From Parcubacteria group bacterium (GTDB lineage: Bacteria > Patescibacteriota > Minisyncoccia > Phycocordibacterales > Phycocordibacteraceae): 64,000 nucleotides of DNA. How positions within the stretch are numbered: position 1 is the first letter of the stretch; each line of letters begins with the position of its first letter. A program made the translations under genes and the position numbers. Shown here piece by piece: positions 1 to 64,000 of the stretch. Location of the stretch: the NCBI GenBank assembly GCA_028286605.1, contig JAQBRE010000002.1, positions 326,011 to 390,010 on the forward strand, in the 5' to 3' direction. Under the pieces are notes generated by a model. That model saw only the letters and a program-made list of their open reading frames with translations. It was not told the DNA's origin and did no database searches.

Positions 1-1512
1 TTTACGAACGGTCAGGGATGGGTGAATCCAGGAACGGCTTCCTATCTATCTGGTACGGTAACTCCACCAGCGATTTCCGCAATTTCAGTCGGCTCAATCG
101 CTACCACAAGCGCGACGGTAGCATGGACCACCGACGTTCTTGGTTCGTCCCGAGTTAGTTACGGTCCTACATCAACCTATAGCGCTTCAACGACCCAGAC
201 TGATACGAGCCCGCGCGTTATGTCGCACAGTGTCGCTCTTGCTAACCTCGTCTCGTGTTCTACCTATCATTATCAAGTCGACTCTATCGGCGCATCTTCG
301 AACGAAGCTACATCGAGTGATCAGACCTTCACGACGACGTGTCCAGGATCGGTGGCCATTACGTCTTCTACAGCGGCTCCTATTACTACGGGTGCCGGAG
401 GCACACTCGTCTTCGGAAGTACCAGTGTGACCGTTCCAACCTCATACACTGGCACCACTACCAGCGCAACTTTTGCAGCACAGCAACTCGACCCTACGAG
501 CTTCTTCGCTGCGGCAAGCAGGCCTGTAGGAATGAGTTCTGTTGGTGGCTATGTTGTGGATCTCAAAGCTTTCGTTACCGCGACGACGACACTGAGCACG
601 TTCACTCATCCGATCAGCGTCATTCTTACCTACAACCCAAGCGATGTCGCACATATCGATATTTCTTCACTTCTGATATATCGCTACGATGTCGGGACAG
701 GATGGACTGCGCTTACTGGCTGCGTAACCGACACAGGAGCGCATACGGTTACGTGTCAGACATCCAACTTCTCGGACTTCTCACTCTTCGGAACAGCAAC
801 GGCTAGTACGCCGATAGCTACAGGCCTCACCTCATCAACGAGTGGTCGCACCTCAGGCGGCGTCACCTACGGCTGTAAGGACACGAATGCAACTAACTAC
901 AACGCATTCTCCGGAAGCAATCCTGCACTCTGCGTCTACGCGAACGGTTCAGGTTCTGCACAGTCGGGTAGCACTGCCAGCAGCGTATTCACTCGCGACC
1001 TCACCCTGAAGAGTTCAGGCTCCGATGTTACCGCGCTTCAGACGTTGCTTATCGCGAAGGGATACCTGGCAGCAGGCAACACCACCGGATACTTCGGCGC
1101 CATGACGCAGACAGCGCTTATGCAGATGCAAGCAGCTGTGGGTATCAGTCCTTCTACCGGATACTTCGGTGCCAAGACTCGCGCTGCAGTTGGTGGAACC
1201 ACGGTATCTGCTTCAGTGAACACCACCGCCGTTGCAACCGCACCTACAGGAACTACGGCTCCAGTATCCGGCTCATTCACCCGTGACCTCACCATTGCTT
1301 CGACCGGTGCAGACGTATCAGCTCTTCAGGCCTTCCTGAACGCGAACGGTTACGCCGTCGCGCAGACGGGTCCCGGTTCTTCCGGTCACGAGACGACGAT
1401 GTTCGGCTTTGCAACGCAGGCAGCGCTCGCGCGCTTCCAGACTGCAGACGGCATCGTTCCTGCTACCGGATACTTCGGCGCGAAGACGCGCGCGGCGATT
1501 TCGGGGAAGTAA
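1..1512 (+). CDS. Secreted cell-wall-associated protein with an FN3-like domain and C-terminal peptidoglycan-binding (PG_binding_1-type) repeats. The 5' end is probably truncated by the window edge, since frame 1 is open from nt 1.
   Basis: N-terminal pattern TVAWTT...VSYG...YHYQV is typical of FN3/purple-acid-phosphatase N domains. Two repeats of FTRDLT..G.DV.ALQ..L...GY....TGYFG..T..A match the PG-binding domain. The ORF has no stop upstream to nt 1. Confidence 0.6.
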   Translation, partial: FTNGQGWVNPGTASYLSGTVTPPAISAISVGSIATTSATVAWTTDVLGSSRVSYGPTSTYSASTTQTDTSPRVMSHSVALANLVSCSTYHYQVDSIGASSNEATSSDQTFTTTCPGSVAITSSTAAPITTGAGGTLVFGSTSVTVPTSYTGTTTSATFAAQQLDPTSFFAAASRPVGMSSVGGYVVDLKAFVTATTTLSTFTHPISVILTYNPSDVAHIDISSLLIYRYDVGTGWTALTGCVTDTGAHTVTCQTSNFSDFSLFGTATASTPIATGLTSSTSGRTSGGVTYGCKDTNATNYNAFSGSNPALCVYANGSGSAQSGSTASSVFTRDLTLKSSGSDVTALQTLLIAKGYLAAGNTTGYFGAMTQTALMQMQAAVGISPSTGYFGAKTRAAVGGTTVSASVNTTAVATAPTGTTAPVSGSFTRDLTIASTGADVSALQAFLNANGYAVAQTGPGSSGHETTMFGFATQAALARFQTADGIVPATGYFGAKTRAAISGK

Positions 1513-1516
1513 CAAA

Positions 1517-1538
1517 CGCGCCCCTGGGAAGGGGCGCG
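1517..1538. terminator. Bidirectional hairpin terminator between convergent genes
   Basis: 9 bp GC-rich stem cgcgcccct/aggggcgcg with a 4 nt loop. T-rich on the minus-strand side. Confidence 0.5.
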
Positions 1539-1562
1539 AGGCGTTATAAAAACTTTTGATCA

Positions 1563-1850
1563 CTAGGGATCAGGACTGCCGGGTTCGTCGGCGATAAACA
1601 GCTCCACTCGGTGAACCCATGGTTCTTGCGGAATGTCGCTCAGTAGTCCGAACACCTTCTCCCATTCTTCGTGCACGACAGATCCGGCCGTGCGCTCTTC
1701 AAGGCGGTGCTCGATATCTACGAATGCGTCAATGACGCGCCTATAGTTCGCTGATGTTTCCGGAATCCATAGCGAGGCAGTGTGGAGTCTTCGAAGAAGG
1801 ATGCCAGGCGATCCTTCGCGTGCATGAGCAATCGTTCGTGCGCTAAGCAT
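1563..1850 (-). CDS. Hypothetical protein (95 aa)
   Basis: ORF with non-biased composition and no recognised motif. It is co-directional with msrAB. Confidence 0.4.
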   Translation of the reverse strand: MLSARTIAHAREGSPGILLRRLHTASLWIPETSANYRRVIDAFVDIEHRLEERTAGSVVHEEWEKVFGLLSDIPQEPWVHRVELFIADEPGSPDP

Positions 1851-1985
1851 CTCTTCCTCCTTTCCTATTGTGAGAAGAACTCGTTCCTATTTTTTATAGC
1901 ACGCATATGCCTGTGCAAATGTGCATGCGCACCCGCAAAACAAAAGAAGCCAGACAAATGTCTAGCTTCAGGCGAAAGGGAATTA

Positions 1986-2210
1986 TTAGCGAGTGATGTT
2001 GGCGACGCGAGGGAGGGAAGGTTCAGCATTCATTCCGGAGAATTGAATAGCACTGGCTGCACCTGCGATCTGCGAGCCTACATTTGCTGATACTTCGCCG
2101 GCTTTCAGAAATGCGACGATCGTATTCTGAAGCTGGCTGAATATAACAGGAACGAGAAGCTGAAGAATAAGGATGGTAACACCGAGACCGAATGCACGAA
2201 AGATGGACAT
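1986..2210 (-). CDS. Small hydrophobic 2-TM membrane protein (74 aa), hypothetical
   Basis: Two hydrophobic segments (FGLGVTILILQLLVPVIF; GSQIAGAASAIQF). No motif recognised. Confidence 0.35.
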   Translation of the reverse strand: MSIFRAFGLGVTILILQLLVPVIFSQLQNTIVAFLKAGEVSANVGSQIAGAASAIQFSGMNAEPSLPRVANITR

Positions 2211-2333
2211 GGCGTGGTGGTTGTTTGATAAGCGTGGAATCTGGGAAGATTACACACGCGAAATTCGTACGAATTTCAACCGATCCTTTTCAAGCTCCTT
2301 CCGCTATATAGAACCTGCCGCTTAGGGCAAAGG

Positions 2334-2903
2334 TTACAGCCCCTTATCCTTCAGTAACTGAGCGTAGTGTTCCTGCACTTTCTGCAGCTTCGGCGCGATT
2401 ATCACCTGACAATATCCCTGCTGCTTGTTGTTCGCGTAGTAGTTCTTGTGATAGTCCTCGGCAGGGTAGAAGGTAGCGTCTTCTTCGATGGTTGTGACGA
2501 TCGGGTCGCCGTCCGGTGATGAATCACTCAACTCTTTTATGAATGCTTCCGTGTCTGCGCGCTGGTCAGGAGTCGTGGGGAATACGACGGAACGATACTG
2601 CGTGCCTATATCGTTACCCTGACGGTTCAGCTGTGTTGCATCGTGCGAGCCGAAGAAGACGGTGAGCAGATCTTTGTACGAAACCTGCGATGGATCGAAC
2701 TCGATTCGTATCACTTCTGCATGGCCTGTCGTACCGGTACAGACTTCCTGGTAGGTGGGATTCGGGGAACGTCCGCCGGCATAGCCAGGTTCCACGGATG
2801 TCACGCCTTTGAGCATCTTGAATACGGCTTCCGTGCACCAGAAGCAGCCGCCGCCGAATAGTGCTACCTCAGTCATGCTGGTCCTCTTCTTTCTCGAACT
2901 CAA
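2334..2903 (-). CDS. msrA: Peptide methionine sulfoxide reductase MsrA
   Basis: Active-site motif GGGCFWCTE near the N-terminus. Length 189 aa. Confidence 0.9.
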   Translation of the reverse strand: MSSRKKRTSMTEVALFGGGCFWCTEAVFKMLKGVTSVEPGYAGGRSPNPTYQEVCTGTTGHAEVIRIEFDPSQVSYKDLLTVFFGSHDATQLNRQGNDIGTQYRSVVFPTTPDQRADTEAFIKELSDSSPDGDPIVTTIEEDATFYPAEDYHKNYYANNKQQGYCQVIIAPKLQKVQEHYAQLLKDKGL

Positions 2904-3276
2904 GGCTCACCGAGTTGATGCAATAGCGCTTGCCGCCTTTGTCTGCAGGGCCATCATCGAACACGTGACCGAGGTGGCTATTGCAATGTTTGCAGAACAC
3001 TTCGGTGCGATGCATGCCGTGCGCGTCATCGGAACGGGTGCCGACGTTCTCGGCGACTGCCGGATCAGTGAAAGAAGGCCAGCCGCTCTTAGAATCGAAC
3101 TTCGAGTCGGATGAAAAGAGCACATTTCCGCAGACCTTGCAGCGGTACATGCCATGCTCGTGATTATCTACATAGATGCCTTTAAACGGGGCTTCTGTGC
3201 CGCCTTCGCGCAGAACGTTATATTCTTCGGGGGTCAGTTTCTGACGAATCTCATCTTCGTTCATAGGTTCATTCAT
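2869..3276 (-). CDS. msrB: Peptide methionine-R-sulfoxide reductase MsrB
   Basis: Zn-binding CxxC pairs (CKVCG...CKHCNSHLGHVF) and RYCINS catalytic motif. Overlaps msrA by 35 nt, forming an operon. Confidence 0.9.
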   Translation of the reverse strand: MNEPMNEDEIRQKLTPEEYNVLREGGTEAPFKGIYVDNHEHGMYRCKVCGNVLFSSDSKFDSKSGWPSFTDPAVAENVGTRSDDAHGMHRTEVFCKHCNSHLGHVFDDGPADKGGKRYCINSVSLEFEKEEDQHD

Positions 3277-3327
3277 GTGCTAATTATACCCCTGACAAAG
3301 GCCTCCCGATAGGCTAGGATTAAGGGA

Positions 3328-3810
3328 ATGACCCGCACGGCTCTCCTCTGCCTCCTCCTCGTGCTGACGTTCCTGGGCCTTGCAGATGCGTGGTATCTGA
3401 CACAGGCAGCACTTAATGGAACAGCGCTCGCATGCAGCTTTACCGGACTTCAGGCGCTCAGCGGATGTAATCAGGTTGCGCAGAGTCCGTTCTCTCATTT
3501 CCTTGGTCTGCCTCTCGCGCTTTACGGTGTCGTGTTCTATGTGGTGTTGTTCGTAATCGCTGCGGTTCTATTCGTCGTACACGCACGGATGCTGTATCGC
3601 GCGACAATCGCGCTCGGCATCATTGGGTTCGTACTTTCGTTGTATTTCGTGTTCCTGCAGATTTTCGTAATCAAGGCGCTCTGCGTTTACTGCCTCGCTT
3701 CGATGGTGATCGCGCTTTTTATCTTCTTCGTTACGTGGCGATTGTGGAAGCGCTTCGCGGTGGTGAAAGTTTCAGAGCCGGTCGTACCCACTGTGTCGAT
3801 AGTTTCATAA
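3328..3810 (+). CDS. Vitamin K epoxide reductase (VKOR) family membrane protein
   Basis: About 4 TM helices with a loop Cys pair (CSF...SGC) and a membrane-embedded CVYC redox motif. It is a functional analogue of DsbB. Confidence 0.6.
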   Translation: MTRTALLCLLLVLTFLGLADAWYLTQAALNGTALACSFTGLQALSGCNQVAQSPFSHFLGLPLALYGVVFYVVLFVIAAVLFVVHARMLYRATIALGIIGFVLSLYFVFLQIFVIKALCVYCLASMVIALFIFFVTWRLWKRFAVVKVSEPVVPTVSIVS

Positions 3811-3817
3811 TATTCGT

Positions 3818-4984
3818 ATGCAGGCACGACGCATCATTCTTCCCGCACTCTTGATACTGATGCTTCCGGCCTTTGCGAATGCCGCGACATTCGCCGAACA
3901 GAAGACGCTCGTTCTTTCTGCGGCGCCTCCGGATAACACGTACCTTGCCGGCGCAAGTGTAACGGTGAGTGCTCCATTGCCTGCTGATCTTTCAGCAGCA
4001 GGCGGCACTGTAACGACATATTCGCCGATTGGAGGTGATGCGCTTATTGCAGGCGGTACGGTAGATTTGCAGCAGGCCGTTGCAGGCGACGTGCGCGCGG
4101 TTGGCGGACGCATCATGATTGATGCGCCGGTGGCCGGCGACGTAGTCGCCGGTGGAGCAACGATAAACGTTTCTGCGCCAGCGCGTGATATGCGCCTGTT
4201 CGGCGTGAACGTGCAGGCAACGGGCGGTGCGTACGGACCGGTCACTATCTACGGGGCAGACGTAACGCTTGCGGGAAATTATGACGGTGATGTGGAGGTA
4301 ATCGCTTCAGACCACTTCACGGTTGGCCCGAATACGCACATTCATGGCGTGCTGAAATACAATGCACCTCAGCAGGCTGAGATTCCTGCATCATCCATCG
4401 TGGATGGGGGAGTAACGTACACGGGCTCCTACGCATACGTACCGACGAATGCAGAAGCGCAGAAGTTCGCGATTGCCGGCGCGGGAGTATTCTTCATTGT
4501 GCGGGCGCTTGCGGTGATGATAGCGGCCGGCCTCCTGGCCGGCCTGTTCCCGCAATTCAGCGAAGCGCTCGCCACACGCATATTCACGCGCCGCTACGCA
4601 CGCACGAGCCTGCTCGCACTTCTTGGCTTCGGCGTGCTTATCGCCACGCCCGTTCTTATTCTGCTTCTCACGGTTTCATTCGTGGGCGGCGGCCTCGCAT
4701 TACTGCTCGGTTCTGGGTATGTCTTCCTTATTTTCCTTTCCTACATATACACGGGCATTCTTGCGGGAGGCGCGCTTCGTCAACTAATTACGAAGCGATC
4801 CGCTACGCTCATCTCCTGGCAGGATGCTCTCGCCGGCACTCTCGTATTTTTCATACTCGGTAGCATTCCCTACTTAGGCGGCATCATCACGCTCATCGCA
4901 GTGTGTCTTACGCTTGGCTTCATGGTCTCTGGTCTATACTTATTCACATTCCGCAGGGATACCTCGTGGCAGGAATCACTCTAA
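3818..4984 (+). CDS. Membrane protein with N-terminal signal peptide, extracytoplasmic beta-solenoid-like G-D-V repeat region and C-terminal polytopic membrane domain
   Basis: Signal peptide LLILMLPAFANA. Repeats AGDVRAVGG / AGDVVAGG / GADVTLAG. Four C-terminal hydrophobic helices. Confidence 0.45.
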   Translation: MQARRIILPALLILMLPAFANAATFAEQKTLVLSAAPPDNTYLAGASVTVSAPLPADLSAAGGTVTTYSPIGGDALIAGGTVDLQQAVAGDVRAVGGRIMIDAPVAGDVVAGGATINVSAPARDMRLFGVNVQATGGAYGPVTIYGADVTLAGNYDGDVEVIASDHFTVGPNTHIHGVLKYNAPQQAEIPASSIVDGGVTYTGSYAYVPTNAEAQKFAIAGAGVFFIVRALAVMIAAGLLAGLFPQFSEALATRIFTRRYARTSLLALLGFGVLIATPVLILLLTVSFVGGGLALLLGSGYVFLIFLSYIYTGILAGGALRQLITKRSATLISWQDALAGTLVFFILGSIPYLGGIITLIAVCLTLGFMVSGLYLFTFRRDTSWQESL

Positions 4985-4996
4985 TTTATCTACTCT

Positions 4997-5470
4997 ATGG
5001 CACTACCAACCATCGGTTCTATCGCTCCCGATTTTACGCTTGAAGATCAAGATGGCGTAGAACATTCGCTTTCGCAATATAAAGGGAAATACGTACTCGT
5101 CTATTTCTATCCGAAAGACGACACTCCTGGCTGCACGAAAGAAGCCTGCTTGCTTGGCGAATATATGCCGGATTTCTCGAAGAGCGATGCGGTGATACTC
5201 GGCATATCTCCGGACACTGTTAAGAGCCATAAGAAGTTCGCAGAGAAGTACGGACTGAAGTTTACATTGCTCGCAGACCCGGAAAAGAAATCAATCAGCG
5301 CATACGATGTGTGGGGCCTGAAGAAGTTCATGGGCAAAGAATACGAAGGAGTATTCCGTACGTCGTTCCTGGTTGCGCCAGATGGAACCGTAGCTAAGGT
5401 GTACGAAAATGTGAAGCCAGAAAAGCACGCAGAGGAAGTGCTCGCAGACCTGCAGGAACTTCACGGATAA
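4997..5470 (+). CDS. bcp: Thiol peroxidase / peroxiredoxin Bcp
   Basis: FYPKDDTPGCTKEAC peroxiredoxin active-site motif. 157 aa. Confidence 0.85.
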   Translation: MALPTIGSIAPDFTLEDQDGVEHSLSQYKGKYVLVYFYPKDDTPGCTKEACLLGEYMPDFSKSDAVILGISPDTVKSHKKFAEKYGLKFTLLADPEKKSISAYDVWGLKKFMGKEYEGVFRTSFLVAPDGTVAKVYENVKPEKHAEEVLADLQELHG

Positions 5471-5472
5471 TC

Positions 5473-6141
5473 ATGGCTGAAGGGAAGTTCGAAGAACGAA
5501 AAGCGCGAGCGAAGAAGATGCTTGCGTACTTGAAGAAGGCGTATCCGGAACCGAAAACGGAACTCACCTACAAGACGCCGATACAGCTCGTTGCGAGCGT
5601 TATGCTTTCGGCACAGTCTACCGACAAGCGGGTGAATCTCGTTACCGATACGCTATGGAAAAAATATAAGACGGTGGACGATCTTGCGAATGCGGACCTG
5701 GCTGAATTCACGAAAGAGATTTCAAGCATCACATTTTATAGAAATAAGGCGAAGGCGATTATCGGCACCGCGAAGATGATCCGTAATGAGTTCGGCGGAA
5801 AGATTCCCAAAACGGAAAAGGAACTCGTGCTGCTTCCTGGCATCGCGTATAAATCTGCGCACGTGATCATGGGTGAGTTGCACGGCATATACGAAGGCAT
5901 ACCGACCGACACGCACGTGCGGCGTTTCGCGCTCCGTTTCGATCTTACCGACAGCAAAGACCTCACGAAGATTTCGAAAGATCTCGAAGCATTGATTCAG
6001 AAGTCAGATTGGAAATACGTGAACAACGGTCTGGTGTTGTATGGACGCTATGTATGTAGGGCGTTACCGCACCCGTGCGAAGACCATCCGCTCACCAAGA
6101 TCTGGCCGCCTGCCGCGCATCGCTGGCCCAAGGCGAAATAG
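5473..6141 (+). CDS. nth: Endonuclease III family DNA glycosylase (HhH-GPD)
   Basis: FYRNKAK, LPGIAYKSAHVIM (HhH) and DTHV motifs. Only 2 of the usual 4 Fe-S cluster cysteines are present at the C-terminus. Confidence 0.75.
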   Translation: MAEGKFEERKARAKKMLAYLKKAYPEPKTELTYKTPIQLVASVMLSAQSTDKRVNLVTDTLWKKYKTVDDLANADLAEFTKEISSITFYRNKAKAIIGTAKMIRNEFGGKIPKTEKELVLLPGIAYKSAHVIMGELHGIYEGIPTDTHVRRFALRFDLTDSKDLTKISKDLEALIQKSDWKYVNNGLVLYGRYVCRALPHPCEDHPLTKIWPPAAHRWPKAK

Positions 6142-6143
6142 CT

Positions 6144-6953
6144 ATGGAGGTTCGTGCATTCAGGAAAACTATATGGGATTTTTATAAGAAGCAGGGAAGG
6201 CATGATCTTCCGTGGCGAACGACGACGGACCCGTACAAGATCCTCGTTTCAGAAGTGATGCTGCAGCAGACGCAGGTGGAAAGAGTTTGCAGCTATTACG
6301 CAGCGTGGCTAAAACAGTTTCCGAACGTGAAGGCGCTCGCGGCTTCGCCGCTCGCCGACGTACTAACCGCGTGGCAAGGTCTCGGCTATAACCGGCGCGC
6401 GAAGATGCTGCACGATGCAGCAAAGGTAGTGGTACGAGAATACAAAGGAAAGATGCCGACCAATCCGGAACTGCTGGTAAAGTTGCCTGGCGTCGGCCCG
6501 TATACAGCGCGTGCGGTCGCAGCATTCAGTACGAATGCAGATGTCGTATTCATCGAGACGAATCTGCGCACCGTCGTATTGCATCATTTCTTTCCGAAGA
6601 AAAAGGTAGTGAGTGATGCAGAAATCCTTGAGGTTCTGACAGATGCCTTTCCTAAAGGAAAGGCTCGCGAATGGTATGCCGCACTTATGGACTACGGCTC
6701 GTACCTGAAGCGGAGCGGCGTAAGGGTGAATGCAAAGAGCAAGACGTATGCGAAGCAGTCTGCGTTTAGCGGCTCTGGGCGCGAAGCACGTGGTGCCGTG
6801 TTGAGAGAGCTTGCGAAAGGAGCGGTAACGCAGAAGCGCCTTGTTGGCTTGCTTGGTGATGACCGTACGGCACAAATCAGCGAGCAGCTTATGAAGCTGC
6901 TCGCTGAAGGGATGGTACAGAAAAGCGGCGTGCGCTATTCGCTTCCACGCTAA
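6144..6953 (+). CDS. A/G-specific adenine glycosylase (MutY)-like HhH-GPD protein without a NUDIX-like C-terminal domain
   Basis: LPWR...PY.ILVSEVMLQQTQV and GLGYNRRAKMLH, LPGVGPYTA motifs. The ATG at 6144 directly follows the nth stop. The longer ORF from 6075 overlaps nth. Confidence 0.7.
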   Translation: MEVRAFRKTIWDFYKKQGRHDLPWRTTTDPYKILVSEVMLQQTQVERVCSYYAAWLKQFPNVKALAASPLADVLTAWQGLGYNRRAKMLHDAAKVVVREYKGKMPTNPELLVKLPGVGPYTARAVAAFSTNADVVFIETNLRTVVLHHFFPKKKVVSDAEILEVLTDAFPKGKAREWYAALMDYGSYLKRSGVRVNAKSKTYAKQSAFSGSGREARGAVLRELAKGAVTQKRLVGLLGDDRTAQISEQLMKLLAEGMVQKSGVRYSLPR

Positions 6954-8143
6954 ACACGGTTCGCATCTACGTGCGTCATCTGGCGTACGGGGCGGAAACT
7001 GCGCACATGGGTCGCCGTAATCATGCCGACGAGCATCACGATTAAGCCCATGCATACGAAGAATATTTGGTATGTGCTGATAAGCAGGAAGATGCTGCCG
7101 ACAACCGGGGCAATCAGCGCGCTCAAGGGGCGCATCATGCGGAACACACTTACGGTGTCCGCGTCCCGTTCTGATACGCGACGGAAGAAATGTCCTTCAG
7201 TCATAGCCTCGACGAGCGCAGCACCGACGCGGCTGATGAACAGGATAAGCAAGATGATGAGGATAGAGGTACTTGCGGTGACGTACGCGATGAGTGCGAA
7301 TGCGGTGCCCATAATTATGAAGCCCGCAATGAGCAGCGCGCGATCACCGAGCTTCGTATCTGCAAGGATTCCTGCTGGATACTCCACCAGCACGAACGGT
7401 GCAAGCATAAGTGCGAATACCCAGCCAAGCTCGCTCCAGGGGATGCCAAGCACCGTATGCAGATAGAGTGGTATATATAGCTGCGCGAACTGATAGAAGG
7501 TCTGCAACATGAGCATAGATGCGGCGATGGCACGCAGGTCTGAATCTTTCATCACGTTGCGGATCGCTTCACGCGTACTGCTCTTGATCGCAGTGAGGCC
7601 GTGCGGCAGTTTCGCGCCAAACATAAGCAGGATGAATGGAACGAGCGAAAGGGAAGCGACGAAGAATATGCGGTCGTAGCGGTCGCCGCCATCCAGAAGC
7701 GTACCGATAATCAGAGGTGCCACGAGTAAAGCAGTATTACCTGCGGTGAGGAATGCAGTACGTATGCGGCCGGTCGAATTCTCATTCTCAACCGTTGCTT
7801 CAACGAGGATGTCGAGCTGATACGCAAGCAATGGTGCAATTGCGCAGGTAAGCGCGGCAAGTACGATGGCAGCGAACGGCGTCGGCGAAAGCGCAAGGCA
7901 AAGTAGTATGAATGCCTGCAGCAGACTGAAACCTAGGGCAAGCTGTTGTGCGCCGTATCTGCGCACGAGTTTCGGTATGAACGGAAATACTATCAAGGTT
8001 ACTACTGCGCCGAATGATATGACGAAGCCGGTAAGCGAGGCTGGCATGAACATGGCCAAATACGGGCCGAGCACGTACACGATAAGAAAGAAGTACGCAG
8101 ACGCGAAGAAATTACCGAACGAAAGTATCCGACGCGTGCGCAT
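6950..8143 (-). CDS. MFS-family transporter
   Basis: About 12 predicted TM helices in a 6+6 arrangement, 397 aa. Confidence 0.7.
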   Translation of the reverse strand: MRTRRILSFGNFFASAYFFLIVYVLGPYLAMFMPASLTGFVISFGAVVTLIVFPFIPKLVRRYGAQQLALGFSLLQAFILLCLALSPTPFAAIVLAALTCAIAPLLAYQLDILVEATVENENSTGRIRTAFLTAGNTALLVAPLIIGTLLDGGDRYDRIFFVASLSLVPFILLMFGAKLPHGLTAIKSSTREAIRNVMKDSDLRAIAASMLMLQTFYQFAQLYIPLYLHTVLGIPWSELGWVFALMLAPFVLVEYPAGILADTKLGDRALLIAGFIIMGTAFALIAYVTASTSILIILLILFISRVGAALVEAMTEGHFFRRVSERDADTVSVFRMMRPLSALIAPVVGSIFLLISTYQIFFVCMGLIVMLVGMITATHVRSFRPVRQMTHVDANRV

Positions 8144-8306
8144 GATTCACTCATTCTAGCATTCACATTCAATCCACAGGCTTTTGATATATTGTGCGCC
8201 TATGCGAAAACGTTTGAAACCCTGTGGTATTTAATTACATTCCGCACGAAATAGTTTATAAATTCTTTAGAATTACTTTATCTCCGTGCTGTATACTCGC
8301 GGAGCC

Positions 8307-8696
8307 ATGTCCTACGAAAAGAATTTTGATAGTTGGAATGAATCAAAGAAAACACTTGAGCACGGGCCTATTTTGCACTATGGTCATCCCGGCGAGGTGT
8401 GGTGGTGTTCTTTGGGAATTAATCTTGGTGTAGAAGTAGACGGCAGGAATGATAACTTCGAAAGACCTGTAGTGGTGTTGCGGACATATAATCGAGAATC
8501 TCTACTTGTCCTGCCACTTACCAGCAAAGAGAAGAATGACAGATTTCATCATCCTATTCACTTTGGGAAATACACGTCTTGGGCAAAACTTACGCAAGTT
8601 CGAGTTGTGAGCGCCAAGCGTCTTTTGCGCAAACTAGACTCAATAGATGAGAATGAGTTTTCCTTGTTAAGGAAAGCATGGATTGATTCTCAATAA
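8307..8696 (+). CDS. MazF/PemK-family endoribonuclease-like toxin paralog 1 (orphan, no adjacent antitoxin)
   Basis: GEVWWCSLG.N.G.E.DG...FERPVVVL....RESLLVLPLTSK matches the Kid/PemK/MazF fold signature (RP.lV.. / vP.TS). It sits in a low-GC islet. A TATACT -10 is 11 nt before the ATG at 8307, which suggests a leaderless mRNA. The track's GTG start at 8286 is also possible. Confidence 0.6.
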   Translation: MSYEKNFDSWNESKKTLEHGPILHYGHPGEVWWCSLGINLGVEVDGRNDNFERPVVVLRTYNRESLLVLPLTSKEKNDRFHHPIHFGKYTSWAKLTQVRVVSAKRLLRKLDSIDENEFSLLRKAWIDSQ

Positions 8697-8704
8697 TAAA
8701 CGAA

Positions 8705-8730
8705 TACCCGCAGAAATGCGGGTATTCTCG
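8705..8730 (+). terminator. Rho-independent terminator after mazF-like 1
   Basis: gaatacccgc-agaaa-tgcgggtattc hairpin. Confidence 0.55.
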
Positions 8731-8782
8731 AGGACCGAGCCCTAATAGACCTATTCTAACAAATCAGTGTCTGCTGCGTCAA

Positions 8783-10792
8783 CTAAACCCCGATCAGAAC
8801 GGGAATCACCATCGGTGCCTTGTTCGTGCGGTTGAAGAGGTAGCCGCTCACGACATCCGAAAGATTATTCTTTACGTAGTCGAGGTCTACCGGATTCATT
8901 CCCTGCGTGGAATCTTCAACGGTCTTCTTGATGAGCAGGCGTGCCTGATTGAGCAGGTCCTGGCTCTCGCGTAGATATACGAAGCCGCGCGAGATGATGT
9001 CCGGAGATTTGCGAAGCTTGCCGGTCTTCAGGTTAACGGTCGCGATGATGACGAACATGCCATCCTTCGCGAGTGCCTGACGATCACGGATAACCACTTC
9101 CTGCATGTCGCCGATAGCGAAGCCGTCAACGATGAGCGGAGAGGAAGGAACTTTATCCTTGTGAATCTCCATCTTCTCGCCATCGATGATGTCGATAACG
9201 GTACCGTTGTCTGCAACGACGATAGTGTCACGCGGACGTCCAGCCTGTTCCACCGCTTTCGCATGCGAAGCAGTCATAGAATAGTAGCCGTATGCAGGCA
9301 TGAAGAACTTCGCGTTGACCTTCTTGTTGATCCAGATGAGCTCGCCGGTGTTGCCGTGGCCTGTGGAGTGCACGTCGCTCGAGCGGTAATGGATGAGCGT
9401 CACGCCGTTGCGATACAGGTTGTCCTTCAGCGTCTGCACGGAGATCTCGTTTCCTGGAATGACCGAGGAAGAGAGGACGATCGTGTCGCGCGGATTGAGC
9501 TGGATGAACTTGTGCTGCTTCGTCGCGATGCGCATGAGCGCAGCGAACTGCTCGCCCTGGGCGCCGGTCGAAAGGATGACGATCTTATCGGGCGGATAGT
9601 CGGCCATTTCCTGTGCAGGAATGATCGTATCCTTCTTGATATCGATAAGGCCCGTCTTCTGTGCGATCTCGAGGTTCGTCTTGATAGAGCGACCTTCCGT
9701 CACGACTTTCTTTCCGAGCTTCTCGCAGGTCTCGATGATGTGGACCATACGCTCGAACTGCGAAGCGAACGTACCGATGATGAGTCGGCCGTGCACGTTC
9801 TTGATGATGTCTTCGAGAGTCTCGTGCACTTTGCGCTCTGGCATAGAGAAGCCGTCACGTTCAGCGTTCGTAGAGTCCGCGATGAAGAACAGGTTCTTCT
9901 GCGCAGCGAGAACGCCCCAGGTCTTCTCTTCAGCCGGCGTCGGAACGCCGTCATTGTGATCGAGCTTAAGGTCTCCTGTAACGACGACGTTGCCGTACGG
10001 AGTCTCGATAGCGATTCCCATGGAATCAGGAATCGAATGCGTTACGGCGAAGAACTGAACCTTGGTCGAGCCGATGGTCATGGTCTGACCAGCCTGCACG
10101 ACGACGAGGTTCGGCTTCGGTACGTCGGGATACTCTTCCTGACGCTTCGCGATCATCACGGCAGTGAGATTCTGCGTGTAGATCGGCGGATTGCCGAAAC
10201 GATTCATGAGGAACGGGATGCCGCCGATGTGGTCGAGGTGGCCGTGCGTGATGAATACGCCGCGGACGCGGTCTGCATTCTTTTCAAGATATGCGGTGTT
10301 CGGGAGCATGTAGTCCACGCCAGGATTCGCTTCCTCGGAAACGAACTGGAAGCCGACGTCGAAGATGAAGATGTCTCCATTGGTCTCGACGCAGAACATG
10401 TTGCGGCCCACTTCTTCTACGCCGCCGAGCGGAATGATGCGAACGACATTCGATGCCGGTGCGGCAGGAAAGTAGTCGGCAGTTCGCTTGGTGAGAGTCG
10501 GTGCGGGGCGACGCATGCGCATGCGGTCGCGGGATGAACCGTTGCGGCCGCCGGGGCTGCGTGATCCTTGCGGACGAGGTCCGTCGGAACGGGGAGCGCC
10601 TCCTTCGGAACGCTGGCCTTCAGGGCGCGGTCCATCAGGACGAGGTCCTCGTCCTTGGCCGCCACGACGTGAAGGACGGCGCGGACCCATAGATCGGTCG
10701 CCTTCAGTGCGTGCGCCTTCGGGACGCGGTGCGCTCGAACGGTCCTCGTTATTAGAGCGAGGTGCCGGAGCGGGTGCGGGTGCTGATGCCAT
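8783..10792 (-). CDS. rnj: Ribonuclease J (metallo-beta-lactamase/beta-CASP) with ~110 aa N-terminal Arg/Gly/Pro-rich disordered extension
   Basis: HGHLDHIGG motif and the beta-CASP/RNase J architecture, about 555 aa. The N-terminus is MASAPAPAPAPRS...RGGQGRGPRPDGPRPEG..., a low-complexity RGG-like tail. Confidence 0.85.
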   Translation of the reverse strand: MASAPAPAPAPRSNNEDRSSAPRPEGARTEGDRSMGPRRPSRRGGQGRGPRPDGPRPEGQRSEGGAPRSDGPRPQGSRSPGGRNGSSRDRMRMRRPAPTLTKRTADYFPAAPASNVVRIIPLGGVEEVGRNMFCVETNGDIFIFDVGFQFVSEEANPGVDYMLPNTAYLEKNADRVRGVFITHGHLDHIGGIPFLMNRFGNPPIYTQNLTAVMIAKRQEEYPDVPKPNLVVVQAGQTMTIGSTKVQFFAVTHSIPDSMGIAIETPYGNVVVTGDLKLDHNDGVPTPAEEKTWGVLAAQKNLFFIADSTNAERDGFSMPERKVHETLEDIIKNVHGRLIIGTFASQFERMVHIIETCEKLGKKVVTEGRSIKTNLEIAQKTGLIDIKKDTIIPAQEMADYPPDKIVILSTGAQGEQFAALMRIATKQHKFIQLNPRDTIVLSSSVIPGNEISVQTLKDNLYRNGVTLIHYRSSDVHSTGHGNTGELIWINKKVNAKFFMPAYGYYSMTASHAKAVEQAGRPRDTIVVADNGTVIDIIDGEKMEIHKDKVPSSPLIVDGFAIGDMQEVVIRDRQALAKDGMFVIIATVNLKTGKLRKSPDIISRGFVYLRESQDLLNQARLLIKKTVEDSTQGMNPVDLDYVKNNLSDVVSGYLFNRTNKAPMVIPVLIGV

Positions 10793-10873
10793 AGTAGTAG
10801 TTTAATTTAGAATAATTGGCGAAATAAACAGTGAGCAGCGGGTGACGCGAGGCGTCCGCCCACTACTTTCTAG

Positions 10874-12571
10874 TTACTTCTTCACGAAGATCGGCCACAC
10901 GAGCTCCTCGTTGCGATACCAGTGCGACACATCGTCGAACCGGTCTGATGGTGCCGCGACGTGATTCAGATGCACGCCACGCAGGCTGGCCGGTATCGCG
11001 TACACGAAGTCTGGCGTGTGCGTGAACGCGGCAGGGTAGTCGTTCGCGATTGTCGTGTTAAGCGTCGCAAGGTCAGTGAGATCAGGCGTCTGCGCGCTGC
11101 GAATCTTTTCGAGCAACGCATCCGTAGTCTTGCTCGAGTAGTCTGCGATGTTCAGGCCCGGGTCTGCGCGCTCCGCCGTATCCCAGAACGCATAGAGGTC
11201 TGGGCTCCGGCCTATGATTTCTCCGAAGAGGAGCGCGCCGTAGGCGCGCGGACGGATAACATTCTGCGTCAAAGAACTCGGATCCTGCAGCTGGATAGTG
11301 GTCGGAACGCCAAGCGCTTGCCAGTCTTTCTGTATCTGCGAAGCGACCGCTTTCAGTTCCGGCACATTGCTCGTGGTGAGCGGTACCGAAAGATTCACGC
11401 CAGCCTTGCTCCACGTTTGCGTACTGGTAGCGAATTTCCATTTTCCCGCTATCAATACCGTGCGCGCATCCGCGATACGCGTGCTTGCGTCAGGAAGTGC
11501 GATAGCGGGAACGCCATTGCCAGGCGGCACAGGACCGTTGATTGGCGTCGCATATCCGCCGAGCGCGTCACTTACGATCGCCTGGCGGTCGATCGCGATA
11601 GAAAGCGCTTCGCGTACGCTCGTGTCTGTAAATAGCGCATTGTTCGCAGGATTGAAGAAGACACCGAAGACTCGATCATACGGCACGCGAAGTGCACTCT
11701 TCGTCGCGACTCCGTACCCACTTTCAACGCTGCCGCTCTTGAGTGCTGCAGCGAGTGATTCCTGGTCTGCAAAGAATACCAGGCGCATGCCGTTCAAGTA
11801 TGCGCGGCTGGGTGCATATCCTTTGAATACGCTGAGATCATACGAAGCGATCGAGCCGTCTTTCGCACGAGCCACGTTCGATACTTCGAATGGCCCTGCC
11901 CCCACTGCATTTACCTGATAGTTCGAGAACGCGAATTCCGAATCTGAAACATTCTTCCATATATGCATAGGAAGAATGCCGAGCGTCGTGTCTTCTAGGA
12001 AGGGTTGATATGCCTTGGGCAGTGTGAAGCGAACCGTACGTGCATCTATCGCTTCTGCACGAATATTCGCCCAGTTCGCCAGCACGGGGCTACGTAACGC
12101 AGGATCTTGTGCCTTCGTAACCGTATACACCACATCGCTTGCTGTTACGGGCGTACCGTCCGAGAACGTCGCATTCGAGCGCAGTATAAAGGTGTACGTC
12201 TTTCCATCGGGCGAAACGGTATAGCTTTGCGCGAGTATAGGTACGAGCGCTCCGGTACTATCGTGGCCCATAAGGCCGGCGAAGGTAAGTGCCGTGAGGT
12301 CGCGGTCTGTATCTGAAATGGCAAGGATCGGGTTCACGAACCGTGGCGCTCCTACGATTCCTTCAGTAAGCGAACCGCCATACGAAGGTTCTGCTATAAG
12401 GAATCGCAATTCAATGCCATAGAGCGCGATAACGCACGCAAGCAGAACCAGTCCGCCAAGAACCTGCGCGATAAGGCGATCACCAGGTGAAAGGGCACGT
12501 AAGTAGCGAAAGGGAGAGGTCATGCTTTGCACAGAGGACACGGACAAAAGGGAAGCATAGCTTCCCGCCAC
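10874..12571 (-). CDS. ABC transporter substrate-binding protein, family 5 (oligopeptide/nickel type)
   Basis: N-terminal TM anchor, then an SBP_bac_5-like region (YTF.LR....FSDGTP.TA.DVV.T). 565 aa. No adjacent permease genes. Confidence 0.65.
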   Translation of the reverse strand: MAGSYASLLSVSSVQSMTSPFRYLRALSPGDRLIAQVLGGLVLLACVIALYGIELRFLIAEPSYGGSLTEGIVGAPRFVNPILAISDTDRDLTALTFAGLMGHDSTGALVPILAQSYTVSPDGKTYTFILRSNATFSDGTPVTASDVVYTVTKAQDPALRSPVLANWANIRAEAIDARTVRFTLPKAYQPFLEDTTLGILPMHIWKNVSDSEFAFSNYQVNAVGAGPFEVSNVARAKDGSIASYDLSVFKGYAPSRAYLNGMRLVFFADQESLAAALKSGSVESGYGVATKSALRVPYDRVFGVFFNPANNALFTDTSVREALSIAIDRQAIVSDALGGYATPINGPVPPGNGVPAIALPDASTRIADARTVLIAGKWKFATSTQTWSKAGVNLSVPLTTSNVPELKAVASQIQKDWQALGVPTTIQLQDPSSLTQNVIRPRAYGALLFGEIIGRSPDLYAFWDTAERADPGLNIADYSSKTTDALLEKIRSAQTPDLTDLATLNTTIANDYPAAFTHTPDFVYAIPASLRGVHLNHVAAPSDRFDDVSHWYRNEELVWPIFVKK

Positions 12572-12573
12572 TC

Positions 12574-12804
12574 TTATCCGAGGATAAATCCTGCTATAGC
12601 ACTGGCTACGAAGAGAATTGCGATGACTATCGTCGCATTGAATAGGAACTTCTCCGCGCCTCGGCGCTTATAGAAAGTCGATGCGAAATTATCACCTCCG
12701 AAGGCGCCCCCGAGGCCGGCACCGCGCTGTTGTAGCACGATACCTACGATTAGGAGCAGGGAGGTGGTGATTTCCGCGTATGGCAATATCGCCGTGAGTG
12801 TCTC
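12574..12804 (-). CDS. secG: Preprotein translocase subunit SecG
   Basis: LLLIVGIVLQQRGAGLGGAFGG motif plus a second TM helix. The likely start is the internal ATG (METLTA...). The track's ORF extends to 12870. Confidence 0.65.
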   Translation of the reverse strand, partial: ETLTAILPYAEITTSLLLIVGIVLQQRGAGLGGAFGGDNFASTFYKRRGAEKFLFNATIVIAILFVASAIAGFILG

Positions 12805-12850
12805 CATCTGTAGCCCGTAGGGTACCACATCAAGCGGGGTCCGAGCAAGC

Positions 12851-13201
12851 CTAGCGTTCTGGAGTATCAATCGCGACGCTCTTGCTTTCTCCGAGGCTTA
12901 TTGTCTTATCTCCTTCGCGTCCGAGAGAAATCGTTTGCCCTTCCGATGAGGGAACATTAATAGCGTGCGGCGCATCAGCCGAAGTCATGCCAGCCGTTGG
13001 ATTTACGTATTCAGCAGGCATTGTTGAAACAGTGGGCGTTGGAGGATGCTGTAGTCCGTGTGCCATTTCGTCAGCACTATGAACTATTTCTGCTGCGCCT
13101 ATGATTCCTGCCGCAGCGCCAGCAATCATTGCTCCTTCCCTTACGCCTTTCTTCTTAAACAAATTTTCAAAACCCATACAAATGTAATTACGATTATCCA
13201 T
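12851..13201 (-). CDS. Hypothetical protein (116 aa)
   Basis: ORF with N-terminal MGFENLFKKKG and a Gly/Ala-rich amphipathic segment. No motif recognised. Confidence 0.35.
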   Translation of the reverse strand: MDNRNYICMGFENLFKKKGVREGAMIAGAAAGIIGAAEIVHSADEMAHGLQHPPTPTVSTMPAEYVNPTAGMTSADAPHAINVPSSEGQTISLGREGDKTISLGESKSVAIDTPER

Positions 13202-13261
13202 TTATGATAACGTCCCACATTTAATTATCGGTCAAGAGGAGGGAAGGGTGGGGATAAGAAA

Positions 13262-13284
13262 AACCTCCGGAGTGTAAGTCCGGA
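13262..13284. terminator. Hairpin terminator downstream of membrane protein gene 13313..13726
   Basis: cctccggag-tgtaagt-ccggagg, with T-runs on both sides. Confidence 0.5.
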
Positions 13285-13312
13285 GGTCCTTTTCTGGAGG
13301 TGGCATGTCGCT

Positions 13313-13726
13313 TTAGTCGGTGCCGCAGCCGCCGACGATCTTGGGTTGGCTGCTCAACACGAAAACTGTTTGGAGCAGGCCAACCATGGCGACAACGCAC
13401 CAGGTGATGCGGAACATGTCCTGCCATCCGTTGAGGTAGAACTCGTTCTGAGTGTGGCTGGTGGTCATGACCCAGCCGGCCCAGATGGCCGTGAAGACTA
13501 GCATGACATTGACCAGGACCATCACCGGCTTCGCCAGAGATCCACGCTCGAGCATGTCCATCAGGAAATAGTTCCTCATGGCGACGCCGCCCAGCGCACA
13601 TACAGTGATGACGCCGGCCGGGAAGATCTCGAAGGAGTTGTCCGAAAGGACACCCCAGCGAACTGCCAGGACGGCGCCGATAAGCAGAGTAGCGAGGCCG
13701 AAACCGAAATGAACACGGTGTTGCAT
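13313..13726 (-). CDS. Hypothetical 4-TM membrane protein (137 aa)
   Basis: Four hydrophobic helices. The Arg-rich 173 aa ORF in the other frame (13221..13742) is rejected. Confidence 0.45.
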   Translation of the reverse strand: MQHRVHFGFGLATLLIGAVLAVRWGVLSDNSFEIFPAGVITVCALGGVAMRNYFLMDMLERGSLAKPVMVLVNVMLVFTAIWAGWVMTTSHTQNEFYLNGWQDMFRITWCVVAMVGLLQTVFVLSSQPKIVGGCGTD

Positions 13727-13845
13727 GGCTCGGTTCTCCCAATAGCCGTTGATTTGGACTGGATATACTATAGCACTATAATTGTGTATTTGTCAAGTTA
13801 AGCAAATAATGTGACAGGGAAGCAGAAGTACTATTTGGAGATATC

Positions 13846-13875
13846 AAATAATGACCAGATTTCTGGTCATTATTT
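13846..13875. promoter_or_regulatory. 30 bp palindrome AAATAATGACCAGA-TT-TCTGGTCATTATTT. Candidate operator, 178 bp upstream of groES.
   Basis: Perfect 14 bp arms. A near-identical copy lies at 56862..56901. No CIRCE (TTAGCACTC-N9-GAGTGCTAA) or HAIR element is present upstream of groES. Confidence 0.5.
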
Positions 13876-14052
13876 AGAGTTGACGAAATAGAACTATCTA
13901 CGCGTACAGGGCGATAAAACAGCTTTATTTGACGCGTTTCTTGCATCTTCATATACTTAGCCTACCTGTGGATAACTTTTTGAGGCAGGGAAGCGTCTTG
14001 CCTCAGAATCCACGCATTTACAAGCGTTCTTCAACTCCCTAAGAGCGTATTT

Positions 14053-14355
14053 ATGGCTAAAAACAAAGTATCTATTTCACCGCTTGCCGATCGCGTCGTC
14101 GTACAGCCGTTCGCAAAGGAAGAAATCTCTGCTTCAGGCATCATAATTCCTGACACGGCAAAACAAGATAAACCTGAAAGGGGTACGGTTGTCGCAGCTG
14201 GTCCCGGTAAGTTCGAAGACGGTGCTCGCTCCCCTATGACCGTTAAAGTCGGAGATGTCGTCCTGTTCAGCAAGTATGGATATGACGAAGTGAAGATCGA
14301 CGGTCAGGAATACTTTATCTTGGCTGAATCCGCTATCCTCGCGAAAATCGACTAG
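14053..14355 (+). CDS. groES: Co-chaperonin GroES
   Basis: 100 aa. Canonical sequence (VSISPLADRVVV...GIIIPDTAK...GTVVAAGPG). Confidence 0.95.
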   Translation: MAKNKVSISPLADRVVVQPFAKEEISASGIIIPDTAKQDKPERGTVVAAGPGKFEDGARSPMTVKVGDVVLFSKYGYDEVKIDGQEYFILAESAILAKID

Positions 14356-14404
14356 CAACTCCCCCATTCAATTCCCTTTTATTTCTTTTCATTTAATCCT
14401 TTAA

Positions 14405-16057
<1,653 letters not shown>

Positions 16058-16095
16058 AAAACTGACTTCCCTGCCAGACGATATATAAAATGAGA

Positions 16096-16122
16096 CCCCG
16101 CCGACCATTCTGGTCGGCGGGG
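16096..16122 (+). terminator. Rho-independent terminator after groEL
   Basis: 12 bp GC-rich stem ccccgccgacca/tggtcggcgggg, followed by a T-rich tract. Confidence 0.65.
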
Positions 16123-16336
16123 TTACTCGTTTGAAATAGTATCTATCGATACCGTACGCCTGAAGTAATCAGGCTGACAATGATAAAGAGCGTTGCAGCG
16201 ATGAATTTTGCAGCATAGACATGCATTAGTATCCCCCTGTTTTTACTTCCATAACAATAAATCCAGAATGCTTCTTTCGCAACGCTTGAACACCTTTGAC
16301 AACGGAGTATACTGACTGCATAACCAATCTATTCCT

Positions 16337-16903
16337 ATGATTACTCTCTACATCGTGCTCGGCATCATTGTCGTTATCGTTCTCTGGGTTATCGCTGCTT
16401 TTAACGGATTCGTCTCGCGCGTTAACCATACGAAGGAAGCACTTGCTGATATCGATGTGCAGTTGAAGCGCCGGTATGACCTCATCCCTAACCTCGTTGA
16501 AACGGTGAAGGGATATGCCGCACACGAATCTGCTGCGTTCGAGAATGTAACCAAGGCTCGCGCGGCAGCCATGGGCGCAAGCTCAGGCACTCCTGCTGAA
16601 AAGGCCGCTGCTGAAAACCAGCTTTCCGGCACACTTAAAACGCTCTTCGCGGTTACGGAAGCGTACCCAGACCTTAAGGCGAATCAGAACTTCCTTCAGC
16701 TTCAGAAAGAGCTTGGCGACACGGAAGACAAGATTCAGGCTGCACGCCGCTTCTACAACACCAACGTTCAGGACCTCAACACTGCACTCCAGTCTTTCCC
16801 TGGAAACATTATCGGTTCTTCGTTCCACTTCCAGAAAATGGATCTCTTCCAGCTCGATGCGACTGATTCTGCTGCTCGCGAACCGGTTAAAGTCAGTTTC
16901 TAG
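16337..16903 (+). CDS. lemA: LemA family protein
   Basis: N-terminal TM, then the LemA signature (NGFVSRVNHTKEALADIDVQLKRRYDLIPNLVETVKGYA). Confidence 0.85.
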   Translation: MITLYIVLGIIVVIVLWVIAAFNGFVSRVNHTKEALADIDVQLKRRYDLIPNLVETVKGYAAHESAAFENVTKARAAAMGASSGTPAEKAAAENQLSGTLKTLFAVTEAYPDLKANQNFLQLQKELGDTEDKIQAARRFYNTNVQDLNTALQSFPGNIIGSSFHFQKMDLFQLDATDSAAREPVKVSF

Positions 16904-16994
16904 GCTGCGTAGAAGCATTCTTCAGATTTTCTTTATCTCGTCTTGATATCTTTTTGAAGGCGAGCAAAAGCTTCGATTGATATACTGACAAGAT

Positions 16995-17273
16995 ATGATT
17001 AAAAAAGAACTCACACTCAAAAAAGACACTAAGAAAGAAAGCGAAATCGCAGCACTGGCTCGTATGGTAGCGAATGGATTTAACCATATGCTCGAAGTGA
17101 TGGACGAAAAATTTGAGGCAGTCGATAAGCGATTCGATAAATTAGAGGATCGCGTGGATATTTTAGAAAATAAAGTTGATGGAATTAGTGACCTTCTCCA
17201 CAGTGTGGTTATGCCGACACTTGAAGCTCACGACGGACGTATTAAACGTATAGAAAAAACAGCATTCGCATAA
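16995..17273 (+). CDS. Hypothetical coiled-coil protein (92 aa) in a low-GC islet between lemA and htpX
   Basis: Heptad-like region EVMDEKFEAVDKRFDKLEDRVDILENKVDGISDLL. Local GC is about 40% against about 57% in the flanks. Confidence 0.4.
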   Translation: MIKKELTLKKDTKKESEIAALARMVANGFNHMLEVMDEKFEAVDKRFDKLEDRVDILENKVDGISDLLHSVVMPTLEAHDGRIKRIEKTAFA

Positions 17274-17277
17274 AACA

Positions 17278-18189
17278 ATGGCTACCTTATACCAAGAACG
17301 ATCAAGCAATATATGGCGAACGGCATTCCTGATGGCGTTCTTTCTGGCCGTCGTACTTGGAATCGGCTATTTCATAGCGTGGTATTACAATTCACTGGCA
17401 ATCTTGATCGTGGCAGTGATATTTGCGGTGGCAATGAACTTCTGGAGCTACTGGTTCTCTGATTCGACCGTGCTTTCCATGACCGGTGCGAGGCCCGCCT
17501 CCCGCGAAGAATTCTTCGATTTCTATACCGTCACAGAGAATCTTGCCATTACGGCTGGTCTCCCGATGCCGAAGCTATATGTGCTCGACGACCCTTCTCC
17601 CAATGCATTCGCAACCGGGCGCAATGAGAAACACGCTGTTGTTTGTGCAACCAGCGGCTTGCTTGCTATGATGACGCGCCAGGAACTGGAAGGCGTTATC
17701 GGGCACGAGCTTTCGCACGTGAAGAATCGCGACATCCTCGTGATGACGGTTGCCGTGGTTCTTGCAGGATTCTTGGCTATTATCGCTGACATTTTCATAC
17801 GCGTTTCGTTCTGGGGCGGCGGTCGCGGCAATAATGATCGTGGTGGTAACCCTATCGTTCTTATCCTTGGTATCGTCGCGATAATCCTTGCCCCTATCGC
17901 GGCACAGCTCATTCAGCTCGCTATTTCGCGTCGTCGTGAATACCTTGCAGACGAATCGGGCGTATTGCTTACGCGCTATCCCGAAGGGTTGGCCTCGGCG
18001 CTTCAGAAAATCGGTGCGTATGCGCTACCGATGCGCCGCGCTTCGCATGCAACAGCTCATCTATTTATCGGGGACCCGTTCGGTGCTCAGAAGAGCAACT
18101 GGATCAACAATCTGTTCTCTACGCACCCGCCTATCGCAGACCGCGTTCGTCGTTTGCTCGGGCAGGCGTCTGCACCGGCAGCTGAGTAA
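17278..18189 (+). CDS. htpX: Zinc metalloprotease HtpX (peptidase M48)
   Basis: HELSHV (HExxH) zinc motif, 4 TM topology, and LemA-HtpX gene pairing. Confidence 0.85.
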   Translation: MATLYQERSSNIWRTAFLMAFFLAVVLGIGYFIAWYYNSLAILIVAVIFAVAMNFWSYWFSDSTVLSMTGARPASREEFFDFYTVTENLAITAGLPMPKLYVLDDPSPNAFATGRNEKHAVVCATSGLLAMMTRQELEGVIGHELSHVKNRDILVMTVAVVLAGFLAIIADIFIRVSFWGGGRGNNDRGGNPIVLILGIVAIILAPIAAQLIQLAISRRREYLADESGVLLTRYPEGLASALQKIGAYALPMRRASHATAHLFIGDPFGAQKSNWINNLFSTHPPIADRVRRLLGQASAPAAE

Positions 18190-18213
18190 GATTCGTGCTA
18201 TAACAATCCCACT

Positions 18214-18300
18214 GGAGGCGTCGCATAGTGGTCTAGTGCACCACCTTGGAAAGGTGGCAGACTCGAAAGGGTCTCGAGAGTTCGAATCTCTCCGCCTCCG
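18214..18300 (+). tRNA. tRNA-Ser (anticodon GGA), type II with long variable arm. CCA not encoded.
   Basis: Acceptor GGAGGCG/CGCCTCC, anticodon stem CCACC/GGTGG, loop TTGGAAA, T-loop GTTCGAATC. Confidence 0.85.
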
Positions 18301-18314
18301 CTATTGAGATAGAA

Positions 18315-18349
18315 AAAAGGAATGGCCCGCGAAGCGGGCCATTCCTTTT
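18315..18349. terminator. Bidirectional terminator between tRNA-Ser/htpX (+) and the dsbA-like gene (-)
   Basis: 16 bp stem aaaaggaatggcccgc / gcgggccattcctttt, with A/T runs on both sides. Confidence 0.6.
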
Positions 18350-18374
18350 ACTCGCAGCGTATTATCTTAGGTAC

Positions 18375-19082
18375 CTACCGCGAAATAAGTGCCACATCTA
18401 TTGCCTTTGCCATGTCTGCGTAGGCCTCTGCACCACTTATAAGCTGTCTGCCGATAACGAACGATGGAGTCGAATTGATTCCAAGGTCGCTACCTTCAGA
18501 ACGATCTGCACTAATGCGCGCCTCATACACCGTCTTATTTGCATTCGTGTCGTTCGTTAGCATAGCGAAATCCATACCTGGAATGCTTTGCGTTACTGAA
18601 CGAATATGAGCAAGGTTAGCATCAGCATTCAGAATATTTTCCTGAGGCTGAGAAGCGTACATTGCCTGGTGCCAGGCACCGAATTTATCCGGGTACATAT
18701 GCCACACCGCACGCGCATAGAGCGCGTCCATATCGGAGTCAGACCCTATGAACTGGAAGTCTTTGAAGACAATACGTATCTTCCCGGTATCCACGTAATT
18801 CTGGATTATTTGAGGAAGTTCCGTAGTGTCGAAGCGACTGCAGAACGGACATTGATAATCAGACCAATACGCCATTGCTATCGGCGCATTCGGATCGCCT
18901 ATAGTTGGCTCGTTCGTGGTGTTAATCTTACTAATTTCAACAGCGACGGATGGATTCGTATTCGGGTTCTTCATCGGTTGTGATGACGGTTCGCCCCGTA
19001 TATACATCACCCCTGCAATGAGAACACCTGCTGCAAGTACTGCGATCGGTGTTGCCACCTTCGCGAGTGCTGATAGATTCAT
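18375..19082 (-). CDS. DsbA-family thiol:disulfide oxidoreductase, membrane-anchored
   Basis: CPFC thioredoxin-fold active site and the DsbA-like context (YVDTGKIRIVFKDFQF). The likely start is MNLSALAKV at 19082 (TM anchor). The track's start at 19199 overlaps the next gene. Confidence 0.7.
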   Translation of the reverse strand: MNLSALAKVATPIAVLAAGVLIAGVMYIRGEPSSQPMKNPNTNPSVAVEISKINTTNEPTIGDPNAPIAMAYWSDYQCPFCSRFDTTELPQIIQNYVDTGKIRIVFKDFQFIGSDSDMDALYARAVWHMYPDKFGAWHQAMYASQPQENILNADANLAHIRSVTQSIPGMDFAMLTNDTNANKTVYEARISADRSEGSDLGINSTPSFVIGRQLISGAEAYADMAKAIDVALISR

Positions 19083-19125
19083 ATATTTGCATGCTACTAG
19101 TAAGTAATGACTGGAGCGGTATTCA

Positions 19126-19482
19126 CTAGTGCAGCTTTGGATGAAGGATGCCGTCAGAAAATAGTTGTTGCAGCGGGCTTCGCGGAAGATGCGAATCACA
19201 CTGGGGATAGAGCGGACAGAAGTATGAAATGAGCGCCAGAAGTACTATAAAAAGTTCGCTGATGAGCGCAACGAACAAGAGCGCCGCGAGCTGCGGTATG
19301 GAAGAGGCAAGCGCATGCTGCCAGGCGACGACGCTTTCACCAAGATCCTGGCAAAGTGCCGGTGCATTGCCCACGTTTGCGCACGATGCGACACGTGCAG
19401 ACACATCCGCGTGTACTGCAGCGTATCCAGCGAAAATACCGATGATGGCAAGTATGGCAGCGGCAGCAAAGAACCTTCTCAT
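19126..19482 (-). CDS. Small 2-TM membrane protein with two extracytoplasmic Cys pairs (C-X9-C and C-X5-C). Hypothetical, possible redox partner of the adjacent DsbA.
   Basis: TM1 FFAAAAILAIIGIFAGYAAV, loop SCANVGNAPALC, TM2, then CPLYPQC. Start at ATG 19482; the track's GTG 19509 would overlap ogt. Confidence 0.4.
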   Translation of the reverse strand: MRRFFAAAAILAIIGIFAGYAAVHADVSARVASCANVGNAPALCQDLGESVVAWQHALASSIPQLAALLFVALISELFIVLLALISYFCPLYPQCDSHLPRSPLQQLFSDGILHPKLH

Positions 19483-19484
19483 AA

Positions 19485-19820
19485 TTAGCGAGAAACCTTC
19501 GGGTGCCACTGGCTCGTCTTGAGGTCTACTTTCTCTCCGCGGAACTGAACTCCTTCTTTAACGAGGAGCTTCTTTTTCGTAGTGATGCCATCGCCATACG
19601 CGTAGCCAGAGAGTGCTCCGGTTGAACCGACGACGCGGTGGCAGGGAGTCGCCTTCGTATCTTGGTTGTGACTCATGACTGAGCCGACCGCACGTGCAGC
19701 GCCAGGGCGACCGGCAAGTTCCGCGACTTGGCCGTATGTTGCGACTGATCCTTTCGGAATGCTCGCAACGACGGCGTGAACCGTTTTTTGGAAGTTGGTT
19801 TGTGTGCTGTTCTTCATCAA
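19485..19820 (-). CDS. ogt: Methylated-DNA-protein-cysteine methyltransferase (Ogt/MGMT), C-terminal domain only
   Basis: PCHRVV active-site motif and winged-helix domain. 111 aa. Confidence 0.8.
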   Translation of the reverse strand: MMKNSTQTNFQKTVHAVVASIPKGSVATYGQVAELAGRPGAARAVGSVMSHNQDTKATPCHRVVGSTGALSGYAYGDGITTKKKLLVKEGVQFRGEKVDLKTSQWHPKVSR

Positions 19821-19865
19821 TTTAGTATATCAAATATGCTTTTATAAAGCTGGTATCATAGGCGT

Positions 19866-20369
19866 ATGTATGAAGGCGTAGACACCGCGCATAAAAGACA
19901 ATATGTCCGATACGGCATCGTCGCCTTCGTGGTGCTCGGCGCACTGGTCGGCTGGGCCTGGTATGCGCACCCGATGTCCGATAGTCATCTTTCCATATTC
20001 CCCACTGCTACCACCACGCCTTCAAGCGCCATATCCTATGAAATCGTTACAAGTACGGCAGATCAAGAAAGGGGACTAGGTGGTCGTGCGAATATTCCCC
20101 CTGATTACGCGATGCTTTTCGTGTTTCCGAAGGACGGAACGTACGGATTCTGGATGAAAGACATGCTCGCAACCATCGACATGATCTGGCTCTCGGACAA
20201 TGGAACGGTCGTGCACCTCGAGCAGAACGTCGCACCTTCAACCTACCCGCATGTCTTTTATCCGAACACGCCGGCACGATACGTCCTAGAGATGCGCGCA
20301 GGGCAGGCAGCCGCACGAGACCTCGGCATCGGTTCTAAAATTTCCCTTCCCTTGCCATACGGAAAATAG
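19866..20369 (+). CDS. DUF192-family protein (secreted/anchored)
   Basis: N-terminal TM, then a DUF192-like pattern (MLFVFPKDGTYGFWMKDMLATIDMIWLSDNG...YVLEMRAG). Confidence 0.55.
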   Translation: MYEGVDTAHKRQYVRYGIVAFVVLGALVGWAWYAHPMSDSHLSIFPTATTTPSSAISYEIVTSTADQERGLGGRANIPPDYAMLFVFPKDGTYGFWMKDMLATIDMIWLSDNGTVVHLEQNVAPSTYPHVFYPNTPARYVLEMRAGQAAARDLGIGSKISLPLPYGK

Positions 20370-20482
20370 ATTTCAAAGTGACCGGTATCCACAGTAAGAA
20401 TTGATGAAGCGAGGGTACAATTTACCTACGTCGACATAGCTCCACGTTCTTCGACGCCTATTATCTTTTAACCGCATCGCGT

Positions 20483-23332
20483 ATGAAACAGATCAAAAAA
20501 AGGGATGGTCGAGTCGTTGAATTCGAGCCGCTAAAGATAGCGGCCGCGATGCGGAAAGCGTTCGAGGCGAACAACACGCCGATCGCGGATGATGATCTGG
20601 ATCTTTTGATACTTGCTATAGAAGTCGATCTGGAATCCTCATTCCTCGAGTCCACTCCTTCTGTTGAATACGTGCAGGATACGGTTGAGAGAACGCTGAT
20701 GAAGGCGGGGCATCTGGATGTCGCGAAGTCGTACATCGTGTATCGCTATCAGCACGAGAAGATACGCGAAGCGAAACAGGAGGAAGTGCTCGAAAAGATC
20801 GAGGAGAATCAGCTCATGGTGAAGACACGTACCGGCCGCATGGTTGCGTATAGCGAAGATGAAGTACGGGCGAATCTTATGCGCCTGAAGGGTTTGAACA
20901 TGGAAGTGCTCGATATCGAGAACATCCTGGCGAACCTCAAGTACGAGCTCTATGAGGGAATGACGACGGACGAAGTGAGTCGTGGCCTTATCATGGTGGC
21001 GCGTTCGATGATCGAGCGCGATCCGGCATATTCTATGCTCGCCGCTCGCCTTCTCCTGAACAACTGGTATGGAGTCGTCTTCGGTGCAGATTTCGAGAAA
21101 GAGAAGCTTATCGATGCGCATGAGCGCGTCTTCGTGCGTAACATGACGCGCTTGGTGAAGGAGGGCGATCTTGATGAGCGCATGGCTGAATACGACCTCG
21201 GCAAGATGGCACGCGCGATGATCGTTCAGAACGATCAGCTCTTCGAGTACATGGGCCTTGAGATCATGTCGAGCCGTTACTGCCTTGAGGATCCTAAGAC
21301 GAAGAAGTCGCTCGAGACGCCGCAGATGCTCTGGATGCGCATCGCTATGGGCCTTGCTATCGCCGAGAAGAAGGAAGATCGCGAGCGCGTCGCTATGGAA
21401 TTCTATGATGTGCTTTCAAATTTCTATTACACGCCAGGCGGTCGCACGCTCTTCCAGGCAGGCGCGAAGAAGGCGCAGCTTTCGAACTGCTTCCTCAACG
21501 TCGTTCCGGATTCGCTCGACGGCATCTTCAAGTCCTTCAGCGACAACGCGCAGTACCTTAAGTGGTCTGGCGGTACCGGAACATCATGGAGCCGCGTCCG
21601 CGCGACCGGTTCGTTCATCAAGGGTACGGGTGTCGGGTCACAGGGACCTATCCCATTCCTCAAGATCGCTAACGATGTGAACATCGCCATCAATCGTTCA
21701 GGCAAGCGTCGTGGCGCAGGCTGTGTGTATCTGGAGAGCTGGCACCTCGATATCGAGGACTTCCTTGAGCTTCGTAAGAACACGGGTGATGAGCGTCGTC
21801 GTACGCATGATGTTAATACCGCGAACTGGATTCCAGACCTATTCATGAAGCGCGTCCGCGCGAATGGCGACTGGACACTGTTCTCTCCGGAAGAAGTTCC
21901 TGAGCTGACTGAAATCTACGGTGCAGCGTTCGAGAAGAATTATCAGGAATATGAGGCGAAGGCAGACCGCGGCGAGATCGCGCTCTTCAAGCGCATTCCT
22001 GCAGCAGACCTCTGGAGGAAGATGATCGGTATGCTCTTCGAGACCGGCCACCCATGGATTACCTGGAAGGATCCTTCGAACGTTCGCAGTCCGCAGGATC
22101 ACGCGGGTGTCATCCACAACTCGAACCTCTGCACGGAAATCACGCTCAACACTTCGGATGATGAGACGGCAGTGTGTACGCTCGGCTCGCTCAACTTCGC
22201 GCTGTTCGTTACTCCTGACGCGAATGGCGTACTTCGCTTCGACAGCGAGATGGTGAAGCGCGTAACGAAGACGGCAGTCCGCATGCTCGATAACGTTATC
22301 GACCTCAACTATTATCCGACCATCGATTCGTACAACGGGAACTCGCGCCATCGCCCGATCGGCCTCGGCGTACGCGGCTATCATGATGCGCTCTACAAGC
22401 TCGGTATCCGTTTCGACAGTAACGAGGCACTCGACTTCGCAGACGAAAGCATGGAAGTGATGGCGTATCACACGATCATGGCATCGAGCGAGCTCGCGAA
22501 AGAACGCGGCACGTATTCCACGTACAAGGGTTCGAAGTGGGATCGCGACATCTTCCCGCAGGACACGCTTAAGCTTCTTGAAAAAGAACGCGGCGAAACC
22601 ATCGCGATGCCGGAAGGCGGCAAGCTTGACTGGTCACCAGTACGCACGCACGTGAAAGAGTTCGGCGTTCGTAACTCGAACATGATGGCTATCGCACCAA
22701 CTGCATCGACGGCGAATCTCGTCGGTTGTATCCCGTGCGTAGAACCTATCTACAAGAACATCTACGTGAAGAGTAATAAGGAAGGCGAGTTCGTCGTGGT
22801 GAACAAATACCTCGTCGAAGACCTCAAGAACCTGAATCTCTGGAACACCGACATGCTCAACAAGATAAAGGTTGCAGACGGCAGCGTGCAGCAGATTCCC
22901 GAGATCCCGCTCGCGCTTAAGGCGAAGTACAAGGAAGTGTTCGAGATCGATGCGCGCTGGCTCATCGAGGCGGCTGCACGTCGCGGCCGTTGGATGGACC
23001 AGTCCCAGTCCCTCAACATCTTCTATTCAGGCACTTCAGGAAAAGAGCTTTCCGACATCTACTTCCTCGCGTGGGAGCGCGGCCTCAAGACCACCTATTA
23101 CCTCCGTACCCTCGGCGCGTCGCAGGTAGAGAAGGCAAGCGTTTCAACAGCCGAATACGGATCAACGCATACCCGCGGAACCGTTACGGCCGAAGCGATG
23201 TCTATTCCTACGCCGTCACCCATCGCTGCTTCAGTGGCGTCCCCGGTACAGCAAACCAAGTTCGATGCAGCCTTCCTTGCGAAAGTCGCTTCAGGCGAAG
23301 AGGTGGGTATCTGCGAATCGTGCGAGTCCTAG
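20483..23332 (+). CDS. nrdA: Ribonucleoside-diphosphate reductase alpha subunit (class I) with N-terminal ATP-cone
   Basis: ATP-cone (VVEFEPLKIAAAMRKAF) and catalytic-core motifs (NLCTEI, the C-terminal Cys pair CESC). 949 aa. Confidence 0.95.
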   Translation: MKQIKKRDGRVVEFEPLKIAAAMRKAFEANNTPIADDDLDLLILAIEVDLESSFLESTPSVEYVQDTVERTLMKAGHLDVAKSYIVYRYQHEKIREAKQEEVLEKIEENQLMVKTRTGRMVAYSEDEVRANLMRLKGLNMEVLDIENILANLKYELYEGMTTDEVSRGLIMVARSMIERDPAYSMLAARLLLNNWYGVVFGADFEKEKLIDAHERVFVRNMTRLVKEGDLDERMAEYDLGKMARAMIVQNDQLFEYMGLEIMSSRYCLEDPKTKKSLETPQMLWMRIAMGLAIAEKKEDRERVAMEFYDVLSNFYYTPGGRTLFQAGAKKAQLSNCFLNVVPDSLDGIFKSFSDNAQYLKWSGGTGTSWSRVRATGSFIKGTGVGSQGPIPFLKIANDVNIAINRSGKRRGAGCVYLESWHLDIEDFLELRKNTGDERRRTHDVNTANWIPDLFMKRVRANGDWTLFSPEEVPELTEIYGAAFEKNYQEYEAKADRGEIALFKRIPAADLWRKMIGMLFETGHPWITWKDPSNVRSPQDHAGVIHNSNLCTEITLNTSDDETAVCTLGSLNFALFVTPDANGVLRFDSEMVKRVTKTAVRMLDNVIDLNYYPTIDSYNGNSRHRPIGLGVRGYHDALYKLGIRFDSNEALDFADESMEVMAYHTIMASSELAKERGTYSTYKGSKWDRDIFPQDTLKLLEKERGETIAMPEGGKLDWSPVRTHVKEFGVRNSNMMAIAPTASTANLVGCIPCVEPIYKNIYVKSNKEGEFVVVNKYLVEDLKNLNLWNTDMLNKIKVADGSVQQIPEIPLALKAKYKEVFEIDARWLIEAAARRGRWMDQSQSLNIFYSGTSGKELSDIYFLAWERGLKTTYYLRTLGASQVEKASVSTAEYGSTHTRGTVTAEAMSIPTPSPIAASVASPVQQTKFDAAFLAKVASGEEVGICESCES

Positions 23333-23346
23333 TATACTGATAGCCT

Positions 23347-24381
23347 ATGCCAATCAATAAAGGCGCGAAGCCAGTCGACGTTAATAATCGCAAAGTAATC
23401 AACGGCGGTGATGCCGATGTGATGCAGCTCTATCCGATGCGCCACACGTTCGCGTGGGAAGCGTACAACGTAGGGAATGCGAATCACTGGTTGCCAACAG
23501 AGATCTCGATGCAGCGCGATATCGAGCAGTGGAAGAGCCCGACGGCTCTCACGGCAGACGAACGCCAGGCGTTCGAGACTGTCCTCGGTTTCTTCACCAC
23601 AGCCGATTCCATCGCTGCGAACAATGTCGTACTCGCGCTCTATAAGCACATCACGAGCCCTGAGTGCCGCATGTATCTCCTTCGTCAAGGGTATGAAGAG
23701 GCGGTTCACACGCACGCCTATCAGTACATCGTGGAATCTCTCGGCATGGACGAGAGCAAGATCTTCAACATGTATCGCGATGTGGATGCTATCTATCAGA
23801 AGGACAATCTCATACTTTCGCTGAACGAAGGCATCTTCGATCCTGAATTCAAGACCGGCACCTTCGAGAATGATCAGAAGTTCCTCGAGAATCTCTGCGT
23901 CTTCTCACTCATCCTTGAAGGAATCTTCTTCTACTCTTCCTTCGCGGTCATGTTCGGTTTCCAGCGCCAGAACAAGCTCACCGGTTCCGCAGAGCAGATC
24001 CAGTACATCATGCGCGACGAATCGCAGCACCTGAACTTCGGCATCAACCTTATCAATGCGATCAAGGAAGAGCAGCCGGAGCTTTGGACGCCTGAATTCC
24101 AGCAGCGCATCATCGATCTCGTGAAGCGCGCCGTTAAGCTCGAATACACGTTCGCAACAGAGGTGTTCCCGCGCGGCATCTTCGGCATGAATGCAGACGG
24201 CTTCAAGCAGTACATCGAGCACATCGCGGATCGCCGCCTCGAGCGCGTCGCTCTGCCTCTTCAGTACAATGTTGAAAATCCGTTCCCGTGGATGAGCGAA
24301 GCAGTGGACCTCAACAAGGAAAAGAACTTCTTCGAGACTCGCGTTACCGAATACAAGACCGGCGGCACGTTGAATTGGTAA
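23347..24381 (+). CDS. nrdB: Ribonucleoside-diphosphate reductase beta subunit
   Basis: Ferritin-like di-iron ligands (EEAVHTHAY; ...EGIFFYSSFA...; DESQH). 344 aa. Confidence 0.95.
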   Translation: MPINKGAKPVDVNNRKVINGGDADVMQLYPMRHTFAWEAYNVGNANHWLPTEISMQRDIEQWKSPTALTADERQAFETVLGFFTTADSIAANNVVLALYKHITSPECRMYLLRQGYEEAVHTHAYQYIVESLGMDESKIFNMYRDVDAIYQKDNLILSLNEGIFDPEFKTGTFENDQKFLENLCVFSLILEGIFFYSSFAVMFGFQRQNKLTGSAEQIQYIMRDESQHLNFGINLINAIKEEQPELWTPEFQQRIIDLVKRAVKLEYTFATEVFPRGIFGMNADGFKQYIEHIADRRLERVALPLQYNVENPFPWMSEAVDLNKEKNFFETRVTEYKTGGTLNW

Positions 24382-24402
24382 TTAACAATCTTATAGTTTG
24401 TA

Positions 24403-24432
24403 AGAAAAGCGTCCGGTGGACGCTTTTCTTAC
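24403..24432 (+). terminator. Rho-independent terminator after nrdB
   Basis: aagaaaagcgtccgg-tggacgcttttctta. Confidence 0.6.
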
Positions 24433-24448
24433 GTTATAATTTAATATA

Positions 24449-25111
24449 ATGTTCTCGAACTTCGAGCTACCGCAAAAAGTAATAGATATAACTGCAAGCA
24501 TCATAATCTTCGTAGCAATGCACGTGCCACTTTTGAGTCATGCTTTGCTTGCGGGACCAACTATTAATGAGCCTCAATATACTCAAATTGCTCATACACA
24601 GCCTGTAATTATTCCAACGCAATCAATTCAACCTGTTCAGCAAAAATCTCCCTCAGGTATGTCCAGCTCAACACCACAACAGGTTGGAGAGTTTACTGTA
24701 GTTGTAAACTGCAAAGACTTTAATCCTGTAAGTGCTATTATCTTAAAAAATGAATCGATAGTACAAACGATTTCTATTCTAGGTGCAGGAATAACGGGAA
24801 TTCATATGTGTGTACCAGCAGAAGTAAAGGATATTAATTTTGATAGCTATCCTGACTTTATGGTTCCATCTGATAATGGTAGTGGAGGTGCCACTTATGA
24901 TTATTGGCTATTTAGCTCAACAACACAGCAATTTTCGTGTCCAGAGGGAAATTATAGATGTGGTTTGATGAATCCAGAATTTGATTCAACGGCTAAAACT
25001 GTTATTAGTGTAGAACCGACTGGGGCAGGTCATGTCACTACAGACACTTATCGAATTCTTAATGGAAGGTTAGTTCTCTTGAAAGAGGTAAAGGAGAATG
25101 ATTACGAATAA
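24449..25111 (+). CDS. Hypothetical secreted/anchored Cys-containing protein (220 aa) encoded in a low-GC (~38%) islet
   Basis: N-terminal hydrophobic anchor and a Gln/Pro-rich linker. A TATAAT box lies 12 nt upstream. Local GC is far below the flanks. Confidence 0.5.
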   Translation: MFSNFELPQKVIDITASIIIFVAMHVPLLSHALLAGPTINEPQYTQIAHTQPVIIPTQSIQPVQQKSPSGMSSSTPQQVGEFTVVVNCKDFNPVSAIILKNESIVQTISILGAGITGIHMCVPAEVKDINFDSYPDFMVPSDNGSGGATYDYWLFSSTTQQFSCPEGNYRCGLMNPEFDSTAKTVISVEPTGAGHVTTDTYRILNGRLVLLKEVKENDYE

Positions 25112-25153
25112 TTTCGAAGCACGCCCGATTTATTTGTAAGCGAAACGCTCGCG

Positions 25154-26131
25154 GTGCGTCATACGTACTATAAAGGTATGGGTATATCACTTGGTTTCAT
25201 GAACATGAAGAAAATAATCTATGGATTCGTGGCTGTAGGAATGCTGCTGATCTCAGCGCCTGCATATGCGCAAACGGCTCCGAATACAGGCACAGGCAGT
25301 AGCGGCACATCAAGCAACTGGTCAGGCTATGCGGCTGCAGGAGGAAATTACACGGGCGTTAACGGAAGCTGGACGATACCGGCGGCATCTCCGATTTCGG
25401 GAACGAAGCTTTCAGCGGACGCCGCATGGGTGGGTATCGGCGGCCTCACCACGAAGGACCTGATCCAGGCAGGCACGGAATCAGAGGTACAGAACGGTTC
25501 GGTTATTTATCAGGCGTGGTATGAGGCACTTCCTGCTGGGCAAGTGCAGGTTCCGGTGACTGTTCATGCGGGCGATAAAGTGACCGTTTCTTTGAACGAA
25601 ACCTCAACGAATGTCTGGCATCTTATATTTACGAATACGACGACGGGAAATGCATACCAGACGGATATCAATTACAGTTCCTCGCAGTCTTCCGCAGACT
25701 GGATAGAGGAAATGCCGGTCGGGCAGTTCGGTACTACGTCTTCGTATGTCCCGCTCGATATGTTCGGTACGATCCAGTTCAGTAATGCGTACGACACGAC
25801 GAACGGAAACGTGCAGACACTTACGAGTGGAGGAGCGCTCCCGCTTACGATGATGAATACGAATCGTCAGGCGCTCGCTACACCTTCAAGTATCGGTACG
25901 GACGCAGAAAGCTTCAGCGTGGCGCGTACGAATGCGACGGTTTCATCGACAGAAGTATCGCAAGTAGTGCAGAGCAGTCGTGGTTTCCGTCGCGGTGGCG
26001 AGGGCGTGACAAGCTATACGCCTGGAACACGCTATGTACAGCACACGCAGCAGGTCATCATGCGACAAACGCAGCAGATCATAACCCGTTCGGGCAATAC
26101 GATAAGCGTTCAGTTTTATTTGAGTCGCTAG
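25154..26131 (+). CDS. Peptidase G1 (eqolisin / scytalidoglutamic peptidase) family homolog, secreted
   Basis: Motifs SSNWSGYAAAG, AAWVGIGG, DLIQAGTE (catalytic Gln), AWYEA, SADWIEE (catalytic Glu), in the order and spacing of fungal eqolisins. Signal peptide from MKKIIYGF (the ATG at 25205 is the likely true start). Confidence 0.7.
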   Translation: MRHTYYKGMGISLGFMNMKKIIYGFVAVGMLLISAPAYAQTAPNTGTGSSGTSSNWSGYAAAGGNYTGVNGSWTIPAASPISGTKLSADAAWVGIGGLTTKDLIQAGTESEVQNGSVIYQAWYEALPAGQVQVPVTVHAGDKVTVSLNETSTNVWHLIFTNTTTGNAYQTDINYSSSQSSADWIEEMPVGQFGTTSSYVPLDMFGTIQFSNAYDTTNGNVQTLTSGGALPLTMMNTNRQALATPSSIGTDAESFSVARTNATVSSTEVSQVVQSSRGFRRGGEGVTSYTPGTRYVQHTQQVIMRQTQQIITRSGNTISVQFYLSR

Positions 26132-26144
26132 ATCTCATTAGTTG

Positions 26145-26153
26145 TGGTATAAT
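26145..26153 (+). promoter_or_regulatory. Extended -10 promoter element (TGgTATAAT) for RNase P RNA
   Basis: TGGTATAAT lies 7 nt upstream of the predicted rnpB 5' end. Confidence 0.45.
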
Positions 26154-26159
26154 CCACAC

Positions 26160-26513
26160 GGACCGATCCAGACGACCGCTCCAAGATGCCGGAAGGCCTC
26201 AGGGGAGGAAAGTCCGAACACAGGCCGGCGGTTTCCGCCGGCAGAAGGGTAGCGGGTAACGCCCGTCCGCAGTAATGCGCGAGGTGCGAGCAGAGACGCT
26301 TTAGCGGAAACGCGAGAGCATCTGATTTCGGTCAGATGAATCCACTTGGTGACTTGTGGGGTGAAACGGCTAAATCCTTACTTCTGTGCAAGGCCGTGCC
26401 GGTAGTCTTTCGGGACATGCCGGAGCGCCGCTCGAGCCGGCTGGTAACAGCCGGCCCAGATAGATGGTCGTCCTTGCGCAAGCAGGACAGAATTCGGCTT
26501 ATCGGATCGGTTC
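26160..26513 (+). ncRNA. rnpB: RNase P RNA (bacterial type A)
   Basis: P4 halves GAGGAAAGTCCGAACAC and ACAGAATTCGGCTTATC, GGTAACGCC, GGTGAAA, GCTGGTAACAG. The 10 bp P1 pairs 26160-26169 with 26504-26513. Confidence 0.85.
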
Positions 26514-26524
26514 AAAAACATGAA

Positions 26525-26549
26525 GAAACCTACCCTCTGGGTGGGTTTC
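26525..26549 (+). terminator. Terminator after rnpB
   Basis: gaaacctaccc-tct-gggtgggtttc hairpin, then ttcgctttt. Confidence 0.55.
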
Positions 26550-26656
26550 TTCGCTTTTATATGCTCTGGTTTTCTATCCACATAGTTAGTATTGAGGTCT
26601 CGTACAGAACGTATACTTAAGAGGTTCTCTTACTAAGGGTTAATCCCGTAATTACG

Positions 26657-29116
26657 GTGTACAACAATATGCAAACAGAAACTGCTAAAACCGCGGTATC
26701 TGTCGCGCCTCACCCTAAGCGCTTTTCGTTCGACACGCTAGCCATATGGGCCCTCACGCTCACGATAGCTGTCGCAGCGATAGCGTTTATTCCGGTCGCG
26801 ACGATTCCGTTCCTTTATACGAAAGTGTCGATCATCGCCATCGGCGGTCTGATCGCACTCGTCCTCTTCGTGCTGGCACGCCTCACGCGTGGCAACATCA
26901 TCGTGCCTCCGATCGCACTGATCGGTGCGCTTTGGCTGGTGCCGCTTGCCTATGCGCTTTCGATGCTCTTCTCGGGTGTCGGAATCATGGCAGGCGCCTT
27001 CGGTATCGAGCTTGAACCGGATACGTTCGGCTTCATCCTCATACTGGCATCGTTCGCCACGCTTATCGCGTTGGTGTTCCGCCGCACGAATCATTACCGC
27101 ACCTTCTTTAAAGTCGGTGGGGTATTGCTCGCAATCACGCTTCTTTCGGAAGTTATCTTCGTTATCGTAGGTAAGCTTTCGCCAAGCACCGTCTCGCCGA
27201 CCGCGAACCTGATCGGATCCTTCACGGACCTCGGCATGGTGGTCGGTCTCGGCTTGATTTGCGCGCTCCTCGCTATTCGCTTCCTTGCGCTTACCTCGCG
27301 TGTTCGTATCGCGACGTGGGTGTTCGGAGCACTCGCGCTGTTCGTTCTTGCGTTGGTGAATGCGAAGCTTATCTGGATCCTCGTAACGCTCGTTGCGCTC
27401 GGCCTCTTCATCGAATCGATCATGAAGCGCCGTGGCCAGCCAGAAGATGAAGATCTTGATGGCGTGGCGACGCTTGAAGTGCCTACGGGTCGCGAAGCGA
27501 CCATGGGCGAATCACGCGCTCTTGCGCCTGCGCTCATAACTATCATCGTCGCCCTGTTCTTCATCATCGGCGGTAATACGATAGGCGCGGCGCTCTCGAA
27601 CGCGCTCGGTACTAACTTCATCGACGTGCATCCGTCTTGGCAGTCCACGCTCGCCGTTGGCAGCCACACGTACGCTTCTTCACCGCTCTTCGGATCGGGT
27701 CCTGGCACGTTCGGCGAACAGTGGCTCAAGTACCGTGATCCTTCGTTGAACGACACGATCTTCTGGAACGTAGACTTCAACTCAGGCATCGGCATGATCC
27801 CGACGTCATTCGTAACGACCGGTATTCTCGGCGTTCTTGCCTGGCTCGTCTTCATCGGCCTGTTCCTGTTCATCGGTATCCGCGCACTGCTATTCCGCAC
27901 GCCGGAAGACCCGTATGCTCGTTTCGTTTCTATCGCTTCGTTCGTCGGCAGCATCTATCTCTTCGTCGCGATGATCTTCTCGACGCCGGGGCCATTGGTA
28001 TTGCTCGTAGGTTTCTTCATGGTCGGCCTCTTCGTCTCGTCGCTTCGCTATAGCGGAACGCGTCGTGAATGGGGAATCGTCTTCGCGAAGAATCCGCGCG
28101 TCGGCTTCGTCATCGTGTTCGGTCTCACTATCCTGCTTCTGGCATCGGTGGTTGCGGCATACACGATCACTGAACGCTATCTCGCAGATGTTGCGTATGC
28201 AGACGGTTCTGCAGCGCTCGCGAAGGGTGACCTTACCGGAGCAGCGACCGATGTGAATCGCGCGCTTCTCTTCGCAAAGAACGATCGTACCTATCAGCTC
28301 GCTGCCGCTATCGGCATCGCGCAGATGAATAAGATCGCTGCAGACACGACGCTCGCACCGAGCGACGCCCAGCAGCAGTTCCAGGCAGCGCTTTCTTCCA
28401 GCATCCAGGCTGCGACGACGGCAGTGAACCTGGACGGAAAGAACTACCAGAACTGGGAAGCGCTCGCGTCTGTGTACCAGACCGTGGTGCCGCTCAATCT
28501 GAGCGGGGCATACGATAAGGCGAAGGACGCATACACGCATGCGATCGCGCTTAATCCTTCCAGCCCGGTTCTCCCGTACTCGCTCGCGCAGCTCGAAATC
28601 GCGCAGAAGAGTTACACAGCAGCGGAGACTGATCTCACGAATGCGATCAATCTGAAGCATGACTACACCGCCGCTATATTCCTCTTCTCGCAGCTCGAAG
28701 TGCAGCAAGGCAAGACGAAGGAAGCATTGCAGGCTGCAGAAGCTGCAGCAGTCTTCGCTCCGACTGATCCGAACGTACAGTTCCAGCTCGGCATACTTCG
28801 CTCGGGCAATGGAGACACGGACGGTTCTATCGTAGCGCTTATGGCAGCAGTGAAGGCGAATCCGCAGTATGCGAACGCGCTCTTCTTCCTCGCCGTTGAT
28901 TACGCGACTAAGAACGACTTTGCTGATGCGATTACGCAGCTCAATGCGATCGCAGCACTCTCACCAGCGAATGCGACCGCCGTAGCTCCAGACCTCGCGC
29001 AGCTCAAGGCTGGTAAGAATCCGTTCCCGCCTTCACGCCTCGGCGCGCTCGGCATCCCTCAGACTCCGATTCCAGACGCTACCAAGGCTCCTGCAACCGC
29101 AGCGAACCCAGGGTAG
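26657..29116 (+). CDS. Polytopic membrane protein (O-antigen-ligase/Wzy_C-like region) with C-terminal TPR repeats
   Basis: More than 10 TM helices, an extracytoplasmic loop GSGPGTFGEQW, and a C-terminal ~300 aa of TPR-like repeats. Adjacent to murJ. Confidence 0.5.
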   Translation: MYNNMQTETAKTAVSVAPHPKRFSFDTLAIWALTLTIAVAAIAFIPVATIPFLYTKVSIIAIGGLIALVLFVLARLTRGNIIVPPIALIGALWLVPLAYALSMLFSGVGIMAGAFGIELEPDTFGFILILASFATLIALVFRRTNHYRTFFKVGGVLLAITLLSEVIFVIVGKLSPSTVSPTANLIGSFTDLGMVVGLGLICALLAIRFLALTSRVRIATWVFGALALFVLALVNAKLIWILVTLVALGLFIESIMKRRGQPEDEDLDGVATLEVPTGREATMGESRALAPALITIIVALFFIIGGNTIGAALSNALGTNFIDVHPSWQSTLAVGSHTYASSPLFGSGPGTFGEQWLKYRDPSLNDTIFWNVDFNSGIGMIPTSFVTTGILGVLAWLVFIGLFLFIGIRALLFRTPEDPYARFVSIASFVGSIYLFVAMIFSTPGPLVLLVGFFMVGLFVSSLRYSGTRREWGIVFAKNPRVGFVIVFGLTILLLASVVAAYTITERYLADVAYADGSAALAKGDLTGAATDVNRALLFAKNDRTYQLAAAIGIAQMNKIAADTTLAPSDAQQQFQAALSSSIQAATTAVNLDGKNYQNWEALASVYQTVVPLNLSGAYDKAKDAYTHAIALNPSSPVLPYSLAQLEIAQKSYTAAETDLTNAINLKHDYTAAIFLFSQLEVQQGKTKEALQAAEAAAVFAPTDPNVQFQLGILRSGNGDTDGSIVALMAAVKANPQYANALFFLAVDYATKNDFADAITQLNAIAALSPANATAVAPDLAQLKAGKNPFPPSRLGALGIPQTPIPDATKAPATAANPG

Positions 29117-29128
29117 TACTATAGAGGA

Positions 29129-30811
29129 ATGGTTCGTGCATTTCTCTCGAAGCTAACAGCACCGGTACGCGGCCTGCATCAGGCCGCGTACTTGCTTGCC
29201 CTGCTGACGCTTGCATCGCAGATACTGGCGCTCGCTCGCGACCGCATATTCGCCCACACCTTCGGTGCGGGCGAAGTGCTGGACATGTACTACGCAGCGT
29301 TCAAGATTCCGGATCTGGTCTTCGCGATCGTCGCATCGCTCGTATCCGCATACGTGCTCATACCGCGCATCAGCGGCATGGATACGAAAGCTGCACGCAA
29401 GCTGCTCTCTGAAACCTCCTCATTCCTGATCATCGCAGGAGGTATCGTCTGCATCTTGCTTGCAGTCTTCGCACCCTTGTATCTGTTCCTGCTGTTCCCG
29501 ACGTTCGCGCATTCCGTGAACGCGCCAAGCTTCGTGATGCTCGTGCGCATCCTGCTGCTGCAGCCGATACTGCTGGGCCTCTCCGGCATCCTTGGCAGCG
29601 TTACGCAGATTAAGCGCCGCTTCGTTCTGTTCGCGCTTTCACCCGTGCTGTATAACCTGGGCATCATCCTGGGAACGGTGTTCCTGTATCCGAAGTTCGG
29701 CATCCTTGGAATCGGCGCGGGTGTCGTGATAGGAGCCATAGCTCACTTGTCATTGAATATTCCGATAGCGATAAATGCTGGCCTCATGCCGCGCCCGACT
29801 ATTCCATCGGTCAAGACGATTCTATCTGTAGTGCGCAGCTCTGTACCGCGTTCGCTCGCGCTTGGCATGGGAACCGTAACGACACTCGGCTTGCTTTCGC
29901 TCTCGAGCCGCCTGGGCGCAGGTTCGGTCTCGGTGTTTACGCTCGCTGGAAACTTGGAAGCCGTGCCGCTTTCGCTTATTGGTGCGGCATATGCAACGGC
30001 TGCATTTCCGGTTCTTGCGGAACAGCATGGAAAGGGAGAGAAGGATGCATTCCAATCCACTATAGGCGCTGCGGCGCGGCAGATAATCCTTTGGTCTTCG
30101 GTTATTCTCGTGCTCACGGTCGTACTGCGCGCACAGATAGTACGCGTGGTGCTTGGTTCGGGTGCCTTCGACTGGAACGCGACGCGCCTCACCGCAGCGA
30201 TCCTTGGCATCATGGTGCTTTCACTCATGGCGCAAGGAATCATCCTGCTTGCGGCGCGCGCCTTCTATGCGGCGCACCGTTCGTGGAATCCGCTTTTGGT
30301 GCAGCTTGCAGACTGCGGCATATCGGTAGCGAGCGCATGGGGCTTGGTACGGCTCGGTCAGGATGTGCCGATGGTGCGGTACTTCATCGAATCGCTCTTC
30401 CGCGTAAGCGATGTGCCTGGCGCACAGATATTGTTCGTTGCCTGTGGCTTCACGATAGGGCAGCTGATTATGGGTCTCGTCGCGCTTATAACGCTGCGTA
30501 CGGTTGCGCCCGGAACGGCGAGCAAGCTCATTCGCCCGATACTGGAATCATTCGGGGCGGCGCTCCTAGGAGGTACTGCGGCTTATGGCGCCCTCGCGCT
30601 GATGGGTAACATCGCGCCGCTCACGAAGCTCTACTACGTGGTTGCGGAGGGCGCTGTGGCTGGTATGGTAGGTCTAGCAGTGGCTTGTGCCGTGCTTTCC
30701 TTGCTTCAGAATCAGGAAATGCGCGAAGTCTGGAGCGCTCTTGCGAAGCTTCGCAACTTGCGCCCGCTCAAGCCCTACGCACCCATAAGCAATGACCAAA
30801 CCAATCCGTAA
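29129..30811 (+). CDS. murJ: Lipid II flippase MurJ (MviN)
   Basis: N-terminal LASQILALARDRIFAHTFGAGEVLDMYYAAFKIPDL signature. 14 TM. 560 aa. Confidence 0.85.
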   Translation: MVRAFLSKLTAPVRGLHQAAYLLALLTLASQILALARDRIFAHTFGAGEVLDMYYAAFKIPDLVFAIVASLVSAYVLIPRISGMDTKAARKLLSETSSFLIIAGGIVCILLAVFAPLYLFLLFPTFAHSVNAPSFVMLVRILLLQPILLGLSGILGSVTQIKRRFVLFALSPVLYNLGIILGTVFLYPKFGILGIGAGVVIGAIAHLSLNIPIAINAGLMPRPTIPSVKTILSVVRSSVPRSLALGMGTVTTLGLLSLSSRLGAGSVSVFTLAGNLEAVPLSLIGAAYATAAFPVLAEQHGKGEKDAFQSTIGAAARQIILWSSVILVLTVVLRAQIVRVVLGSGAFDWNATRLTAAILGIMVLSLMAQGIILLAARAFYAAHRSWNPLLVQLADCGISVASAWGLVRLGQDVPMVRYFIESLFRVSDVPGAQILFVACGFTIGQLIMGLVALITLRTVAPGTASKLIRPILESFGAALLGGTAAYGALALMGNIAPLTKLYYVVAEGAVAGMVGLAVACAVLSLLQNQEMREVWSALAKLRNLRPLKPYAPISNDQTNP

Positions 30812-32597
30812 TTTCAGCATCATCGCCCATATCGACCACGGAAAGTCTACGCTTGCAGACCGTATGTTGGAGCGTACCGGTACGATTGAAGCGCGAAAGA
30901 TGCGTGATCAGGTGCTCGACAAGATGGACCTTGAACGCGAGCGCGGCATCACTATCAAGATGCAGCCAGCTCGCATGCAATACAAGGCGAAGGATGGAAC
31001 TGAGTTCATTCTGAATCTTATCGATACGCCCGGGCACATCGACTTTGCGTATGAAGTGTCACGTGCGCTTTCCGCAGTTGAAGGCGTGATTCTTCTCGTG
31101 GATTCCACGCAGGGCGTGCAGGCACAGACACTCACGACGCTCGGTATGGCGAAGGCTGCGGGCTGCGTGATCATTCCGGTGATATCGAAGATAGACGCGC
31201 CTGCGGCGCGTCCTGAAGAAGTCTCCATGGAGCTCGCAGAACTCCTAGGCGTTGATATCGATACGGTGATGGCTGTTTCTGGCCGCACCGGCGAAGGAGT
31301 TGAGGCTCTTCTTGAAGAGATCATTCGGTTGGTACCAGCACCGCGTGCGAGCGAATCTGGCACAAGCGGTGATGCGCGCGCGCTCATTTTCGACTTTTCC
31401 TATTCAACGCATCGCGGTATCGCCGTGTATGCGCGCGTTTTCGATGGCACCCTTAAGAAAGGGGATCTGCTTCGCTTCGCTGCAGCAGGCACACGCTTCA
31501 CTGCGCTTGAAACAGGAATCTTCATGCCGGACGAAACGCCCACAGAAACGCTTTCCGCAGGCGAAATCGGCTACATCGTTACGGGAGTGAAGGAGGCAGG
31601 CGTTGTGGCGGTGGGTGACACAATCTACTCAGACCGGGCAAATATCGAACCGCTTGCGGGCTTCGACCGCCCGCGCCCCGTGGTATGGGCATCGGTGTAT
31701 CCAGAAAGCCAGGATGACCTTACGGCACTTCGTCAGGCGCTTGAACGACTTCGCCTTTCTGATTCTTCGCTTTCTTTCGAAGAGGAATCATCTGGCGTGC
31801 TCGGTCGCGGCTTCCGCTGTGGTTTCCTCGGCATGCTCCACTTGGAAATCGTTACCGAGCGCCTGAAGCGCGAGTTCAATCTTTCCCTCATTGTAACCAT
31901 TCCGACCATTGCCTACAGCGTTACCGATAAGAACGGAAAGAAGGAAACGGTATACACGCCGTCGAAATTCCCTATGTTCGGCGATATCAGCATGATTGAA
32001 GAGCCGTGGGTGAAGGTGGTGCTTATCACGCCACAGGAATCTCTCTCGGGAATGATCCAACTTTTCCATGATCACGAAGGCGCGGTGATGGACACATCGA
32101 CACACCTTGATGGTCGTATTGAGCTCACTGCCGAGATGCCTCTTCGCGAGCTTATGCGCGGTTTCTTCGACCGCGTGAAGAACGTTTCTTCGGGCTACGC
32201 ATCCCTTTCATACGAATTCCTTGATGAACGCGCGGCAGATGTCGTTAAGCTTGAAATATACGTTGCCGAAGAGCCAGTGCCTGCATTTGCGCGCGTGGTA
32301 TCGCGCCGCCGCGTCGTAACGGATGGCGAGAAGATGGTGGAGAAGCTGCACGAGATACTTCCGCGACAGATGTTCGTATTGAAGATTCAGGCGCACGCGC
32401 TCGGCCGCATCGTGGCATCGAAATCAATCTCCGCGCTGCGCAAGGATGTTACGGGATATTTGTATGGTGGCGACATTACCCGCCGCATGAAGTTGCTGGA
32501 AAAGCAGAAGAAGGGAAAGAAGCGCCGCGGCGCGCACGCCAAGATGGAAATCCCGCAGGAGGTATATCAGAAGATGGTACAAGATAGCGGGCAGTAA
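30792..32597 (+). CDS. lepA: Elongation factor 4 (LepA)
   Basis: IRNFSIIAHIDHGKSTLADR G-domain and the LepA-specific C-terminal domain. 601 aa. Confidence 0.95.
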   Translation: MTKPIRNFSIIAHIDHGKSTLADRMLERTGTIEARKMRDQVLDKMDLERERGITIKMQPARMQYKAKDGTEFILNLIDTPGHIDFAYEVSRALSAVEGVILLVDSTQGVQAQTLTTLGMAKAAGCVIIPVISKIDAPAARPEEVSMELAELLGVDIDTVMAVSGRTGEGVEALLEEIIRLVPAPRASESGTSGDARALIFDFSYSTHRGIAVYARVFDGTLKKGDLLRFAAAGTRFTALETGIFMPDETPTETLSAGEIGYIVTGVKEAGVVAVGDTIYSDRANIEPLAGFDRPRPVVWASVYPESQDDLTALRQALERLRLSDSSLSFEEESSGVLGRGFRCGFLGMLHLEIVTERLKREFNLSLIVTIPTIAYSVTDKNGKKETVYTPSKFPMFGDISMIEEPWVKVVLITPQESLSGMIQLFHDHEGAVMDTSTHLDGRIELTAEMPLRELMRGFFDRVKNVSSGYASLSYEFLDERAADVVKLEIYVAEEPVPAFARVVSRRRVVTDGEKMVEKLHEILPRQMFVLKIQAHALGRIVASKSISALRKDVTGYLYGGDITRRMKLLEKQKKGKKRRGAHAKMEIPQEVYQKMVQDSGQ

Positions 32598-32628
32598 CCT
32601 GCGCGCCGCCGCTTGCTATACTAGTTCA

Positions 32629-32982
32629 ATGGCAAGAAGGAGAGTCGTACCTGTTAAGGAATATCTGATCGCGGCAGCGCTCGCGCTCGCGCTGGTATGG
32701 CTCGCATTTCTTACGTTCGGTATCGCACGTAAGGAAGAGATCGCGCGTCATGCCGTGCAAGATACGCAGGCACAGCTCGCGCAGCTTAATGCACGTCGCG
32801 GAACGCTCCAGCAGAACATCAATGACCTTTCCACCCAGCGCGGCCAGGAAGCGGTGATGCGCCAGACGTACGGCGTTGCGAAACCGGGGGAGGAAGTCAT
32901 CATCGTGGTGCCTCCTAAGACGCCTCCGCCCGCACCGAAGCTCTCGTGGTACCAGAAGCTTTTGGTCTGGTTCGGACTTTAA
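32629..32982 (+). CDS. Septum formation initiator (FtsB/DivIC-like) protein
   Basis: N-terminal TM and a coiled-coil (LAQLNARRGTLQQNINDLSTQ). 117 aa. Confidence 0.5.
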   Translation: MARRRVVPVKEYLIAAALALALVWLAFLTFGIARKEEIARHAVQDTQAQLAQLNARRGTLQQNINDLSTQRGQEAVMRQTYGVAKPGEEVIIVVPPKTPPPAPKLSWYQKLLVWFGL

Positions 32983-33002
32983 TTCACGAGATGATATAAT
33001 CT

Positions 33003-33248
33003 ATGCATATGGACAAGAACATCACTATCTACAGCACCCCGACGTGTCACTTTTGCCAGATGACTAAGGAATTCCTTACGGAGCACAATATTCCTTACAC
33101 GGAATTCAACGTTGCTGCCGATATGGAGAAGCGCCAGGAAATGATCGAGAAGAGCGGCCAGATGGGCGTACCGGTTATTACCATCGGCGACGATCTCATC
33201 GTCGGATTCGACAAAGCGAAGCTTTCAGCGCTCGTTGGCGTTGCGTAA
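33003..33248 (+). CDS. Glutaredoxin-like protein (NrdH/YruB type)
   Basis: TIYSTPTCHFCQ CxxC thioredoxin-fold motif, then GVPVI. 81 aa. Confidence 0.75.
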   Translation: MHMDKNITIYSTPTCHFCQMTKEFLTEHNIPYTEFNVAADMEKRQEMIEKSGQMGVPVITIGDDLIVGFDKAKLSALVGVA

Positions 33249-33263
33249 CTGACGCGAAAAAGT

Positions 33264-33298
33264 AAAAACAGCCCCGACCTCCGGTCGGGGCTGTTTTT
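33264..33298 (+). terminator. Rho-independent terminator after the glutaredoxin gene
   Basis: 16 bp stem aaaaacagccccgacc / ggtcggggctgttttt. Confidence 0.65.
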
Positions 33299-33317
33299 AT
33301 GCTACGCTCGCAGTATC

Positions 33318-33389
33318 GTCCTCGTAGTTCAATGGATAGAACTCCGCACTCCTAACGCGGGAACCCAAGTTCGACTCTTGGCGAGGACA
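33318..33389 (+). tRNA. tRNA-Arg (anticodon CCT). CCA not encoded.
   Basis: Acceptor GTCCTCG/CGAGGAC, D-stem GTTC/GAAC, anticodon loop CTCCTAA, T-arm CCAAG-TTCGACT-CTTGG. There is one A-C mismatch at 31-39. Confidence 0.7.
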
Positions 33390-33435
33390 CCTGGAAGAGA
33401 AAAGTACCGATTTTCCCTGTGGTACGATATTTACA

Positions 33436-35295
33436 ATGGCTGATGAGAAGCTCCTAGAGCAGATACTTAAAGAGCGCGGTGCGGGAAAATCTGAAGAAGC
33501 CCTCCATGAGGAACTGAAGAAAGATGGGTGGCCTGAAGCGGACATTTACGGCGCATTTGCGGTGGCGAAGTTGCGCAGCAACCCCATGACCGCATCACGT
33601 CTTGCGCCCCCTGCGGTAGCGCCGCGCCGATCTAAGGGCAATCTGGTTTTCCAGATACTCATCGTTATCGTCCTGCTGGTTTCGGCACCGGCAGTATTCG
33701 GCTTCGTTACGGGTACGGTGCTTCCTGCGATCACCGCTCAGGCGAACGGTACCGCGACCAGCACGAGCCTCGCTACGCTCGGCCAATCCATCTTCGGTAT
33801 CGTGCCGCTCATTCCGGTAAAAGGTTCAGGTACGGGCTCGATCTTTTCGGCTCCTGCATCGAAATCAAGCGGATCGAGCGCGGCGGTATCGCACTCAACC
33901 ATAACTACGCAACCGACCGCGGCCACTCCTGCGCCTAACGCGGGGGCACCGATAACGACACAGACGCAAACCACTGTGCCGGTCGTAACAACGACGCAGA
34001 CCCCATTTTCTGTCCCTGATCAAGCGCCTGTCGTTACAGTTCCAAATCCTGTTGTTCCTGTTACTCCAGTCGTCACACCGCCCGTTGTACCGGTTGTACC
34101 AGTAACTCCTGTAACCCCGGTCGTACCCGTGGTGCCGGTCGTTCCTCCTGTCGCATCGCTCGCAACGGCGACAGATACGCCAAGCTTGCTTAAGGCATTG
34201 AAGGCGGCAAAGCCCGGCGACACTATTACGCTCGCTTCGAATACCTATTCAGGGCTTGGCACTATTGCAAACCTGAATTTCTCTTCACCCGTAACTGTTA
34301 CGTCGTACGATACGAGCCACAAGGCGATTCTTACGAATTTCAGCATGATGCGCGTTAACGGTCTAAGCTTCACCAACCTCGAATTCAGCAACCAAACTCC
34401 TACAGCATTTACGGTGAACACCTCGAGCTCGCAGAATATACGATTTGATTCCGATTATATCCACGGCTCGCTGGATGGTAATTCTGATGATGATGGCGGA
34501 GGTCTCGGCTTCCTTGATACCTCAAACGTAACGGTTTCGAATTCAACTCTTGAACAGCTTCGCCAGGGTATCAGCAACGGCGCTAATGTTACGCCAAGCG
34601 TTTCGAACATAACGATCACGGGAAATACTATAAAGGGAATGGAGAAGAGCGGTATGGTATTTGCAGGCGCAAGTAATGTTACGGTTACAGGAAACTCAAT
34701 AAGCGATATTGAGGTAGTACCTCCCGATCACCCGGATGGCATGCAGTTCTTCACGACCGGTACGACCGTTGCTGCGCATGACATTACCGTTGCGAATAAT
34801 GTGATCGTTAAAGGAAAGGGGCAGGCGGCGCAGGGCATTTTCTTCCGGGATCAGGTTGGAACGCTGCCATATCAGAATGTGCACATAGACAACAACCTTA
34901 TTATTGATACGGGATATGGCGGCGTGTATGCGGAAGGAGTCGGCTCAGGTGAATTGAGTGGTAACTTCCTTACCTCTGAACCAGGCTCAACAAACAATAC
35001 CTTCTTCTTGGTTCAGAACGGAGGTACTATTGCCGCAACTAATAACACTGCAACGGCAATCAGCTTTGATAATGTCACGAATCTTACGCAGTCGGGTAAC
35101 GCGACCACTACTCCGGTAACAGACCAAGGCTTGCAGGCGATGCGCGACTGGTCACAGAGCCATCCCGCAAGCGCAGCGCAGCTCGCGCCTTTCATCGGAG
35201 CGCTCAGCATCGCTGATTCCCATAGCATGCTTGCTTCGGCCGAAGCAGCCCTCGCCTCTGCACTGCACTATCTTTTGGGTCTGTTGCGATTGTAA
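33436..35295 (+). CDS. Single-pass membrane protein with a ~45 aa cytoplasmic N-domain, TM, Pro/Thr/Val-rich linker and extracellular right-handed parallel beta-helix domain (paralog of 44384..46483)
   Basis: The N-domain EKLLEQILKERGAGKSEEALHEELKKDGWPEADIYGAFAVAK aligns with the N-terminus of the 44384..46483 protein. TM NLVFQILIVIVLLVSAPAVFGF. Linker PVVPVTPVVTPPVVPVVP. PbH1-like repeats (ITITGNTI, VTVTGNSI, ITVANNVI). Confidence 0.6.
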   Translation: MADEKLLEQILKERGAGKSEEALHEELKKDGWPEADIYGAFAVAKLRSNPMTASRLAPPAVAPRRSKGNLVFQILIVIVLLVSAPAVFGFVTGTVLPAITAQANGTATSTSLATLGQSIFGIVPLIPVKGSGTGSIFSAPASKSSGSSAAVSHSTITTQPTAATPAPNAGAPITTQTQTTVPVVTTTQTPFSVPDQAPVVTVPNPVVPVTPVVTPPVVPVVPVTPVTPVVPVVPVVPPVASLATATDTPSLLKALKAAKPGDTITLASNTYSGLGTIANLNFSSPVTVTSYDTSHKAILTNFSMMRVNGLSFTNLEFSNQTPTAFTVNTSSSQNIRFDSDYIHGSLDGNSDDDGGGLGFLDTSNVTVSNSTLEQLRQGISNGANVTPSVSNITITGNTIKGMEKSGMVFAGASNVTVTGNSISDIEVVPPDHPDGMQFFTTGTTVAAHDITVANNVIVKGKGQAAQGIFFRDQVGTLPYQNVHIDNNLIIDTGYGGVYAEGVGSGELSGNFLTSEPGSTNNTFFLVQNGGTIAATNNTATAISFDNVTNLTQSGNATTTPVTDQGLQAMRDWSQSHPASAAQLAPFIGALSIADSHSMLASAEAALASALHYLLGLLRL

Positions 35296-35339
35296 GAATC
35301 GTAAAAGCGGCCCGTCTGCATATAATATAATTAAGCGAT

Positions 35340-35849
35340 ATGAATAAAACGAACTGGATTATCGCGATACTCGTAGGTATTGCGTTCGTGTGCACACTTA
35401 TTACGTATGCGGAAAGCCTTCATACTATGCCGGAAGCGCCGGCCGCTCCTGTGATTTCAACGACGACACAAACGAAACCGGTATCTACAACCCACACGCA
35501 GCCATCTTCCGGAGGAATTCTTATCCACACATTTGGCGATGTAACGCTTTCAGTAGGACAGACGGCAAAATTCAGCGATGTAACTATCGTGCCAGTAAGT
35601 ATCGATCAAGACAGTCGTTGCCCGCTCGGAACACTCTGTACGGTAGGATTCCAGGCAGGAACCGTAGAAGTTTCTACTCGTATTACTTCAGCTTCAGGTA
35701 CCCTCATACAAACGCTCGCACTAGGGAAGTCATTTACCATAGGTCATGATGTTATTACCCTTACGGGAGTAGAACCTGTAAAGCGTCGAGAGACGACCAT
35801 TCCTCAATCAAGCTACCAGCTGACCTTCAGTGTGGAACCGACTTCATAG
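35340..35849 (+). CDS. Hypothetical lipoprotein/secreted protein (169 aa)
   Basis: Signal peptide with Cys (IAFVCTLITYA), a Thr-rich linker, and a ~100 aa beta-rich domain with 2 Cys. Confidence 0.4.
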   Translation: MNKTNWIIAILVGIAFVCTLITYAESLHTMPEAPAAPVISTTTQTKPVSTTHTQPSSGGILIHTFGDVTLSVGQTAKFSDVTIVPVSIDQDSRCPLGTLCTVGFQAGTVEVSTRITSASGTLIQTLALGKSFTIGHDVITLTGVEPVKRRETTIPQSSYQLTFSVEPTS

Positions 35850-35917
35850 CTCTTGCGTGAAAAACCGAGTGGTATACTTAGGACATACCAAACTAGAAGG
35901 ATATATTCCCGCACACC

Positions 35918-36346
35918 ATGAAAACGATGATTCACCGCACCAGCCGCGCATTCTATGATCCTTCGCTCGGCATCTTCCTTATCCGCCTGATGGTTGGTCT
36001 TGTCTTTCTTTCGCATGGATGGGGCAAGGTAGTAGCGCTTTCGGCAACCATGATGATGTTCGTGCATCTTGGCATGTGGCCCGTCGTCGGCGTCTTCATC
36101 GGATGGCTCGAAGTGGTCGGCGGTCTCGCGCTTGTCCTTGGCGTCGCGACTCGTTTCTTCGGCATCCTGTTCGCGATCGAGATGCTCGTCGCAGCTATCC
36201 TTATCGGCGTTTCTCACGGCTTCGGCGCGGTTGAGTTCGAACTCCTCCTCGCCGTCTGTTCGCTCGGCATCGTCTTCATCGGTTCAGGCAAGTACTCTAT
36301 ATACAAGATGGAGCGTCACCTGAATCCAGACGTCGCAGCCGCATAA
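35918..36346 (+). CDS. DoxX family membrane protein
   Basis: LIRLMVGLVFLSHGWGKV motif and 4 TM. 142 aa. Confidence 0.75.
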   Translation: MKTMIHRTSRAFYDPSLGIFLIRLMVGLVFLSHGWGKVVALSATMMMFVHLGMWPVVGVFIGWLEVVGGLALVLGVATRFFGILFAIEMLVAAILIGVSHGFGAVEFELLLAVCSLGIVFIGSGKYSIYKMERHLNPDVAAA

Positions 36347-36355
36347 TATTCGTTC

Positions 36356-36688
36356 ATGCCCGAAGGGAGCGAAAGCGAATCAGAGATATTCGAACGGTTA
36401 GACGTATTGTCTGATCTTATCGAAGAGAATATAAAGCTCGCGCACGATACGAACCGTATCGTGCGCGACATGCGACGTACCGGGCGCATCGCGTTCTGGT
36501 TCAAAGTGATCCTGTGGATCATCGTGCTCGGTCTGCCGCTCCTGTTCATCGGGCCGATCATGCAGTACTTCACCGCGCTCACCGGGTACTCGATTCCGGC
36601 CGGTACGAGCGCCTTCGGCATACCTTCCAGCACCCAGATACAGCAGGCCGTAACGGAGTTCAAGGCGAAGAATACGGCTACGCCGTAA
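36356..36688 (+). CDS. Hypothetical small membrane protein (110 aa)
   Basis: Acidic N-terminus, then a single TM (FWFKVILWIIVLGLPLLFIGPI). Confidence 0.35.
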   Translation: MPEGSESESEIFERLDVLSDLIEENIKLAHDTNRIVRDMRRTGRIAFWFKVILWIIVLGLPLLFIGPIMQYFTALTGYSIPAGTSAFGIPSSTQIQQAVTEFKAKNTATP

Positions 36689-36728
36689 AGGTGAAATACG
36701 GCCCCTGCTATGGTAGGATAGCCGTATT

Positions 36729-36801
36729 GCTTGGGTAGCTCAGTTGGTAGAGCGCTTCCCTGAAGAGGAAGATGTCCCCGGTTCGAATCCGGGCCCAAGC
36801 A
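36729..36801 (+). tRNA. tRNA-Phe (anticodon GAA). CCA not encoded.
   Basis: GCTTGGG-TA-GCTC-AGTTGGTA-GAGC-G-CTTCC-CTGAAGA-GGAAG-ATGTC-CCCGG-TTCGAAT-CCGGG-CCCAAGC-A. Confidence 0.9.
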
Positions 36802-36805
36802 CCTG

Positions 36806-37906
36806 ATGATCGACATGGTCACACTTAATTCGATCTTTTCCTGGGCACGTCGATATGAACGCCATCTTTCTGGTATCGCATTCGTGCTCGGATTTATCGG
36901 CGATTTATTCACGTTCGCCGTACTGGATCTATCGCTCGCGAATCTAGCCTTCATCGGGTATCTTGTCGCTGCTGCATTTGCGACGTTTCTGGCACACGTC
37001 GTTTCTTCGCGCTTCAGCGAGCACGACGCGCTTTGGCGTCGTGCCACCTCTGCACTCGCGCCCCTAATAGTTAATTTCACGACGGGCAGCTTGCTTTCGG
37101 GTACGCTCATTTTCTATACGAAAAGCGCAACGCTTTCTGTCTCATGGCCTTTTATCGTATTGCTCGTACTTGTATTTCTGGGTAATGAAATCTTCCGTGA
37201 ATATCGCGCGCACCTTGCGTTCCAGACCGTTCTTTTCTTTTTTTCGCTCTACGCCTATGCGATATTCTCACTCCCGCTCATTCTTGGCCGTCTTGGCCCC
37301 ATGGTCTTTCTTGAAAGTACCGGAGCTGCAATACTCATTTTCGCATTATTCCTTGGGTTGCTCGCACTTGCAGGCTGGAGGCGCTTACAGGAGACACTCG
37401 TACCTATTTTGGGCGGTTCAGTGGTAGTTCTTATCATATTGGTCGGCTCCTACTTCACCTCGCTTATACCGCCGATTCCGCTCACGCTGCGCGATAGTGG
37501 CATCTATCACGATGTACAGCATGTAAACGGCGGTTACGCGCTCTCTACTGAGGCTGAACGTCCGTGGTGGCAGTTTTATGAGCCTGTGGTTATACATCAC
37601 GTTGCCGGTACGCCGCTCTACGCCTTCAGTGCCGTGTTCGCTCCTGGCGCGTTTTCTGCGAACATCATCCATGAATGGTCTCGCTACGACACTACGCAGA
37701 AGAAATGGATTCCGGAATCTACCGTGGCGTTTCCGCTTTCAGGCGGTCGTGCCGGCGGGTATCGCGGCTATTCAGAAATAACGAATGCGCCCGCAGGGAA
37801 ATGGCGCGTCTCTATTAAGACGATCTCAGGCCAAACCATCGGCCGCATAACGTTCACGGTCGTCGATTCTTCAACCGAACCAATCGTACACACCGTAACT
37901 GAATAG
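36806..37906 (+). CDS. Membrane protein with N-terminal polytopic domain and C-terminal extracytoplasmic domain (DUF2914-like architecture). Hypothetical.
   Basis: About 7 TM helices, then a ~130 aa soluble C-terminal domain. The track's start abuts tRNA-Phe, so the true start is probably a downstream ATG. Confidence 0.45.
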   Translation: MIDMVTLNSIFSWARRYERHLSGIAFVLGFIGDLFTFAVLDLSLANLAFIGYLVAAAFATFLAHVVSSRFSEHDALWRRATSALAPLIVNFTTGSLLSGTLIFYTKSATLSVSWPFIVLLVLVFLGNEIFREYRAHLAFQTVLFFFSLYAYAIFSLPLILGRLGPMVFLESTGAAILIFALFLGLLALAGWRRLQETLVPILGGSVVVLIILVGSYFTSLIPPIPLTLRDSGIYHDVQHVNGGYALSTEAERPWWQFYEPVVIHHVAGTPLYAFSAVFAPGAFSANIIHEWSRYDTTQKKWIPESTVAFPLSGGRAGGYRGYSEITNAPAGKWRVSIKTISGQTIGRITFTVVDSSTEPIVHTVTE

Positions 37907-37922
37907 GCGCGATAGATACGTA

Positions 37923-38016
37923 AAAAGCACTCTAAAAAGGGGCTGCGGAGCGTGACGACGCGAGCCGGAGCAAATTCCCAGCAGGGAATTATGCGTACCC
38001 TTTTTAGAGTGCTTTT
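37923..38016. repeat. Copy 1 of a ~95 nt conserved structured element. 19 bp perfect outer stem, enclosing a 56 nt core with two internal hairpins. Candidate structured RNA or bidirectional terminator.
   Basis: AAAAGCACTCTAAAAAGGG-[gctgcggagcgtgacgacgcgagccggagcaaattcccagcagggaattatgcgta]-CCCTTTTTAGAGTGCTTTT. The copy at 49740..49835 has the same 56 nt core with 5 substitutions and a different outer stem. Confidence 0.6.
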
Positions 38017-38023
38017 GAAGTGT

Positions 38024-38563
38024 CTAGGTAGACTTCACCTTCAGCTTCGTCTGACGGCTCTTATCAAGCTTCGGCATAACGATGGTGAGCAAACCATCCT
38101 TAGCACCCGCTGATGCATTGTCCACATCAACTTCCTGTGGAAGAAGGATGGTACGGGAGAATGAACCCCAGAAGAGTTCGCGTATAAAATAATCCTCGTC
38201 GTTCACGGCATCACGCTCTTCGCGCGAACCTTCAATAACAACCATATCGCGGCTAAGCGAAAGGCTTATCTCATCGGGACGAACGCCTGCGATGAAAGTG
38301 CGAATGACGATCTCGCCTGCGGTCTGATAGACGTCTACAGGAAGCTCGCCATCGCTCTGCTTTTCCTCAAGCGCGTTGATCATGGTCGCATGCGCTGGAG
38401 CTGGAGCGACGGAAGGAATAGAACCCATTGAACCGGTAGGAGAATTAGCCGACATTTTGCGGATGGGCTGCTGCTGCGGAACGAAATCGTCTTCGAACGC
38501 ATCGTAGTCATCCGAGATCGGAACCGATCCGGAGAGCCGTTCGAAGAAAGATCGTTTTTTCAT
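38024..38563 (-). CDS. Hsp20/alpha-crystallin family small heat-shock protein
   Basis: Alpha-crystallin domain with DGLLTIVMPK (the G-x-L motif). 179 aa. Confidence 0.85.
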   Translation of the reverse strand: MKKRSFFERLSGSVPISDDYDAFEDDFVPQQQPIRKMSANSPTGSMGSIPSVAPAPAHATMINALEEKQSDGELPVDVYQTAGEIVIRTFIAGVRPDEISLSLSRDMVVIEGSREERDAVNDEDYFIRELFWGSFSRTILLPQEVDVDNASAGAKDGLLTIVMPKLDKSRQTKLKVKST

Positions 38564-38584
38564 AGGAAATAGATAAGAGATTGG

Positions 38585-39298
38585 TTAGCAAACATTCTTC
38601 GTCGACTCCGCGTATCGGAAATACTTCAGGATCTCGAAGAGAGCGAAGAATACGATAGCGCCGGTCCAGACGATGAAGAAGGCGAGCAGGGTGTGCGAAC
38701 CGCCTCCACTGATTATAAAGAAGTTAAATACGGTGTGCAATGTGATTGCAAGGACAAGTCCGACGATCGCAGCGACTGCGCGCCATACCCGCGGCCATTT
38801 ATAGGAGAACGCGAGTGAGAATCCGATGACGGATGACGCGATAACGTGCAGAAGCGTCGAACCAACGAAGCGCAGGTTGTCGGTAGCGATTCCAATAAGG
38901 AATTGGCCGTCGCCGAACGGCTGAATAAGGAAAAGGGTATTTTCAAGCGCCGCAAAGCCGAGCGCGACGGTGAGCATATAGATAACGAGATCAATAGACT
39001 CGTTCACGTCGCGTCGCCACAGAACGAACAGGGCAGCGAGGCCGAACTTTACGGTTTCCTCGATAGCCGCCCAGGCAAGTATCACTGGGGTACCGTCTGG
39101 TAGAAGCGTCTGTGCGAGCGTTTCGAGCGGAAGCACCACTGGCACCGCGAGCATGCCGGCCATGAAGGCAACGGTAATCAGTGTGCGCGGTTCAGGGCAC
39201 CGCTCATCTTCTTTCAGGAGGAAGTGGAGCCAGATAAGCGCGGGCAGTATGCCGCCAAGAAAGGCATAGCCGAATGTCGCGATAGAAGGGACCATCAA
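38585..39298 (-). CDS. prsW: PrsW-family intramembrane metalloprotease
   Basis: EExxK (AAIEETVKF), FxxxEN (FAALENTLF) and HxxxN (LHTVFNFFI) motifs. Polytopic. Confidence 0.7.
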   Translation of the reverse strand: MMVPSIATFGYAFLGGILPALIWLHFLLKEDERCPEPRTLITVAFMAGMLAVPVVLPLETLAQTLLPDGTPVILAWAAIEETVKFGLAALFVLWRRDVNESIDLVIYMLTVALGFAALENTLFLIQPFGDGQFLIGIATDNLRFVGSTLLHVIASSVIGFSLAFSYKWPRVWRAVAAIVGLVLAITLHTVFNFFIISGGGSHTLLAFFIVWTGAIVFFALFEILKYFRYAESTKNVC

Positions 39299-39342
39299 AA
39301 TGATTATACAACACGCGGTGTGTCGTAATGCATGCTACGGCG

Positions 39343-41487
39343 CTAATTACTTGGCCAGCTGGCGACGATGAGCATACCGTCGTGTTCAGGAAGGCTCTGC
39401 CAGATCTCTTCAGTTACGAATGGCATGAAGGGGTGGAGGAGGATGAGGACGTCCTTCAAGAGGGCGCGCAGCGTAGCTGCGCGCGATGCAGCCGCTTCCT
39501 TATCATCCCCAAGAAGTATCGGCTTCGATTCTTCCAGAATACGATCCGCTAATTCCTTCCACGCATATTGATACATTTTGTCGGCAGCAAGATACATGCG
39601 ATACGCTTCCATATCTTTCGTTACATCTGCAGCTATATCGGCGAGTTCGGTTTTCAGTGCCATGTCCACTTCTGTGAGCGGCGCATCCAAATCTGCACCC
39701 TCGGTGCTCTCAAGTATGAAGCGCGTGATATTCCAGAGCTTGTTCGCGAAGTGCTTATAACCCTTTATCTTATCGTCTGAAAGTCGCGTGTCCATTCCGG
39801 GCGTATTGCCCACGACTATAGCCATGCGTGACGCATCAGCGCCGAACTTATCGATCATGACAATTGGATCAATACCGTTACCAAGAGACTTAGAGAACTT
39901 CTGCCCCTTCGCGTCGCGAATGAGGCCGTGCAGATAGACGGTCTTGAATGGAATATCGCCAAGCACGAACTGCGTCATAAGGATCATGCGCGCGACCCAG
40001 AAGAAAAGGATGTCGTGTCCGGTTTCAAGAACATCAGTCGGATGGAAGCGCGCGAGGTCTGGTGTTTCATCCGGCCAGCCAAGGGTTGAGAAGGTCCACG
40101 AGCCCGAAGAGAACCACGTGTCGAGCGTGTCTTCATCCTGTACCCAGCCATCGGTAGCCCAGTCTCCTTCAGGCGGTTCACCTACGGTTATTTCATCGCC
40201 GCGCGTCCATACCGGTACGCGATGTCCGTACCAGATCTGACGGCTGATGCACCAGTCCCGAAGATTTTCAATCCAGTGGTAATACGTCTTATCAAGATAT
40301 TCAGGAAGAATCGTTATTGCGCCAGAACGTACGGGCTCAAGCATAAGCTCCTTCAGTGATTTGTTGCCGCGCTCCTTGATCGGCTTATTCACATCGATGA
40401 ACCACTGCAGTTTCGGAAGAGGCTCGATAACGCCGCCCGTGCGTTCAGCCGTAGAGATGTTCTGCGTGATGTCTTCTTCGTTTTCAAGCAAGCCCTGTTC
40501 CTTCAGCCACTCAACGACTTTCTCGCGCGCTTCTCCGACCTTAAGTCCATTAAGTGGCCCAGCAACCATCATCTTTGCGCGCTCATCGATAACCTGCGGA
40601 TGCGGCAGATTGTGGCGCTCAGCGATTTCCCAGTCTATCTGTGAATGTGCGGGCGTAACGCCAAGGGCACCGGTGCCGAATTCAGGCTCAACGCTCGTAT
40701 CGCCGACGATCTTTATATGAAGCGGTACGCCCATGAATTCAAGATCGTATTCTTTTCCGATGAATTCCTTATAGCGAATGTCGTCGGGATGTACCGCAAC
40801 TGCCGTATCGCCAACCTTCGTTTCAGGACGGCTCGTGGCAATAGTGATAGGGAAGTCCTTAGAATATTTAAAGGTATAGAGTTTTCCTGCGCGCTCCTGA
40901 TGAACGATCTCATCATCTGAAATCGTCGTCTGGCCTTTCGGATCCCAGTTAACGATACGTAAGCCTTTATAGATAAGGCCGGCATCATACATATCCTTGA
41001 ACATCGTGTTAACGGCTCGGTTGCGCTTCTGGTCCAGGGTGAAGGCTTCGCGAGACCAATCGCAGGACGCACCCGTCGCACGGATCTGCATGCGGATAGT
41101 ATCGCGACTTTCTTCAACGAACGTGTCGATTCGTTTCAGGAGCTCTTCGCGACCAAGATCATGACGACTCTTGCCTTCGGCTTTCTGAACGTCTTTCTCG
41201 ACGCGCGATTGCGTAGCAATCGCGGCGTGGTCCGTACCAGGCAGCCAGAGTGCTTCGTACCCCTGCATACGCCTGAAGCGAATCATCATGTCCTGAAGCG
41301 TCATGCCGAGCATGTGGCCCATATGCAGAACGCCTGTGGCATTCGGTGGCGGCATCATGATGGTGAAGGGTCCCTTCGTGGCGTTCGGAAGATTGTCCGG
41401 GTTGAAATAGCCCGATTCTTCCCACATCTGGTAGATGCGGGTCTCGGTATCTGCAGAGTTGTACGGCTTCTTGAATTTATCAATCAT
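39343..41487 (-). CDS. valS: Valine--tRNA ligase (short form lacking C-terminal coiled coil)
   Basis: PPPNATGVLHMGH (HIGH region), KFSKSLGN (KMSKS), and editing-domain features. 714 aa. Confidence 0.85.
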   Translation of the reverse strand: MIDKFKKPYNSADTETRIYQMWEESGYFNPDNLPNATKGPFTIMMPPPNATGVLHMGHMLGMTLQDMMIRFRRMQGYEALWLPGTDHAAIATQSRVEKDVQKAEGKSRHDLGREELLKRIDTFVEESRDTIRMQIRATGASCDWSREAFTLDQKRNRAVNTMFKDMYDAGLIYKGLRIVNWDPKGQTTISDDEIVHQERAGKLYTFKYSKDFPITIATSRPETKVGDTAVAVHPDDIRYKEFIGKEYDLEFMGVPLHIKIVGDTSVEPEFGTGALGVTPAHSQIDWEIAERHNLPHPQVIDERAKMMVAGPLNGLKVGEAREKVVEWLKEQGLLENEEDITQNISTAERTGGVIEPLPKLQWFIDVNKPIKERGNKSLKELMLEPVRSGAITILPEYLDKTYYHWIENLRDWCISRQIWYGHRVPVWTRGDEITVGEPPEGDWATDGWVQDEDTLDTWFSSGSWTFSTLGWPDETPDLARFHPTDVLETGHDILFFWVARMILMTQFVLGDIPFKTVYLHGLIRDAKGQKFSKSLGNGIDPIVMIDKFGADASRMAIVVGNTPGMDTRLSDDKIKGYKHFANKLWNITRFILESTEGADLDAPLTEVDMALKTELADIAADVTKDMEAYRMYLAADKMYQYAWKELADRILEESKPILLGDDKEAAASRAATLRALLKDVLILLHPFMPFVTEEIWQSLPEHDGMLIVASWPSN

Positions 41488-41505
41488 TAGCTAAAATATA
41501 GCAAA

Positions 41506-41527
41506 AACCGCGCTTTTTTGCGCGGTT
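41506..41527 (-). terminator. Terminator after tsaD (minus strand)
   Basis: aaccgcgc-tttttt-gcgcggtt hairpin, with a T-run on the minus strand. Confidence 0.5.
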
Positions 41528-42742
41528 CTAGGATGCAGAGAGGGACAGGTTGCCGTTTGCCTTCAGTTCATCGATATCAGCGAAATCCTTACGAAGCCAG
41601 GAATAGAAACCAGCGATGGCGATCATAATGGCGTTGTCGCCGGTGAGAAAGGCAGAAGGTATGAAAAGAGAAACCTCAGGGTGATCCTGCGGCAGGCGCT
41701 CACGGAAGACGCGGCGTATGTGTGCGTTCGCAGAAACGCCTCCGCCGATAGCGAGCGTAAGCGCGCCGGTCTGTGCAAGTGCTTTCGATGCTTTTGCATA
41801 CAGCACGTCGCTTGCGGCATCTTCGAAGGCGCGAGCGAGCTGTTCCTTCTCGAGCTCAGTCAGTTCCTTTCCTTTCGTAAGATAGAGCACTGATGTCTTG
41901 AGGCCGCTGAAGGAGAAGTCGCAATCGTTCGTGTCGATCATCGGACGGGGAAGCTTGTATGGGTTTGTGCGGGAATCTTCGCGATCGCGTTCCGCAAGTT
42001 TAGACACCTCGGGGCCTCCCGGGTACGGGAGGCCCAGCATGCGCGCCACTTTATCGAATGCCTCACCGACCGCATCATCGCGCGTCTGGCCGATGAGCTG
42101 GTATTCACGCCACACATTCGCTGCATCCAGTTCTGTGTGTCCGCCAGAAATAAGCAGCGCGAGCAGCGGCATCTGTACGTCTTTCAATTCGTACGTACGC
42201 TCGCCTGCTTCGGTCAGGAGCGCAGAAAGCGTATGGCCTTCCATGTGATTCACGGCGATAAGCGGCTTGTCCCAAATAATAGAAAGTGCCTTAGCGAAGT
42301 TCACGCCAACCCAGAGCGCGGGCTCAAGGCCAGGGCCCGCCGTTACGGCAATCGCATCGATATCCGGAACTTCCATTTCAGAAACGGAAGCAAGGAACGC
42401 TTCGTCAAGATCAGGCTCGCGTTCAAGCAGCTTGGCGATACGCTCAGGCAGACCTTCTGCGAAGGTCTGCCTGTCTTCGCGCAGCATCTCTGCTTCTTCA
42501 AGCGCCGCTTCTAGTATGGGTACGAGATTCTTCGCATGTTCGCGCTTGGCGACGGCAGGAAACACGCCGCCGAATTCACGATGAATCTCGATCTGCGAAA
42601 GCAGCGCATTTCCTAAGATAGTGAATCGCGCAGCGTTCTCGTCGCCTTCGCATTCAAGGATAGCGATGGCCGTTTCGTCGCACGAGGTCTCAATTGCCAG
42701 CAGTTTCATCTTCGATAAGGGTCCACGGGAAGGGGCCTTCAC
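41528..42742 (-). CDS. tsaD: tRNA N6-adenosine threonylcarbamoyltransferase TsaD (Kae1/YgjD family) with a ~60 aa insertion
   Basis: N-terminus MKLLAIETSCDETAIAI and metal-binding His motifs. 404 aa against about 340 typical. Confidence 0.8.
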   Translation of the reverse strand: MKAPSRGPLSKMKLLAIETSCDETAIAILECEGDENAARFTILGNALLSQIEIHREFGGVFPAVAKREHAKNLVPILEAALEEAEMLREDRQTFAEGLPERIAKLLEREPDLDEAFLASVSEMEVPDIDAIAVTAGPGLEPALWVGVNFAKALSIIWDKPLIAVNHMEGHTLSALLTEAGERTYELKDVQMPLLALLISGGHTELDAANVWREYQLIGQTRDDAVGEAFDKVARMLGLPYPGGPEVSKLAERDREDSRTNPYKLPRPMIDTNDCDFSFSGLKTSVLYLTKGKELTELEKEQLARAFEDAASDVLYAKASKALAQTGALTLAIGGGVSANAHIRRVFRERLPQDHPEVSLFIPSAFLTGDNAIMIAIAGFYSWLRKDFADIDELKANGNLSLSAS

Positions 42743-43547
42743 GCGGGATAAGGAAACCAGATGCGCTCGGATGGCCGTTGCCGCCGAACTTCTGCGCGAT
42801 CTTGCTTACATCTATCGTGCCATCGCCGCGAATAGAAACGCCGTATCCGTTCGGATGCGCGGTTATCACGAGCGCGAACGGGCCCTTCTTGCGCGCAAGC
42901 TTATTGCCGATAAGTGATTTCATGGATTTCATCGGATGGCTCGATGCGAAATATATTTTATGGCCTTCGAATGATACGAGCTTCGCGTGACCAGCCGCCT
43001 CTTCTGCTAACAACTCGAAATATTCAGCGTAAATACGAGTCTTTTCGAAAAACGGTTCACGTTCGATAGGATCATCAAGCTTCTTTGCCATTTCGTCCCA
43101 TGATTCGAACGTAAGAGGATGTACTTCGAGATATGCCATCAGAGCTTTCGTGTCAGGAAGTGCGAACAGGAAGAGATCGTCATCCTGCACGTGAGCAAGC
43201 AGTGTTGGAAGGGGAGTTTCCGGATGAAAATAACGCCAAGCAATGCCCGCACCAGACAGTTCAGTTTCGTACACGTATTCAGGCATCGCCTGTATGACGT
43301 CAGCGACACCTTCGTGATGATCGAGCACCGTTACTTTAGAGGCGATTGATACGAAGTGATCCATATCTTCCTTCGCATAGCAGAAATCTATAAAATAGAG
43401 ATGCGCCCCCTCAAGACCTTCCTGCAAAGGAGTACCGCGATGTAGCGGGAAGTATTCAGCCGAATCACCGAACTTTTTCCACGCGGCATAAGCCCCTCCG
43501 AAGCCGTCGGGGCAGTTACCGTGATAGAGAATTACTGTGCGTCCCAT
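42690..43547 (-). CDS. DHH/DHHA1 phosphoesterase (NrnA-like oligoribonuclease / pAp phosphatase)
   Basis: DHH motif (VLDHHEG) and DHHA1 motif (GGNGHPSASG). The likely start is MGRTVILYHG. Overlaps the tsaD 3' end by about 50 nt. Confidence 0.65.
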   Translation of the reverse strand: MGRTVILYHGNCPDGFGGAYAAWKKFGDSAEYFPLHRGTPLQEGLEGAHLYFIDFCYAKEDMDHFVSIASKVTVLDHHEGVADVIQAMPEYVYETELSGAGIAWRYFHPETPLPTLLAHVQDDDLFLFALPDTKALMAYLEVHPLTFESWDEMAKKLDDPIEREPFFEKTRIYAEYFELLAEEAAGHAKLVSFEGHKIYFASSHPMKSMKSLIGNKLARKKGPFALVITAHPNGYGVSIRGDGTIDVSKIAQKFGGNGHPSASGFLIPREGPFPWTLIEDETAGN

Positions 43548-43577
43548 ATATAGGTTATAGCGCATTTCTGCCTAGTG

Positions 43578-43650
43578 TGCGCGGTGTAGGATTCGAACCT
43601 ACGACATCGTCAACGTCAATGACGCGCTCTACCAACTGAGCTAACCGCGC
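43578..43650 (-). tRNA. tRNA-Val (anticodon GAC). CCA not encoded.
   Basis: Reverse complement GCGCGGT-TA-GCTC-AGTTGGTA-GAGC-G-CGTCA-TTGACGT-TGACG-ATGTC-GTAGG-TTCGAAT-CCTAC-ACCGCGC-A. Confidence 0.9.
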
Positions 43651-43765
43651 ATATCGAACTGGAAGCAGAATAGCGCATCTCGGGGTTATCTTCAACATGA
43701 AGGGCGGTACTCATGTACGTGCAAAACTCCATTTGCGTTGCACGGAGGTCGTATACTATTTGTAT

Positions 43766-44317
43766 ATGAAAAACAATTACGCGTGGGCGATTATCGTGCT
43801 CGTTCTTGTAGTGGCAGCCGGAGCAATCTGGTTCATGATGAATAAGGCGAACGTTCCGCTTCCTGATGCCGCAACGACGGTTGGCACAGGAACCACCGGC
43901 GCAACTCATACCGGTACTGCAGGAGGAGTTAAGACGACTTCTTCAGGAACGGTGGTAACGACTGACACTCGTCCTAAGATCACGAGCATCAATCCTGCAC
44001 AGGGCAAGCCAGGCGCAGTTGCTCAGATCAAGGGTGTGAATTTTGACAGCTCGACGAACGTCATTACCTTCGGTCCTTCCAAAGGTCTTCATCGTGCGGA
44101 TGGTACTGCAGACAATCAGGTAGGATCACTTGCCTCATCGGATGGCACGACTCTTAGCTTCACGGTACCGACGACTCTCCAGAGCGGCATGCTCTGTGAC
44201 CAGTCCAACGTATGTAAGACCTATGGCACAGGTTCAATCGCAACGGGCGTATACGATGTTACGGTCATCAACAAGAATGGCCTCAGCAATACGTTCCCAT
44301 TCAGCGTCATTCAATAA
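43766..44317 (+). CDS. Hypothetical secreted protein with N-terminal TM anchor, Thr/Gly-rich linker and a beta-sandwich (IPT/TIG-like) domain
   Basis: MKNNYAWAIIVLVLVVAAGAIWF anchor, then TTGATHTGTAGGVKTTSSGTVVTT, then KITSINPAQGKPGAVAQIKGVNF. Start taken at the internal ATG. Confidence 0.4.
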   Translation: MKNNYAWAIIVLVLVVAAGAIWFMMNKANVPLPDAATTVGTGTTGATHTGTAGGVKTTSSGTVVTTDTRPKITSINPAQGKPGAVAQIKGVNFDSSTNVITFGPSKGLHRADGTADNQVGSLASSDGTTLSFTVPTTLQSGMLCDQSNVCKTYGTGSIATGVYDVTVINKNGLSNTFPFSVIQ

Positions 44318-44327
44318 TTAATCCTTT

Positions 44328-44364
44328 AAAAAACACGGCCTTGCTATGCAAGGCCGTGTTTTTT
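44328..44364. terminator. Bidirectional terminator between convergent genes
   Basis: aaaaaacacggccttgc-tatg-caaggccgtgtttttt. Confidence 0.65.
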
Positions 44365-44383
44365 AATACCCACCCACAAATAT

Positions 44384-46483
44384 CTAGAATAGATTCGCCA
44401 GGAACGTTCGTAACCAAGAAGCGAATACGCCAACCGAGGCAAGAAGGGAAGTGTGCGATACGACAGGAGCAATAGAGACCTGGCCCTGATATTCATAGGC
44501 GCCACGATCATAGGTTCCATCTGCGCCGCGAGTAACGCCGTATGCATCAACATTGTACGGTGAGCCGAGACTCACGCCTGGATTGAGTGGCGCACTCAGA
44601 TGGTAATCGCTCGTGAATACGTCAGTGCCGCTGCGAACGAATGGATCGGTACTCGAACCAATCTGAGCATTTGTATCATTCAGAGCTGCACCGGGGTTTT
44701 CGTCCACTGGAGTAGGAACACCGCTGGTTCGAACGTTTTTTGAGAAGTAATCGTTCGCGTGCGTTACGCCAAAGAAGCCGAATCCGTTACTTTGGTTGTT
44801 GTACCAGATATTGTTATAGACCAGATTGTTCGTGCCTTGTTCTATATGAAGCGCACCCACTGACGAGTTCTTCATATTCACCACGTCGTTGTTATAGAAC
44901 TGAAGATTATCCATTTCCTGCAAATCATTTCCCGTATGGTAGTAGTAGATGGTACTGACGCTGTCAGAGAAGATGTTTCCATAGATGCTCCAGTTCGTAG
45001 ATATTCCAAGATTAACTCCCGCGAATACGCCCGTCCCATTAATATCGTTCCAAATATTATTACGGAACGTCCAATTATCATTGGTTCCCTGTGAGGAGAC
45101 GCCTTCAGCATGATAGTTGGGGCAGATTGGATCGGTGTAGCCGGTGCTCTTCACGCCATCAATGGCATTATCTTCAATAAGAACGTTACTCCAATTGTTG
45201 AGATAGAATGCAGCACCGAACAAATTGTGCAGATAGTTGTCGCGGAAGGTGAAACCAGTTCCACCTGTCGTTCCGTTTATGCCGCGCATCGGGAACGTTA
45301 TGTCACCAGCATACGCGTTAACGTGCTCAATCGTGAGATTAGAGACCGTGTTAGTAAGCTGGAAGAGCATATGGAAGCCATTGCAGACTGGATTAGTCTG
45401 CGTAACGGTAATGCCGAAGCCGCTCGTCCAGTTTCCTGGGCCTCCCCCGGTTGAACCGTCAAGCACGTAGTACGGGGTCGTGTAGTTGAACATCGGGAAC
45501 GTGGCCGTTCCGGTTCCATAGGAAGAAATCCAGCCCGTATCAGTTCCGTGATTGCTCTGGGTGGCTTTCTTAACGGTTATTAGTGTACTGCCAGAGGCCG
45601 CATCGCTGAAGGTGTGGATGGCATATTCTGTTCCGGAGCCGCAGAGGTAATAGGTATCACCGCGCACCAATGATTTAGGAAGGTCGAGATAGGCGTTGGT
45701 CCAGTCAGCACCGGTATGTGTGCCTGCCGTTGCGTCAGGACACACATATACGAACGTAGGATCCGTAACCGTTGGAGTTACTGGCACTACCGGTAGTACT
45801 ACGGGAGGCTTATTGGATATCGGAGTAGGCGTAGGGTCCGGCGTCGGGGTAGGTGTGGGAGTAGGCGCTGGCGGAGTAACGGTGGTCGTTTGAGTATTCG
45901 TATCGGATGTACCGGTAACTGAAGAAACAGTATTCGTAACGGTCGAAATAATCGTGCCAAGCACGGATGTTGATACTGGCGTCGATGCAGGAGCCGGAGA
46001 CGGCGCAGAAGATACGGCTGGTGCAGGCGCGCCCGTGTTTGAGGAAATACGCGGAACGCTTGGCGACACATATGTGGATGGTGAAACTGCTGAATGTGCA
46101 GCAACAGGAATTTGAGGAGCAATACCCAAGAGGGAATAATCCTTGAGGCTGTCGCTTGCCTTGACGGGTTGTCCCTTGGTAGCAGGGATGATGACTCGCG
46201 TCATGAGTCCGTATGCTCCGGGTGCTGAAACGATGACAACCGCGATAAGTACTAACTGAAGGAAAATGCTCGTCTTGCTGTGCGCAGGAGCCCTTTGAAC
46301 CGAGGAATATTGGGTCTGTGAACGCAACGCGAAAGGTCCTGTCTGGATTTTCAGGATAGCAAATGCGCCATTTACGTCTTCCGCACTCGACCCTTTAGAA
46401 GTGAGGTCTTTAAGAATGTCTTCTTCAGAATGCCCTGAGGCCTGTTTCTGACGTATGGTGTCGAGAAGTTCCTGGCTAGCCAT
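44384..46483 (-). CDS. Single-pass membrane protein with a conserved cytoplasmic N-domain, Pro/Thr-rich linker and extracellular right-handed beta-helix domain (paralog of 33436..35295)
   Basis: The N-terminus QELLDTIRQKQASGHSEEDILKDLTSKGSSAEDVNGAFAILK matches the first paralog. TM IFLQLVLIAVVIVSAPGAYGL. Linker PTPTPTPTPDPTPTP. Repetitive N/G/T-rich beta-helix rungs (NNIWND, YGNIFSD, YNNDVVN). Confidence 0.6.
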   Translation of the reverse strand: MASQELLDTIRQKQASGHSEEDILKDLTSKGSSAEDVNGAFAILKIQTGPFALRSQTQYSSVQRAPAHSKTSIFLQLVLIAVVIVSAPGAYGLMTRVIIPATKGQPVKASDSLKDYSLLGIAPQIPVAAHSAVSPSTYVSPSVPRISSNTGAPAPAVSSAPSPAPASTPVSTSVLGTIISTVTNTVSSVTGTSDTNTQTTTVTPPAPTPTPTPTPDPTPTPISNKPPVVLPVVPVTPTVTDPTFVYVCPDATAGTHTGADWTNAYLDLPKSLVRGDTYYLCGSGTEYAIHTFSDAASGSTLITVKKATQSNHGTDTGWISSYGTGTATFPMFNYTTPYYVLDGSTGGGPGNWTSGFGITVTQTNPVCNGFHMLFQLTNTVSNLTIEHVNAYAGDITFPMRGINGTTGGTGFTFRDNYLHNLFGAAFYLNNWSNVLIEDNAIDGVKSTGYTDPICPNYHAEGVSSQGTNDNWTFRNNIWNDINGTGVFAGVNLGISTNWSIYGNIFSDSVSTIYYYHTGNDLQEMDNLQFYNNDVVNMKNSSVGALHIEQGTNNLVYNNIWYNNQSNGFGFFGVTHANDYFSKNVRTSGVPTPVDENPGAALNDTNAQIGSSTDPFVRSGTDVFTSDYHLSAPLNPGVSLGSPYNVDAYGVTRGADGTYDRGAYEYQGQVSIAPVVSHTSLLASVGVFASWLRTFLANLF

Positions 46484-46529
46484 GAAATTTCGTTTCCGGA
46501 TTCATGAGGAAATAATAGCACTAGTTTTG

Positions 46530-46601
46530 TGACTCCACGGGGAATCGAACCCCGATTTCAGCCGTGAAAGGGCCGCGTCCTAACCGTTAGACGATGGAGC
46601 C
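46530..46601 (-). tRNA. tRNA-Glu (anticodon TTC). CCA not encoded.
   Basis: Reverse complement GGCTCCA-TC-GTCT-AACGGTTAG-GAC..., anticodon loop CTTTCAC, T-arm CGGGG-TTCGATT-CCCCG, acceptor TGGAGTC. Confidence 0.85.
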
Positions 46602-46623
46602 TTCTGTGAAGGCGGCACCAGCC

Positions 46624-46659
46624 TATCCTAGCATTTTTGGGCCCAAAAATGCTAGGATA
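46624..46659. repeat. 36 bp perfect palindrome (TATCCTAGCATTTTTGGG|CCCAAAAATGCTAGGATA) in the divergent intergenic region between tRNA-Glu (-) and tRNA-Ser (+)
   Basis: Arms are exact reverse complements, with a GGGCCC centre. Confidence 0.55.
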
Positions 46660-46684
46660 CCAAGGTTCAACCAATTTTTACCCT

Positions 46685-46769
46685 GGAGAGGTGGCAGAGT
46701 GGTCGAATGCACCGGTTTCGAAAACCGGCGTACCGCAAGGTACCGGGAGTTCGAATCTCCCCCTCTCCG
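46685..46769 (+). tRNA. tRNA-Ser (anticodon CGA), type II. CCA not encoded.
   Basis: Acceptor GGAGAGG/CCTCTCC, anticodon stem CCGGT/ACCGG, loop TTCGAAA, long variable arm, T-loop GTTCGAATC. Confidence 0.85.
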
Positions 46770-46774
46770 CAAAT

Positions 46775-46804
46775 AATGAACGCCTGCTTCAGCAGGCGTT
46801 CATT
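46775..46804 (+). terminator. Hairpin terminator after tRNA-Ser(CGA)
   Basis: aatgaacgcctgc-ttca-gcaggcgttcatt. Confidence 0.55.
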
Positions 46805-46845
46805 CGTATCTGCTAGTATAGATAAATATCAGTTATTGCACTGTC

Positions 46846-47226
46846 ATGATCCAGCACCTCACTATTCACGTTAATGACATTGAGAAGAGTAAAGAATTCT
46901 ATCTCGAAGCACTGAAGCCGCTAGGTTATGAATTGATTAGTGATCATCCAGAATGGAAACTCGCCGGCATCGGGAAAAACGGAAAATCTGAGCTGTGGAT
47001 ATATGCAGCTGAAGGAGCAAAGCAAGTGGGGCACGTTGCGTTCGCAGCACTTAGTAAGGAGGAAGTGGATGGTTTCCATGCCGCAGCGCTTACTCATGGT
47101 GGCACCGATAATGGTGCGCCGGGATATCGCAAGGATTATGCTCCGAACTATTACGCATCGTTCGCGTTTGATCCGAGCGGTAACAACATCGAGACAGTGT
47201 TCATGGATCCCGATCCAACGATCTAG
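46846..47226 (+). CDS. VOC (glyoxalase/bleomycin-resistance) family protein
   Basis: MIQHLTIHVNDIEKSKEFY N-terminus with paired beta-alpha-beta-beta-beta modules. 126 aa. Confidence 0.7.
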   Translation: MIQHLTIHVNDIEKSKEFYLEALKPLGYELISDHPEWKLAGIGKNGKSELWIYAAEGAKQVGHVAFAALSKEEVDGFHAAALTHGGTDNGAPGYRKDYAPNYYASFAFDPSGNNIETVFMDPDPTI

Positions 47227-47232
47227 CGATTC

Positions 47233-47808
47233 ATGGTGACATCCGCCGAGTGGCTAGAACTTTTCTTGAACCTGATCGTCTTGGCCTTCGGATTCAAACT
47301 CGTGTCCGAAATAGCCCGCAACGGAAAGGTACCGCCTTTCATACGTACGCGTACCCTGATTGCGCAAGAGATCGCTGATGCGTTCGGAACGCTTCCGAAA
47401 GGAAGCGTCGTGTATGACCCTGGCTGCGGCGATGGACGAGTGCTTTTTGCTATCGCCGCGAAGAATCCGGGCGTGCAGTGCGTCGGCATCGAATTGCGCC
47501 TGTTCCCATACTTTCTGGCACTGCGTCGCCGCGCTGCATTCCTGCGAGAGTATCCGGAAGCGAAAGTCAGGGTTATTCGCGGCAACAGCTTCAAACAGGA
47601 TCTTTCGTCCGCAACGCATGTGTATACGTATCTTTATCCTGAAGTGCTAGATAGATTGTTACCTAAGTTCGAGAAAGAGCTTCACCCCGGCACTATACTT
47701 ATTTCGCTGGATTTCAAATTCTTGAAGAAGATATCAGAACGAATAATTCCGCTTGCGCACGCAGAGAAAGGGAAGCTGGGTGAAACGTTATATGTATACC
47801 GCTTCTGA
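47233..47808 (+). CDS. Class I SAM-dependent methyltransferase
   Basis: Motif I VYDPGCGDGR and downstream VGIELR. 191 aa. Confidence 0.65.
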   Translation: MVTSAEWLELFLNLIVLAFGFKLVSEIARNGKVPPFIRTRTLIAQEIADAFGTLPKGSVVYDPGCGDGRVLFAIAAKNPGVQCVGIELRLFPYFLALRRRAAFLREYPEAKVRVIRGNSFKQDLSSATHVYTYLYPEVLDRLLPKFEKELHPGTILISLDFKFLKKISERIIPLAHAEKGKLGETLYVYRF

Positions 47809-48487
47809 TTTTAAGGTAACGCCGAAGGAAGCAGTGCAGCTGCAGAAGCAGCTGCGTGAACAGGTGAAGCTCGTGCCGCTTGAGAAAGCGCCCGTACTGA
47901 TAGGTGGTTGCGATGTGAGCATGAATCGATTCGCGAAAGAAGGGTTCGCCGGCTTCGTTACGCTTACGTATCCCGAACTGGTACTCATCGATCATGCAGT
48001 GGTGAAAGATACGATTCCATTCCCGTATGTGCCGGGCTTGCTTTCGTTCCGGGAGATTCCGATGCTTGCGAAGGCATGGGAGAGGCTGAAAACGAAACCG
48101 GATGTATTGGTGGTTGATGGTATCGGTATTGCGCACCCGCGACGGCTGGGCATCGCGACGCATCTGGGGCTCGTGCTTGGTATTCCAACAATAGGTTGTG
48201 CGAAGTCAGTACTCACAGGCATATATGAGGAGCCGGGAAATGAGCCGGGTGATATTTCATATTTGTATGACAAATATAATAAAGAAGAGATTATCGGAGC
48301 TGCGCTCCGCACGAAGCGAAATGTGAAGCCGGTCTTCGTGTCGCCGGGGCACCTCATCACGCTGCAGGAATCGATCGATCTGGTGTATTCCTGCGTCCGT
48401 AAACATCGCCTTCCTGAGGCGACGCGCTTCGCTCATAATACGGTGAATGAGTACCGCATTGCAGATATGCAGCAGGTTGCTCTTTGA
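47792..48487 (+). CDS. nfi: Endonuclease V (deoxyinosine 3' endonuclease)
   Basis: GGCDVS..., DGIGIAHPRRLGIATHLG, PTIGCAKS motifs. Start taken at MYTASDF; the track's start at 47753 overlaps the upstream gene. Confidence 0.8.
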   Translation: MYTASDFKVTPKEAVQLQKQLREQVKLVPLEKAPVLIGGCDVSMNRFAKEGFAGFVTLTYPELVLIDHAVVKDTIPFPYVPGLLSFREIPMLAKAWERLKTKPDVLVVDGIGIAHPRRLGIATHLGLVLGIPTIGCAKSVLTGIYEEPGNEPGDISYLYDKYNKEEIIGAALRTKRNVKPVFVSPGHLITLQESIDLVYSCVRKHRLPEATRFAHNTVNEYRIADMQQVAL

Positions 48488-48579
48488 GGCGGGCCACGTA
48501 TACTGCGGATACAGGTCGAATCATTGCCAGCCAATCTTGGACTGGCCTTTGCTTTTGTAAGGGCCGTCTACCAAATACT

Positions 48580-48717
48580 ATGGATTCAGAAGAAGAAAAG
48601 ATCGTCGCCCCAGAGACCGAAGAGGCTGCTGAGGAAGGCGCGGAGGTTGTTGCTCCTGCAGAAGATGCAGAGGAAGCAGCTCCTGCAGCTGACAATGATG
48701 AGGAAGTTGCTGCATAA
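48580..48717 (+). CDS. Possible small acidic protein (45 aa, Glu/Ala-rich). Low confidence.
   Basis: ATG-initiated ORF MDSEEEKIVAPETEEAAEEG..., immediately followed by a strong terminator. No clear Shine-Dalgarno sequence. Confidence 0.25.
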   Translation: MDSEEEKIVAPETEEAAEEGAEVVAPAEDAEEAAPAADNDEEVAA

Positions 48718-48740
48718 GCAGTCGCACTCATCTCCAACAG

Positions 48741-48769
48741 AAAAGCCGCGAGCGAAGCTCGCGGCTTTT
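48741..48769. terminator. Bidirectional terminator (downstream of trxB on the minus strand and of the small acidic ORF on the plus strand)
   Basis: aaaagccgcgagc-gaa-gctcgcggctttt. Confidence 0.65.
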
Positions 48770-48790
48770 CTTATTCTCACCATTCTTTCA

Positions 48791-49714
48791 TTAGTGCATC
48801 TTCACCCAAAGGTAAATATCCTCGAGTGCCTTCACCGCGTCGCCTGCAGCGATATTGTTCTGATGATAGAGCTCGTCCGTGCAATCACCGGCTGCCCAGA
48901 CACCCTCCACGCTCGTGTGCTGATTCTTGGGGTCCGTCACGACGCGTCCGATCGCATCTAGTTCGACAAGGTCCTTTGCGAAGCTCGTGTTCGGTACGAC
49001 GCCGATCTCAACGAATATGCCTGTAACCGGAAGGGTAGTTTCTGCACCGGTCGTACGTTCCTTAACGACGAGGCCAGAAACGAATTTCTCTCCCTTCACC
49101 TCGACCGGTTCGCTGTTGCAGATCATATGCATCTTCGGATTCGAAATCAGCTTCTCCACCGTAATCGCATCACCCTTCAGCTCGCCGTGACGATGAATGA
49201 GCGTAACCGATTTCGCATACGCAAGCAGCTGCGCTGCGCTCTCAAGCCCAGCATTCCCGCCACCAACCACAGCCACGTCTTGGCCTGCAAAGATGGGCCC
49301 GTCACATGAGGCGCAGTAGGTGAGTCCCTTGTGTTCGAACGTGTCTGCGCCAGGCACCATAAGACGCCGGCGCGCAGCGCCGGAAGCGATGAGCACTGCT
49401 TTCGCGTCGAACGTATCTCCTTTCGTGGTCGTTGCGCGGAAACCCTCTTCAAACCGCTCCAGATGCTCTACACGGCTTCCTTCCTGTATAGATAGCACTT
49501 CGCCCGCATAGGTTTCCAAATGCTTCTGGAGGGACTTCTTCAGGTTCTCACCAGAAATCACCGGCGTGCCGATCCAGTTCTCGATACCCTCTGAAACCAC
49601 CGACTGCCCGCCGAATTCTTCTGCGACAAGAACCGTCTTCAATCGCTTGCGTGATGCATATACACCCGCTGCGACTCCTGCCGGCCCGCCTCCAATAATT
49701 ATCAAATCGTTCAT
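48791..49714 (-). CDS. trxB: Thioredoxin-disulfide reductase
   Basis: IIGGGPAG FAD motif, CASC redox-active disulfide, VVGGGNAG NADPH motif. 307 aa. Confidence 0.9.
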   Translation of the reverse strand: MNDLIIIGGGPAGVAAGVYASRKRLKTVLVAEEFGGQSVVSEGIENWIGTPVISGENLKKSLQKHLETYAGEVLSIQEGSRVEHLERFEEGFRATTTKGDTFDAKAVLIASGAARRRLMVPGADTFEHKGLTYCASCDGPIFAGQDVAVVGGGNAGLESAAQLLAYAKSVTLIHRHGELKGDAITVEKLISNPKMHMICNSEPVEVKGEKFVSGLVVKERTTGAETTLPVTGIFVEIGVVPNTSFAKDLVELDAIGRVVTDPKNQHTSVEGVWAAGDCTDELYHQNNIAAGDAVKALEDIYLWVKMH

Positions 49715-49739
49715 TTTTAAATTATATCAGGTACAGCAA

Positions 49740-49835
49740 AAAACACTCCGATAAAAGGGGCTGCGGAGCGCGACGGCGCGAGCCGGAGCAATTTTCCAGC
49801 AGGAAAATATGCGTACCCTTTTATCGGAGTGTTTT
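49740..49835. repeat. Copy 2 of the ~95 nt conserved structured element, located between the ftsZ stop and the trxB start
   Basis: AAAACACTCCGATAAAAGGG-[gctgcggagcgcgacggcgcgagccggagcaattttccagcaggaaaatatgcgta]-CCCTTTTATCGGAGTGTTTT. It has a 20 bp perfect outer stem. The core is identical to copy 1 except for compensatory changes. Confidence 0.6.
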
Positions 49836-49842
49836 GAGCTGT

Positions 49843-51117
49843 CTATTTCTTGTGGCGACGAAGGAAGCTTGGAATCGCGCCCCAGGTGTCGTCCTCTTCT
49901 TCGACGATAGGCGGCGTGATGGCCTGTGCGGTTTCGCGAGGCTTCGGCATTGCCGTTACGATAGGCTCTTCGCGTTCGCGGCGAGGAGGAAGGATAGGTC
50001 CCTCGTCTTCTGGCATTGGCATAGATGCTGGCGCTTCTTCGCGCGGTGCAGGGCGGCCGAGCACGTCATTGAAGATCTTTCCGCGGCTTTCTTCCTGCTC
50101 CTTCGCAGGCATCGTGAAGAGCGAGCGTTCGCCACCTGTGTATGACGCGGATCCATCCTGTTCAGGGAAACCGGTCGCGATGACGATGATGCGGAGCTGG
50201 CCCTTCTTAAGCTTCTCATCGCGCATGATACCGAAGATGACCTTCGCGCTCTTATCAACGGATTCGCCGATAACCTTCGCTGCTTCCTGTACTTCAAGGA
50301 TGCCGAGGTCGTCTGAACCTGCGACCACAAAGAGGATGCCACGAGCGCCGGTGATGGAAACATCGAGGAGCGGGGAATTAACGGCTGCTGCAGCGGCGTC
50401 CTTGGCACGGTTGTCGCCGTCTGCGATACCGATACCCATGAGCGCTGGGCCGGCACCTTCCATGATCGCCTTGATGTCGTTGAAGTCCGTGTTGATTTCA
50501 CCAGGAGTGGTGATGATATCGGAAACACCTTCCACTGCCTGACGAAGGATTTCATCGCAGAGCGCGAATGCATTCTTCGCGGAGGTCTGTGCTTCTACGA
50601 TAGAGAGAAGCTTGTCGTTAGGAATAACGAGATATGCGTCTACTTCCTTCTTAAGAGAAGCAAGACCGACTTCAGCGATCTCGGTGCGCTGTGCGCCTTC
50701 GAAGGTGAACGGCTTGGTGACGACGGCAACGGTGAGCGCGCCGAGCTCCTTCGCGATCTTCGCGACGACGCCTGCTGCGCCTGTTCCTGTTCCGCCACCC
50801 ATGCCGCAGGTGATGAAGACCATGTCTGAACCCTGAAGCGCTTCCTGAATCTCCTGACGTGTCTCTTCAGCGGCACGACGGCCGAGCTCTGGGTTCATTC
50901 CAGCACCGAGGCCCTTCGTGAGGTTCTTGCCGATGTGGATCTTACGCTTCGCGAGGCTGCGGTGCAGATCTTGCGCGTCCGTATTGATAGCGATGAACTC
51001 CACGCCCTTCACCTTGGAGTTGATCATGTGATTAACAGCATTGCCGCCAGAACCTCCACAGCCGACGACGCGGATGCGTGCGAACGTTTCGATTTCAGGG
51101 GTTACGCGCTTGGACAT
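49843..51117 (-). CDS. ftsZ: Cell division GTPase FtsZ
   Basis: GGGTGTGAAGVVAKIAKE tubulin signature. 424 aa with a C-terminal tail. Confidence 0.97.
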   Translation of the reverse strand: MSKRVTPEIETFARIRVVGCGGSGGNAVNHMINSKVKGVEFIAINTDAQDLHRSLAKRKIHIGKNLTKGLGAGMNPELGRRAAEETRQEIQEALQGSDMVFITCGMGGGTGTGAAGVVAKIAKELGALTVAVVTKPFTFEGAQRTEIAEVGLASLKKEVDAYLVIPNDKLLSIVEAQTSAKNAFALCDEILRQAVEGVSDIITTPGEINTDFNDIKAIMEGAGPALMGIGIADGDNRAKDAAAAAVNSPLLDVSITGARGILFVVAGSDDLGILEVQEAAKVIGESVDKSAKVIFGIMRDEKLKKGQLRIIVIATGFPEQDGSASYTGGERSLFTMPAKEQEESRGKIFNDVLGRPAPREEAPASMPMPEDEGPILPPRREREEPIVTAMPKPRETAQAITPPIVEEEDDTWGAIPSFLRRHKK

Positions 51118-51249
51118 AGGGGTATACGAAGAATGTGCCGGTTAGTCAACACATAGTACCAAATCCTTTAACAATGCAAACCTTGACGGGTTAATAGCCT
51201 GTGTTCGGGTTTATAAGCACTTTATCTCTTTTTAGTACGATAGAGGGCT

Positions 51250-51636
51250 ATGAAAAAAGATTTTAAAGGGTGGAATAAACAAAAAAGCGATATTGATGAT
51301 TCAGCACCACGACCATTCTTTCGTGAAGGTGAAGTATGGTGGTGCTCTTTAGGTGCGAACATTGGTTTTGAAATGGATGGAAAGAATGAAATATTCGAAC
51401 GTCCAGTATTTATACTTAAAAAATTCAATAATGAGACATGTTTGGTTCTCCCTACAACGTCTCAATCTAAGTCTGGACGTTTCTATTATCCATATATGAG
51501 TAATGGAAAGAAATTTGCAATTAATCTGTCACAAGTTCGACTTCTTGATGTAAAACGTTTGAGGCGTAGAGCGTATGTTCTGTCCCAAAAGCAACACAGT
51601 GAAATTAAAACTAAATTCATATCACTCCTTGAATAG
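51250..51636 (+). CDS. MazF/PemK-family endoribonuclease-like toxin paralog 2 (orphan), in a low-GC islet between ftsA and ftsZ
   Basis: GEVWWCSLGANIGFEMDG...FERPVFIL...ETCLVLPTTSQ aligns with the 8307..8696 protein over its full length. No antitoxin-sized ORF is adjacent. Confidence 0.6.
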   Translation: MKKDFKGWNKQKSDIDDSAPRPFFREGEVWWCSLGANIGFEMDGKNEIFERPVFILKKFNNETCLVLPTTSQSKSGRFYYPYMSNGKKFAINLSQVRLLDVKRLRRRAYVLSQKQHSEIKTKFISLLE

Positions 51637-51638
51637 AC

Positions 51639-51662
51639 GAAACCGCCCTTTCGGGCGGTTTC
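51639..51662 (+). terminator. Rho-independent terminator after mazF-like 2
   Basis: gaaaccgccc-tttc-gggcggtttc. Confidence 0.6.
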
Positions 51663-51780
51663 TCAGGGGCATGAAGCCGTATCAGATCGAAACTATGCAC
51701 TGCATAGAATCTCGGGGGCACGAAGGCCGTAATGTAGTTAGTATATCAGGCATCAAAATAGCGTCAACAAAAACAAGTTT

Positions 51781-51798
51781 GCCCCGCGTAAGCGGGGC
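51781..51798 (-). terminator. Terminator after ftsA (minus strand)
   Basis: gccccgc-gtaa-gcggggc, followed on the minus strand by cttgttttt. Confidence 0.5.
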
Positions 51799-51852
51799 GA
51801 GGCCGAAGCCATTTGTATCTATAGCTTAGCAAATGGCCAGGCAGGCAGTCAA

Positions 51853-53019
51853 CTATGGCATGAACTGCTTTATGAATCGTGCGAAGCCGCGTGTCAGATC
51901 GCCCATGACGTTTTTCTTCGGCGTATCGGTGTCTCCGGTGAGTCCCCAGAGCGCGAGACCATACGCGACTGCCCAGGTCGCGTCACGGATCTTCGTTTCA
52001 GAAGTGATGCGCATATCTGCAAGGCGCGACGGAAGGCTGAGCGTTCCTTTCGCAATATCACTGATCGTTCCCTGGCCTGCGCCGCCGCCGGAAAGGATGA
52101 TGCCGGCAGGAAGCGAGCCGTGACGATTGAGCGAACGAAGATGCTTCTCAATTAATTCGAACATCGTACGGAAACGAAGCGCGATTATTTCTTCGACTTT
52201 CTTTTTCGGATACATCGTGCCGGAAAGACGTCCGAGCTTGATGCGCTCCGCATCCTCAAGAGAGATCTTGAAACCGAGCGCGAGGTCGTCAGTGATATTA
52301 GTCGAACCGGTCTGGAATACTTTTACGGAAATGGGAAGGCCTTCATCGTAGACGACGATGGAAACGGTCTCGGCGCCGATGTTCGCGAGGACGCAGCCCT
52401 TCATCTTCTGATCTTTCGTAAGCGTTACGTACGAACCAGCAAGTGGGGAAGCCATGCGATCTATCACTTCGATGTCTGCGCCCTCTACGGCAGCGGTAAG
52501 CTGCTCTGCGTGCTGCGAAAGGCACGTAACGAACAGGAACTCACCTTCGAGGCGCGTACCCTTCATGCCGATGGGCGCGCCGAGCGTCTTCACGCCGTCA
52601 ACACGAAATTCCAAAGGAATTTCGTGCAGGACCTTGCGGTTCAGGAACTGAGGCTCGGCGGTACGTCGAGCCTCGTCACGCACCTTCTCCATATCTAAAT
52701 CGGTGATCTCCTGATCTGCGCGTGAGATTATCGTCTGGCCGCTTGCACGCGTCTCATCAAGTGACACGCCGCCCACTGCAAGGAAGGCAGACTTGATCGG
52801 CATGTGGATGATGCTCTCTGCCTGGCCCTTCGCGAGCTGAATGCTTTCGATGGCATCCTGCAGATCAACCACGTAGCCATGACGCAACCCCTGCGTCTCA
52901 CTGAGCCCGGTACCGATGATGCGTACCTGCGGACCCTCCTCGGTTATGACCTCTTCAACCACCACGACTTTCGTCTGGTGCGTGCCGATGTCAATTCCTG
53001 TTGCGATTCTTCGAGCCAT
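51853..53019 (-). CDS. ftsA: Cell division protein FtsA
   Basis: Actin-fold N-terminus GIDIGTHQTKVVV, and the SHS2 insert. 388 aa. Confidence 0.9.
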   Translation of the reverse strand: MARRIATGIDIGTHQTKVVVVEEVITEEGPQVRIIGTGLSETQGLRHGYVVDLQDAIESIQLAKGQAESIIHMPIKSAFLAVGGVSLDETRASGQTIISRADQEITDLDMEKVRDEARRTAEPQFLNRKVLHEIPLEFRVDGVKTLGAPIGMKGTRLEGEFLFVTCLSQHAEQLTAAVEGADIEVIDRMASPLAGSYVTLTKDQKMKGCVLANIGAETVSIVVYDEGLPISVKVFQTGSTNITDDLALGFKISLEDAERIKLGRLSGTMYPKKKVEEIIALRFRTMFELIEKHLRSLNRHGSLPAGIILSGGGAGQGTISDIAKGTLSLPSRLADMRITSETKIRDATWAVAYGLALWGLTGDTDTPKKNVMGDLTRGFARFIKQFMP

Positions 53020-53431
53020 GAGGAGAGGAGGAATTGGGTGTACTAATAAATCGGGAAAGGTATTCCCGTTCGTATCTATCCATTGTAGTGCCGTGTGGCA
53101 GTCCTTTCAAATGCAATAAACCGTGGATAAACAAAAAAGCAGTGAATGATGAGTATGAAAGGTCGTAATCCGGAGCCTGCTTCTTAGCTATTGTCGGACA
53201 AATGATGATTTCACCGGAGCGTTCTTTCTTCGTCGAACTGGTCTCATAGGAGAGCACATTCGGTATGTATTCTTTCTTGCGAAGCTGCTGATTCAATTTC
53301 TTCGCGCGAATCGTTCCGGCGAAGACGAGAGATATTTCCCACCCTGGAAGGATAGCGGCAGCGATTTTTTGATATGGCAAACCCGGCGCTGCGCGCCGGG
53401 TGAAATTTCGTACGTCAACCGTACTTGCCAT
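52991..53431 (-). CDS. ybeY: rRNA maturation RNase YbeY-like
   Basis: HGLLHLKGLPHG (H-x3-H-x5-H-like zinc motif) and VLSYE. 146 aa. Confidence 0.65.
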   Translation of the reverse strand: MASTVDVRNFTRRAAPGLPYQKIAAAILPGWEISLVFAGTIRAKKLNQQLRKKEYIPNVLSYETSSTKKERSGEIIICPTIAKKQAPDYDLSYSSFTAFLFIHGLLHLKGLPHGTTMDRYEREYLSRFISTPNSSSPHGSKNRNRN

Positions 53432-53439
53432 GTATAGGA

Positions 53440-53700
53440 TTACTTGCGGCCCTTCGTCTTGCGAGCTGCAGGGTCGATCTTGCCGAGCTTTACGAGCTGA
53501 TTGTATTCAGCGATGCGTTCGCCCTTAACCATAGCGCGCATGTGCTCTACGTTCTTGGACTTGCCACGAACGTAATAACGGGCAGCACGGAGGCCGCGGA
53601 CGATGTTGAGGCCCTGTGCACGGCGTGAGAAACGGCGAATAAGCGACGTAGCGCTTTCGTTCTTGCCGCGGCGGACTTCTACTCGGGTTGCTTTAGTCAT
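53440..53700 (-). CDS. rpsU: 30S ribosomal protein S21
   Basis: MTKATRVEVRRGKNESATSLIRRFSRRAQ... matches the bS21 pattern. The longer Arg-rich N-terminal extension in the track is rejected. Confidence 0.7.
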   Translation of the reverse strand: MTKATRVEVRRGKNESATSLIRRFSRRAQGLNIVRGLRAARYYVRGKSKNVEHMRAMVKGERIAEYNQLVKLGKIDPAARKTKGRK

Positions 53701-53753
53701 AATAGAGCGAACTGTAGCATAAATAAGCCTTTTTTGTCCAGAAACAGAAAACC

Positions 53754-53777
53754 CCTGAAGCGAATGCTTCAGGGGTG
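53754..53777 (-). terminator. Terminator after membrane protein gene 53796..54209 (minus strand)
   Basis: cccctgaagc-attcgc-ttcagggg, then ttttctgtttc on the minus strand. Confidence 0.55.
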
Positions 53778-53795
53778 CGGACAAGGAACCGTGGA

Positions 53796-54209
53796 TCAGG
53801 CGAGTTGCGGACAAAGCTCCTTGCGGATGTCGCCGTAGGCGCCGAGGATCGAAAGGCCGATCATCGACACCGTGACGCCGAAGACGGTGCCGCAATCGGT
53901 GAGGAGCTCCATCGGAGCCGTAAAGAACGTTCGTTCTTCGGGCTGCAGAGACAGGATGCCCCAGTGCAGGAGCGGCAGAAGGATTACCACGCCGGCAATC
54001 CAGCATGCCGTGAGCTTGAGGTTGAACCTCAGTCCATCGCTCCGGTTTTCGTGAACGCCCATCGAGGTGAGCAGGACCGCAGCGAAGACAGAGGCGAGAA
54101 GGCCGAAGGGGATCTCGATAGTGAGATTCCCTTGCATGCCGGCTCGCAGGAAGATGCTGTAGCAGAGCAAAGTAAGACCGTTGCTCGCCAAGAATGAACC
54201 AGTATTCAT
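53796..54209 (-). CDS. Hypothetical 4-TM membrane protein (137 aa)
   Basis: Strong SD (AAGGAGG, 9 nt spacer) and a consensus promoter upstream. Four hydrophobic helices. Confidence 0.55.
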   Translation of the reverse strand: MNTGSFLASNGLTLLCYSIFLRAGMQGNLTIEIPFGLLASVFAAVLLTSMGVHENRSDGLRFNLKLTACWIAGVVILLPLLHWGILSLQPEERTFFTAPMELLTDCGTVFGVTVSMIGLSILGAYGDIRKELCPQLA

Positions 54210-54249
54210 GTCAGTGGGCCTCCTTAGCCCGATTCAATTACCTGAAAAC

Positions 54250-54278
54250 ACTATACTCTTTAATATAAGTATTGTCAA
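54250..54278 (-). promoter_or_regulatory. Sigma-70-type promoter TTGACA-N17-TATAGT driving 53796..54209
   Basis: On the minus strand: TTGACAatacttatattaaagagTATAGT. Confidence 0.5.
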
Positions 54279-54290
54279 GTATATCGATCG

Positions 54291-55427
54291 TTACGCGACG
54301 ATCTTGAGGCGTTCGATGAGGGAATCCAGCGGGATGAAGGTTTCCGTGTGATTCGCGCGCTCACGAAGGATAACAGAGCGCTCCAGAGCCTCCTTACGGC
54401 CCATGATAAGCACGTACTGTGGGTTTATGGTGTCTACCAAGCGCATCTGCTCCGTAAGGGACTGTACGCCGATAGACTGAACCATCGGGATGCGTGCACG
54501 GCGGAGGTCATCGGTCATACGCATGCTTTCGCGCTTCGCTTCATCGCCGATGTGCACGAAGACGAATCGTGGCGTGCCGCGTTCCTTCGTTGCAGGAATG
54601 GTATCGCGTGAATCTACATTAATACGGATAACAGCGCCGATAGACGGCATGCTGCTCTTAAAGAAGAGCTTCGCCATATCGTTATAGCGAGAACCCCAGG
54701 CGGCGAGTTTCTCTTCCTGATGCACTTCGAAACAGGTTTCGGTCCACGAGGTGCCGCGCGAAAGAAGCTGTGGCGCAAGTTCGTACGGAGTGTCGGTCGA
54801 TTCAAGGTATTCAAGGACCGTTTCGAAATGCTTGCGGCTTACTTCGGAAAGATGATCGGTCGGGCTCGGCATGATGGCGCCATCCTCAGTAACAGCGAGG
54901 AGTTCCGCGGCTTCGAAGATGTCGCGCTTCGCGCAATTCACGCAGTTCTCGGGAAGCGCATTGCCGTGCTTGCGGAAGAACGTGTTCAGTTCGCGTGCGA
55001 ATCGGCCCCGTGTCTCTTTATCACCCATGCTGTTAATGCGAATAGTGAGCGGCCCTTTGCCAAGGTCCTGCATGAGCGCACGGACGGCACGGATAAGCAC
55101 GGCATCAGCGATCGCATGCTCTACGCCGAGCGCATGAAATTGAATGACGATCTGTTTCGGCGACGGACGGCCTGCGGCCGCATTCGTGTGCCAAAGAAAC
55201 AGCGGCTGCGCTGCGGAAGGCGTGAGTCCTGCGTCGCGGACATGCTTAAGGAATCCTGCTACTTCGCGCGCGTTCGGGTCGAGCGTATCGAGGGGGAGAT
55301 TTTCTGGATAGGGAACTTTCGAGGTGCTTTTCTTTCCTGCAGCGGCAGATGCGAGCGACGTGAATCCGTAATACGTGCCGATAGCACTCGTTCGCTTCAA
55401 TATGTCGTCTGGACGGAGAGTACTCAT
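54291..55427 (-). CDS. Histidyl-tRNA synthetase-like class II protein (HisS/HisZ family) with degenerate motif 2
   Basis: C-terminal HGTP anticodon-binding-like domain (PRFVFVHIGDEA...YVLIMGRKEALERSVILRE), GSRYNDMA (~GGRYD), QFHALGVE (~REFhQ.G.E). The FRYE-type motif is replaced by LWHT. Start MSTLRPDD overlaps the lepB stop (ATGA). Confidence 0.55.
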   Translation of the reverse strand: MSTLRPDDILKRTSAIGTYYGFTSLASAAAGKKSTSKVPYPENLPLDTLDPNAREVAGFLKHVRDAGLTPSAAQPLFLWHTNAAAGRPSPKQIVIQFHALGVEHAIADAVLIRAVRALMQDLGKGPLTIRINSMGDKETRGRFARELNTFFRKHGNALPENCVNCAKRDIFEAAELLAVTEDGAIMPSPTDHLSEVSRKHFETVLEYLESTDTPYELAPQLLSRGTSWTETCFEVHQEEKLAAWGSRYNDMAKLFFKSSMPSIGAVIRINVDSRDTIPATKERGTPRFVFVHIGDEAKRESMRMTDDLRRARIPMVQSIGVQSLTEQMRLVDTINPQYVLIMGRKEALERSVILRERANHTETFIPLDSLIERLKIVA

Positions 55428-55996
55428 TGCTGTGGCTGGTGTGAAATTCCTGGTAAGAGGCCGATCGAACTCAGTGGGAACAGGCGTACGTCTACACGAC
55501 CGATGATATTCTCGCGCGGCAGCGTGCCCCATGAGCGAGAATCGGAGCTAACGGGGCGATTATCCCCCATAACGAAGTACTGACCTGCGCCAAGCGTCGT
55601 GTCATTCGTGTAGGTAGCGTCTTCAGCGACCACATACGGTTCAGAAAGTTTCAGCGTAGCGCCTGCGGGGGTGATTATTGAAACAACACCTTCATTTATG
55701 CGAACTGTTTCGCCTGGCAAGCCAACAATGCGTTTGATCAGGAACTTATTCGGGTCACCGGGGAGACGGAATACGATAACTTCGCCGCGCTTCGGCGCTT
55801 CGAAGTGATAAATGAGTTCGTCAACGACGAGGTAGTCAGTATTCTCGAACGTGGGGTGCATCGATTCGCCTTCAACGACGAATGGCTGTGCAACGAATAA
55901 ACGGATGGGGACGACAATGATGACAGCAAGAATCAGGAACGTAAGAGTTTCCCTGAGCGCGCCACCGAGGAACTTCATGCACGCATTGTATTCCAC
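55424..55996 (-). CDS. lepB: Signal peptidase I
   Basis: Catalytic-Ser region (VVEGESMHPTF), FIKRIVGLPGE, GDNRPVSSDSR. 190 aa. Confidence 0.85.
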   Translation of the reverse strand: MEYNACMKFLGGALRETLTFLILAVIIVVPIRLFVAQPFVVEGESMHPTFENTDYLVVDELIYHFEAPKRGEVIVFRLPGDPNKFLIKRIVGLPGETVRINEGVVSIITPAGATLKLSEPYVVAEDATYTNDTTLGAGQYFVMGDNRPVSSDSRSWGTLPRENIIGRVDVRLFPLSSIGLLPGISHQPQQ

Positions 55997-56230
55997 TTTA
56001 TTCGCTCGTCAAATGTTCTGTATTCGTTTCATTATTTACGCACGCTACTTGCTGAAAGAGAATCTATTTTCTTATCAAGAATATCTATTTTCATTGATTG
56101 TTTCTGCGCATCTTCTCAGTATTTCGTGAGTAAAGAAAAATATGCACCGACTTGAGCTGCGTTTACGAATAACTCTTCAGTTTTTCTTTATCTCGGCTAC
56201 AGGCCCTTATGAATGCTATGATTCGGTGCA

Positions 56231-56830
56231 ATGGGATATGTACTGATAGGTCTTGGAAACCCCGGGGGTGAATATGCGAAAACACGCCATAATGCAGGCC
56301 GTATGGCCGTTGAGCTTCTCGCAAAGGAAGAGGGATTCCCTGAATTCACGTTGAAAAAGACCGCAAATGCGATGGTGAGCGAAGGAACGATCGGCGGCGA
56401 GAAAGTAACGCTCGTGCTGCCGGATGTCTCGATGAACCTTTCAGGAAAGGTCGCGCCATCATTCGTGAAGTCAAAGCCTGCTGCGAAGAAAATGATCGTC
56501 ATTCGCGATGAATTGGATCTACCGCTCGGCGTGATAAAGATGACCGTGCCAGGACGTGGCTCAGGCGGCCACAAAGGCGTTGAGAGCATCATGCGCGCGC
56601 TCAAGACTAAAGACTTCGTACAGATAAAGATCGGCATCTCTGCAGAGACAGCGAAAGGGAAGCTGAAGAAGCCAGCAGCAGGAGAAAAAGTAATCAAGCA
56701 CGTGATTGGAAAATTCAAGCCTGCAGAAGAAGCTACGCTCAAGGATACGCTTGCGCGTACGACTCAAGCAGCACGGCTTTTCATTACTGACGGCATCGAA
56801 GCGGCCGCAATGAAAGCGAACACGCGCTAA
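56231..56830 (+). CDS. pth: Peptidyl-tRNA hydrolase
   Basis: YVLIGLGNPGGEYAKTRHNAGRMAV N-terminal signature. 199 aa. Confidence 0.9.
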   Translation: MGYVLIGLGNPGGEYAKTRHNAGRMAVELLAKEEGFPEFTLKKTANAMVSEGTIGGEKVTLVLPDVSMNLSGKVAPSFVKSKPAAKKMIVIRDELDLPLGVIKMTVPGRGSGGHKGVESIMRALKTKDFVQIKIGISAETAKGKLKKPAAGEKVIKHVIGKFKPAEEATLKDTLARTTQAARLFITDGIEAAAMKANTR

Positions 56831-56861
56831 GTTTTGAGATAGTGCGGCACCTGATTTAGGC

Positions 56862-56901
56862 GAAACAAATAATGACCAGAATTCTGGTCATTATTTGTTT
56901 C
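56862..56901. promoter_or_regulatory. 40 bp perfect palindrome GAAACAAATAATGACCAGA-AT-TCTGGTCATTATTTGTTTC. Second copy of the candidate operator, upstream of the small membrane-protein gene 57008..57313.
   Basis: Shares 28/30 positions with 13846..13875. Lies about 55 bp upstream of a TTGACA-N17-CAGTAT putative promoter. Confidence 0.5.
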
Positions 56902-57007
56902 CTCGCATTTAGATGTTCTCTGTCTGGAACGATGTTGGAACCTTGTTTGACAAACACACTATTGTGTAACAGTATCTTTCCAGACCAAACAGGATCGGAG
57001 ACCCCCT

Positions 57008-57313
57008 ATGAAGATCGCTGCTTTTCTTGATCGTTGGAGCTATGTGGTAATCGGCGTCAGCCTGCTGACCGGACTCTTCATGCACTTCATCCTCTTCACT
57101 ATGTTGGACGGGGTCAGTTGGTATGTCGACGGGTTCTACTACTGCTCCACCAACTACTGCGAGCAGAACAAGTACTACTGGATGAACCTCGTCGAAGGAT
57201 CATTCTTTGTCATGCCATTCGTCATCGCCGCGTTCTTCATCTTCTACAAGCTGATCCGGCTAATTGATTCAGAAACACGTCGTATCAAGCAAAGCCTGTC
57301 CGTCACAAATTGA
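57008..57313 (+). CDS. Hypothetical small 3-TM membrane protein with a CSTNYC motif (101 aa)
   Basis: Hydrophobic helices and a Cys pair in the first loop. Candidate member of the same regulon as groESL through the shared palindrome. Confidence 0.4.
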   Translation: MKIAAFLDRWSYVVIGVSLLTGLFMHFILFTMLDGVSWYVDGFYYCSTNYCEQNKYYWMNLVEGSFFVMPFVIAAFFIFYKLIRLIDSETRRIKQSLSVTN

Positions 57314-57510
57314 CCAACCGTTTCTTCGGCGGAACGAAACCTAAACCCCTTCGTTTCGTGCGGAGGGGCGGTTTTCTTTTCTATAAATTGAGTACTGGGA
57401 TACTGGGATGATGTTGGAACTTTTCTGAAGTGGCGCAGACTAGGGATCGAACTAAAAGACAAAAGGCCGGAGCGAAGCTCCGGCCTTTTGTCTTTTGCAC
57501 CGTGCGTGCG

Positions 57511-58641
57511 TTACTTCTTCGCCTTCGGCGCGCCTGCGTAGGCAAGCGTCATGCGCTGATCCTTAGGCTCGAAGAGCGTGATCGTGAACGGATACGTCTT
57601 TCCAAGCTCGAGCGCGTCGCGAAGCGTCGCAGGGGATTCGAACTCGCTGATGTGCACCAATCCGGCAACACCTTCCTCGATAGAAGCGAGCGCGCCATGC
57701 TTGTTGTACTTGATAACGACGCCGTGCACCTCCATACCCTTCTTGTATCGGTCTGCAGCGGTCTTCCAAGGATTCTCCTTGAGCGCCTTGATCGAAAGGG
57801 AAACCTTTCCATCCTTGATCTCAATAACCTTCACGCGGACCTTGTCGCCGACCTTGAAGAGAGTGCGAGGATCCTCAACGAGACCCCAATCGAGCTCGCT
57901 GATGTGCACGAGTCCTTCAAGACCATGCTCGAGCTTAACGAAGACTCCGAAATCAACCGCGCCAGTCACTTCACCTTCAACAGTGTCGCCAACCTGGTAC
58001 TTGTCGATGAGAGAGCCCTTTTCGGTCTCCTCGTCGCCGGTGCGCTCGCTGAAGATAAGCTTTCCTTCCTTAGGATCAGCCGTGATGATGCGAACCTGGA
58101 GCGTCTGGCCCGTAAGCTTCTGCAATTCGCCGAAGATCTTGTCCTTATCGCCTTCCGGTACGCGAGGGTAGTGATCCTTCGAAAGCTGGGAAGCAGGGAG
58201 GAAGCCCTGGATACCCTGCCATGAAAGGATGAGTCCGCCCTTGTTAGCCTCATCAACCGTAACGGTGAAGACGCTCTGTGCAGCGATAGCCTGTTCAGCC
58301 TCGCCCCAGATAGCAGCCTGACGAGCCTCCTTAAGGGAAAGCTCGATATAACCATCAAGACCTGCGGGGTCTACGACCTTCGCGGTGATAGAGTCGCCCG
58401 GGTTCGTCTTACGAAGAACGTCTGCGGCGTTAAGATATTCGCGTCCGTAGATGATGCCGGCACCGAATGGGGGCAAGTCAACATAGAGGCGGCCGCGTAC
58501 CAATTCGATGATGGTACCTTCGACCAAATCACCCATCTTAGGCGGGGTGGCGATGTCATCGATCTTCGAGGCCATTGGATGGCTCGGATCGAGAGTGAAC
58601 GTAGGGACAACCACAGGGGCTGCCTTTACTTCTTCGGGCAT
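57511..58641 (-). CDS. rpsA: 30S ribosomal protein S1 (4 S1 domains)
   Basis: Four repeats of the OB-fold S1 pattern (GDLVEGTII; GDTVEGEVTG; GDKVRVKVIE; G.EVHGVVIK). 376 aa. Confidence 0.85.
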   Translation of the reverse strand: MPEEVKAAPVVVPTFTLDPSHPMASKIDDIATPPKMGDLVEGTIIELVRGRLYVDLPPFGAGIIYGREYLNAADVLRKTNPGDSITAKVVDPAGLDGYIELSLKEARQAAIWGEAEQAIAAQSVFTVTVDEANKGGLILSWQGIQGFLPASQLSKDHYPRVPEGDKDKIFGELQKLTGQTLQVRIITADPKEGKLIFSERTGDEETEKGSLIDKYQVGDTVEGEVTGAVDFGVFVKLEHGLEGLVHISELDWGLVEDPRTLFKVGDKVRVKVIEIKDGKVSLSIKALKENPWKTAADRYKKGMEVHGVVIKYNKHGALASIEEGVAGLVHISEFESPATLRDALELGKTYPFTITLFEPKDQRMTLAYAGAPKAKK

Positions 58642-58768
58642 ATTAGATAAATACAGGCTGCTTTTTGCGATAGGTACTGAACGCTTGCGCCTTCAGGGAT
58701 AGCCTATTCGCGTTCTTTTGCGGCCCGTGGAACTCAGGCAATATAACAGGAATAGGTATAAAAAGAAA

Positions 58769-58791
58769 GGCCCGAACACGAGGTTCGGGCC
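58769..58791 (-). terminator. Terminator after gene 58818..59822 (minus strand)
   Basis: ggcccgaac-acgag-gttcgggcc, then tttcttttt on the minus strand. Confidence 0.6.
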
Positions 58792-58817
58792 AGTTTGTTT
58801 TGTGGACGGAGCAGAGC

Positions 58818-59822
58818 CTACTTCTTTTTCTTCGAAGTGACTTGCTTGCCGCCGCTGGATGCGCCGCGCATGCCAAGGCGTTCTTGGCGATTCCGTTCCG
58901 CACGTTCGGCGAGTTTCGCCTTACGTTCGGCCGGAGCTCCTTTGCTGCTGGTCACGCTGGTGAAGCGCATTTCCGTCAGGCACAGCTGCGCCAGATCGCC
59001 GCAGTAGTTATCGCGGAAGTACTCGTACTCGAGTCCAGCCTTACCCAGAGCGTCCAGAACGTGCTTGCGCACGCCCTTGGTCAGCTTGCCGGCCTGCGCC
59101 TCCTGTTCCAGCAGATCGAAAACCTGCTGGAAGATCGGCGTGGACCGGATGCTCTTGATCGCGAGGATCGCAGCGAGCTGGTGATAGCCGGCATCCGCAC
59201 GCTTCACGCCTTGATCGGTCGACCTTTCAGCCGAGTTGATCACCGCGAGCGCGTGCTCGATGCGCAAGTTTCCTTGCGTAAGCAGAGGAAGCTCCACCAA
59301 CTTGAACTCGTCGCCGACACGCTCCACCCGACGGACGAAACCGTCTTCAGTGAAAATGTCAGCAAAATCGTTGACGTCGAAAGAGATCAGGATCTCCTGC
59401 GACGTTTGCTGGACGATGCTGCCGTTGGTGTCGACGCCGGCCCACAGGCGTTCTTTGGGCGTGATGCCCGCAGCGTAGCCGATGGTGACCTGCAGGAGCA
59501 TGGTCTTGTCGACGGTATGCGGACGAACGAGCAACGGGATGCCGTTGTCACGACCTTCCCACTCAATGGTGGCACGGCGCACGAAACCGACCTTGCGATC
59601 GTCAATTTCGTACACGCAGCCCCTGATGCCATCCCGGCGACGCGTAAAGCGCGAACCAGTGAAGAGCAGAACGGAGCCCATGGCGTGATTGAGTTCGAGT
59701 TCGAAGCCCGTCGTGAGCTTGCCTTCGAACGAAAGCTTGAAGCAATTCGATCGAAGGTTCGCATCCTCCTGTAAAAGGGCAGTCGGAGAAAACGAGGTGC
59801 GGCGAGTCAGTTGGTGAAGCAT
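58818..59822 (-). CDS. Hypothetical protein (334 aa) with a Lys/Arg-rich C-terminal tail. Possibly NA37/YejK-like nucleoid-associated protein; family assignment tentative.
   Basis: Coding on the minus strand is supported by its composition, terminator and neighbours; the antisense 324 aa ORF is rejected. Length matches the ~335 aa NdpA family. The tail is ERKAKLAERAERNRQERL...KKKK. No motif-level proof. Confidence 0.45.
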   Translation of the reverse strand: MLHQLTRRTSFSPTALLQEDANLRSNCFKLSFEGKLTTGFELELNHAMGSVLLFTGSRFTRRRDGIRGCVYEIDDRKVGFVRRATIEWEGRDNGIPLLVRPHTVDKTMLLQVTIGYAAGITPKERLWAGVDTNGSIVQQTSQEILISFDVNDFADIFTEDGFVRRVERVGDEFKLVELPLLTQGNLRIEHALAVINSAERSTDQGVKRADAGYHQLAAILAIKSIRSTPIFQQVFDLLEQEAQAGKLTKGVRKHVLDALGKAGLEYEYFRDNYCGDLAQLCLTEMRFTSVTSSKGAPAERKAKLAERAERNRQERLGMRGASSGGKQVTSKKKK

Positions 59823-59942
59823 AACTGCTCCTTTTCAAGGAATAGAGACGTGCGAAATGCTCGCCTTTCAGTTCCATACTAAATATAACACACAATAATA
59901 AAATATGTCAATACTTTAAAATAGTATCCATATAAATGAAAA

Positions 59943-59970
59943 CCCCCGCTCGCGTGATGCGAAACGGGGG
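59943..59970 (-). terminator. Hairpin terminator after the 47 aa ORF (minus strand)
   Basis: cccccg-N16-cggggg, with ttttcattt following on the minus strand. Confidence 0.45.
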
Positions 59971-60011
59971 CGCTTTCATAAGTCCGAAGACCTAAGAAAG
60001 ATTGTTGGCGG

Positions 60012-60155
60012 TTAGCCGCGGCCGAGGGCGTCGTTGCTCAGGCTGCCGGCGCCGGCGATGTTCTGGTTGTTGGCGATGTTGCAGTCCATATCGTTCCCAA
60101 GAGCCCTGTTGAGGCAGCGGGCACCGATCTGTTCGGTCATGGTGGCGATCTTCAT
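60012..60155 (-). CDS. Small protein (47 aa) MKIATMTEQIGARCLNRALGNDMDCNIANNQNIAGAGSLSNDALGRG
   Basis: Strong SD AGGAAGG 8 nt upstream of the ATG. Own extended -10 promoter and own terminator. No recognised family. Confidence 0.45.
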   Translation of the reverse strand: MKIATMTEQIGARCLNRALGNDMDCNIANNQNIAGAGSLSNDALGRG

Positions 60156-60209
60156 CAGAAAATCCTTCCTGGTTGGAACGTGCCCTCCTGTGTGGTAAGG
60201 CTCATATAA

Positions 60210-60236
60210 ACTATACCACGTAAGAATATTTGTCAA
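60210..60236 (-). promoter_or_regulatory. Promoter for the 47 aa ORF: TTGACA-N15-tgGTATAGT (extended -10) on the minus strand
   Basis: Reverse complement of 60210..60236 reads TTGACAaatattcttacgtggTATAGT. Confidence 0.4.
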
Positions 60237-60266
60237 TAGCAGTAAAATGTGGCCTCATATATAGGA

Positions 60267-60290
60267 AAACGCCCGTCAAAAAGACGGGCG
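60267..60290 (-). terminator. Terminator after the 56 aa ORF (minus strand)
   Basis: acgcccgtc-ttttt-gacgggcgt, followed by ttttcc on the minus strand. Confidence 0.55.
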
Positions 60291-60414
60291 TTGGAAGACC
60301 AGTAAACAAGAGGGGTGGGAGGAGGCGCGCTGAGGGGCGGTGCACCTCCTCCCCGGCTCGTCAGCTATCTACGTCCCTCGGGGGAAGGGGTGAGACTGCC
60401 AACGTGCCGTTCTC

Positions 60415-60585
60415 TTAAGCGCTATTGCGCGTGGTCATGTGGGTTCGACCCACAGTATCGGGATAGCTTCCGCGCGTACCGCGCAAATCCCTTGGGGTGT
60501 GGGCAGGGCTCTGCACACGCGTTTGCGACTGAATAGTGCGAGCGCGCTGGTGATGCTCTTCTGCCACCTTTTGATTATATGCCAT
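60415..60585 (-). CDS. Small basic protein (56 aa) MAYNQKVAEEHHQRARTIQSQTRVQSPAHTPRDLRGTRGSYPDTVGRTHMTTRNSA. Below the ORF-track size cutoff.
   Basis: Consensus SD AAGGAG 8 nt upstream of the ATG at 60585. A TTGACC-N16-TACTCT putative promoter. A 125 nt structured 3' UTR ends in a terminator. Confidence 0.4.
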   Translation of the reverse strand: MAYNQKVAEEHHQRARTIQSQTRVQSPAHTPRDLRGTRGSYPDTVGRTHMTTRNSA

Positions 60586-60879
60586 GTAAGGAACTCCTTA
60601 GAAACAAAACAACTGCCGCGAGGCAGTTCTCATTCAGAGTAACATATTTTGCGTTAGGGTCAAATGAAGAACGCCTCACTGAAAGTGAGGCGTGTGATGT
60701 GGAGGCGGGCGGGCTCAGTAAGATTTGGGATCGTTTACCTTCACCTACCCGCCTCCACGGAGACGAAATAACGGGTCTGTCCTCCTTTCAGTTAGAATGG
60801 AGTAACAGCGCTACAATACCACTATTTTTTGATTCGGGAAGAGCGCGTATACACCGTTCATGCTATAATCAAGGTACTT

Positions 60880-61521
60880 ATGGTTATCACCCACCACGGC
60901 GGCCAGTGCTTCAAGGTGACCTTCGGAGACTTCACGCTCGTCTTCGACCCTATCGCGAAAGGCTCATCGCTTCCGGGCGTACGTTTCGGTGCTGATATCG
61001 CGCTTGTCTCACGAAACCATGTAGACATGAATGGCATTGCGGAAGTTACCTACGGAGAAAAGGAACCCTTCGCTATCACGGGCCCCGGCGAATATGAAAA
61101 GGAAGGCATTACGATCCAGGGGTTCCTGACGAAGAGCGATTATGCGCTTGGAAAGGGTCAGGCTGAAGCTATTAATACGGTATATGCCGTGAAGCTCGAA
61201 GGAATGACGCTCGTGCACCTAGGTGCACTGGTGGATAAGACGCTTTCGCTCGAAGCACGTGAAGCTATCGATGAGATAGACGTGCTCTTCGTGCCGGTTG
61301 GCGGCGATGGCGTGCTTGATGCCGCTGAAGCGGCGAAAATCGCCACGTTCCTTGAGCCGAAGATCATTATTCCGATGCATTGGAGCGGCATGGGCGAAGC
61401 GGGTTCGCTTGAGACCTTTATAAAGGCAGCAGGCGGCGAATCTGAGAAGATGGACAAGCTTACGCTCAAGAAGAAAGATGTCGCTGAAAAAGACGGTGCT
61501 ATCATGGTGATAACTCCATAA
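60880..61521 (+). CDS. MBL-fold metal-dependent hydrolase (COG2220-like)
   Basis: MVITHHGGQCFKV N-terminus, and motifs HxHxDH-like (SRNHVDMNG) and VLFVPVGGDG...IIIPMHW. A TATAAT box lies 11 nt upstream, suggesting a near-leaderless mRNA. Confidence 0.65.
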   Translation: MVITHHGGQCFKVTFGDFTLVFDPIAKGSSLPGVRFGADIALVSRNHVDMNGIAEVTYGEKEPFAITGPGEYEKEGITIQGFLTKSDYALGKGQAEAINTVYAVKLEGMTLVHLGALVDKTLSLEAREAIDEIDVLFVPVGGDGVLDAAEAAKIATFLEPKIIIPMHWSGMGEAGSLETFIKAAGGESEKMDKLTLKKKDVAEKDGAIMVITP

Positions 61522-61526
61522 CCTCT

Positions 61527-61913
61527 ATGGCACTTTCACATCACATTGAGAACCTGCGCGCGAAGCCGCATCATGTGCGCGAGCGCATCGCGTTCGGTAC
61601 GGCAGCGGGCATAACAGTATTGGTCGGTTTGGTCTGGGTCGGGACGCTTGCCGCTACCGGAGCGCTTTCGCTTAAGTCTGATAACACGGTTGTGACTGAC
61701 GGTACGAATGGCTCGGGTGATGCGCAGAGCGCTATCGCGCAGACGCAGACGAACTTCTCGCAGCTGATGGGCGCCGTAGGCGCCGCAACGGGCGTTTCAA
61801 CTACCAGCGCGCCTGCGCTCCGCATCGTTGACGATGGTACGAACTCGACGCTCGATTCGAAGAGTGCTGCCGTCGCGACGAATAATTCGAATGCCTCCGT
61901 CATTCCTTTTTAA
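61527..61913 (+). CDS. Hypothetical membrane-anchored protein (128 aa)
   Basis: Single TM (AGITVLVGLVWVGTLAATGA), then a Thr/Ser/Ala-rich region. Confidence 0.35.
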   Translation: MALSHHIENLRAKPHHVRERIAFGTAAGITVLVGLVWVGTLAATGALSLKSDNTVVTDGTNGSGDAQSAIAQTQTNFSQLMGAVGAATGVSTTSAPALRIVDDGTNSTLDSKSAAVATNNSNASVIPF

Positions 61914-61932
61914 TACTGTTTAGATATTTTTC

Positions 61933-64000
61933 ATGGCACGCAAGAAAGAAGAACCATTGGCAGAGGGCGTCACGCCCCGCGTCAACATAATCGATCAGTC
62001 CATCACGACGGAAATGCGCCAGTCGTATATCGACTACGCGATGACCGTTATCACGAGCCGCGCATTGCCGGACGTACGTGACGGCCTGAAGCCGGTGCAT
62101 CGCCGCATCCTGTACGCGATGCGTCAGACCGGACTAACGCCGACGGCGAAGTTCCGCAAGAGCGCGACGGTAGTGGGAGAGGTGCTCGGTTCGTATCACC
62201 CGCACGGTGATGCTTCGGTGTACGACGCGATGGTGAAGCTCGTGCAGGATTTTACAACGCGCTATCCGCTCGTTGCCGGTCAAGGAAACTTCGGTTCTAT
62301 CGATGGGGATCCGCCTGCAGCGTATCGTTATACGGAAGCGAAGATGGCACGCCTCGCGGACGAGATGCTGCGTGACCTTGAAAAGGAAACGGTGGAATGG
62401 GCACCGAACTTCGACGGCTCGAAGCAGGAGCCGACGGTGCTGCCTGCGGCAGCCCCGAACCTCCTCCTTAACGGCGCGCTCGGTATCGCCGTCGGTATGG
62501 CGACGAACATTCCTCCGCACAACCTGCGCGAACTCATCGCTGCGACCACGCACCTCATAGATAATCCAGAAGCAACCACTGACGACCTTCTTCAGTTCGT
62601 GAAAGGTCCGGATTTCCCGATGGGCGCTATCGCCTTCAATCAGAAAGATATTCATCAGGCATACACCACCGGCCGTGGCGGCGTCGTCGTGCGTGGTGAA
62701 GCAGACATCGTAGAAGACAAGCGCGGCACGAGCATCATCATCACCTCAATTCCATATCGCGTTAATAAGGCAGACCTCATTACGCGTATCGCAGACCTCG
62801 TGCGTGATAAGAAGCTCGAAGGCATACGCGACCTTCGTGATGAATCTGCAGGGGATGATCATGGCCGCCCTGATATCCGTGTCGTCGTCGAACTGAAGGG
62901 TACGGCGCACCCGCAGGCTGTTTTGAATAATCTCTATAAGCACACCGAGCTCGAGAGCGCCTTCCACTACAACATGCTCGCGCTCGTTGATGGCGTGCCG
63001 CAGACGCTCTCACTCCTCGGGTTCCTCGAGAACTTCGTCGCGCATCGCCGCATCGTGGTGAAGCGTCGTACGGAATACGAGCTGCGCAAAGCGCAGGAAC
63101 GCGAGCACATCTTGCTCGGCCTTTCGATAGCGCTCGATCATATCGACGAAGTCATCAAGATCATTCGCGCATCGAAGGATGTGCCGACGGCGAGCGAGGC
63201 GCTCCAGAAGCGTTTCAAGTTCACTCCTATACAGACTGCAGCTATCCTCGCGATGCGCCTGCAGACGCTTGCCGGCCTCGAGCGCAAGAAGATCGAAGAC
63301 GAGCTCGCCGTCATACAGGCTGAGATAAAGCGTCTTCAGAAGATTCTTGCCACCGACAAGAACATCCTTTCCGTCGTACGCGAAGAACTCGTCATCATCG
63401 GCGAGAAGTTCGGTGATGATCGCCGTACGAAAATAGTGAAGGGCGGCGTGAAGAATATTTCCGTAGAAGACCTCGTGCCGGATGAGGAGTCCGTACTCGT
63501 ACTTACCGCAGGCGGCTACGTGAAGCGTACGAACCCTGATGAATACAAGATCCAGAAGCGCGGAGGCATCGGCGTCGTCGATATCGCGACCAAGGAAGAA
63601 GATGTGGTAACGCACCTTATCGGCACGTCTGCGCATAGCGAGCTCTTGTTCTTCACGGACTTCGGAAAGGCATATCAGATGAAGATGTATGAGATTCCGG
63701 AAGGACGACGCGCAACCAAGGGTAAGTCCATCATGAACTTCCTGCAGCTCGCTGCAGACGAGAAGGTGACCAGTGTTTTGCCTGTTCCTAAGGGAGCGGC
63801 TCGCGATGCGCTCGCCATATTCTTCGTTACTGCCGAAGGCGTCGTTAAGAAAGTGGAATCGAAGAACTTCGCGGATGTACGCCGTTCCGGCATCATCGCT
63901 ATCGCGCTTAAGGGCGGCGACAAGCTTATATCTGCAGAACTCTGCGCGAGCGAAGACAGTATTTCTATCGTTACGGCGCAGGGCCAGTCCATTCGTTTCA
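61933..64000 (+). CDS. gyrA: DNA gyrase subunit A (3' partial, runs off the window end)
   Basis: Translation MARKKEEPL...ITSRALPDVRDGLKPVHRRILYAM, AYRYTEAKMARLADEML (active-site Tyr region), and GyrA-box-like downstream motifs. No stop before nt 64000. Not in the ORF track because it is open-ended. Confidence 0.95.
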   Translation, partial: MARKKEEPLAEGVTPRVNIIDQSITTEMRQSYIDYAMTVITSRALPDVRDGLKPVHRRILYAMRQTGLTPTAKFRKSATVVGEVLGSYHPHGDASVYDAMVKLVQDFTTRYPLVAGQGNFGSIDGDPPAAYRYTEAKMARLADEMLRDLEKETVEWAPNFDGSKQEPTVLPAAAPNLLLNGALGIAVGMATNIPPHNLRELIAATTHLIDNPEATTDDLLQFVKGPDFPMGAIAFNQKDIHQAYTTGRGGVVVRGEADIVEDKRGTSIIITSIPYRVNKADLITRIADLVRDKKLEGIRDLRDESAGDDHGRPDIRVVVELKGTAHPQAVLNNLYKHTELESAFHYNMLALVDGVPQTLSLLGFLENFVAHRRIVVKRRTEYELRKAQEREHILLGLSIALDHIDEVIKIIRASKDVPTASEALQKRFKFTPIQTAAILAMRLQTLAGLERKKIEDELAVIQAEIKRLQKILATDKNILSVVREELVIIGEKFGDDRRTKIVKGGVKNISVEDLVPDEESVLVLTAGGYVKRTNPDEYKIQKRGGIGVVDIATKEEDVVTHLIGTSAHSELLFFTDFGKAYQMKMYEIPEGRRATKGKSIMNFLQLAADEKVTSVLPVPKGAARDALAIFFVTAEGVVKKVESKNFADVRRSGIIAIALKGGDKLISAELCASEDSISIVTAQGQSIRF

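Follow-up and report, generated by a model that had tools for sequence, protein, structure and literature searches.

The 64-kb stretch of DNA analysed here (hereafter the window) carries two copies of a long hairpin element, each lying just past the stop codon of a gene, as the first-pass annotation of this DNA had proposed. Copy 1 separates two convergent genes, DUF2914 (+ strand, stop codon 37904-37906) and hsp20 (- strand, stop codon 38024-38026), and copy 2 lies between the ftsZ stop codon (49843-49845, -) and the trxB start (49714, -), with flanking genes identified through Pfam, ORF lists and synteny with annotated contigs. The FtsZ encoded in the window is 100% identical to MDB5265746.1 ('Parcubacteria group bacterium'). 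The conserved cores of the two copies are located, as originally reported, at 37942-37997 and 49760-49815, and each is enclosed by a perfect outer stem, P1, of 19 bp in copy 1 (AAAAGCACTCTAAAAAGGG, 37923-37941, paired with CCCTTTTTAGAGTGCTTTT, 37998-38016) and 20 bp in copy 2 (AAAACACTCCGATAAAAGGG, 49740-49759, paired with CCCTTTTATCGGAGTGTTTT, 49816-49835). P1 extends outward as an imperfect palindrome of 29 nt in copy 1 and 27 nt in copy 2, as far as the stop codon of the adjacent gene, giving whole extended units of 37913-38026 (-, the presumed transcribed, hsp20-sense orientation) and 49733-49842 (-). The two copies also have a common flank on this strand, TAGACACTTC (38017-38026, containing the TAG stop codon of hsp20) and TAGACAGCTC (49836-49845, containing the TAG stop codon of ftsZ).

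Both copies fold as a three-way junction composed of P1, a GC-rich arm (P2), a 7-bp AU-rich hairpin with an AGCA loop (P3) and a 7-nt unpaired junction, AUGCGUA. In copy 1 these parts occupy 37942-37971 (+ strand, GCU-G-CGG-A-GCGU-GACG-ACGC-GAG-CCG-G-AGC), 37973-37990 (AATTCCC-AGCA-GGGAATT) and 37991-37997 (ATGCGTA, UACGCAU on the - strand); in copy 2 they occupy 49760-49789 (apical hairpin GCGC-GACG-GCGC), 49791-49808 (ATTTTCC-AGCA-GGAAAAT) and 49809-49815 (ATGCGTA). The register of the GC hairpin given above (GCGU-GACG-ACGC with an A / GAG internal loop) is that of the first-pass annotation and is backed by other members of the family, unlike the register predicted by ViennaRNA. Copy 1 is strongly folded on both strands (z = -8.8 and -8.0 versus shuffles), and a 32-nt core pattern that occurs twice in the window was found in none of 100 shuffles. 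The cores had been said to differ by five substitutions, three compensatory pairs among them; the three pairs are borne out (37953/37958, 37974/37989 and 37977/37986), but they account for six differing positions rather than five.

Exact-pattern scans, one of species-representative genomes and one of metagenomes, were combined with synteny searches and confirmed that the two repeats are genuine members of a small, apparently undescribed family of approximately 100-nt hairpin elements in bacteria of the candidate phyla radiation (CPR). Ten distinct copies of what we term type A were identified in four genomes, namely the two of the window and eight further copies, each just past a stop codon, in three other CPR genomes: L002 and L005 in MAG ELA631, L003 and L004 in MAG SRP193066_co2_80, and L006, L009, L011 and L012 on a single 680-kb groundwater contig, on which these four are the exact-pattern copies. 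Diverged variants, types B and C, were located at orthologous sites. Two further pattern matches, L001 and the metagenome match L007, were rejected as chance occurrences in GC-rich coding DNA, as was the single match in a scan of viral contigs, and BLAST searches of phage and plasmid collections returned no match. Within the 64-kb window a covariance model run with filters off detected no copy beyond the two, and blastn-short of the core against the window, including its RNase P RNA and tRNAs, found no related segment. The contig bearing L003 and L004 is labelled 'uncultured Candidatus Saccharibacteria', a label that may be wrong, its S9 protein having its nearest named homologues in Zambryskibacteria and Taylorbacteria. 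Transfer of the element between the classes Saccharibacteria and Parcubacteria was considered and dropped, the nearest named S9 homologues of the labelled clade being Paceibacterota/Parcubacteria; this clade is nevertheless distant from that of the window (RNase J 58% identical).

The first-pass annotation did not recognise the core as any known riboswitch, ribozyme, attC, REP or group II intron domain, and our searches agree. Rfam 15, queried at gathering thresholds and at E<=10 with copy 1, a type B element and the core without P1, yielded no family; the latter two matched nothing, and the sub-threshold matches were hairpin-shaped only (mir-9447, 23.5 versus 67 bits; Ref64, 17 versus 44 bits). 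This check took in the hammerhead, twister, pistol, hatchet and riboswitch classes, none of which scored at or near threshold, and a likeness by eye to hammerhead, K-turn and group II domain V motifs was rejected, their defining motifs being absent. No description of the element was found in Rfam 15 or in full-text literature searches. The element joins two known themes, intrinsic terminators on the one hand and small palindromic repeats or terminator-embedded RNA modules on the other, in an arrangement for which we found no previous description.

In all type A and type B copies the first paired base lies 0-7 nt from the stop codon of the upstream gene, which is hsp20 or ftsZ in the window, RNase J (rnj) for L003, rpsI for L002, L004 and L006, secY for L005 and L012, rpsG for L009 and rplK for L011. 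The genes downstream (trxB, a GIY-YIG gene, adk, an MFS transporter gene and others) each have their own promoter. Directly past copy 2 lies an extended -10-like motif, TGATATAAT (49721-49729, -), 6 nt ahead of the trxB ATG, which is conserved in the related contigs L013 and L018 and is matched by a similar TATACT at the corresponding position in relatives that lack the element; this motif marks the start of the next transcription unit. The same -10 arrangement precedes adk after the secY copies (L005 and L012). Since the element adjoins the stop codon and is followed by the next promoter (TGATATAAT or TGATATTAT), it occupies precisely the position expected of a terminator that closes a transcription unit. 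Read in the gene-sense direction, the stem (z of about -8) is followed by a U tract, U5 in copy 1 (A run 37922-37926) and U6 in copy 2 (A run 49738-49743), and most other copies carry TTTTGTTTT-type U tracts. The suggestion of the first-pass annotation that the element could be a terminator with a conserved internal module thus fits its gene-end context well.

Relative to the flanking genes, the strand on which the element had been described (GCUGCGGAG...) is the antisense one in eight of nine contexts. Copy 2 shows this for both of its neighbours and copy 1 for hsp20, DUF2914 being on the sense side of that strand. This orientation bias (8/9 contexts, including an inverted copy, L035, discussed below; p = 0.04) amounts to 7/8 when independent sites are counted (p = 0.07). 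Judging from gene orientation, the likely transcript is the reverse complement of the strand first described. An independent structured small RNA on the first-described strand, convergent with the upstream gene and using P1 as both closing stem and terminator, would account for several features of the element: this strand folds better by approximately 7 kcal/mol (-53.7 versus -46.6 and -56.3 versus -49.3 kcal/mol), its unpaired positions (A, G, GAG, AA and AUGCGUA) are rich in purines, as is typical of functional RNAs, and are pyrimidine-rich on the presumed sense strand, and it is the gene-sense side in copy 1 and L035. For a transcript of the gene-sense strand, this asymmetry in unpaired bases and folding is the opposite of that usual in structured RNAs. 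However, an RNA of this kind would run antisense to the flanking genes in most contexts, the region upstream of its P1 is the start or promoter of the next gene and contains no conserved promoter-like motif, and in the window its U tract is shorter (U4 on the + strand versus 5-6), all of which make it an improbable reading of the element. A small ORF beginning at the invariant AUG of AUGCGUA, with GGAG ahead of the AU hairpin, was also considered on this strand and rejected, since its frame would run on into the variable arm of P1 and then the antisense strand of the gene upstream, giving unrelated peptides.

The window contains about 15 palindromes that are perfect over 13-20 bp, bear A and T runs and leave 0-3 nt between their arms (57454-57496, 56862-56901, 44326-44366, 33263-33299, 18315-18349, 48739-48771, 46775-46804, 26521-26553, 24400-24432, 13845-13876 and others), several of which directly follow tRNA genes and the RNase P RNA gene. 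These ordinary terminators contain no wobble pairs, which suggests either selection on both strands through bidirectional use or maintenance at the level of DNA. The perfect complementarity of the arms, pointed out in the first-pass annotation, is thus a trait of the terminators of this genome and not of the element. One terminator-type palindrome, CAAATAATGACCAGAWTTCTGGTCATTATTT, occurs twice in the window (13845-13875 and 56866-56896) with 30/31 identity and unrelated flanks, and terminator hairpins seem to have been copied between sites in the source genome. The RNase P RNA itself (26160-26517) scores 118 bits against a gathering threshold of 100 and, given this low score, is a divergent class A RNA, as expected for a CPR genome.

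Covariation was assessed by fitting the ten distinct type A copies to a covariance model, with a MAFFT version of the alignment also made. Standard pairs fill 97.4% of cells and 27/36 pairs are altered on both sides; none of 500 shuffles matched any covariation measure, and pairing fell to 36-53% when partner columns were slid. Covarying pairs are found in P1 (18/20), the AU hairpin (6/7) and the small GC hairpin (3/4). The lower two helices of the GC arm and the AUGCGUA junction are invariant in type A, yet they lie within the search pattern, and the invariance at 24 core positions is in part imposed by the use of exact-match patterns. Among 211 P1 pairs, 196 are Watson-Crick, seven are wobble and eight are of other kinds; with wobble pairs this rare and divided 5 versus 2 between the strands, which is no bias, they tell apart neither the functional strand nor selection on RNA from selection on DNA. 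The hairpin loops form no classic stable RNA tetraloop on either strand. The proposal that the paired substitutions reflect a selected RNA structure hence stands in so far as covariation is strong in P1 and in the GC and AU hairpins, but the same pattern suits DNA equally, since almost every pair is Watson-Crick whichever strand is read.

Conservation of the apical module bears on the possibility that the element is an ordinary bidirectional terminator with an unusually large, functionless loop, the similarity of its cores reflecting shared ancestry only. P1 and its A/T runs are indistinguishable from those of plain terminators, which replace the element in relatives. However, fourfold-degenerate sites between the compared genomes are only 38-62% identical, close to saturation, and over such distances an identity of 97-100% would not persist in a neutral 56-nt loop, nor would that loop gather only compensated changes in two internal hairpins. 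The 64-nt cores of the rpsI orthologues L002 and L004 are the same except for two loop bases, against 24/34 matches in outer P1, and between L002 and L006 the AU hairpin has changed at four pairs, all four of them compensated. The GC arm of type B, which was found by synteny and not by pattern, is identical at 26/26 positions between L013 and L018, with a probability of less than 2e-6 at a neutral identity of 0.6. At all rpsI sites the apical GC hairpin reads GGCC-GWCG-GGCC, and at the secY, rpsG and rplK sites it reads GCGC-GACUG-GCGC; orthologues are closer to each other than are paralogues within a genome, which speaks for vertical inheritance and against concerted evolution. Outer P1 matches at only 6-15/34 positions between non-recent paralogues. 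The first-pass annotation had held that cores varying freely between constant stems would point to a generic terminator or MITE; the reverse was observed, the core being the conserved part. L009 has no U tract and is followed 12 nt on by a plain terminator (AAAAAACCGCT-GGGA-AGCGGTTTTTT) and then TTGACA, so that the element there lies within the 3' UTR, and L005 has lost the 3' arm of P1, its intact core being followed directly by UGUUUUUUGUUU. The module is more than loop filler in these copies, and a functionless loop, at odds also with the presence of element plus plain terminator in L009, strikes us as very doubtful.

Orthologous sites in relatives were found by protein and not by pattern. 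Across contigs whose FtsZ is 89-93% identical to that of the window, the ftsZ-trxB spacer exists in three states. In L013 and L018 it holds a diverged type B element (56-63 bits) with a P1 of 26-27 bp, in which the AU hairpin keeps its UGCU loop and is longer by four covarying pairs (GGAA/UUCC versus AGGA/UCCU) and the GC arm is re-registered. In L015, L016 and L020 the 51-nt spacer holds a short plain terminator alone, before the same -10 box. At the copy 1 site L016 and L020 have no room for any spacer, since the stop codons of hsp20 and DUF2914 overlap there. At the rpsI site the same element occurs in ten contigs of the L006 species, a plain terminator takes its place in L033 (S9 77% identical), and the site in L035 (S9 74% identical) is taken by a diverged element of type C (29 bits) that lies in the opposite orientation and still folds. 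The inversion in L035 is real, as shown by the order of its hairpins and by both loop sequences, and its lower GC-arm helix is AAC/GUU in place of CGG/CCG. No single sequence is essential across the whole family, because types B and C have another junction and a re-registered GC arm. Two other ftsZ-trxB neighbourhoods were observed. In L022, a more distant relative, the sequence after ftsZ (11262-11330) contains pieces of the type A core (GAGCCGCAGCCCC ... GTACGCATA) scrambled into another order; lacking a stable fold (z = 0.1), it was rejected as a structured copy, and the pieces are possibly a decayed relic or chance. In L021 (11252-11455) the element is absent from the 205-nt spacer, which has unrelated content and a 16-bp perfect palindrome (AGCAGTATCCCCAGCC / GGCTGGGGATACTGCT).

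The presence of filled and empty sites among relatives (L016 and L020 at both hsp20/DUF2914 and ftsZ-trxB) raises the main rival to a terminator RNA, namely that the element is a non-autonomous palindromic repeat of the REP/BIME or MITE kind, folding as single-stranded or cruciform DNA, copied in trans by a transposase or recombinase and tolerated or co-opted as a terminator. Evidence for mobility comes from two pairs of copies. Those of the window are similar past the core, in P1 (AAAAGCACTC versus AAAACACTCC) and in the flank TAGACA, and L003 (rnj) and L004 (rpsI) have in common P1 and TAAGTRGGG, of which TAA is the RNase J stop codon in L003; whole units of approximately 115-125 nt have therefore been duplicated onto a further gene end on at least two occasions, joined there at the stop codon. 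The type A core of the window matches that of the distant clade, whereas its closer relatives have type B at the same site, within a P1 that has the same outer half as the window copy (AAAACACTCCGAT). One copy (L035) is inverted, the pairing is almost purely Watson-Crick without a loop or wobble signal for either RNA strand, and a second, unrelated terminator palindrome has also been duplicated in the window. Against a mobile repeat, copy number is very low (two in 64 kb by the filters-off covariance model and four on the 680-kb contig), the terminal arms are not conserved between copies and offer no common terminal inverted repeat, and comparison of the window with L016 at hsp20/DUF2914 reveals neither a target-site duplication nor a direct repeat, the junction being the stop codon. 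Moreover, orthologous copies persist despite saturated synonymous sites, which indicates vertical inheritance under purifying selection and not recent spread, phage and plasmid collections are devoid of matches and viral contigs gave a chance match only, and across the annotated loci, which span 64 kb of the source genome and flanks of up to 10 kb elsewhere, no copy has a transposase beside it. On balance we view a DNA-level repeat as unlikely, though a serious candidate.

Comparison with known systems places the element between several of them. Like Rho-independent terminators, it has a stable stem between an A run and a T run, past a stop codon and ahead of the next promoter, and relatives carry plain terminators at its position; it differs in its stem of 18-33 bp, in the conserved two-hairpin junction of 56-62 nt that replaces a short loop, and in the L009 element, where the U tract is absent and a distinct terminator comes next. 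Small palindromic repeats are dispersed, lie at the 3' ends of genes, can terminate transcription or stabilise mRNA and are occasionally copied, and families such as REP/BIME, ERIC, BOX, Correia and B. cereus bcr1 number tens to hundreds of copies and are conserved over their whole sequence or at their ends. The element likewise is dispersed, imperfectly palindromic, placed at gene 3' ends and occasionally copied to new sites, but it has few copies per genome, and its arms are unrelated, only the asymmetric centre being conserved; neither a GTAG-type REP head nor a RAYT was seen among its copies and annotated loci. In the HMP-PP (thiS) riboswitch of Atilho et al. 2019, conserved structured nucleotides are reportedly nested in an intrinsic terminator hairpin, and the motif is said to occur in the 5' leaders of one gene class, with ligand competing with a short terminator. 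The element also nests conserved structured nucleotides within a terminator hairpin, but it follows genes, its P1 is too long for ligand dependence and the genes downstream of it are unrelated and form no coherent set. With integron attC sites it has in common an imperfect palindrome right after an ORF, a fixed orientation and a hairpin fold; however, attC retains its outer R''/R' boxes (GTTRRRY) around a variable centre and the element does the reverse, its variable outer arms lacking GTTRRRY and thus the attC core sites (RYYYAAC / GTTRRRY), and its neighbours are core housekeeping genes rather than cassettes.

Taken with this context, the evidence leads us to favour, at about even chances, a cis-acting 3'-UTR/terminator RNA of housekeeping transcripts, made from the gene-sense strand and bearing a sequence-specific apical module. 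Right after the stop codon, RNA polymerase would transcribe the 5' arm of the long perfect P1 (18-33 bp), followed by the conserved 56-62-nt module, consisting of UACGCAUA, the AU hairpin (YRNU loop), UU and the GC-rich arm, which on the sense strand would read GCU-C-CGG-CUC-[4-bp hairpin, CGNC loop]-U-CCG-C-AGC, and then by the 3' arm, generally with a U tract behind it. The two small hairpins would fold first and bring the arms of P1 together, and P1 with its U tract could then work in the manner of the long-palindrome intrinsic terminators that are ordinary in these genomes, ending the transcript ahead of the promoter of the next gene and capping its 3' end. The apical module, kept by selection for its sequence, would serve as the specific handle for a putative factor acting in trans, for which the most plausible candidate is an RNA-binding protein or a nuclease controlling how stable the 3' end is or how it is processed.

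More tentatively, and at distinctly less than even chances, the module may represent a new sequence-specific RNA on the 3' ends of a few essential CPR transcripts, for example a putative docking site for a protein or nuclease or a signal for processing or self-cleavage. If so, ribosomal-protein operons, secY, ftsZ, rnj and hsp20 would share a post-transcriptional control point in reduced genomes, and co-evolution with a partner would have produced types A, B and C as its variants. CPR/Patescibacteria have tiny genomes in which RNA regulation is little known, and the motif offers a concrete, testable entry point: it could show how termination or stabilisation of key mRNAs is achieved in these bacteria, lead by way of phylogenetic co-occurrence to a new RNA-protein pair, or document a new way for terminator hairpins to carry and spread functional cargo. 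Even as a selfish palindromic repeat only, the element would still show how reduced genomes copy terminators from one gene end to another.

Several further features were observed at these loci. The extended -10 boxes (TGnTATAAT or TGATATTAT) found in the window (49721-49729, -), L005 (1833-1841), L012 (about 4657-4665, -), L013 (11403-11411) and L018 (about 11405-11413) lie only 6 nt before the ATG of trxB and adk, and this close spacing implies that the trxB and adk mRNAs are leaderless or nearly leaderless. In L011 (4561-6030), the element comes after rplK, and the next ORF is an unrelated one of 280 aa in place of rplA. A subgroup of Parcubacteria has been reported without ribosomal protein L1, and the absence of rplA here may fit that subgroup. 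In the window, a 128-aa ORF (51250-51636, +) lies between ftsA and ftsZ on the opposite strand; the gene at the same place in L013 and L016 matches PemK_toxin (PF02452), which marks it as a predicted MazF/PemK-type toxin gene wedged into the division cluster. An inverted repeat at 20152/20249 of the window was set aside as lying within coding sequence. Finally, in-frame-looking direct repeats of 36-83 nt (ACCGGATACTTCGG...) at 1084-1500 probably correspond to a repeated protein motif in a coding region.

What the first reader, a model, noticed from the sequence alone, without database searches (positions are those of the whole stretch)
43578..46769. tRNA-bounded segment 2 with the second beta-helix paralog and a secreted beta-sandwich protein
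Between tRNA-Val(GAC) and the tRNA-Glu(UUC)/tRNA-Ser(CGA) pair lie a secreted IPT/TIG-like protein (43766..44317) and the 699 aa paralog (44384..46483, minus strand). They are separated by a strong bidirectional terminator. Both beta-helix paralogs sit in tRNA-flanked cell-surface islands. That is consistent with horizontally exchanged or rapidly evolving surface gene cassettes. The ectodomain of this copy is extremely Asn/Gly/Thr/Tyr-rich, with many N-x-[ST] sequons and repeated YNN / WNN rungs.
Basis: inference. Interest (0 to 1): 0.55.

Follow-up and report, generated by a model that had tools for sequence, protein, structure and literature searches.

The report
Variable surface-gene slot between conserved tRNAs
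Between conserved tRNA genes in the housekeeping core of a tiny-genome Parcubacteria (CPR) bacterium lies a slot whose gene content differs from species to species; here it holds a small anchored Ig-like protein and a genome-specific, membrane-anchored sugar-polymer-binding or -cutting beta-helix protein from an undescribed modular family.

Summary
The features are real. Three tRNAs bound the segment. It holds a 183-aa N-terminally anchored Ig-like (IPT/TIG-fold) protein, a perfect bidirectional terminator hairpin and a 699-aa protein with a confident right-handed beta-helix.

In related species the flanking tRNA and housekeeping backbone is conserved, but the Glu/Ser-to-Val interval ranges from 22 bp to 7.2 kb. 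The 699-aa gene is absent from all 80 related loci. In one relative (L083) the small gene abuts tRNA-Glu, with 58 bp between them. So the large gene is accessory. The small gene is inherited in place in at least five related lineages.

There is no integrase, no tRNA-derived direct repeat and no clear compositional anomaly, so this is not a classical tRNA island.

The "paralog" relation is partial. The two window proteins share a 127-aa N-terminal module (three-helix cytoplasmic domain, TM helix, juxtamembrane motif) and a similar-looking C-terminal tail. Their beta-helix ectodomains are not detectably similar (E=0.08). The module defines a family absent from Pfam and NCBIfam, with 146 cluster representatives and varied ectodomains.

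Homologues of this ectodomain lie in exopolysaccharide gene clusters and in one phage-like block, which suggests a glycan-binding or depolymerase role.

Sequons are not enriched, and there are no WNN motifs.

The parts
43577..43650 (-). tRNA-Val(GAC), left boundary of the slot. It lies 11 bp from the start of the DHH/DHHA1 gene (42690-43565).
   Evidence: ARAGORN and Rfam at 71 bits. It holds the same position relative to DHH-TsaD-ValRS in 68 related loci.
43766..44317 (+). TIG183, a 183-aa protein. It has an N-terminal TM anchor (aa 4-27), a Thr/Gly-rich disordered linker (aa 27-64) and an Ig-like IPT/TIG-fold domain (aa ~70-181) with two invariant Cys (C144, C150).
   Evidence: ORF. Alignment with 11 homologues at 49-67% identity fixes the start. 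AF2 pLDDT is 80-94 over the domain. Foldseek hits include the galactose oxidase C-terminal domain, CGTase and the EBF3 and NF-kB IPT/TIG domains. 5 of 11 homologues carry PF01833. It lies just past tRNA-Val, on the side away from DHH, in L001, L083, L084/L085 and L086/L087; in L086/L087 a DoxX gene sits between tRNA-Val and the TIG gene.
44326..44366 (.). Bidirectional intrinsic terminator between the two convergent genes. It has a 13-bp GC-rich stem flanked by A6 and T6, which fold as a perfect 19-bp stem.
   Evidence: the repeat finder I1. Fold gives dG -29 kcal/mol, z -9.7, and 0 of 200 shuffles fold as well. The consensus terminator scan missed it, presumably because the T-run pairs into the stem.
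44384..46483 (-). BH699, a 699-aa genome-specific surface protein (NCBI JWM39_453, annotated hypothetical).
   Evidence: ORF. The only full-length database match is itself; the best other hits are 33-37% identical over the ectodomain only. It is absent from all 80 related loci.
46334..46483 (-). BH699 aa 1-50: N-terminal three-helix cytoplasmic module.
   Evidence: AF2 predicts helices 4-15, 20-29 and 34-48 with pLDDT 82-97. The profile finds 146 cluster representatives, nearly all matching at their extreme N-terminus. There is no Pfam, NCBIfam or PDB sequence match.
46223..46285 (-). BH699 aa ~67-87: single TM helix with the conserved juxtamembrane motif SAPGAYGL.
   Evidence: Hydropathy scan, AF2 helix 70-86, and the motif is conserved in the closest family members.
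45764..46222 (-). BH699 aa 88-240: Ser/Pro/Thr-rich disordered stalk.
   Evidence: AF2 pLDDT is below 50 over aa 88-239. There is no DNA tandem repeat.
44504..45763 (-). BH699 aa 241-660: right-handed parallel beta-helix ectodomain, rich in N/G/T/Y. The family-conserved residues include R274, H312, W318, H458, S463, D646 and R652.
   Evidence: AF2. Foldseek PDB hits are GH136 lacto-N-biosidase, PL6 alginate lyases, RG lyase, C5-epimerases and tailspikes, from E 1.6e-5. BFVD hits are pectate-lyase-superfamily and tailspike proteins. Conserved columns come and composition.
44387..44470 (-). BH699 aa ~672-699: C-terminal tail SHTSLLASVGVFASWLRTFLANLF. This is the SLLASV motif plus a hydrophobic/amphipathic helix.
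   Evidence: The same kind of tail is seen in 15 family members. AF2 predicts a helix at 686-698 with low confidence.
46512..46520 (-). Candidate extended -10 box TGCTATTAT for BH699, directly after the tRNA-Glu 3' end and 28 nt before the ATG.
   Evidence: Read from the sequence. The same box type (TGCTAGGAT) is conserved upstream of the tRNAs in relatives. This is an inference, and the sigma-70 scan did not report it.
46529..46601 (-). tRNA-Glu(UUC), right boundary. Its 3' end is the exact right edge of the BH699 presence/absence difference.
   Evidence: BLASTN collinearity with L083 resumes at 46528.
46624..46659 (.). Perfect 36-nt palindrome between the divergent tRNA-Glu and tRNA-Ser. It reads as two back-to-back extended -10-like boxes, a probable shared divergent promoter.
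   Evidence: the repeat finder I2. It is recognisable as ATCCTA(G)CATTT-N-AAATGCTAGGAT, or a close variant, in most of the 37 related loci where the two tRNAs are adjacent and divergent.
46685..46770 (+). tRNA-Ser(CGA), followed by a hairpin at 46775-46804.
   Evidence: I8. The hairpin is also present in L083.
33436..35295 (+). BH619, the other window member of the same modular family. It starts 44 bp after tRNA-Arg(CCT) (33318-33391), and its slot ends at tRNA-Phe(GAA) (36729-36803).
   Evidence: Pfam Beta_helix scores 58 bits. It is absent from all related loci, while its neighbour p169 (35340-35849) is present in 5 of them.

Best explanation
The segment is a gene-turnover slot inside an otherwise strongly syntenic housekeeping region of a Paceibacteria/Parcubacteria (CPR) genome. 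Conserved tRNA genes frame it.

It holds two unrelated envelope proteins.
1. TIG183 is a small type-II-anchored Ig-like protein that this lineage has inherited in place next to tRNA-Val.
2. BH699 is specific to this genome. It is built from an N-terminal cytoplasmic three-helix module, one TM helix, a conserved juxtamembrane motif, a disordered Ser/Pro/Thr stalk, a pectate-lyase-fold beta-helix and a conserved C-terminal helix.

The constant ends define an undescribed, multi-copy CPR family whose members carry at least four unrelated beta-helix ectodomain types. BH699's ectodomain belongs to a family otherwise found as ordinary signal-peptide proteins in exopolysaccharide gene clusters and in a phage-like block.

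Most likely function (inferred): the beta-helix is held away from the membrane on the stalk, and it binds or cleaves a polysaccharide on a host or neighbouring cell, or in the matrix.

Most likely origin (inferred): the gene arrived, or was re-assorted, at the junction between the TIG183 stop codon and tRNA-Glu. This happened by integrase-independent recombination, with the highly conserved tRNA cluster serving as a homology anchor.
For: Shown:
- The anatomy of both genes.
- The backbone is conserved while slot content varies. The Glu/Ser-to-Val interval runs 22-7182 bp in 50 species. tRNA-adjacent junctions exceed 1 kb in 33-82% of loci, against 0-6% for gene-gene junctions.
- BH699 and BH619 are absent from 80 loci.
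- L083 has Val-TIG-Glu with only 58 bp after the TIG stop. BLASTN collinearity breaks at 44289 and resumes at 46528.
- Other relatives carry different genes at the same junction: a 250-aa ORF in L001, and HxlR/LUD/glyoxalase in L084.
- TIG183 is syntenic in L001, L083, L084/L085 and L086/L087.
- The N-module family has 146 representatives. 131 of them have their first TM at residue 50-130, and they carry diverse C-terminal domains.
- The ectodomains of the members tested fall into separate BLASTP groups, and BH699 stands alone.
- The closest N-module relative (P0029) lies in the closest related genome (C7867-007) but at a different locus, between fusA and tuf.
- Fold matches go only to glycan-active beta-helices.
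- Ectodomain homologues P0002 and P0010 lie in EPS clusters, and P0009 lies in a block with a phage portal gene.
- The tRNA cluster is the best-conserved DNA in the region: 82-87% identity against 72-76% for the flanking genes.
Against: - No enzymatic residues could be assigned. Identity to solved enzymes is 10-13%, so a purely adhesive role is equally possible.
- Gain is not formally separated from repeated loss, because no tree was built.
- The relatives are distinct species (DHH 46-80% identical), so the timescale of turnover is unknown.
- GC3 of BH699 (0.52) is lower than in most core genes (0.55-0.70), but DHH (0.51) and the glyoxalase (0.49) are similar.
- Only 3 of 6 examined family members lie next to a tRNA.
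- The recombination mechanism is an inference.
- This is a MAG contig, so a chimeric join at conserved tRNAs cannot be ruled out with these tools.
Confidence: 0.6

Rival explanations
1. This is a degraded classical tRNA-targeting genomic island. A site-specific integrase inserted the segment into a tRNA gene, and the integrase was later lost.
For: The variable DNA abuts tRNA genes, and content differs between relatives. GC3 is slightly lower than in most core genes.
Against: No integrase or transposase domain is found in the slot or in the 64-kb window genes examined. No copy of a tRNA 3' segment lies at the distal edge. The difference from L083 is a single gene of 2.2 kb that ends exactly at intact genes on both sides. 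No integrase-like product was recognised among the ORFs listed for the same slot in 50 relatives.
Confidence: 0.07
2. Both genes are ancestral core genes of the lineage. Relatives simply lost BH699, and the variable intervals reflect genome reduction rather than gain or exchange.
For: TIG183 is indeed inherited in place. CPR genomes are known to be shaped by reduction (PMC4508563, PMC11188291). BH699 carries a lineage-typical N-module.
Against: BH699 is absent from all 80 related loci and from the five further TIG183-homologue loci examined, and the database holds no protein above ~41% identity to it. Different relatives carry different, unrelated genes at the same junction. BH699's ectodomain is unlike that of any other family member tested.
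Confidence: 0.2
3. This is an assembly artefact. The MAG contig is chimeric at the conserved tRNA genes, and BH699 belongs to another co-occurring population.
For: tRNA genes are near-identical between related species, which can mislead assemblers. The protein is seen on one contig only.
Against: The BH699 N-module is closest to proteins of the nearest related genome, C7867-007. A second family member lies in the same window. GC is similar to the neighbours. The gene is neatly framed by a terminator shared with TIG183 and by a promoter-like box. The contig is 532 kb.
Confidence: 0.05

Closest known systems
tRNA-associated genomic islands / integrative elements (for example pathogenicity islands at tRNA loci)
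   Same: Accessory DNA lies directly beside tRNA genes. It is present in one genome and absent or different in relatives, within a conserved backbone.
   Different: There is no integrase, no att-type direct repeat and no clear compositional signature. The unit is a single 2.2-kb gene. Both edges are intact functional genes (the TIG183 stop and terminator, and the tRNA-Glu 3' end). The slots in relatives also hold housekeeping genes.
Right-handed parallel beta-helix carbohydrate-active proteins (PL6 alginate lyases, GH136 lacto-N-biosidases, rhamnogalacturonan lyase, mannuronan C5-epimerases, phage tailspike depolymerases)
   Same: The fold matches (Foldseek E down to 1.6e-5 against PDB and 1.3e-6 against BFVD). 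The sequence shows an Asn-rich ladder. Sequence homologues of the ectodomain sit in EPS gene clusters and in a phage-like block.
   Different: Identity to any solved enzyme is only 10-13%. No CAZy family or catalytic residues could be assigned. The Pfam Beta_helix score is just under threshold. The domain is tethered by an N-terminal TM anchor and a long stalk instead of being secreted through a signal peptide.
IPT/TIG (E-set) Ig-like domains, Pfam PF01833
   Same: TIG183 has a predicted seven-to-nine-strand sandwich that matches the EBF3 and NF-kB IPT/TIG domains, CGTase and the galactose oxidase C-terminal domain. 5 of 11 homologues carry PF01833.
   Different: The window protein itself gives no PF01833 hit even at E<=10. 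It is a stand-alone single domain on a membrane anchor, with a conserved Cys pair.
C-terminal tripartite sorting signals (LPXTG/sortase, PEP-CTERM/exosortase, GlyGly-CTERM/rhombosortase)
   Same: The family tail has a short conserved motif (S-L-L-A-S-V), then about 20 hydrophobic or amphipathic residues. 11 of 15 members have K or R in the last six residues.
   Different: The N-terminus is an uncleaved anchor with a cytoplasmic domain, not a signal peptide. The helix is often too polar for a TM segment (mean Kyte-Doolittle hydropathy -0.1 to 1.3 in most members). No cognate processing enzyme was identified. BH699 itself lacks the terminal basic residue. This is a resemblance only.
Adhesin-like large surface proteins noted in Parcubacteria genomes (Nelson and Stegen 2015, PMC4508563)
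   Same: They come from the same lineage (the C7867 genomes are the closest relatives found). They are beta-rich surface proteins proposed to mediate contact with partner cells.
   Different: Those proteins exceed 1500 aa and contain internal repeats. The family described here runs about 550-820 aa, has defined constant ends, and is not mentioned in that paper's text as searched.

Membership tests
Integrase-mediated tRNA genomic island | Tyrosine or serine recombinase gene at the tRNA-proximal end | tested here: not met
   Pfam scans of the slot genes and of 29 window ORFs in all found no integrase or transposase.
Integrase-mediated tRNA genomic island | Direct repeat of the tRNA 3' end (attL/attR) at the distal boundary | tested here: not met
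   The repeat finder with seed 8 and minimum length 12 on 43000-47500 found only a trivial T-arm match and chance pairs.
Integrase-mediated tRNA genomic island | Variable presence among related genomes | tested here: met
   Interval length runs 22-7182 bp in 50 species. BH699 is absent from 80 loci, and L083 has a clean 2.2-kb difference.
Integrase-mediated tRNA genomic island | Atypical base composition | tested here: inconclusive
   BH699 has GC 0.506 and GC3 0.516, against a window GC of 0.530 and core GC3 of 0.55-0.70. DHH (0.51) and the glyoxalase (0.49) are similar.
Right-handed parallel beta-helix (Pfam PF13229, pectate-lyase fold) | Pfam score at or above the gathering threshold | tested here: not met
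   The score is 24.3 bits (full length) and 25.6 bits (ectodomain) against 25.9, so it is marginal. BH619 passes at 58 bits.
Right-handed parallel beta-helix (Pfam PF13229, pectate-lyase fold) | Stacked three-strand coils forming a right-handed solenoid | tested here: met
   The AF2 model shows regular short strands over aa 244-580 with pLDDT mostly 80-96. All top Foldseek hits in PDB and BFVD have this fold.
Polysaccharide lyase / glycoside hydrolase (a specific CAZy family) | Family-level sequence similarity and catalytic residues in place | tested here: not met
   No relevant PDB sequence match at E<=1; the only two hits were weak, short matches to an unrelated attenuation protein. Identity to structural hits is 10-13%. 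Conserved H458/E460/S463, D646 and R652 are candidates only.
IPT/TIG domain (PF01833) | Pfam match | tested here: inconclusive
   The window protein gives no hit at E<=10. 5 of 11 homologues carry a precomputed PF01833 hit, one of them marked faint.
IPT/TIG domain (PF01833) | E-set Ig-like sandwich fold | tested here: met
   AF2 pLDDT is 80-94. Foldseek hits include EBF3 IPT/TIG, NF-kB dimerisation domains, CGTase and the galactose oxidase C-terminal domain.
Paralogy of BH699 and BH619 | Significant similarity along the whole protein | tested here: not met
   Only the N-terminal 127 aa match (E 5e-19). The ectodomains give E=0.08. phmmer finds no cross-hit for the cores or the C-terminal 60 aa.
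Intrinsic (rho-independent) bidirectional terminator | GC-rich hairpin with a U-run on both strands | tested here: met
   Perfect hairpin with A6 on the 5' side and T6 on the 3' side, dG -29 kcal/mol. Function was not tested.
Sortase/exosortase-type C-terminal sorting signal | Motif, TM helix and basic tail, plus an N-terminal signal peptide and a cognate enzyme | tested here: not met
   A tail motif is present. However, the N-terminus is a TM anchor with a cytoplasmic domain, hydrophobicity is often sub-TM, and no cognate enzyme was identified.

The most novel reading that the evidence does not exclude
The constant ends form a dedicated display system of CPR bacteria. The ends are the N-terminal three-helix cytoplasmic module, the TM helix, the juxtamembrane SAPGAYGL motif and the C-terminal SLLASV helix. 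In this reading the C-terminal helix is a second anchor or a new kind of sorting or processing signal. Unrelated glycan-active beta-helix ectodomains are swapped between the constant ends by recombination. The resulting genes are loaded preferentially into tRNA-flanked slots by homology-driven, integrase-free exchange. Each episymbiont lineage would thereby acquire its own host-surface specificity.
Probability: 0.15. Interest if true: 0.65.

Novelty: new variant of a known kind. Interest (0 to 1): 0.4.

Why it matters
CPR/Patescibacteria are mostly uncultured and have tiny genomes, and they are thought to live attached to other cells. Which proteins decide host contact is largely unknown. This locus gives three concrete leads.

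1. In a very conserved core region, gene-content change is concentrated at tRNA-flanked junctions without any integrase. That pattern can be tested across CPR genomes.
2. There is an unannotated N-terminal anchor module with 146 cluster representatives. It marks a set of envelope proteins with many different ectodomains.
3. A subgroup has constant ends and exchangeable, depolymerase-like beta-helices. Its members differ even between the closest related genomes, which makes them candidate determinants of host or matrix specificity.

None of this overturns current views. It provides handles for annotation and for experiments.

Tried and rejected
- Direct repeats of tRNA ends and inverted repeats at the slot edges: only chance matches.
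- Integrase or transposase search in the slot and the wider window: none.
- DNA tandem repeats in the Pro/Thr stalk as a slippage mechanism: none.
- Other structured RNAs in 43000-47500: only the three tRNAs.
- The consensus promoter/terminator scan was uninformative and missed the obvious hairpin.
- Sequence search of the ectodomain against PDB: nothing meaningful.
- tblastn of the ectodomain against 50,697 phage genomes: no match.
- Pfam, NCBIfam and PDB sequence searches for the N-terminal module: nothing.
- The word-index protein search with the N-module profile found only one protein. The exhaustive search was needed.
- N-glycosylation-sequon enrichment: rejected, 11 observed against 8.5 +/- 2.5 expected.
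- Literature searches for CPR/Parcubacteria beta-helix surface proteins or tRNA-flanked islands found nothing specific.
- The idea that the two beta-helix genes share an upstream region through duplication was rejected. Both start 44-45 bp after a co-oriented tRNA, but the spacers are unrelated.

Full report
**Observation**

ARAGORN finds tRNA-Val(GAC) at 43577-43650 (-), tRNA-Glu(UUC) at 46529-46601 (-) and tRNA-Ser(CGA) at 46685-46770 (+). Rfam confirms all three.

Two convergent ORFs lie between them: 43766-44317 (+, 183 aa) and 44384-46483 (-, 699 aa). A perfect hairpin separates them at 44326-44366, with 19-nt arms, dG -29 kcal/mol, z -9.7, and A6/T6 flanks. It can terminate both genes.

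The 699-aa protein is NCBI JWM39_453 from a 'Parcubacteria group bacterium' MAG, on a 532-kb contig. The neighbours are housekeeping genes:
- on one side, HSP20, PrsW, ValRS, TsaD and DHH/DHHA1;
- on the other, glyoxalase, a methyltransferase, endonuclease V, thioredoxin reductase, FtsZ and FtsA.

**The small protein (TIG183)**

Alignment with 11 homologues (49-67% identity) fixes the start at 43766. It also shows three parts: an N-terminal TM helix, a Thr/Gly-rich linker and a conserved domain with two invariant cysteines.

AF2 gives a TM helix at aa 4-27, a disordered stretch at 27-64 and an Ig-like sandwich with pLDDT 80-94. Foldseek matches E-set/IPT-type domains: EBF3 IPT/TIG, NF-kB dimerisation domains, CGTase and the galactose oxidase C-terminal domain.

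The window protein has no direct PF01833 hit, but 5 of 11 homologues do. 'IPT/TIG-like' is therefore supported at fold level. 'Secreted' is not shown, and a signal-anchor is at least as likely.

**The large protein (BH699)**

The AF2 model predicts, in order:
- an N-terminal three-helix bundle, pLDDT 82-97;
- a TM helix at aa 70-86;
- a disordered Ser/Pro/Thr stalk at aa 88-239;
- a beta-helix at aa ~244-580, pLDDT mostly 80-96;
- a C-terminal helix predicted with low confidence.

Foldseek hits only pectate-lyase-fold glycan enzymes in PDB: GH136 lacto-N-biosidase, PL6 alginate lyases, RG lyase, C5-epimerases and tailspikes. In BFVD it hits pectate-lyase-superfamily and tailspike proteins. Identity is 10-13%, so no enzyme family can be assigned. 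The Pfam Beta_helix score is just below threshold.

The N/G/T/Y enrichment is real. The 11 sequons are what the composition predicts (8.5 +/- 2.5). YNN occurs three times and WNN never.

**How far the two beta-helix genes are paralogs**

BH699 and the 619-aa protein at 33436-35295 share the first 127 aa at 33% identity, E 5e-19. That stretch covers the three-helix module, the TM helix and a juxtamembrane motif (SAPGAYGL...P...IPV). Their C-terminal tails also look alike (SIA..SH..LAS plus a helix). Their beta-helix parts are not detectably similar: BLASTP gives E=0.08, and phmmer finds no cross-hit.

**The module family**

A profile of the shared module was searched exhaustively against 1.84 billion cluster representatives. 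It found 146 proteins at E<=1e-3, nearly all matching at their extreme N-terminus.
- Of these, 131 have their first hydrophobic segment at residue 50-130, and 116 have a single such segment.
- Lengths run from 48 to 869 aa.
- C-terminal domains are diverse: Beta_helix, NosD, RDD, TSP3, PsbP-like, DKNYY, polysaccharide lyase and propellers.
- Pfam, NCBIfam and PDB sequence searches do not recognise the module.

A subgroup of about 15 representatives, including both window proteins, also shares a C-terminal tail. The tail has an S-L-L-A-S-V-like motif followed by an amphipathic or hydrophobic helix. In 11 of 15 members a K or R lies in the last six residues. Most of the closest members also share the juxtamembrane motif.

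I stripped the constant ends from 12 subgroup members and compared the remaining middles by BLASTP. The middles fall into separate groups, and BH699 is alone.

BH699's ectodomain instead resembles ordinary signal-peptide proteins of other bacteria, at 33-37% local BLASTP identity (30-41% in the MAFFT alignment). Two of these lie in exopolysaccharide gene clusters. One lies in a block with a phage portal gene. One lies in an ordinary Pseudobdellovibrionaceae context.

This points to a glycan-directed function and to a chimeric origin of BH699, with family-specific ends around a foreign middle. Both points are inferences.

**Comparative genomics**

I used the adjacent DHH protein as a probe and fetched 80 loci from related Paceibacteria/Kaiserbacteria-type species, with DHH 46-80% identical. 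The conserved backbone is:

FtsA-FtsZ-TrxR ... tRNA-Ser/tRNA-Glu ... tRNA-Val ... DHH-TsaD-ValRS-PrsW-HSP20-DUF2914-tRNA-Phe ... tRNA-Arg-tRNA-Gly

Interval lengths vary widely at the tRNA-flanked junctions.

| Junction | Range or median | Loci above 1 kb |
|---|---|---|
| tRNA-Glu/Ser to tRNA-Val | 22-7182 bp (n=50, median 1.66 kb; 2878 bp here) | 65% |
| tRNA-Phe to tRNA-Arg | 40-3226 bp (3337 bp here) | 39% |
| All tRNA-adjacent junctions | - | 33-82% |
| Junctions between housekeeping genes | median -7 to 102 bp | 0-6% |

BH699 and BH619 occur in none of the 80 loci. TIG183 homologues sit next to tRNA-Val in L001, L083, L084/L085 and L086/L087.

In L083 the slot holds only the TIG gene, with 58 bp and a different hairpin before tRNA-Glu. 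BLASTN collinearity with the window runs 41012-44289 and resumes at 46528. BH699 is thus a clean 2.2-kb presence/absence difference, bounded by the TIG stop codon and the tRNA-Glu 3' end.

Other relatives carry unrelated genes at the same junction. Across all relatives the slot holds a mixture of housekeeping and accessory genes, not specifically surface genes.

The nearest N-module relative of BH699 (P0029) lies in the nearest related genome, C7867-007. There it sits between fusA and tuf, with no tRNA nearby. A second member in that genome (P0032) lies 171 bp from tRNA-Asn. Two further members have no tRNA within 5 kb.

**Mechanism of turnover**

No integrase, transposase, att-like repeat or tandem repeat was found. 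The compositional deviation is weak. The tRNA cluster is the best-conserved DNA of the region, at 82-87% identity against 72-76% for the flanks.

My preferred reading is integrase-independent recombination that uses conserved tRNA or core flanks as anchors. This is an inference only.

**Verdict**

However, this is not a classical tRNA island, and the small gene is inherited in place. The 'paralogs' share only their anchoring ends.

The most interesting outcome is the undescribed modular anchor family with exchangeable beta-helix ectodomains. Interest is moderate (0.4). I class it as a new variant of known kinds: a surface glycan-active beta-helix protein and a genome plasticity hotspot.

Noticed in passing
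window 46624-46659; L001-L077 Ser/Glu spacers: A perfect 36-nt palindrome lies between the divergent tRNA-Glu and tRNA-Ser. It is recognisable in most of the 37 related loci compared as ATCCTA(G)CATTT-N-AAATGCTAGGAT or a close variant. It reads as two back-to-back extended -10-like boxes (TGCTAGGAT), each ~23-26 nt upstream of its tRNA, so it is probably a shared divergent promoter. Similar boxes precede tRNA-Phe (TGGTAGGAT, ~36706-36714), BH699 (TGCTATTAT) and BH619 (TGGTACGAT).
   Followed up: partly
window 46334-46483 (-) and 33436-33585 (+); P0029-P0172: The N-terminal three-helix cytoplasmic module plus TM helix has the consensus M..QQLLDYI...L..G.S.E.I...L...GW...DI..AF. It is found in 146 cluster representatives with very diverse C-terminal domains. 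Pfam, NCBIfam and PDB sequence searches do not recognise it.
   Followed up: partly
window 44387-44470 (-), 35215-35292 (+); C-termini of P0029-P0035, P0040, P0042, P0051, P0061, P0083, P0084, P0164: A conserved C-terminal tail has the motif S-L-L-A-S-V followed by an amphipathic or hydrophobic helix, usually ending in K/R. It may be a second anchor or a sorting-signal-like element. Its role is unknown.
   Followed up: partly
L081 3459-6593 (Parcubacteria bacterium C7867-007, LFCQ01000007.1): The closest N-module relative (P0029, 763 aa, annotated 'putative glucanase') is inserted between fusA (EF-G) and tuf (EF-Tu) at the head of the S10 ribosomal-protein gene region. A 165-aa pilin-like (N_methyl) gene precedes it.
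   Followed up: no
L004, L005, L008, L014, L019, L021, L024, L028, L035, L036, L071 (ORF next to tRNA-Val): A TsaC/YrdC-like ORF (motif ..GG.I.YPTDT.YGLG..A) lies beside tRNA-Val in many relatives but is missing from this slot in the window. The identification rests on the motif alone.
   Followed up: no
window 43566-43576 versus relatives: The tRNA-Val to DHH spacer is 11 bp here, but its median is ~1.7 kb in relatives and it reaches 4.1 kb. This is a second variable junction on the other side of the same tRNA. Its content was not examined.
   Followed up: no
window 35919-36337 and 36357-36688: The other tRNA-bounded slot (tRNA-Arg to tRNA-Phe) also holds a DoxX-like membrane protein and a small membrane ORF, besides BH619 and p169. 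A DoxX gene occupies the Val-TIG interval in L086/L087, so similar genes appear in different tRNA slots in different genomes.
   Followed up: no
window 25154-26131 (+): A 325-aa ORF has a strong Peptidase_A4 match (E 1.2e-34), which is unexpected in a reduced CPR genome.
   Followed up: no
L090 (JGI 3300005526 contig, 6001-7536): P0009, a homologue of the BH699 ectodomain, lies in a co-directional block of unannotated ORFs with an SU10-type portal gene. It is a likely phage tailspike or depolymerase of the same beta-helix family.
   Followed up: no

Follow-up and report, generated by a model that had tools for sequence, protein, structure and literature searches.

The 128-nt gap between ftsZ and trxB in this stretch of Patescibacteria DNA (64,000 nucleotides, called the window below) harbours a member of a previously undescribed family of structured repeats that is widely dispersed among Patescibacteria. 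The family is a structured variant of the known interspersed palindromic repeats, specific to Patescibacteria and probably reused here as a terminator. We assign a probability of roughly 0.6 to the reading that the copy in this gap (copy 2 of the window) is a duplicative, insertion-polymorphic Patescibacteria repeat that carries the ftsZ terminator role at this locus. Each copy combines a variable long outer stem (P1) with a conserved apical three-way junction made with the P2 and P3 arms. At this locus the element occupies the position of the ftsZ intrinsic terminator, with a stem base resembling the plain terminator of relatives and with A and U tracts on its flanks.

Both genes lie on the minus strand (ftsZ stop at 49843, trxB start at 49714), and the claim of the first-pass annotation that copy 2 nearly fills the gap between them agrees with the coordinates and geometry that we obtained: the element spans 49733-49842 and consists of a 27-bp hairpin around a 56-nt three-way-junction core. 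The 20-nt arm AAAACACTCCGATAAAAGGG at 49740-49759 (+) has its exact reverse complement at 49816-49835, and shuffles give an expectation of 0 matches for such an arm with an inverted partner. In full, the paired arms reach 27 nt each (49733-49759 and 49816-49842) and enclose 56 nt. The outer part of the 5' arm is ACAGC followed by an A tract at 49738-49743, which is the complement of the U6 found 3' of the hairpin in the ftsZ-sense transcript, and the inner part is CACTCCGATAAAAGGG. The window FtsZ is a 100% match to the FtsZ of a Parcubacteria-group MAG, with many relatives at 80-94% identity. The features of this region are as follows.

48739..48771, no strand assigned: ordinary bidirectional terminator of trxB itself, formed by a perfect 15-bp palindrome that has GCGAAGC as its loop and carries A/T tracts
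48791..49714, minus strand: trxB, thioredoxin-reductase-like Pyr_redox_2 protein (Pfam)
49721..49729, minus strand: trxB extended -10 box TGATATAAT, 6 nt upstream of the ATG at 49714-49712, between the element and trxB
49733..49759, plus strand: copy 2 P1 5' arm (inverted repeat, fold)
49760..49815, plus strand: copy 2 apical three-way-junction core, 56 nt (fold, covariance-model match, covariation across 68 copies)
49760-49789, plus strand: copy 2 P2, including the P2a hairpin at 49768-49779 with loop GACG
49791-49808, plus strand: copy 2 P3 hairpin with loop AGCA
49788-49789 with 49811-49812, plus strand: copy 2 P3 extension, GC paired with GC (fold)
49816..49842, plus strand: copy 2 P1 3' arm, with TTTT at 49832-49835, ending one base short of the ftsZ stop codon
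49843..51117, minus strand: ftsZ (Pfam Tubulin and FtsZ_C), whose stop codon adjoins the element

The other copy in the window (copy 1, 37913-38026) keeps the 56-nt spacing of copy 2, and the two cores are 91% identical. It had been placed downstream of two convergent genes, and Pfam bears this out, identifying them as a DUF2914 gene and hsp20.

36806-37906, plus strand: DUF2914 gene (Pfam), flanking copy 1 and convergent with hsp20
37913..37941, plus strand: copy 1 P1 5' arm (inverted repeat, fold)
37942..37997, plus strand: copy 1 core, 56 nt (91% identity to the copy 2 core, covariance-model match)
37998..38026, plus strand: copy 1 P1 3' arm, overlapping the hsp20 stop codon (CTA at 38024-38026)
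38024-38563, minus strand: hsp20 (Pfam), flanking copy 1 and convergent with the DUF2914 gene

The differences between the two copies in P2a and P3 are compensatory (GCGU/ACGC versus GCGC/GCGC, and AAUUCCC/GGGAAUU versus AUUUUCC/GGAAAAU). Their homology covers about 110 nt, that is, the whole hairpin, including the TGTCTA that holds the neighbour's stop codon; therefore copy 1 looks like a whole-hairpin duplicate, and it may derive from copy 2 or from copy 2's ancestor, having been placed between the convergent genes. In two relatives (L005 and L009; loci and genomes are given by such L numbers) the copy-1 site is empty and hsp20 and the DUF2914 gene abut or overlap. Copy 1 would supply a bidirectional terminator between these genes at a place where relatives are without one. 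On the plus strand the two window copies fold with energies of -64.1 and -62.3 kcal/mol (z = -10.4 and -9.2 against shuffles). A covariance model built from relatives scores copy 2 at 76.4 bits and copy 1 at 75.2 bits, and since the third-ranked match in the 64-kb window reaches only 10 bits, the window holds exactly two copies.

The family was delimited by pattern and covariance-model searches. A genome scan with one genome per species, using a pattern of the positions common to the four copies then available, returned 49 loci, about 30 of them with a genuine copy, every one in a Patescibacteria MAG (Paceibacterota, Parcubacteria, Kaiserbacteria, Saccharibacteria or Doudnabacteria); the leftovers are chance matches in high-GC genomes. 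A metagenome scan added at least about 25 further copies among the matches listed, which were mostly high-GC chance matches. A covariance model built from 49 copies then brought the family to at least 68 copies, spread over 56 loci and including divergent ones outside the search pattern; their hosts are without exception Patescibacteria (Paceibacterota, Saccharibacteria, Kaiserbacteria and Doudnabacteria). The earlier suggestion that the element is position-independent, not gene-specific, holds well, the same module occurring in about 60 unrelated contexts in other Patescibacteria. No Rfam 15 family matches the element, whether at the gathering threshold in the window, in a permissive search with the element itself (chance-level matches only, E above 2) or in seven other loci, where nothing at E up to 1 overlaps it. 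Our literature search found no description of such an element in CPR bacteria, and a 2026 preprint on intergenic features makes no mention of these bacteria. A pattern scan of viral collections that included the gap of the window subtype gave only chance matches, BLAST of the element against phages gave none, and a peptide-profile search of a protein database for in-frame copies gave one weak match.

All genuine copies fold into the same three-way junction. The P1 outer stem measures 15-44 bp and varies in sequence from copy to copy. P2 usually consists of CUGC/GCAG, a G(N)A/GA internal loop and a 4-bp hairpin capped by GNCG; P3 consists of 2-5 bp, a 1-2-nt bulge and then 7 bp capped by AGCA. 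Compensatory changes were found in 13 of 16 pairs in the first alignment, and changes on both sides in 17 of the 18 core pairs once 68 copies were aligned. Across these 68 copies 96.6% of pair cells are standard pairs, as against 67% in shuffles and 33-49% with slid partners. The letters that appear invariant in the scan set are not evidence of conservation, because the search pattern itself imposed them; the copies that break the pattern, recovered with the covariance model, carry A-U or U-A for G-C in P2 and AGUA, ACCA or AGUC as the P3 loop, and the G(N)A/GA loop and GNCG cap persist in them. The anatomy of kink-turns, hammerheads, group II domain V, SRP and 5S RNA was compared with that of the element, and none of them fits. 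An impression that no stop codon occurs in any of the six frames holds for the consensus, not for real copies, which average 3.2 open frames versus 2.2 in shuffles.

The orthologous region in five relatives (L002, L004, L005, L007 and L009) shows what the element replaces. It is present in the ftsZ-trxB spacer of the window, L002 and L007, the last two with spacers of 129-137 nt. In L004, L005 and L009 the spacer is 51-53 nt and has nothing but a canonical terminator hairpin, such as GAAAAGCGCTCC-ATAG-GGAGCGCTTTTTC; the stem of this hairpin is similar to the outer P1 of the element (AAAACACTCC...GGAGTGTTTT). The ordinary terminators of the window genome are 13-20-bp perfect palindromes flanked by A and T tracts. 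In the ftsZ sense, the element forms a 20-27-bp stem followed by UUUUUU, the hairpin and U tract of an intrinsic terminator, and a U tract 3' of the hairpin is found in all three filled spacers. Its position is that of an intrinsic terminator too, as it adjoins the ftsZ stop and the canonical terminator stands at the same place in the three relatives without it. The 56-nt structured apex is unlike textbook terminators, and a simple intrinsic-terminator scanner made no call on the copy 2 hairpin because its loop exceeds 8 nt. From the terminator-like appearance, the position and the replacement of the plain terminator of relatives, we infer a role at the ftsZ end: the hairpin and U6 would end the ftsZ transcript and protect its 3' end, and on the other strand the hairpin could stop antisense transcription.

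The first-pass annotation had left open whether the element is the ftsZ terminator, the 5' leader of the trxB mRNA, or both. As a cis-regulatory leader or attenuator of trxB, the element would be an aptamer for a ligand or a protein, embedded in a terminator and governing whether ftsZ transcription reads through into trxB. It does lie directly upstream of trxB, and terminator-embedded aptamers are known, for example the HMP-PP riboswitch (PMC6478431). However, the trxB -10 box (TGATATAAT or (T)ATACT) stands downstream of the element at exactly 6 nt from the ATG, a distance kept in six of six genomes with the element present or absent. Moreover, three close relatives with identical gene order have a spacer without the element, and elsewhere this core is found, in either orientation, within unrelated genes as well as upstream and downstream of them, only three orthologous copies adjoining trxB. 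A simple sigma-70 scanner did not call the box because it has no -35 hexamer. Given the place of the box, the trxB mRNA is probably leaderless or near-leaderless and excludes the element, and trxB would be expressed from its own extended -10 promoter just downstream of it. We reject the trxB-leader reading because the box is conserved downstream of the element in all six genomes, and consider it highly improbable; of the two roles proposed earlier, that of ftsZ terminator is plausible (adjacent stop, U6, terminator of relatives at the same place) and that of trxB leader falls away. Judged by these features, the element here is most likely the ftsZ transcription terminator, not a regulatory leader of trxB.

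The core subtype at the ftsZ site differs between genomes (CUGCGGAG...AUGCGUA in the window versus CUGCGCAG...AUUCCGU in L002 and L007), while the outer stem is common to these three. Simple vertical descent does not explain such a switch. Because the apex subtype differs while the outer stem is shared, these data suggest that the apex was replaced by conversion from another copy, or that insertion into the same hairpin occurred repeatedly.

The surroundings of the site contain further features of their own. A 128-aa ORF at 51250-51636 (+) lies between ftsZ and ftsA of the window, at the place corresponding to a PemK-family toxin gene that relatives carry on the opposite strand between ftsA and ftsZ (L002 9482-9868, L005 9476-9868). 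In L004 (relative C7867-007) genes for a DNA methylase and a terminase large subunit occupy 4606-7776, a few kb downstream of trxB, which suggests a prophage remnant near an otherwise conserved region. Perfect palindromes of 13-20 bp with A/T tracts, like the one that follows trxB, recur at 18315-18349, 24400-24432, 33263-33299, 44326-44366, 57454-57496 and other places in the window; dotted over the genome, they are probably bidirectional terminators, and several have the very stable GCGAAGC mini-hairpin as loop.

Across the family, A and U tracts are both present in 18 of 64 copies (about 28%) and neither is present in 26 of 64. Since the tracts are not universal, termination cannot account for conservation across the family; it would be a local use, not the reason for the conservation of the apex. 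The deep structural conservation of the apex, with its two G(N)A/GA motifs and invariant-looking GNCG and AGCA loops, implies a binding partner, and the conserved junction may be a recognition module for a putative protein that could propagate the element or bind its RNA. A stronger version of this idea, in which the apex is a functional RNA or single-stranded-DNA module bound by a dedicated Patescibacteria protein, making the family a new class of element or ncRNA, is possible, if rather unlikely.

A multi-copy ncRNA class would also result if the element were the gene of a trans-acting structured small RNA on the window plus strand, antisense to ftsZ and trxB, with P1 as its processing or terminator stem. 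The very strong covariation is in keeping with this, as are loops and internal loops conserved in the manner of protein-binding RNAs. Isolated wobble mismatches favour the window plus strand as the functional strand (28 G-U versus 13 A-C overall; 19 versus 8 in P1 and 9 versus 5 in the core), but the asymmetry is weak, with a roughly estimated one-sided binomial p of about 0.03 for P1. By gene context, it is the opposite strand that more often enters the mRNAs of adjacent genes, at a ratio of about 2:1. In many copies, chiefly those of the Saccharibacteria type, 5'-GCGA precedes P1 and GAGCG-3' follows it; by their sequence these flanks could form tandem G-A pairs at the P1 base, echoing the motif in P2. 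Against a small RNA gene, no promoter-like site was found adjoining and upstream of either window copy, and -10 hexamers upstream of 66 copies show no positional enrichment in either orientation. Head-to-head pairs about 10 nt apart leave no room for a promoter, sense copies lie in frame inside ORFs, and copies are gained and lost between close relatives. We thus regard such a gene as quite unlikely: in the earlier description of the element as a position-independent 'terminator or sRNA', the terminator remains plausible and the free-standing sRNA gene does not fare well.

The preferred reading, a duplicating repeat put to use as a terminator, draws on how the copies are distributed. Several MAGs carry two or three copies inside 3-10 kb and the 64-kb window carries two, as in a repeat with dispersed copies. 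A tandem triplet with a 116-nt period occurs in L030/L180, and head-to-head pairs about 50 nt apart occur in L071, L048 and L141. Presence and absence are polymorphic at orthologous sites, the ftsZ-trxB spacer being filled in three genomes and empty in three. Most copies are intergenic and adjoin gene ends. In the context tally, a gene 3' end adjoins the element in about 32 cases (about 21 with the gene converging on the element's 3' side and about 11 with the gene co-directional on its 5' side), and a gene start in about 21. The orientation of copies relative to genes is biased, not fixed; a strict antisense arrangement relative to the adjacent gene stood out among the initial 30 copies but came down to about 2:1 in the larger set.

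In eight cases a copy sits in frame within a gene whose Pfam domains carry on to either side of it.

RecG: copies at three different sites (L021, L042, L043)
UvrD: one sense and one antisense copy (L034)
TsaD: one copy (L057)
KsgA/RsmA: one copy (L066)
RsmE: one copy (L020)

The RecG genes of L021 and L042 carry decayed remnants at each other's insertion sites. The initial four copies within genes all fell in RecG or UvrD; the idea of helicase-specific insertion that they raised is weakened by the copies in TsaD, KsgA and RsmE. Split genes or intron-like interruptions were not seen at L174, L144 and L040.

Some loci show larger rearrangements next to copies. The whole of L106, a 1018-nt metagenome contig, encodes a fusion in which the N-terminal half of KsgA passes into the C-terminal half of TsaD exactly at the element. 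Either the repeat gave rise to a chimera during assembly, or two copies within genes have genuinely recombined. The genes fusA (EF-G) and tuf (EF-Tu) are normally adjacent. In L028 (3168-4671) they are about 1.7 kb apart, with two inverted element copies as the bounds of an interval that holds one or more small unknown ORFs and a possible antitoxin, judged by eye from the translation, and that looks like a small composite insertion. Three copies lie within 1.1 kb in L141 (331-1452), a head-to-head pair and a third copy bracketing an exonuclease III gene.

Such behaviour would also be expected of purely selfish DNA, an ssDNA hairpin recognised by an enzyme (transposase or recombinase) whose gene lies elsewhere, in the manner of REP/RAYT or IS200/IS605-derived elements, with the tracts and position incidental and no role for ftsZ. 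The presence/absence polymorphism, the tandem and inverted clusters, the in-frame copies and the decayed remnants all fit this explanation, as does the lack of a strict orientation to neighbouring genes, and compensatory changes can build up along active master-copy lineages without benefit to the host. However, about 460 kb of flanking loci showed no transposase gene, and the ends of the element are not conserved. The copies show neither target-site duplications nor the conserved terminal repeats of a classical MITE; the GCGA...GAGCG flanks are not target duplications, because the same sequence occurs in different genomes. In addition, what the element replaces is the sole terminator ftsZ would have, and all three orthologous copies have kept their U tracts, which points to at least a co-opted terminator role. 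A purely selfish element is, in our estimate, unlikely. By its sequence features, the family would best be described as duplicative, insertion-polymorphic palindromic repeats, whose behaviour appears closest to that of Rickettsia palindromic elements (RPEs) and of SPRITE-type terminator-like repeats.

Comparison with known systems places the family as follows. RPEs are found in intergenic regions and also in frame in housekeeping genes, which stay open and retain their domains (review PMC10969869). Like RPEs, the Patescibacteria elements are hairpin repeats of about 100-150 bp dispersed in a reduced genome, both between and in frame within genes, and for neither is a transposase known. The hallmark of RPEs, in-frame insertion in protein-coding genes, is thus shared, the likeness being one of description. 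Unlike RPEs, the family is hosted by Patescibacteria, conserves only its 56-nt apical junction while the stem varies, shows deep covariation across classes of a phylum-level radiation, and has most of its copies abutting stop codons. SPRITE is likewise a dispersed terminator-like repeat (PMC10969869), and in the present family, too, the hairpin and flanking tracts look like an intrinsic terminator and sit where one would. SPRITE is a simple terminator-like hairpin, whereas the Patescibacteria element has a conserved three-way junction in its loop and both A and U tracts in only about 28% of members. The genome's ordinary bidirectional terminators also share the long perfect stem, flanked by A/T tracts, right after stop codons; their loop is 3-7 nt, in contrast to the 56-nt structured junction of the element.

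REP elements measure 20-40 nt and have a conserved stem, a GTAG head and a dedicated RAYT (Y1) transposase, and Correia and ERIC elements have conserved terminal inverted repeats. Like all of these, the Patescibacteria elements are intergenic palindromes, often just downstream of genes and sometimes in inverted pairs. The anatomy differs from that of REP/BIME in that the ends vary and the apex is conserved, and no RAYT-like (Y1 transposase) gene was present in the flanking loci examined. REP/BIME, Correia and ERIC sequences are part of their neighbours' mRNAs, where they affect stability or are cut by RNases (PMC10969869). TIGR arrays have variable loop spacers and box C/D motifs and form regular arrays by a tas gene with a Nop domain (PMC12045711). 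A stem-loop array of this type does not describe the present family, in which loops are conserved and stems variable, most copies are singletons and no tas-like gene is adjacent.

The window contains other repeats and RNAs apart from this family. An unrelated palindrome, CAAATAATGACCAGA(A/T)TTCTGGTCATTATTTG, occurs twice (13838-13875 and 56862-56904; 97% identity, 43 kb apart) and may represent a further small repeat family, or else an operator or terminator common to both sites. At 1084-1500, direct repeats 36-83 nt long, with spacings of 72 and 309 nt, contain ACCGGATACTTCGG and probably reflect a repeat within a protein-coding gene. A class A RNase P RNA at 26160-26517 (+) matches its Rfam family with 118 bits versus a gathering score of 100, and several of its helices are shortened. 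Reduced RNAs have been described for the CPR radiation, and this weak match fits with them.

The genomes of Patescibacteria (CPR) are tiny, and repeats and regulatory RNA are generally considered scarce in them. A structured repeat family common to at least four named lineages of this radiation, and absent from Rfam, now adds to that picture. The covariation of the family is among the clearest obtainable from about 70 copies. The family offers three practical gains: (i) a ready-made covariance model is available for annotating Patescibacteria genomes; (ii) it provides an explanation for unexpected insertions in RecG, UvrD, TsaD, KsgA and RsmE proteins and for at least one chimeric contig; and (iii) it is a test case for the merging of terminator hairpins and selfish repeats. 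If the reading in which a dedicated protein binds the apex is true, the family would be a new class of structured element that spreads by a novel route, or else a new ncRNA class in many copies and confined to this radiation, going beyond a decaying repeat that has been reused as a terminator. Binding of a specific protein by the apex would point to an unknown RNA- or DNA-handling system in Patescibacteria.
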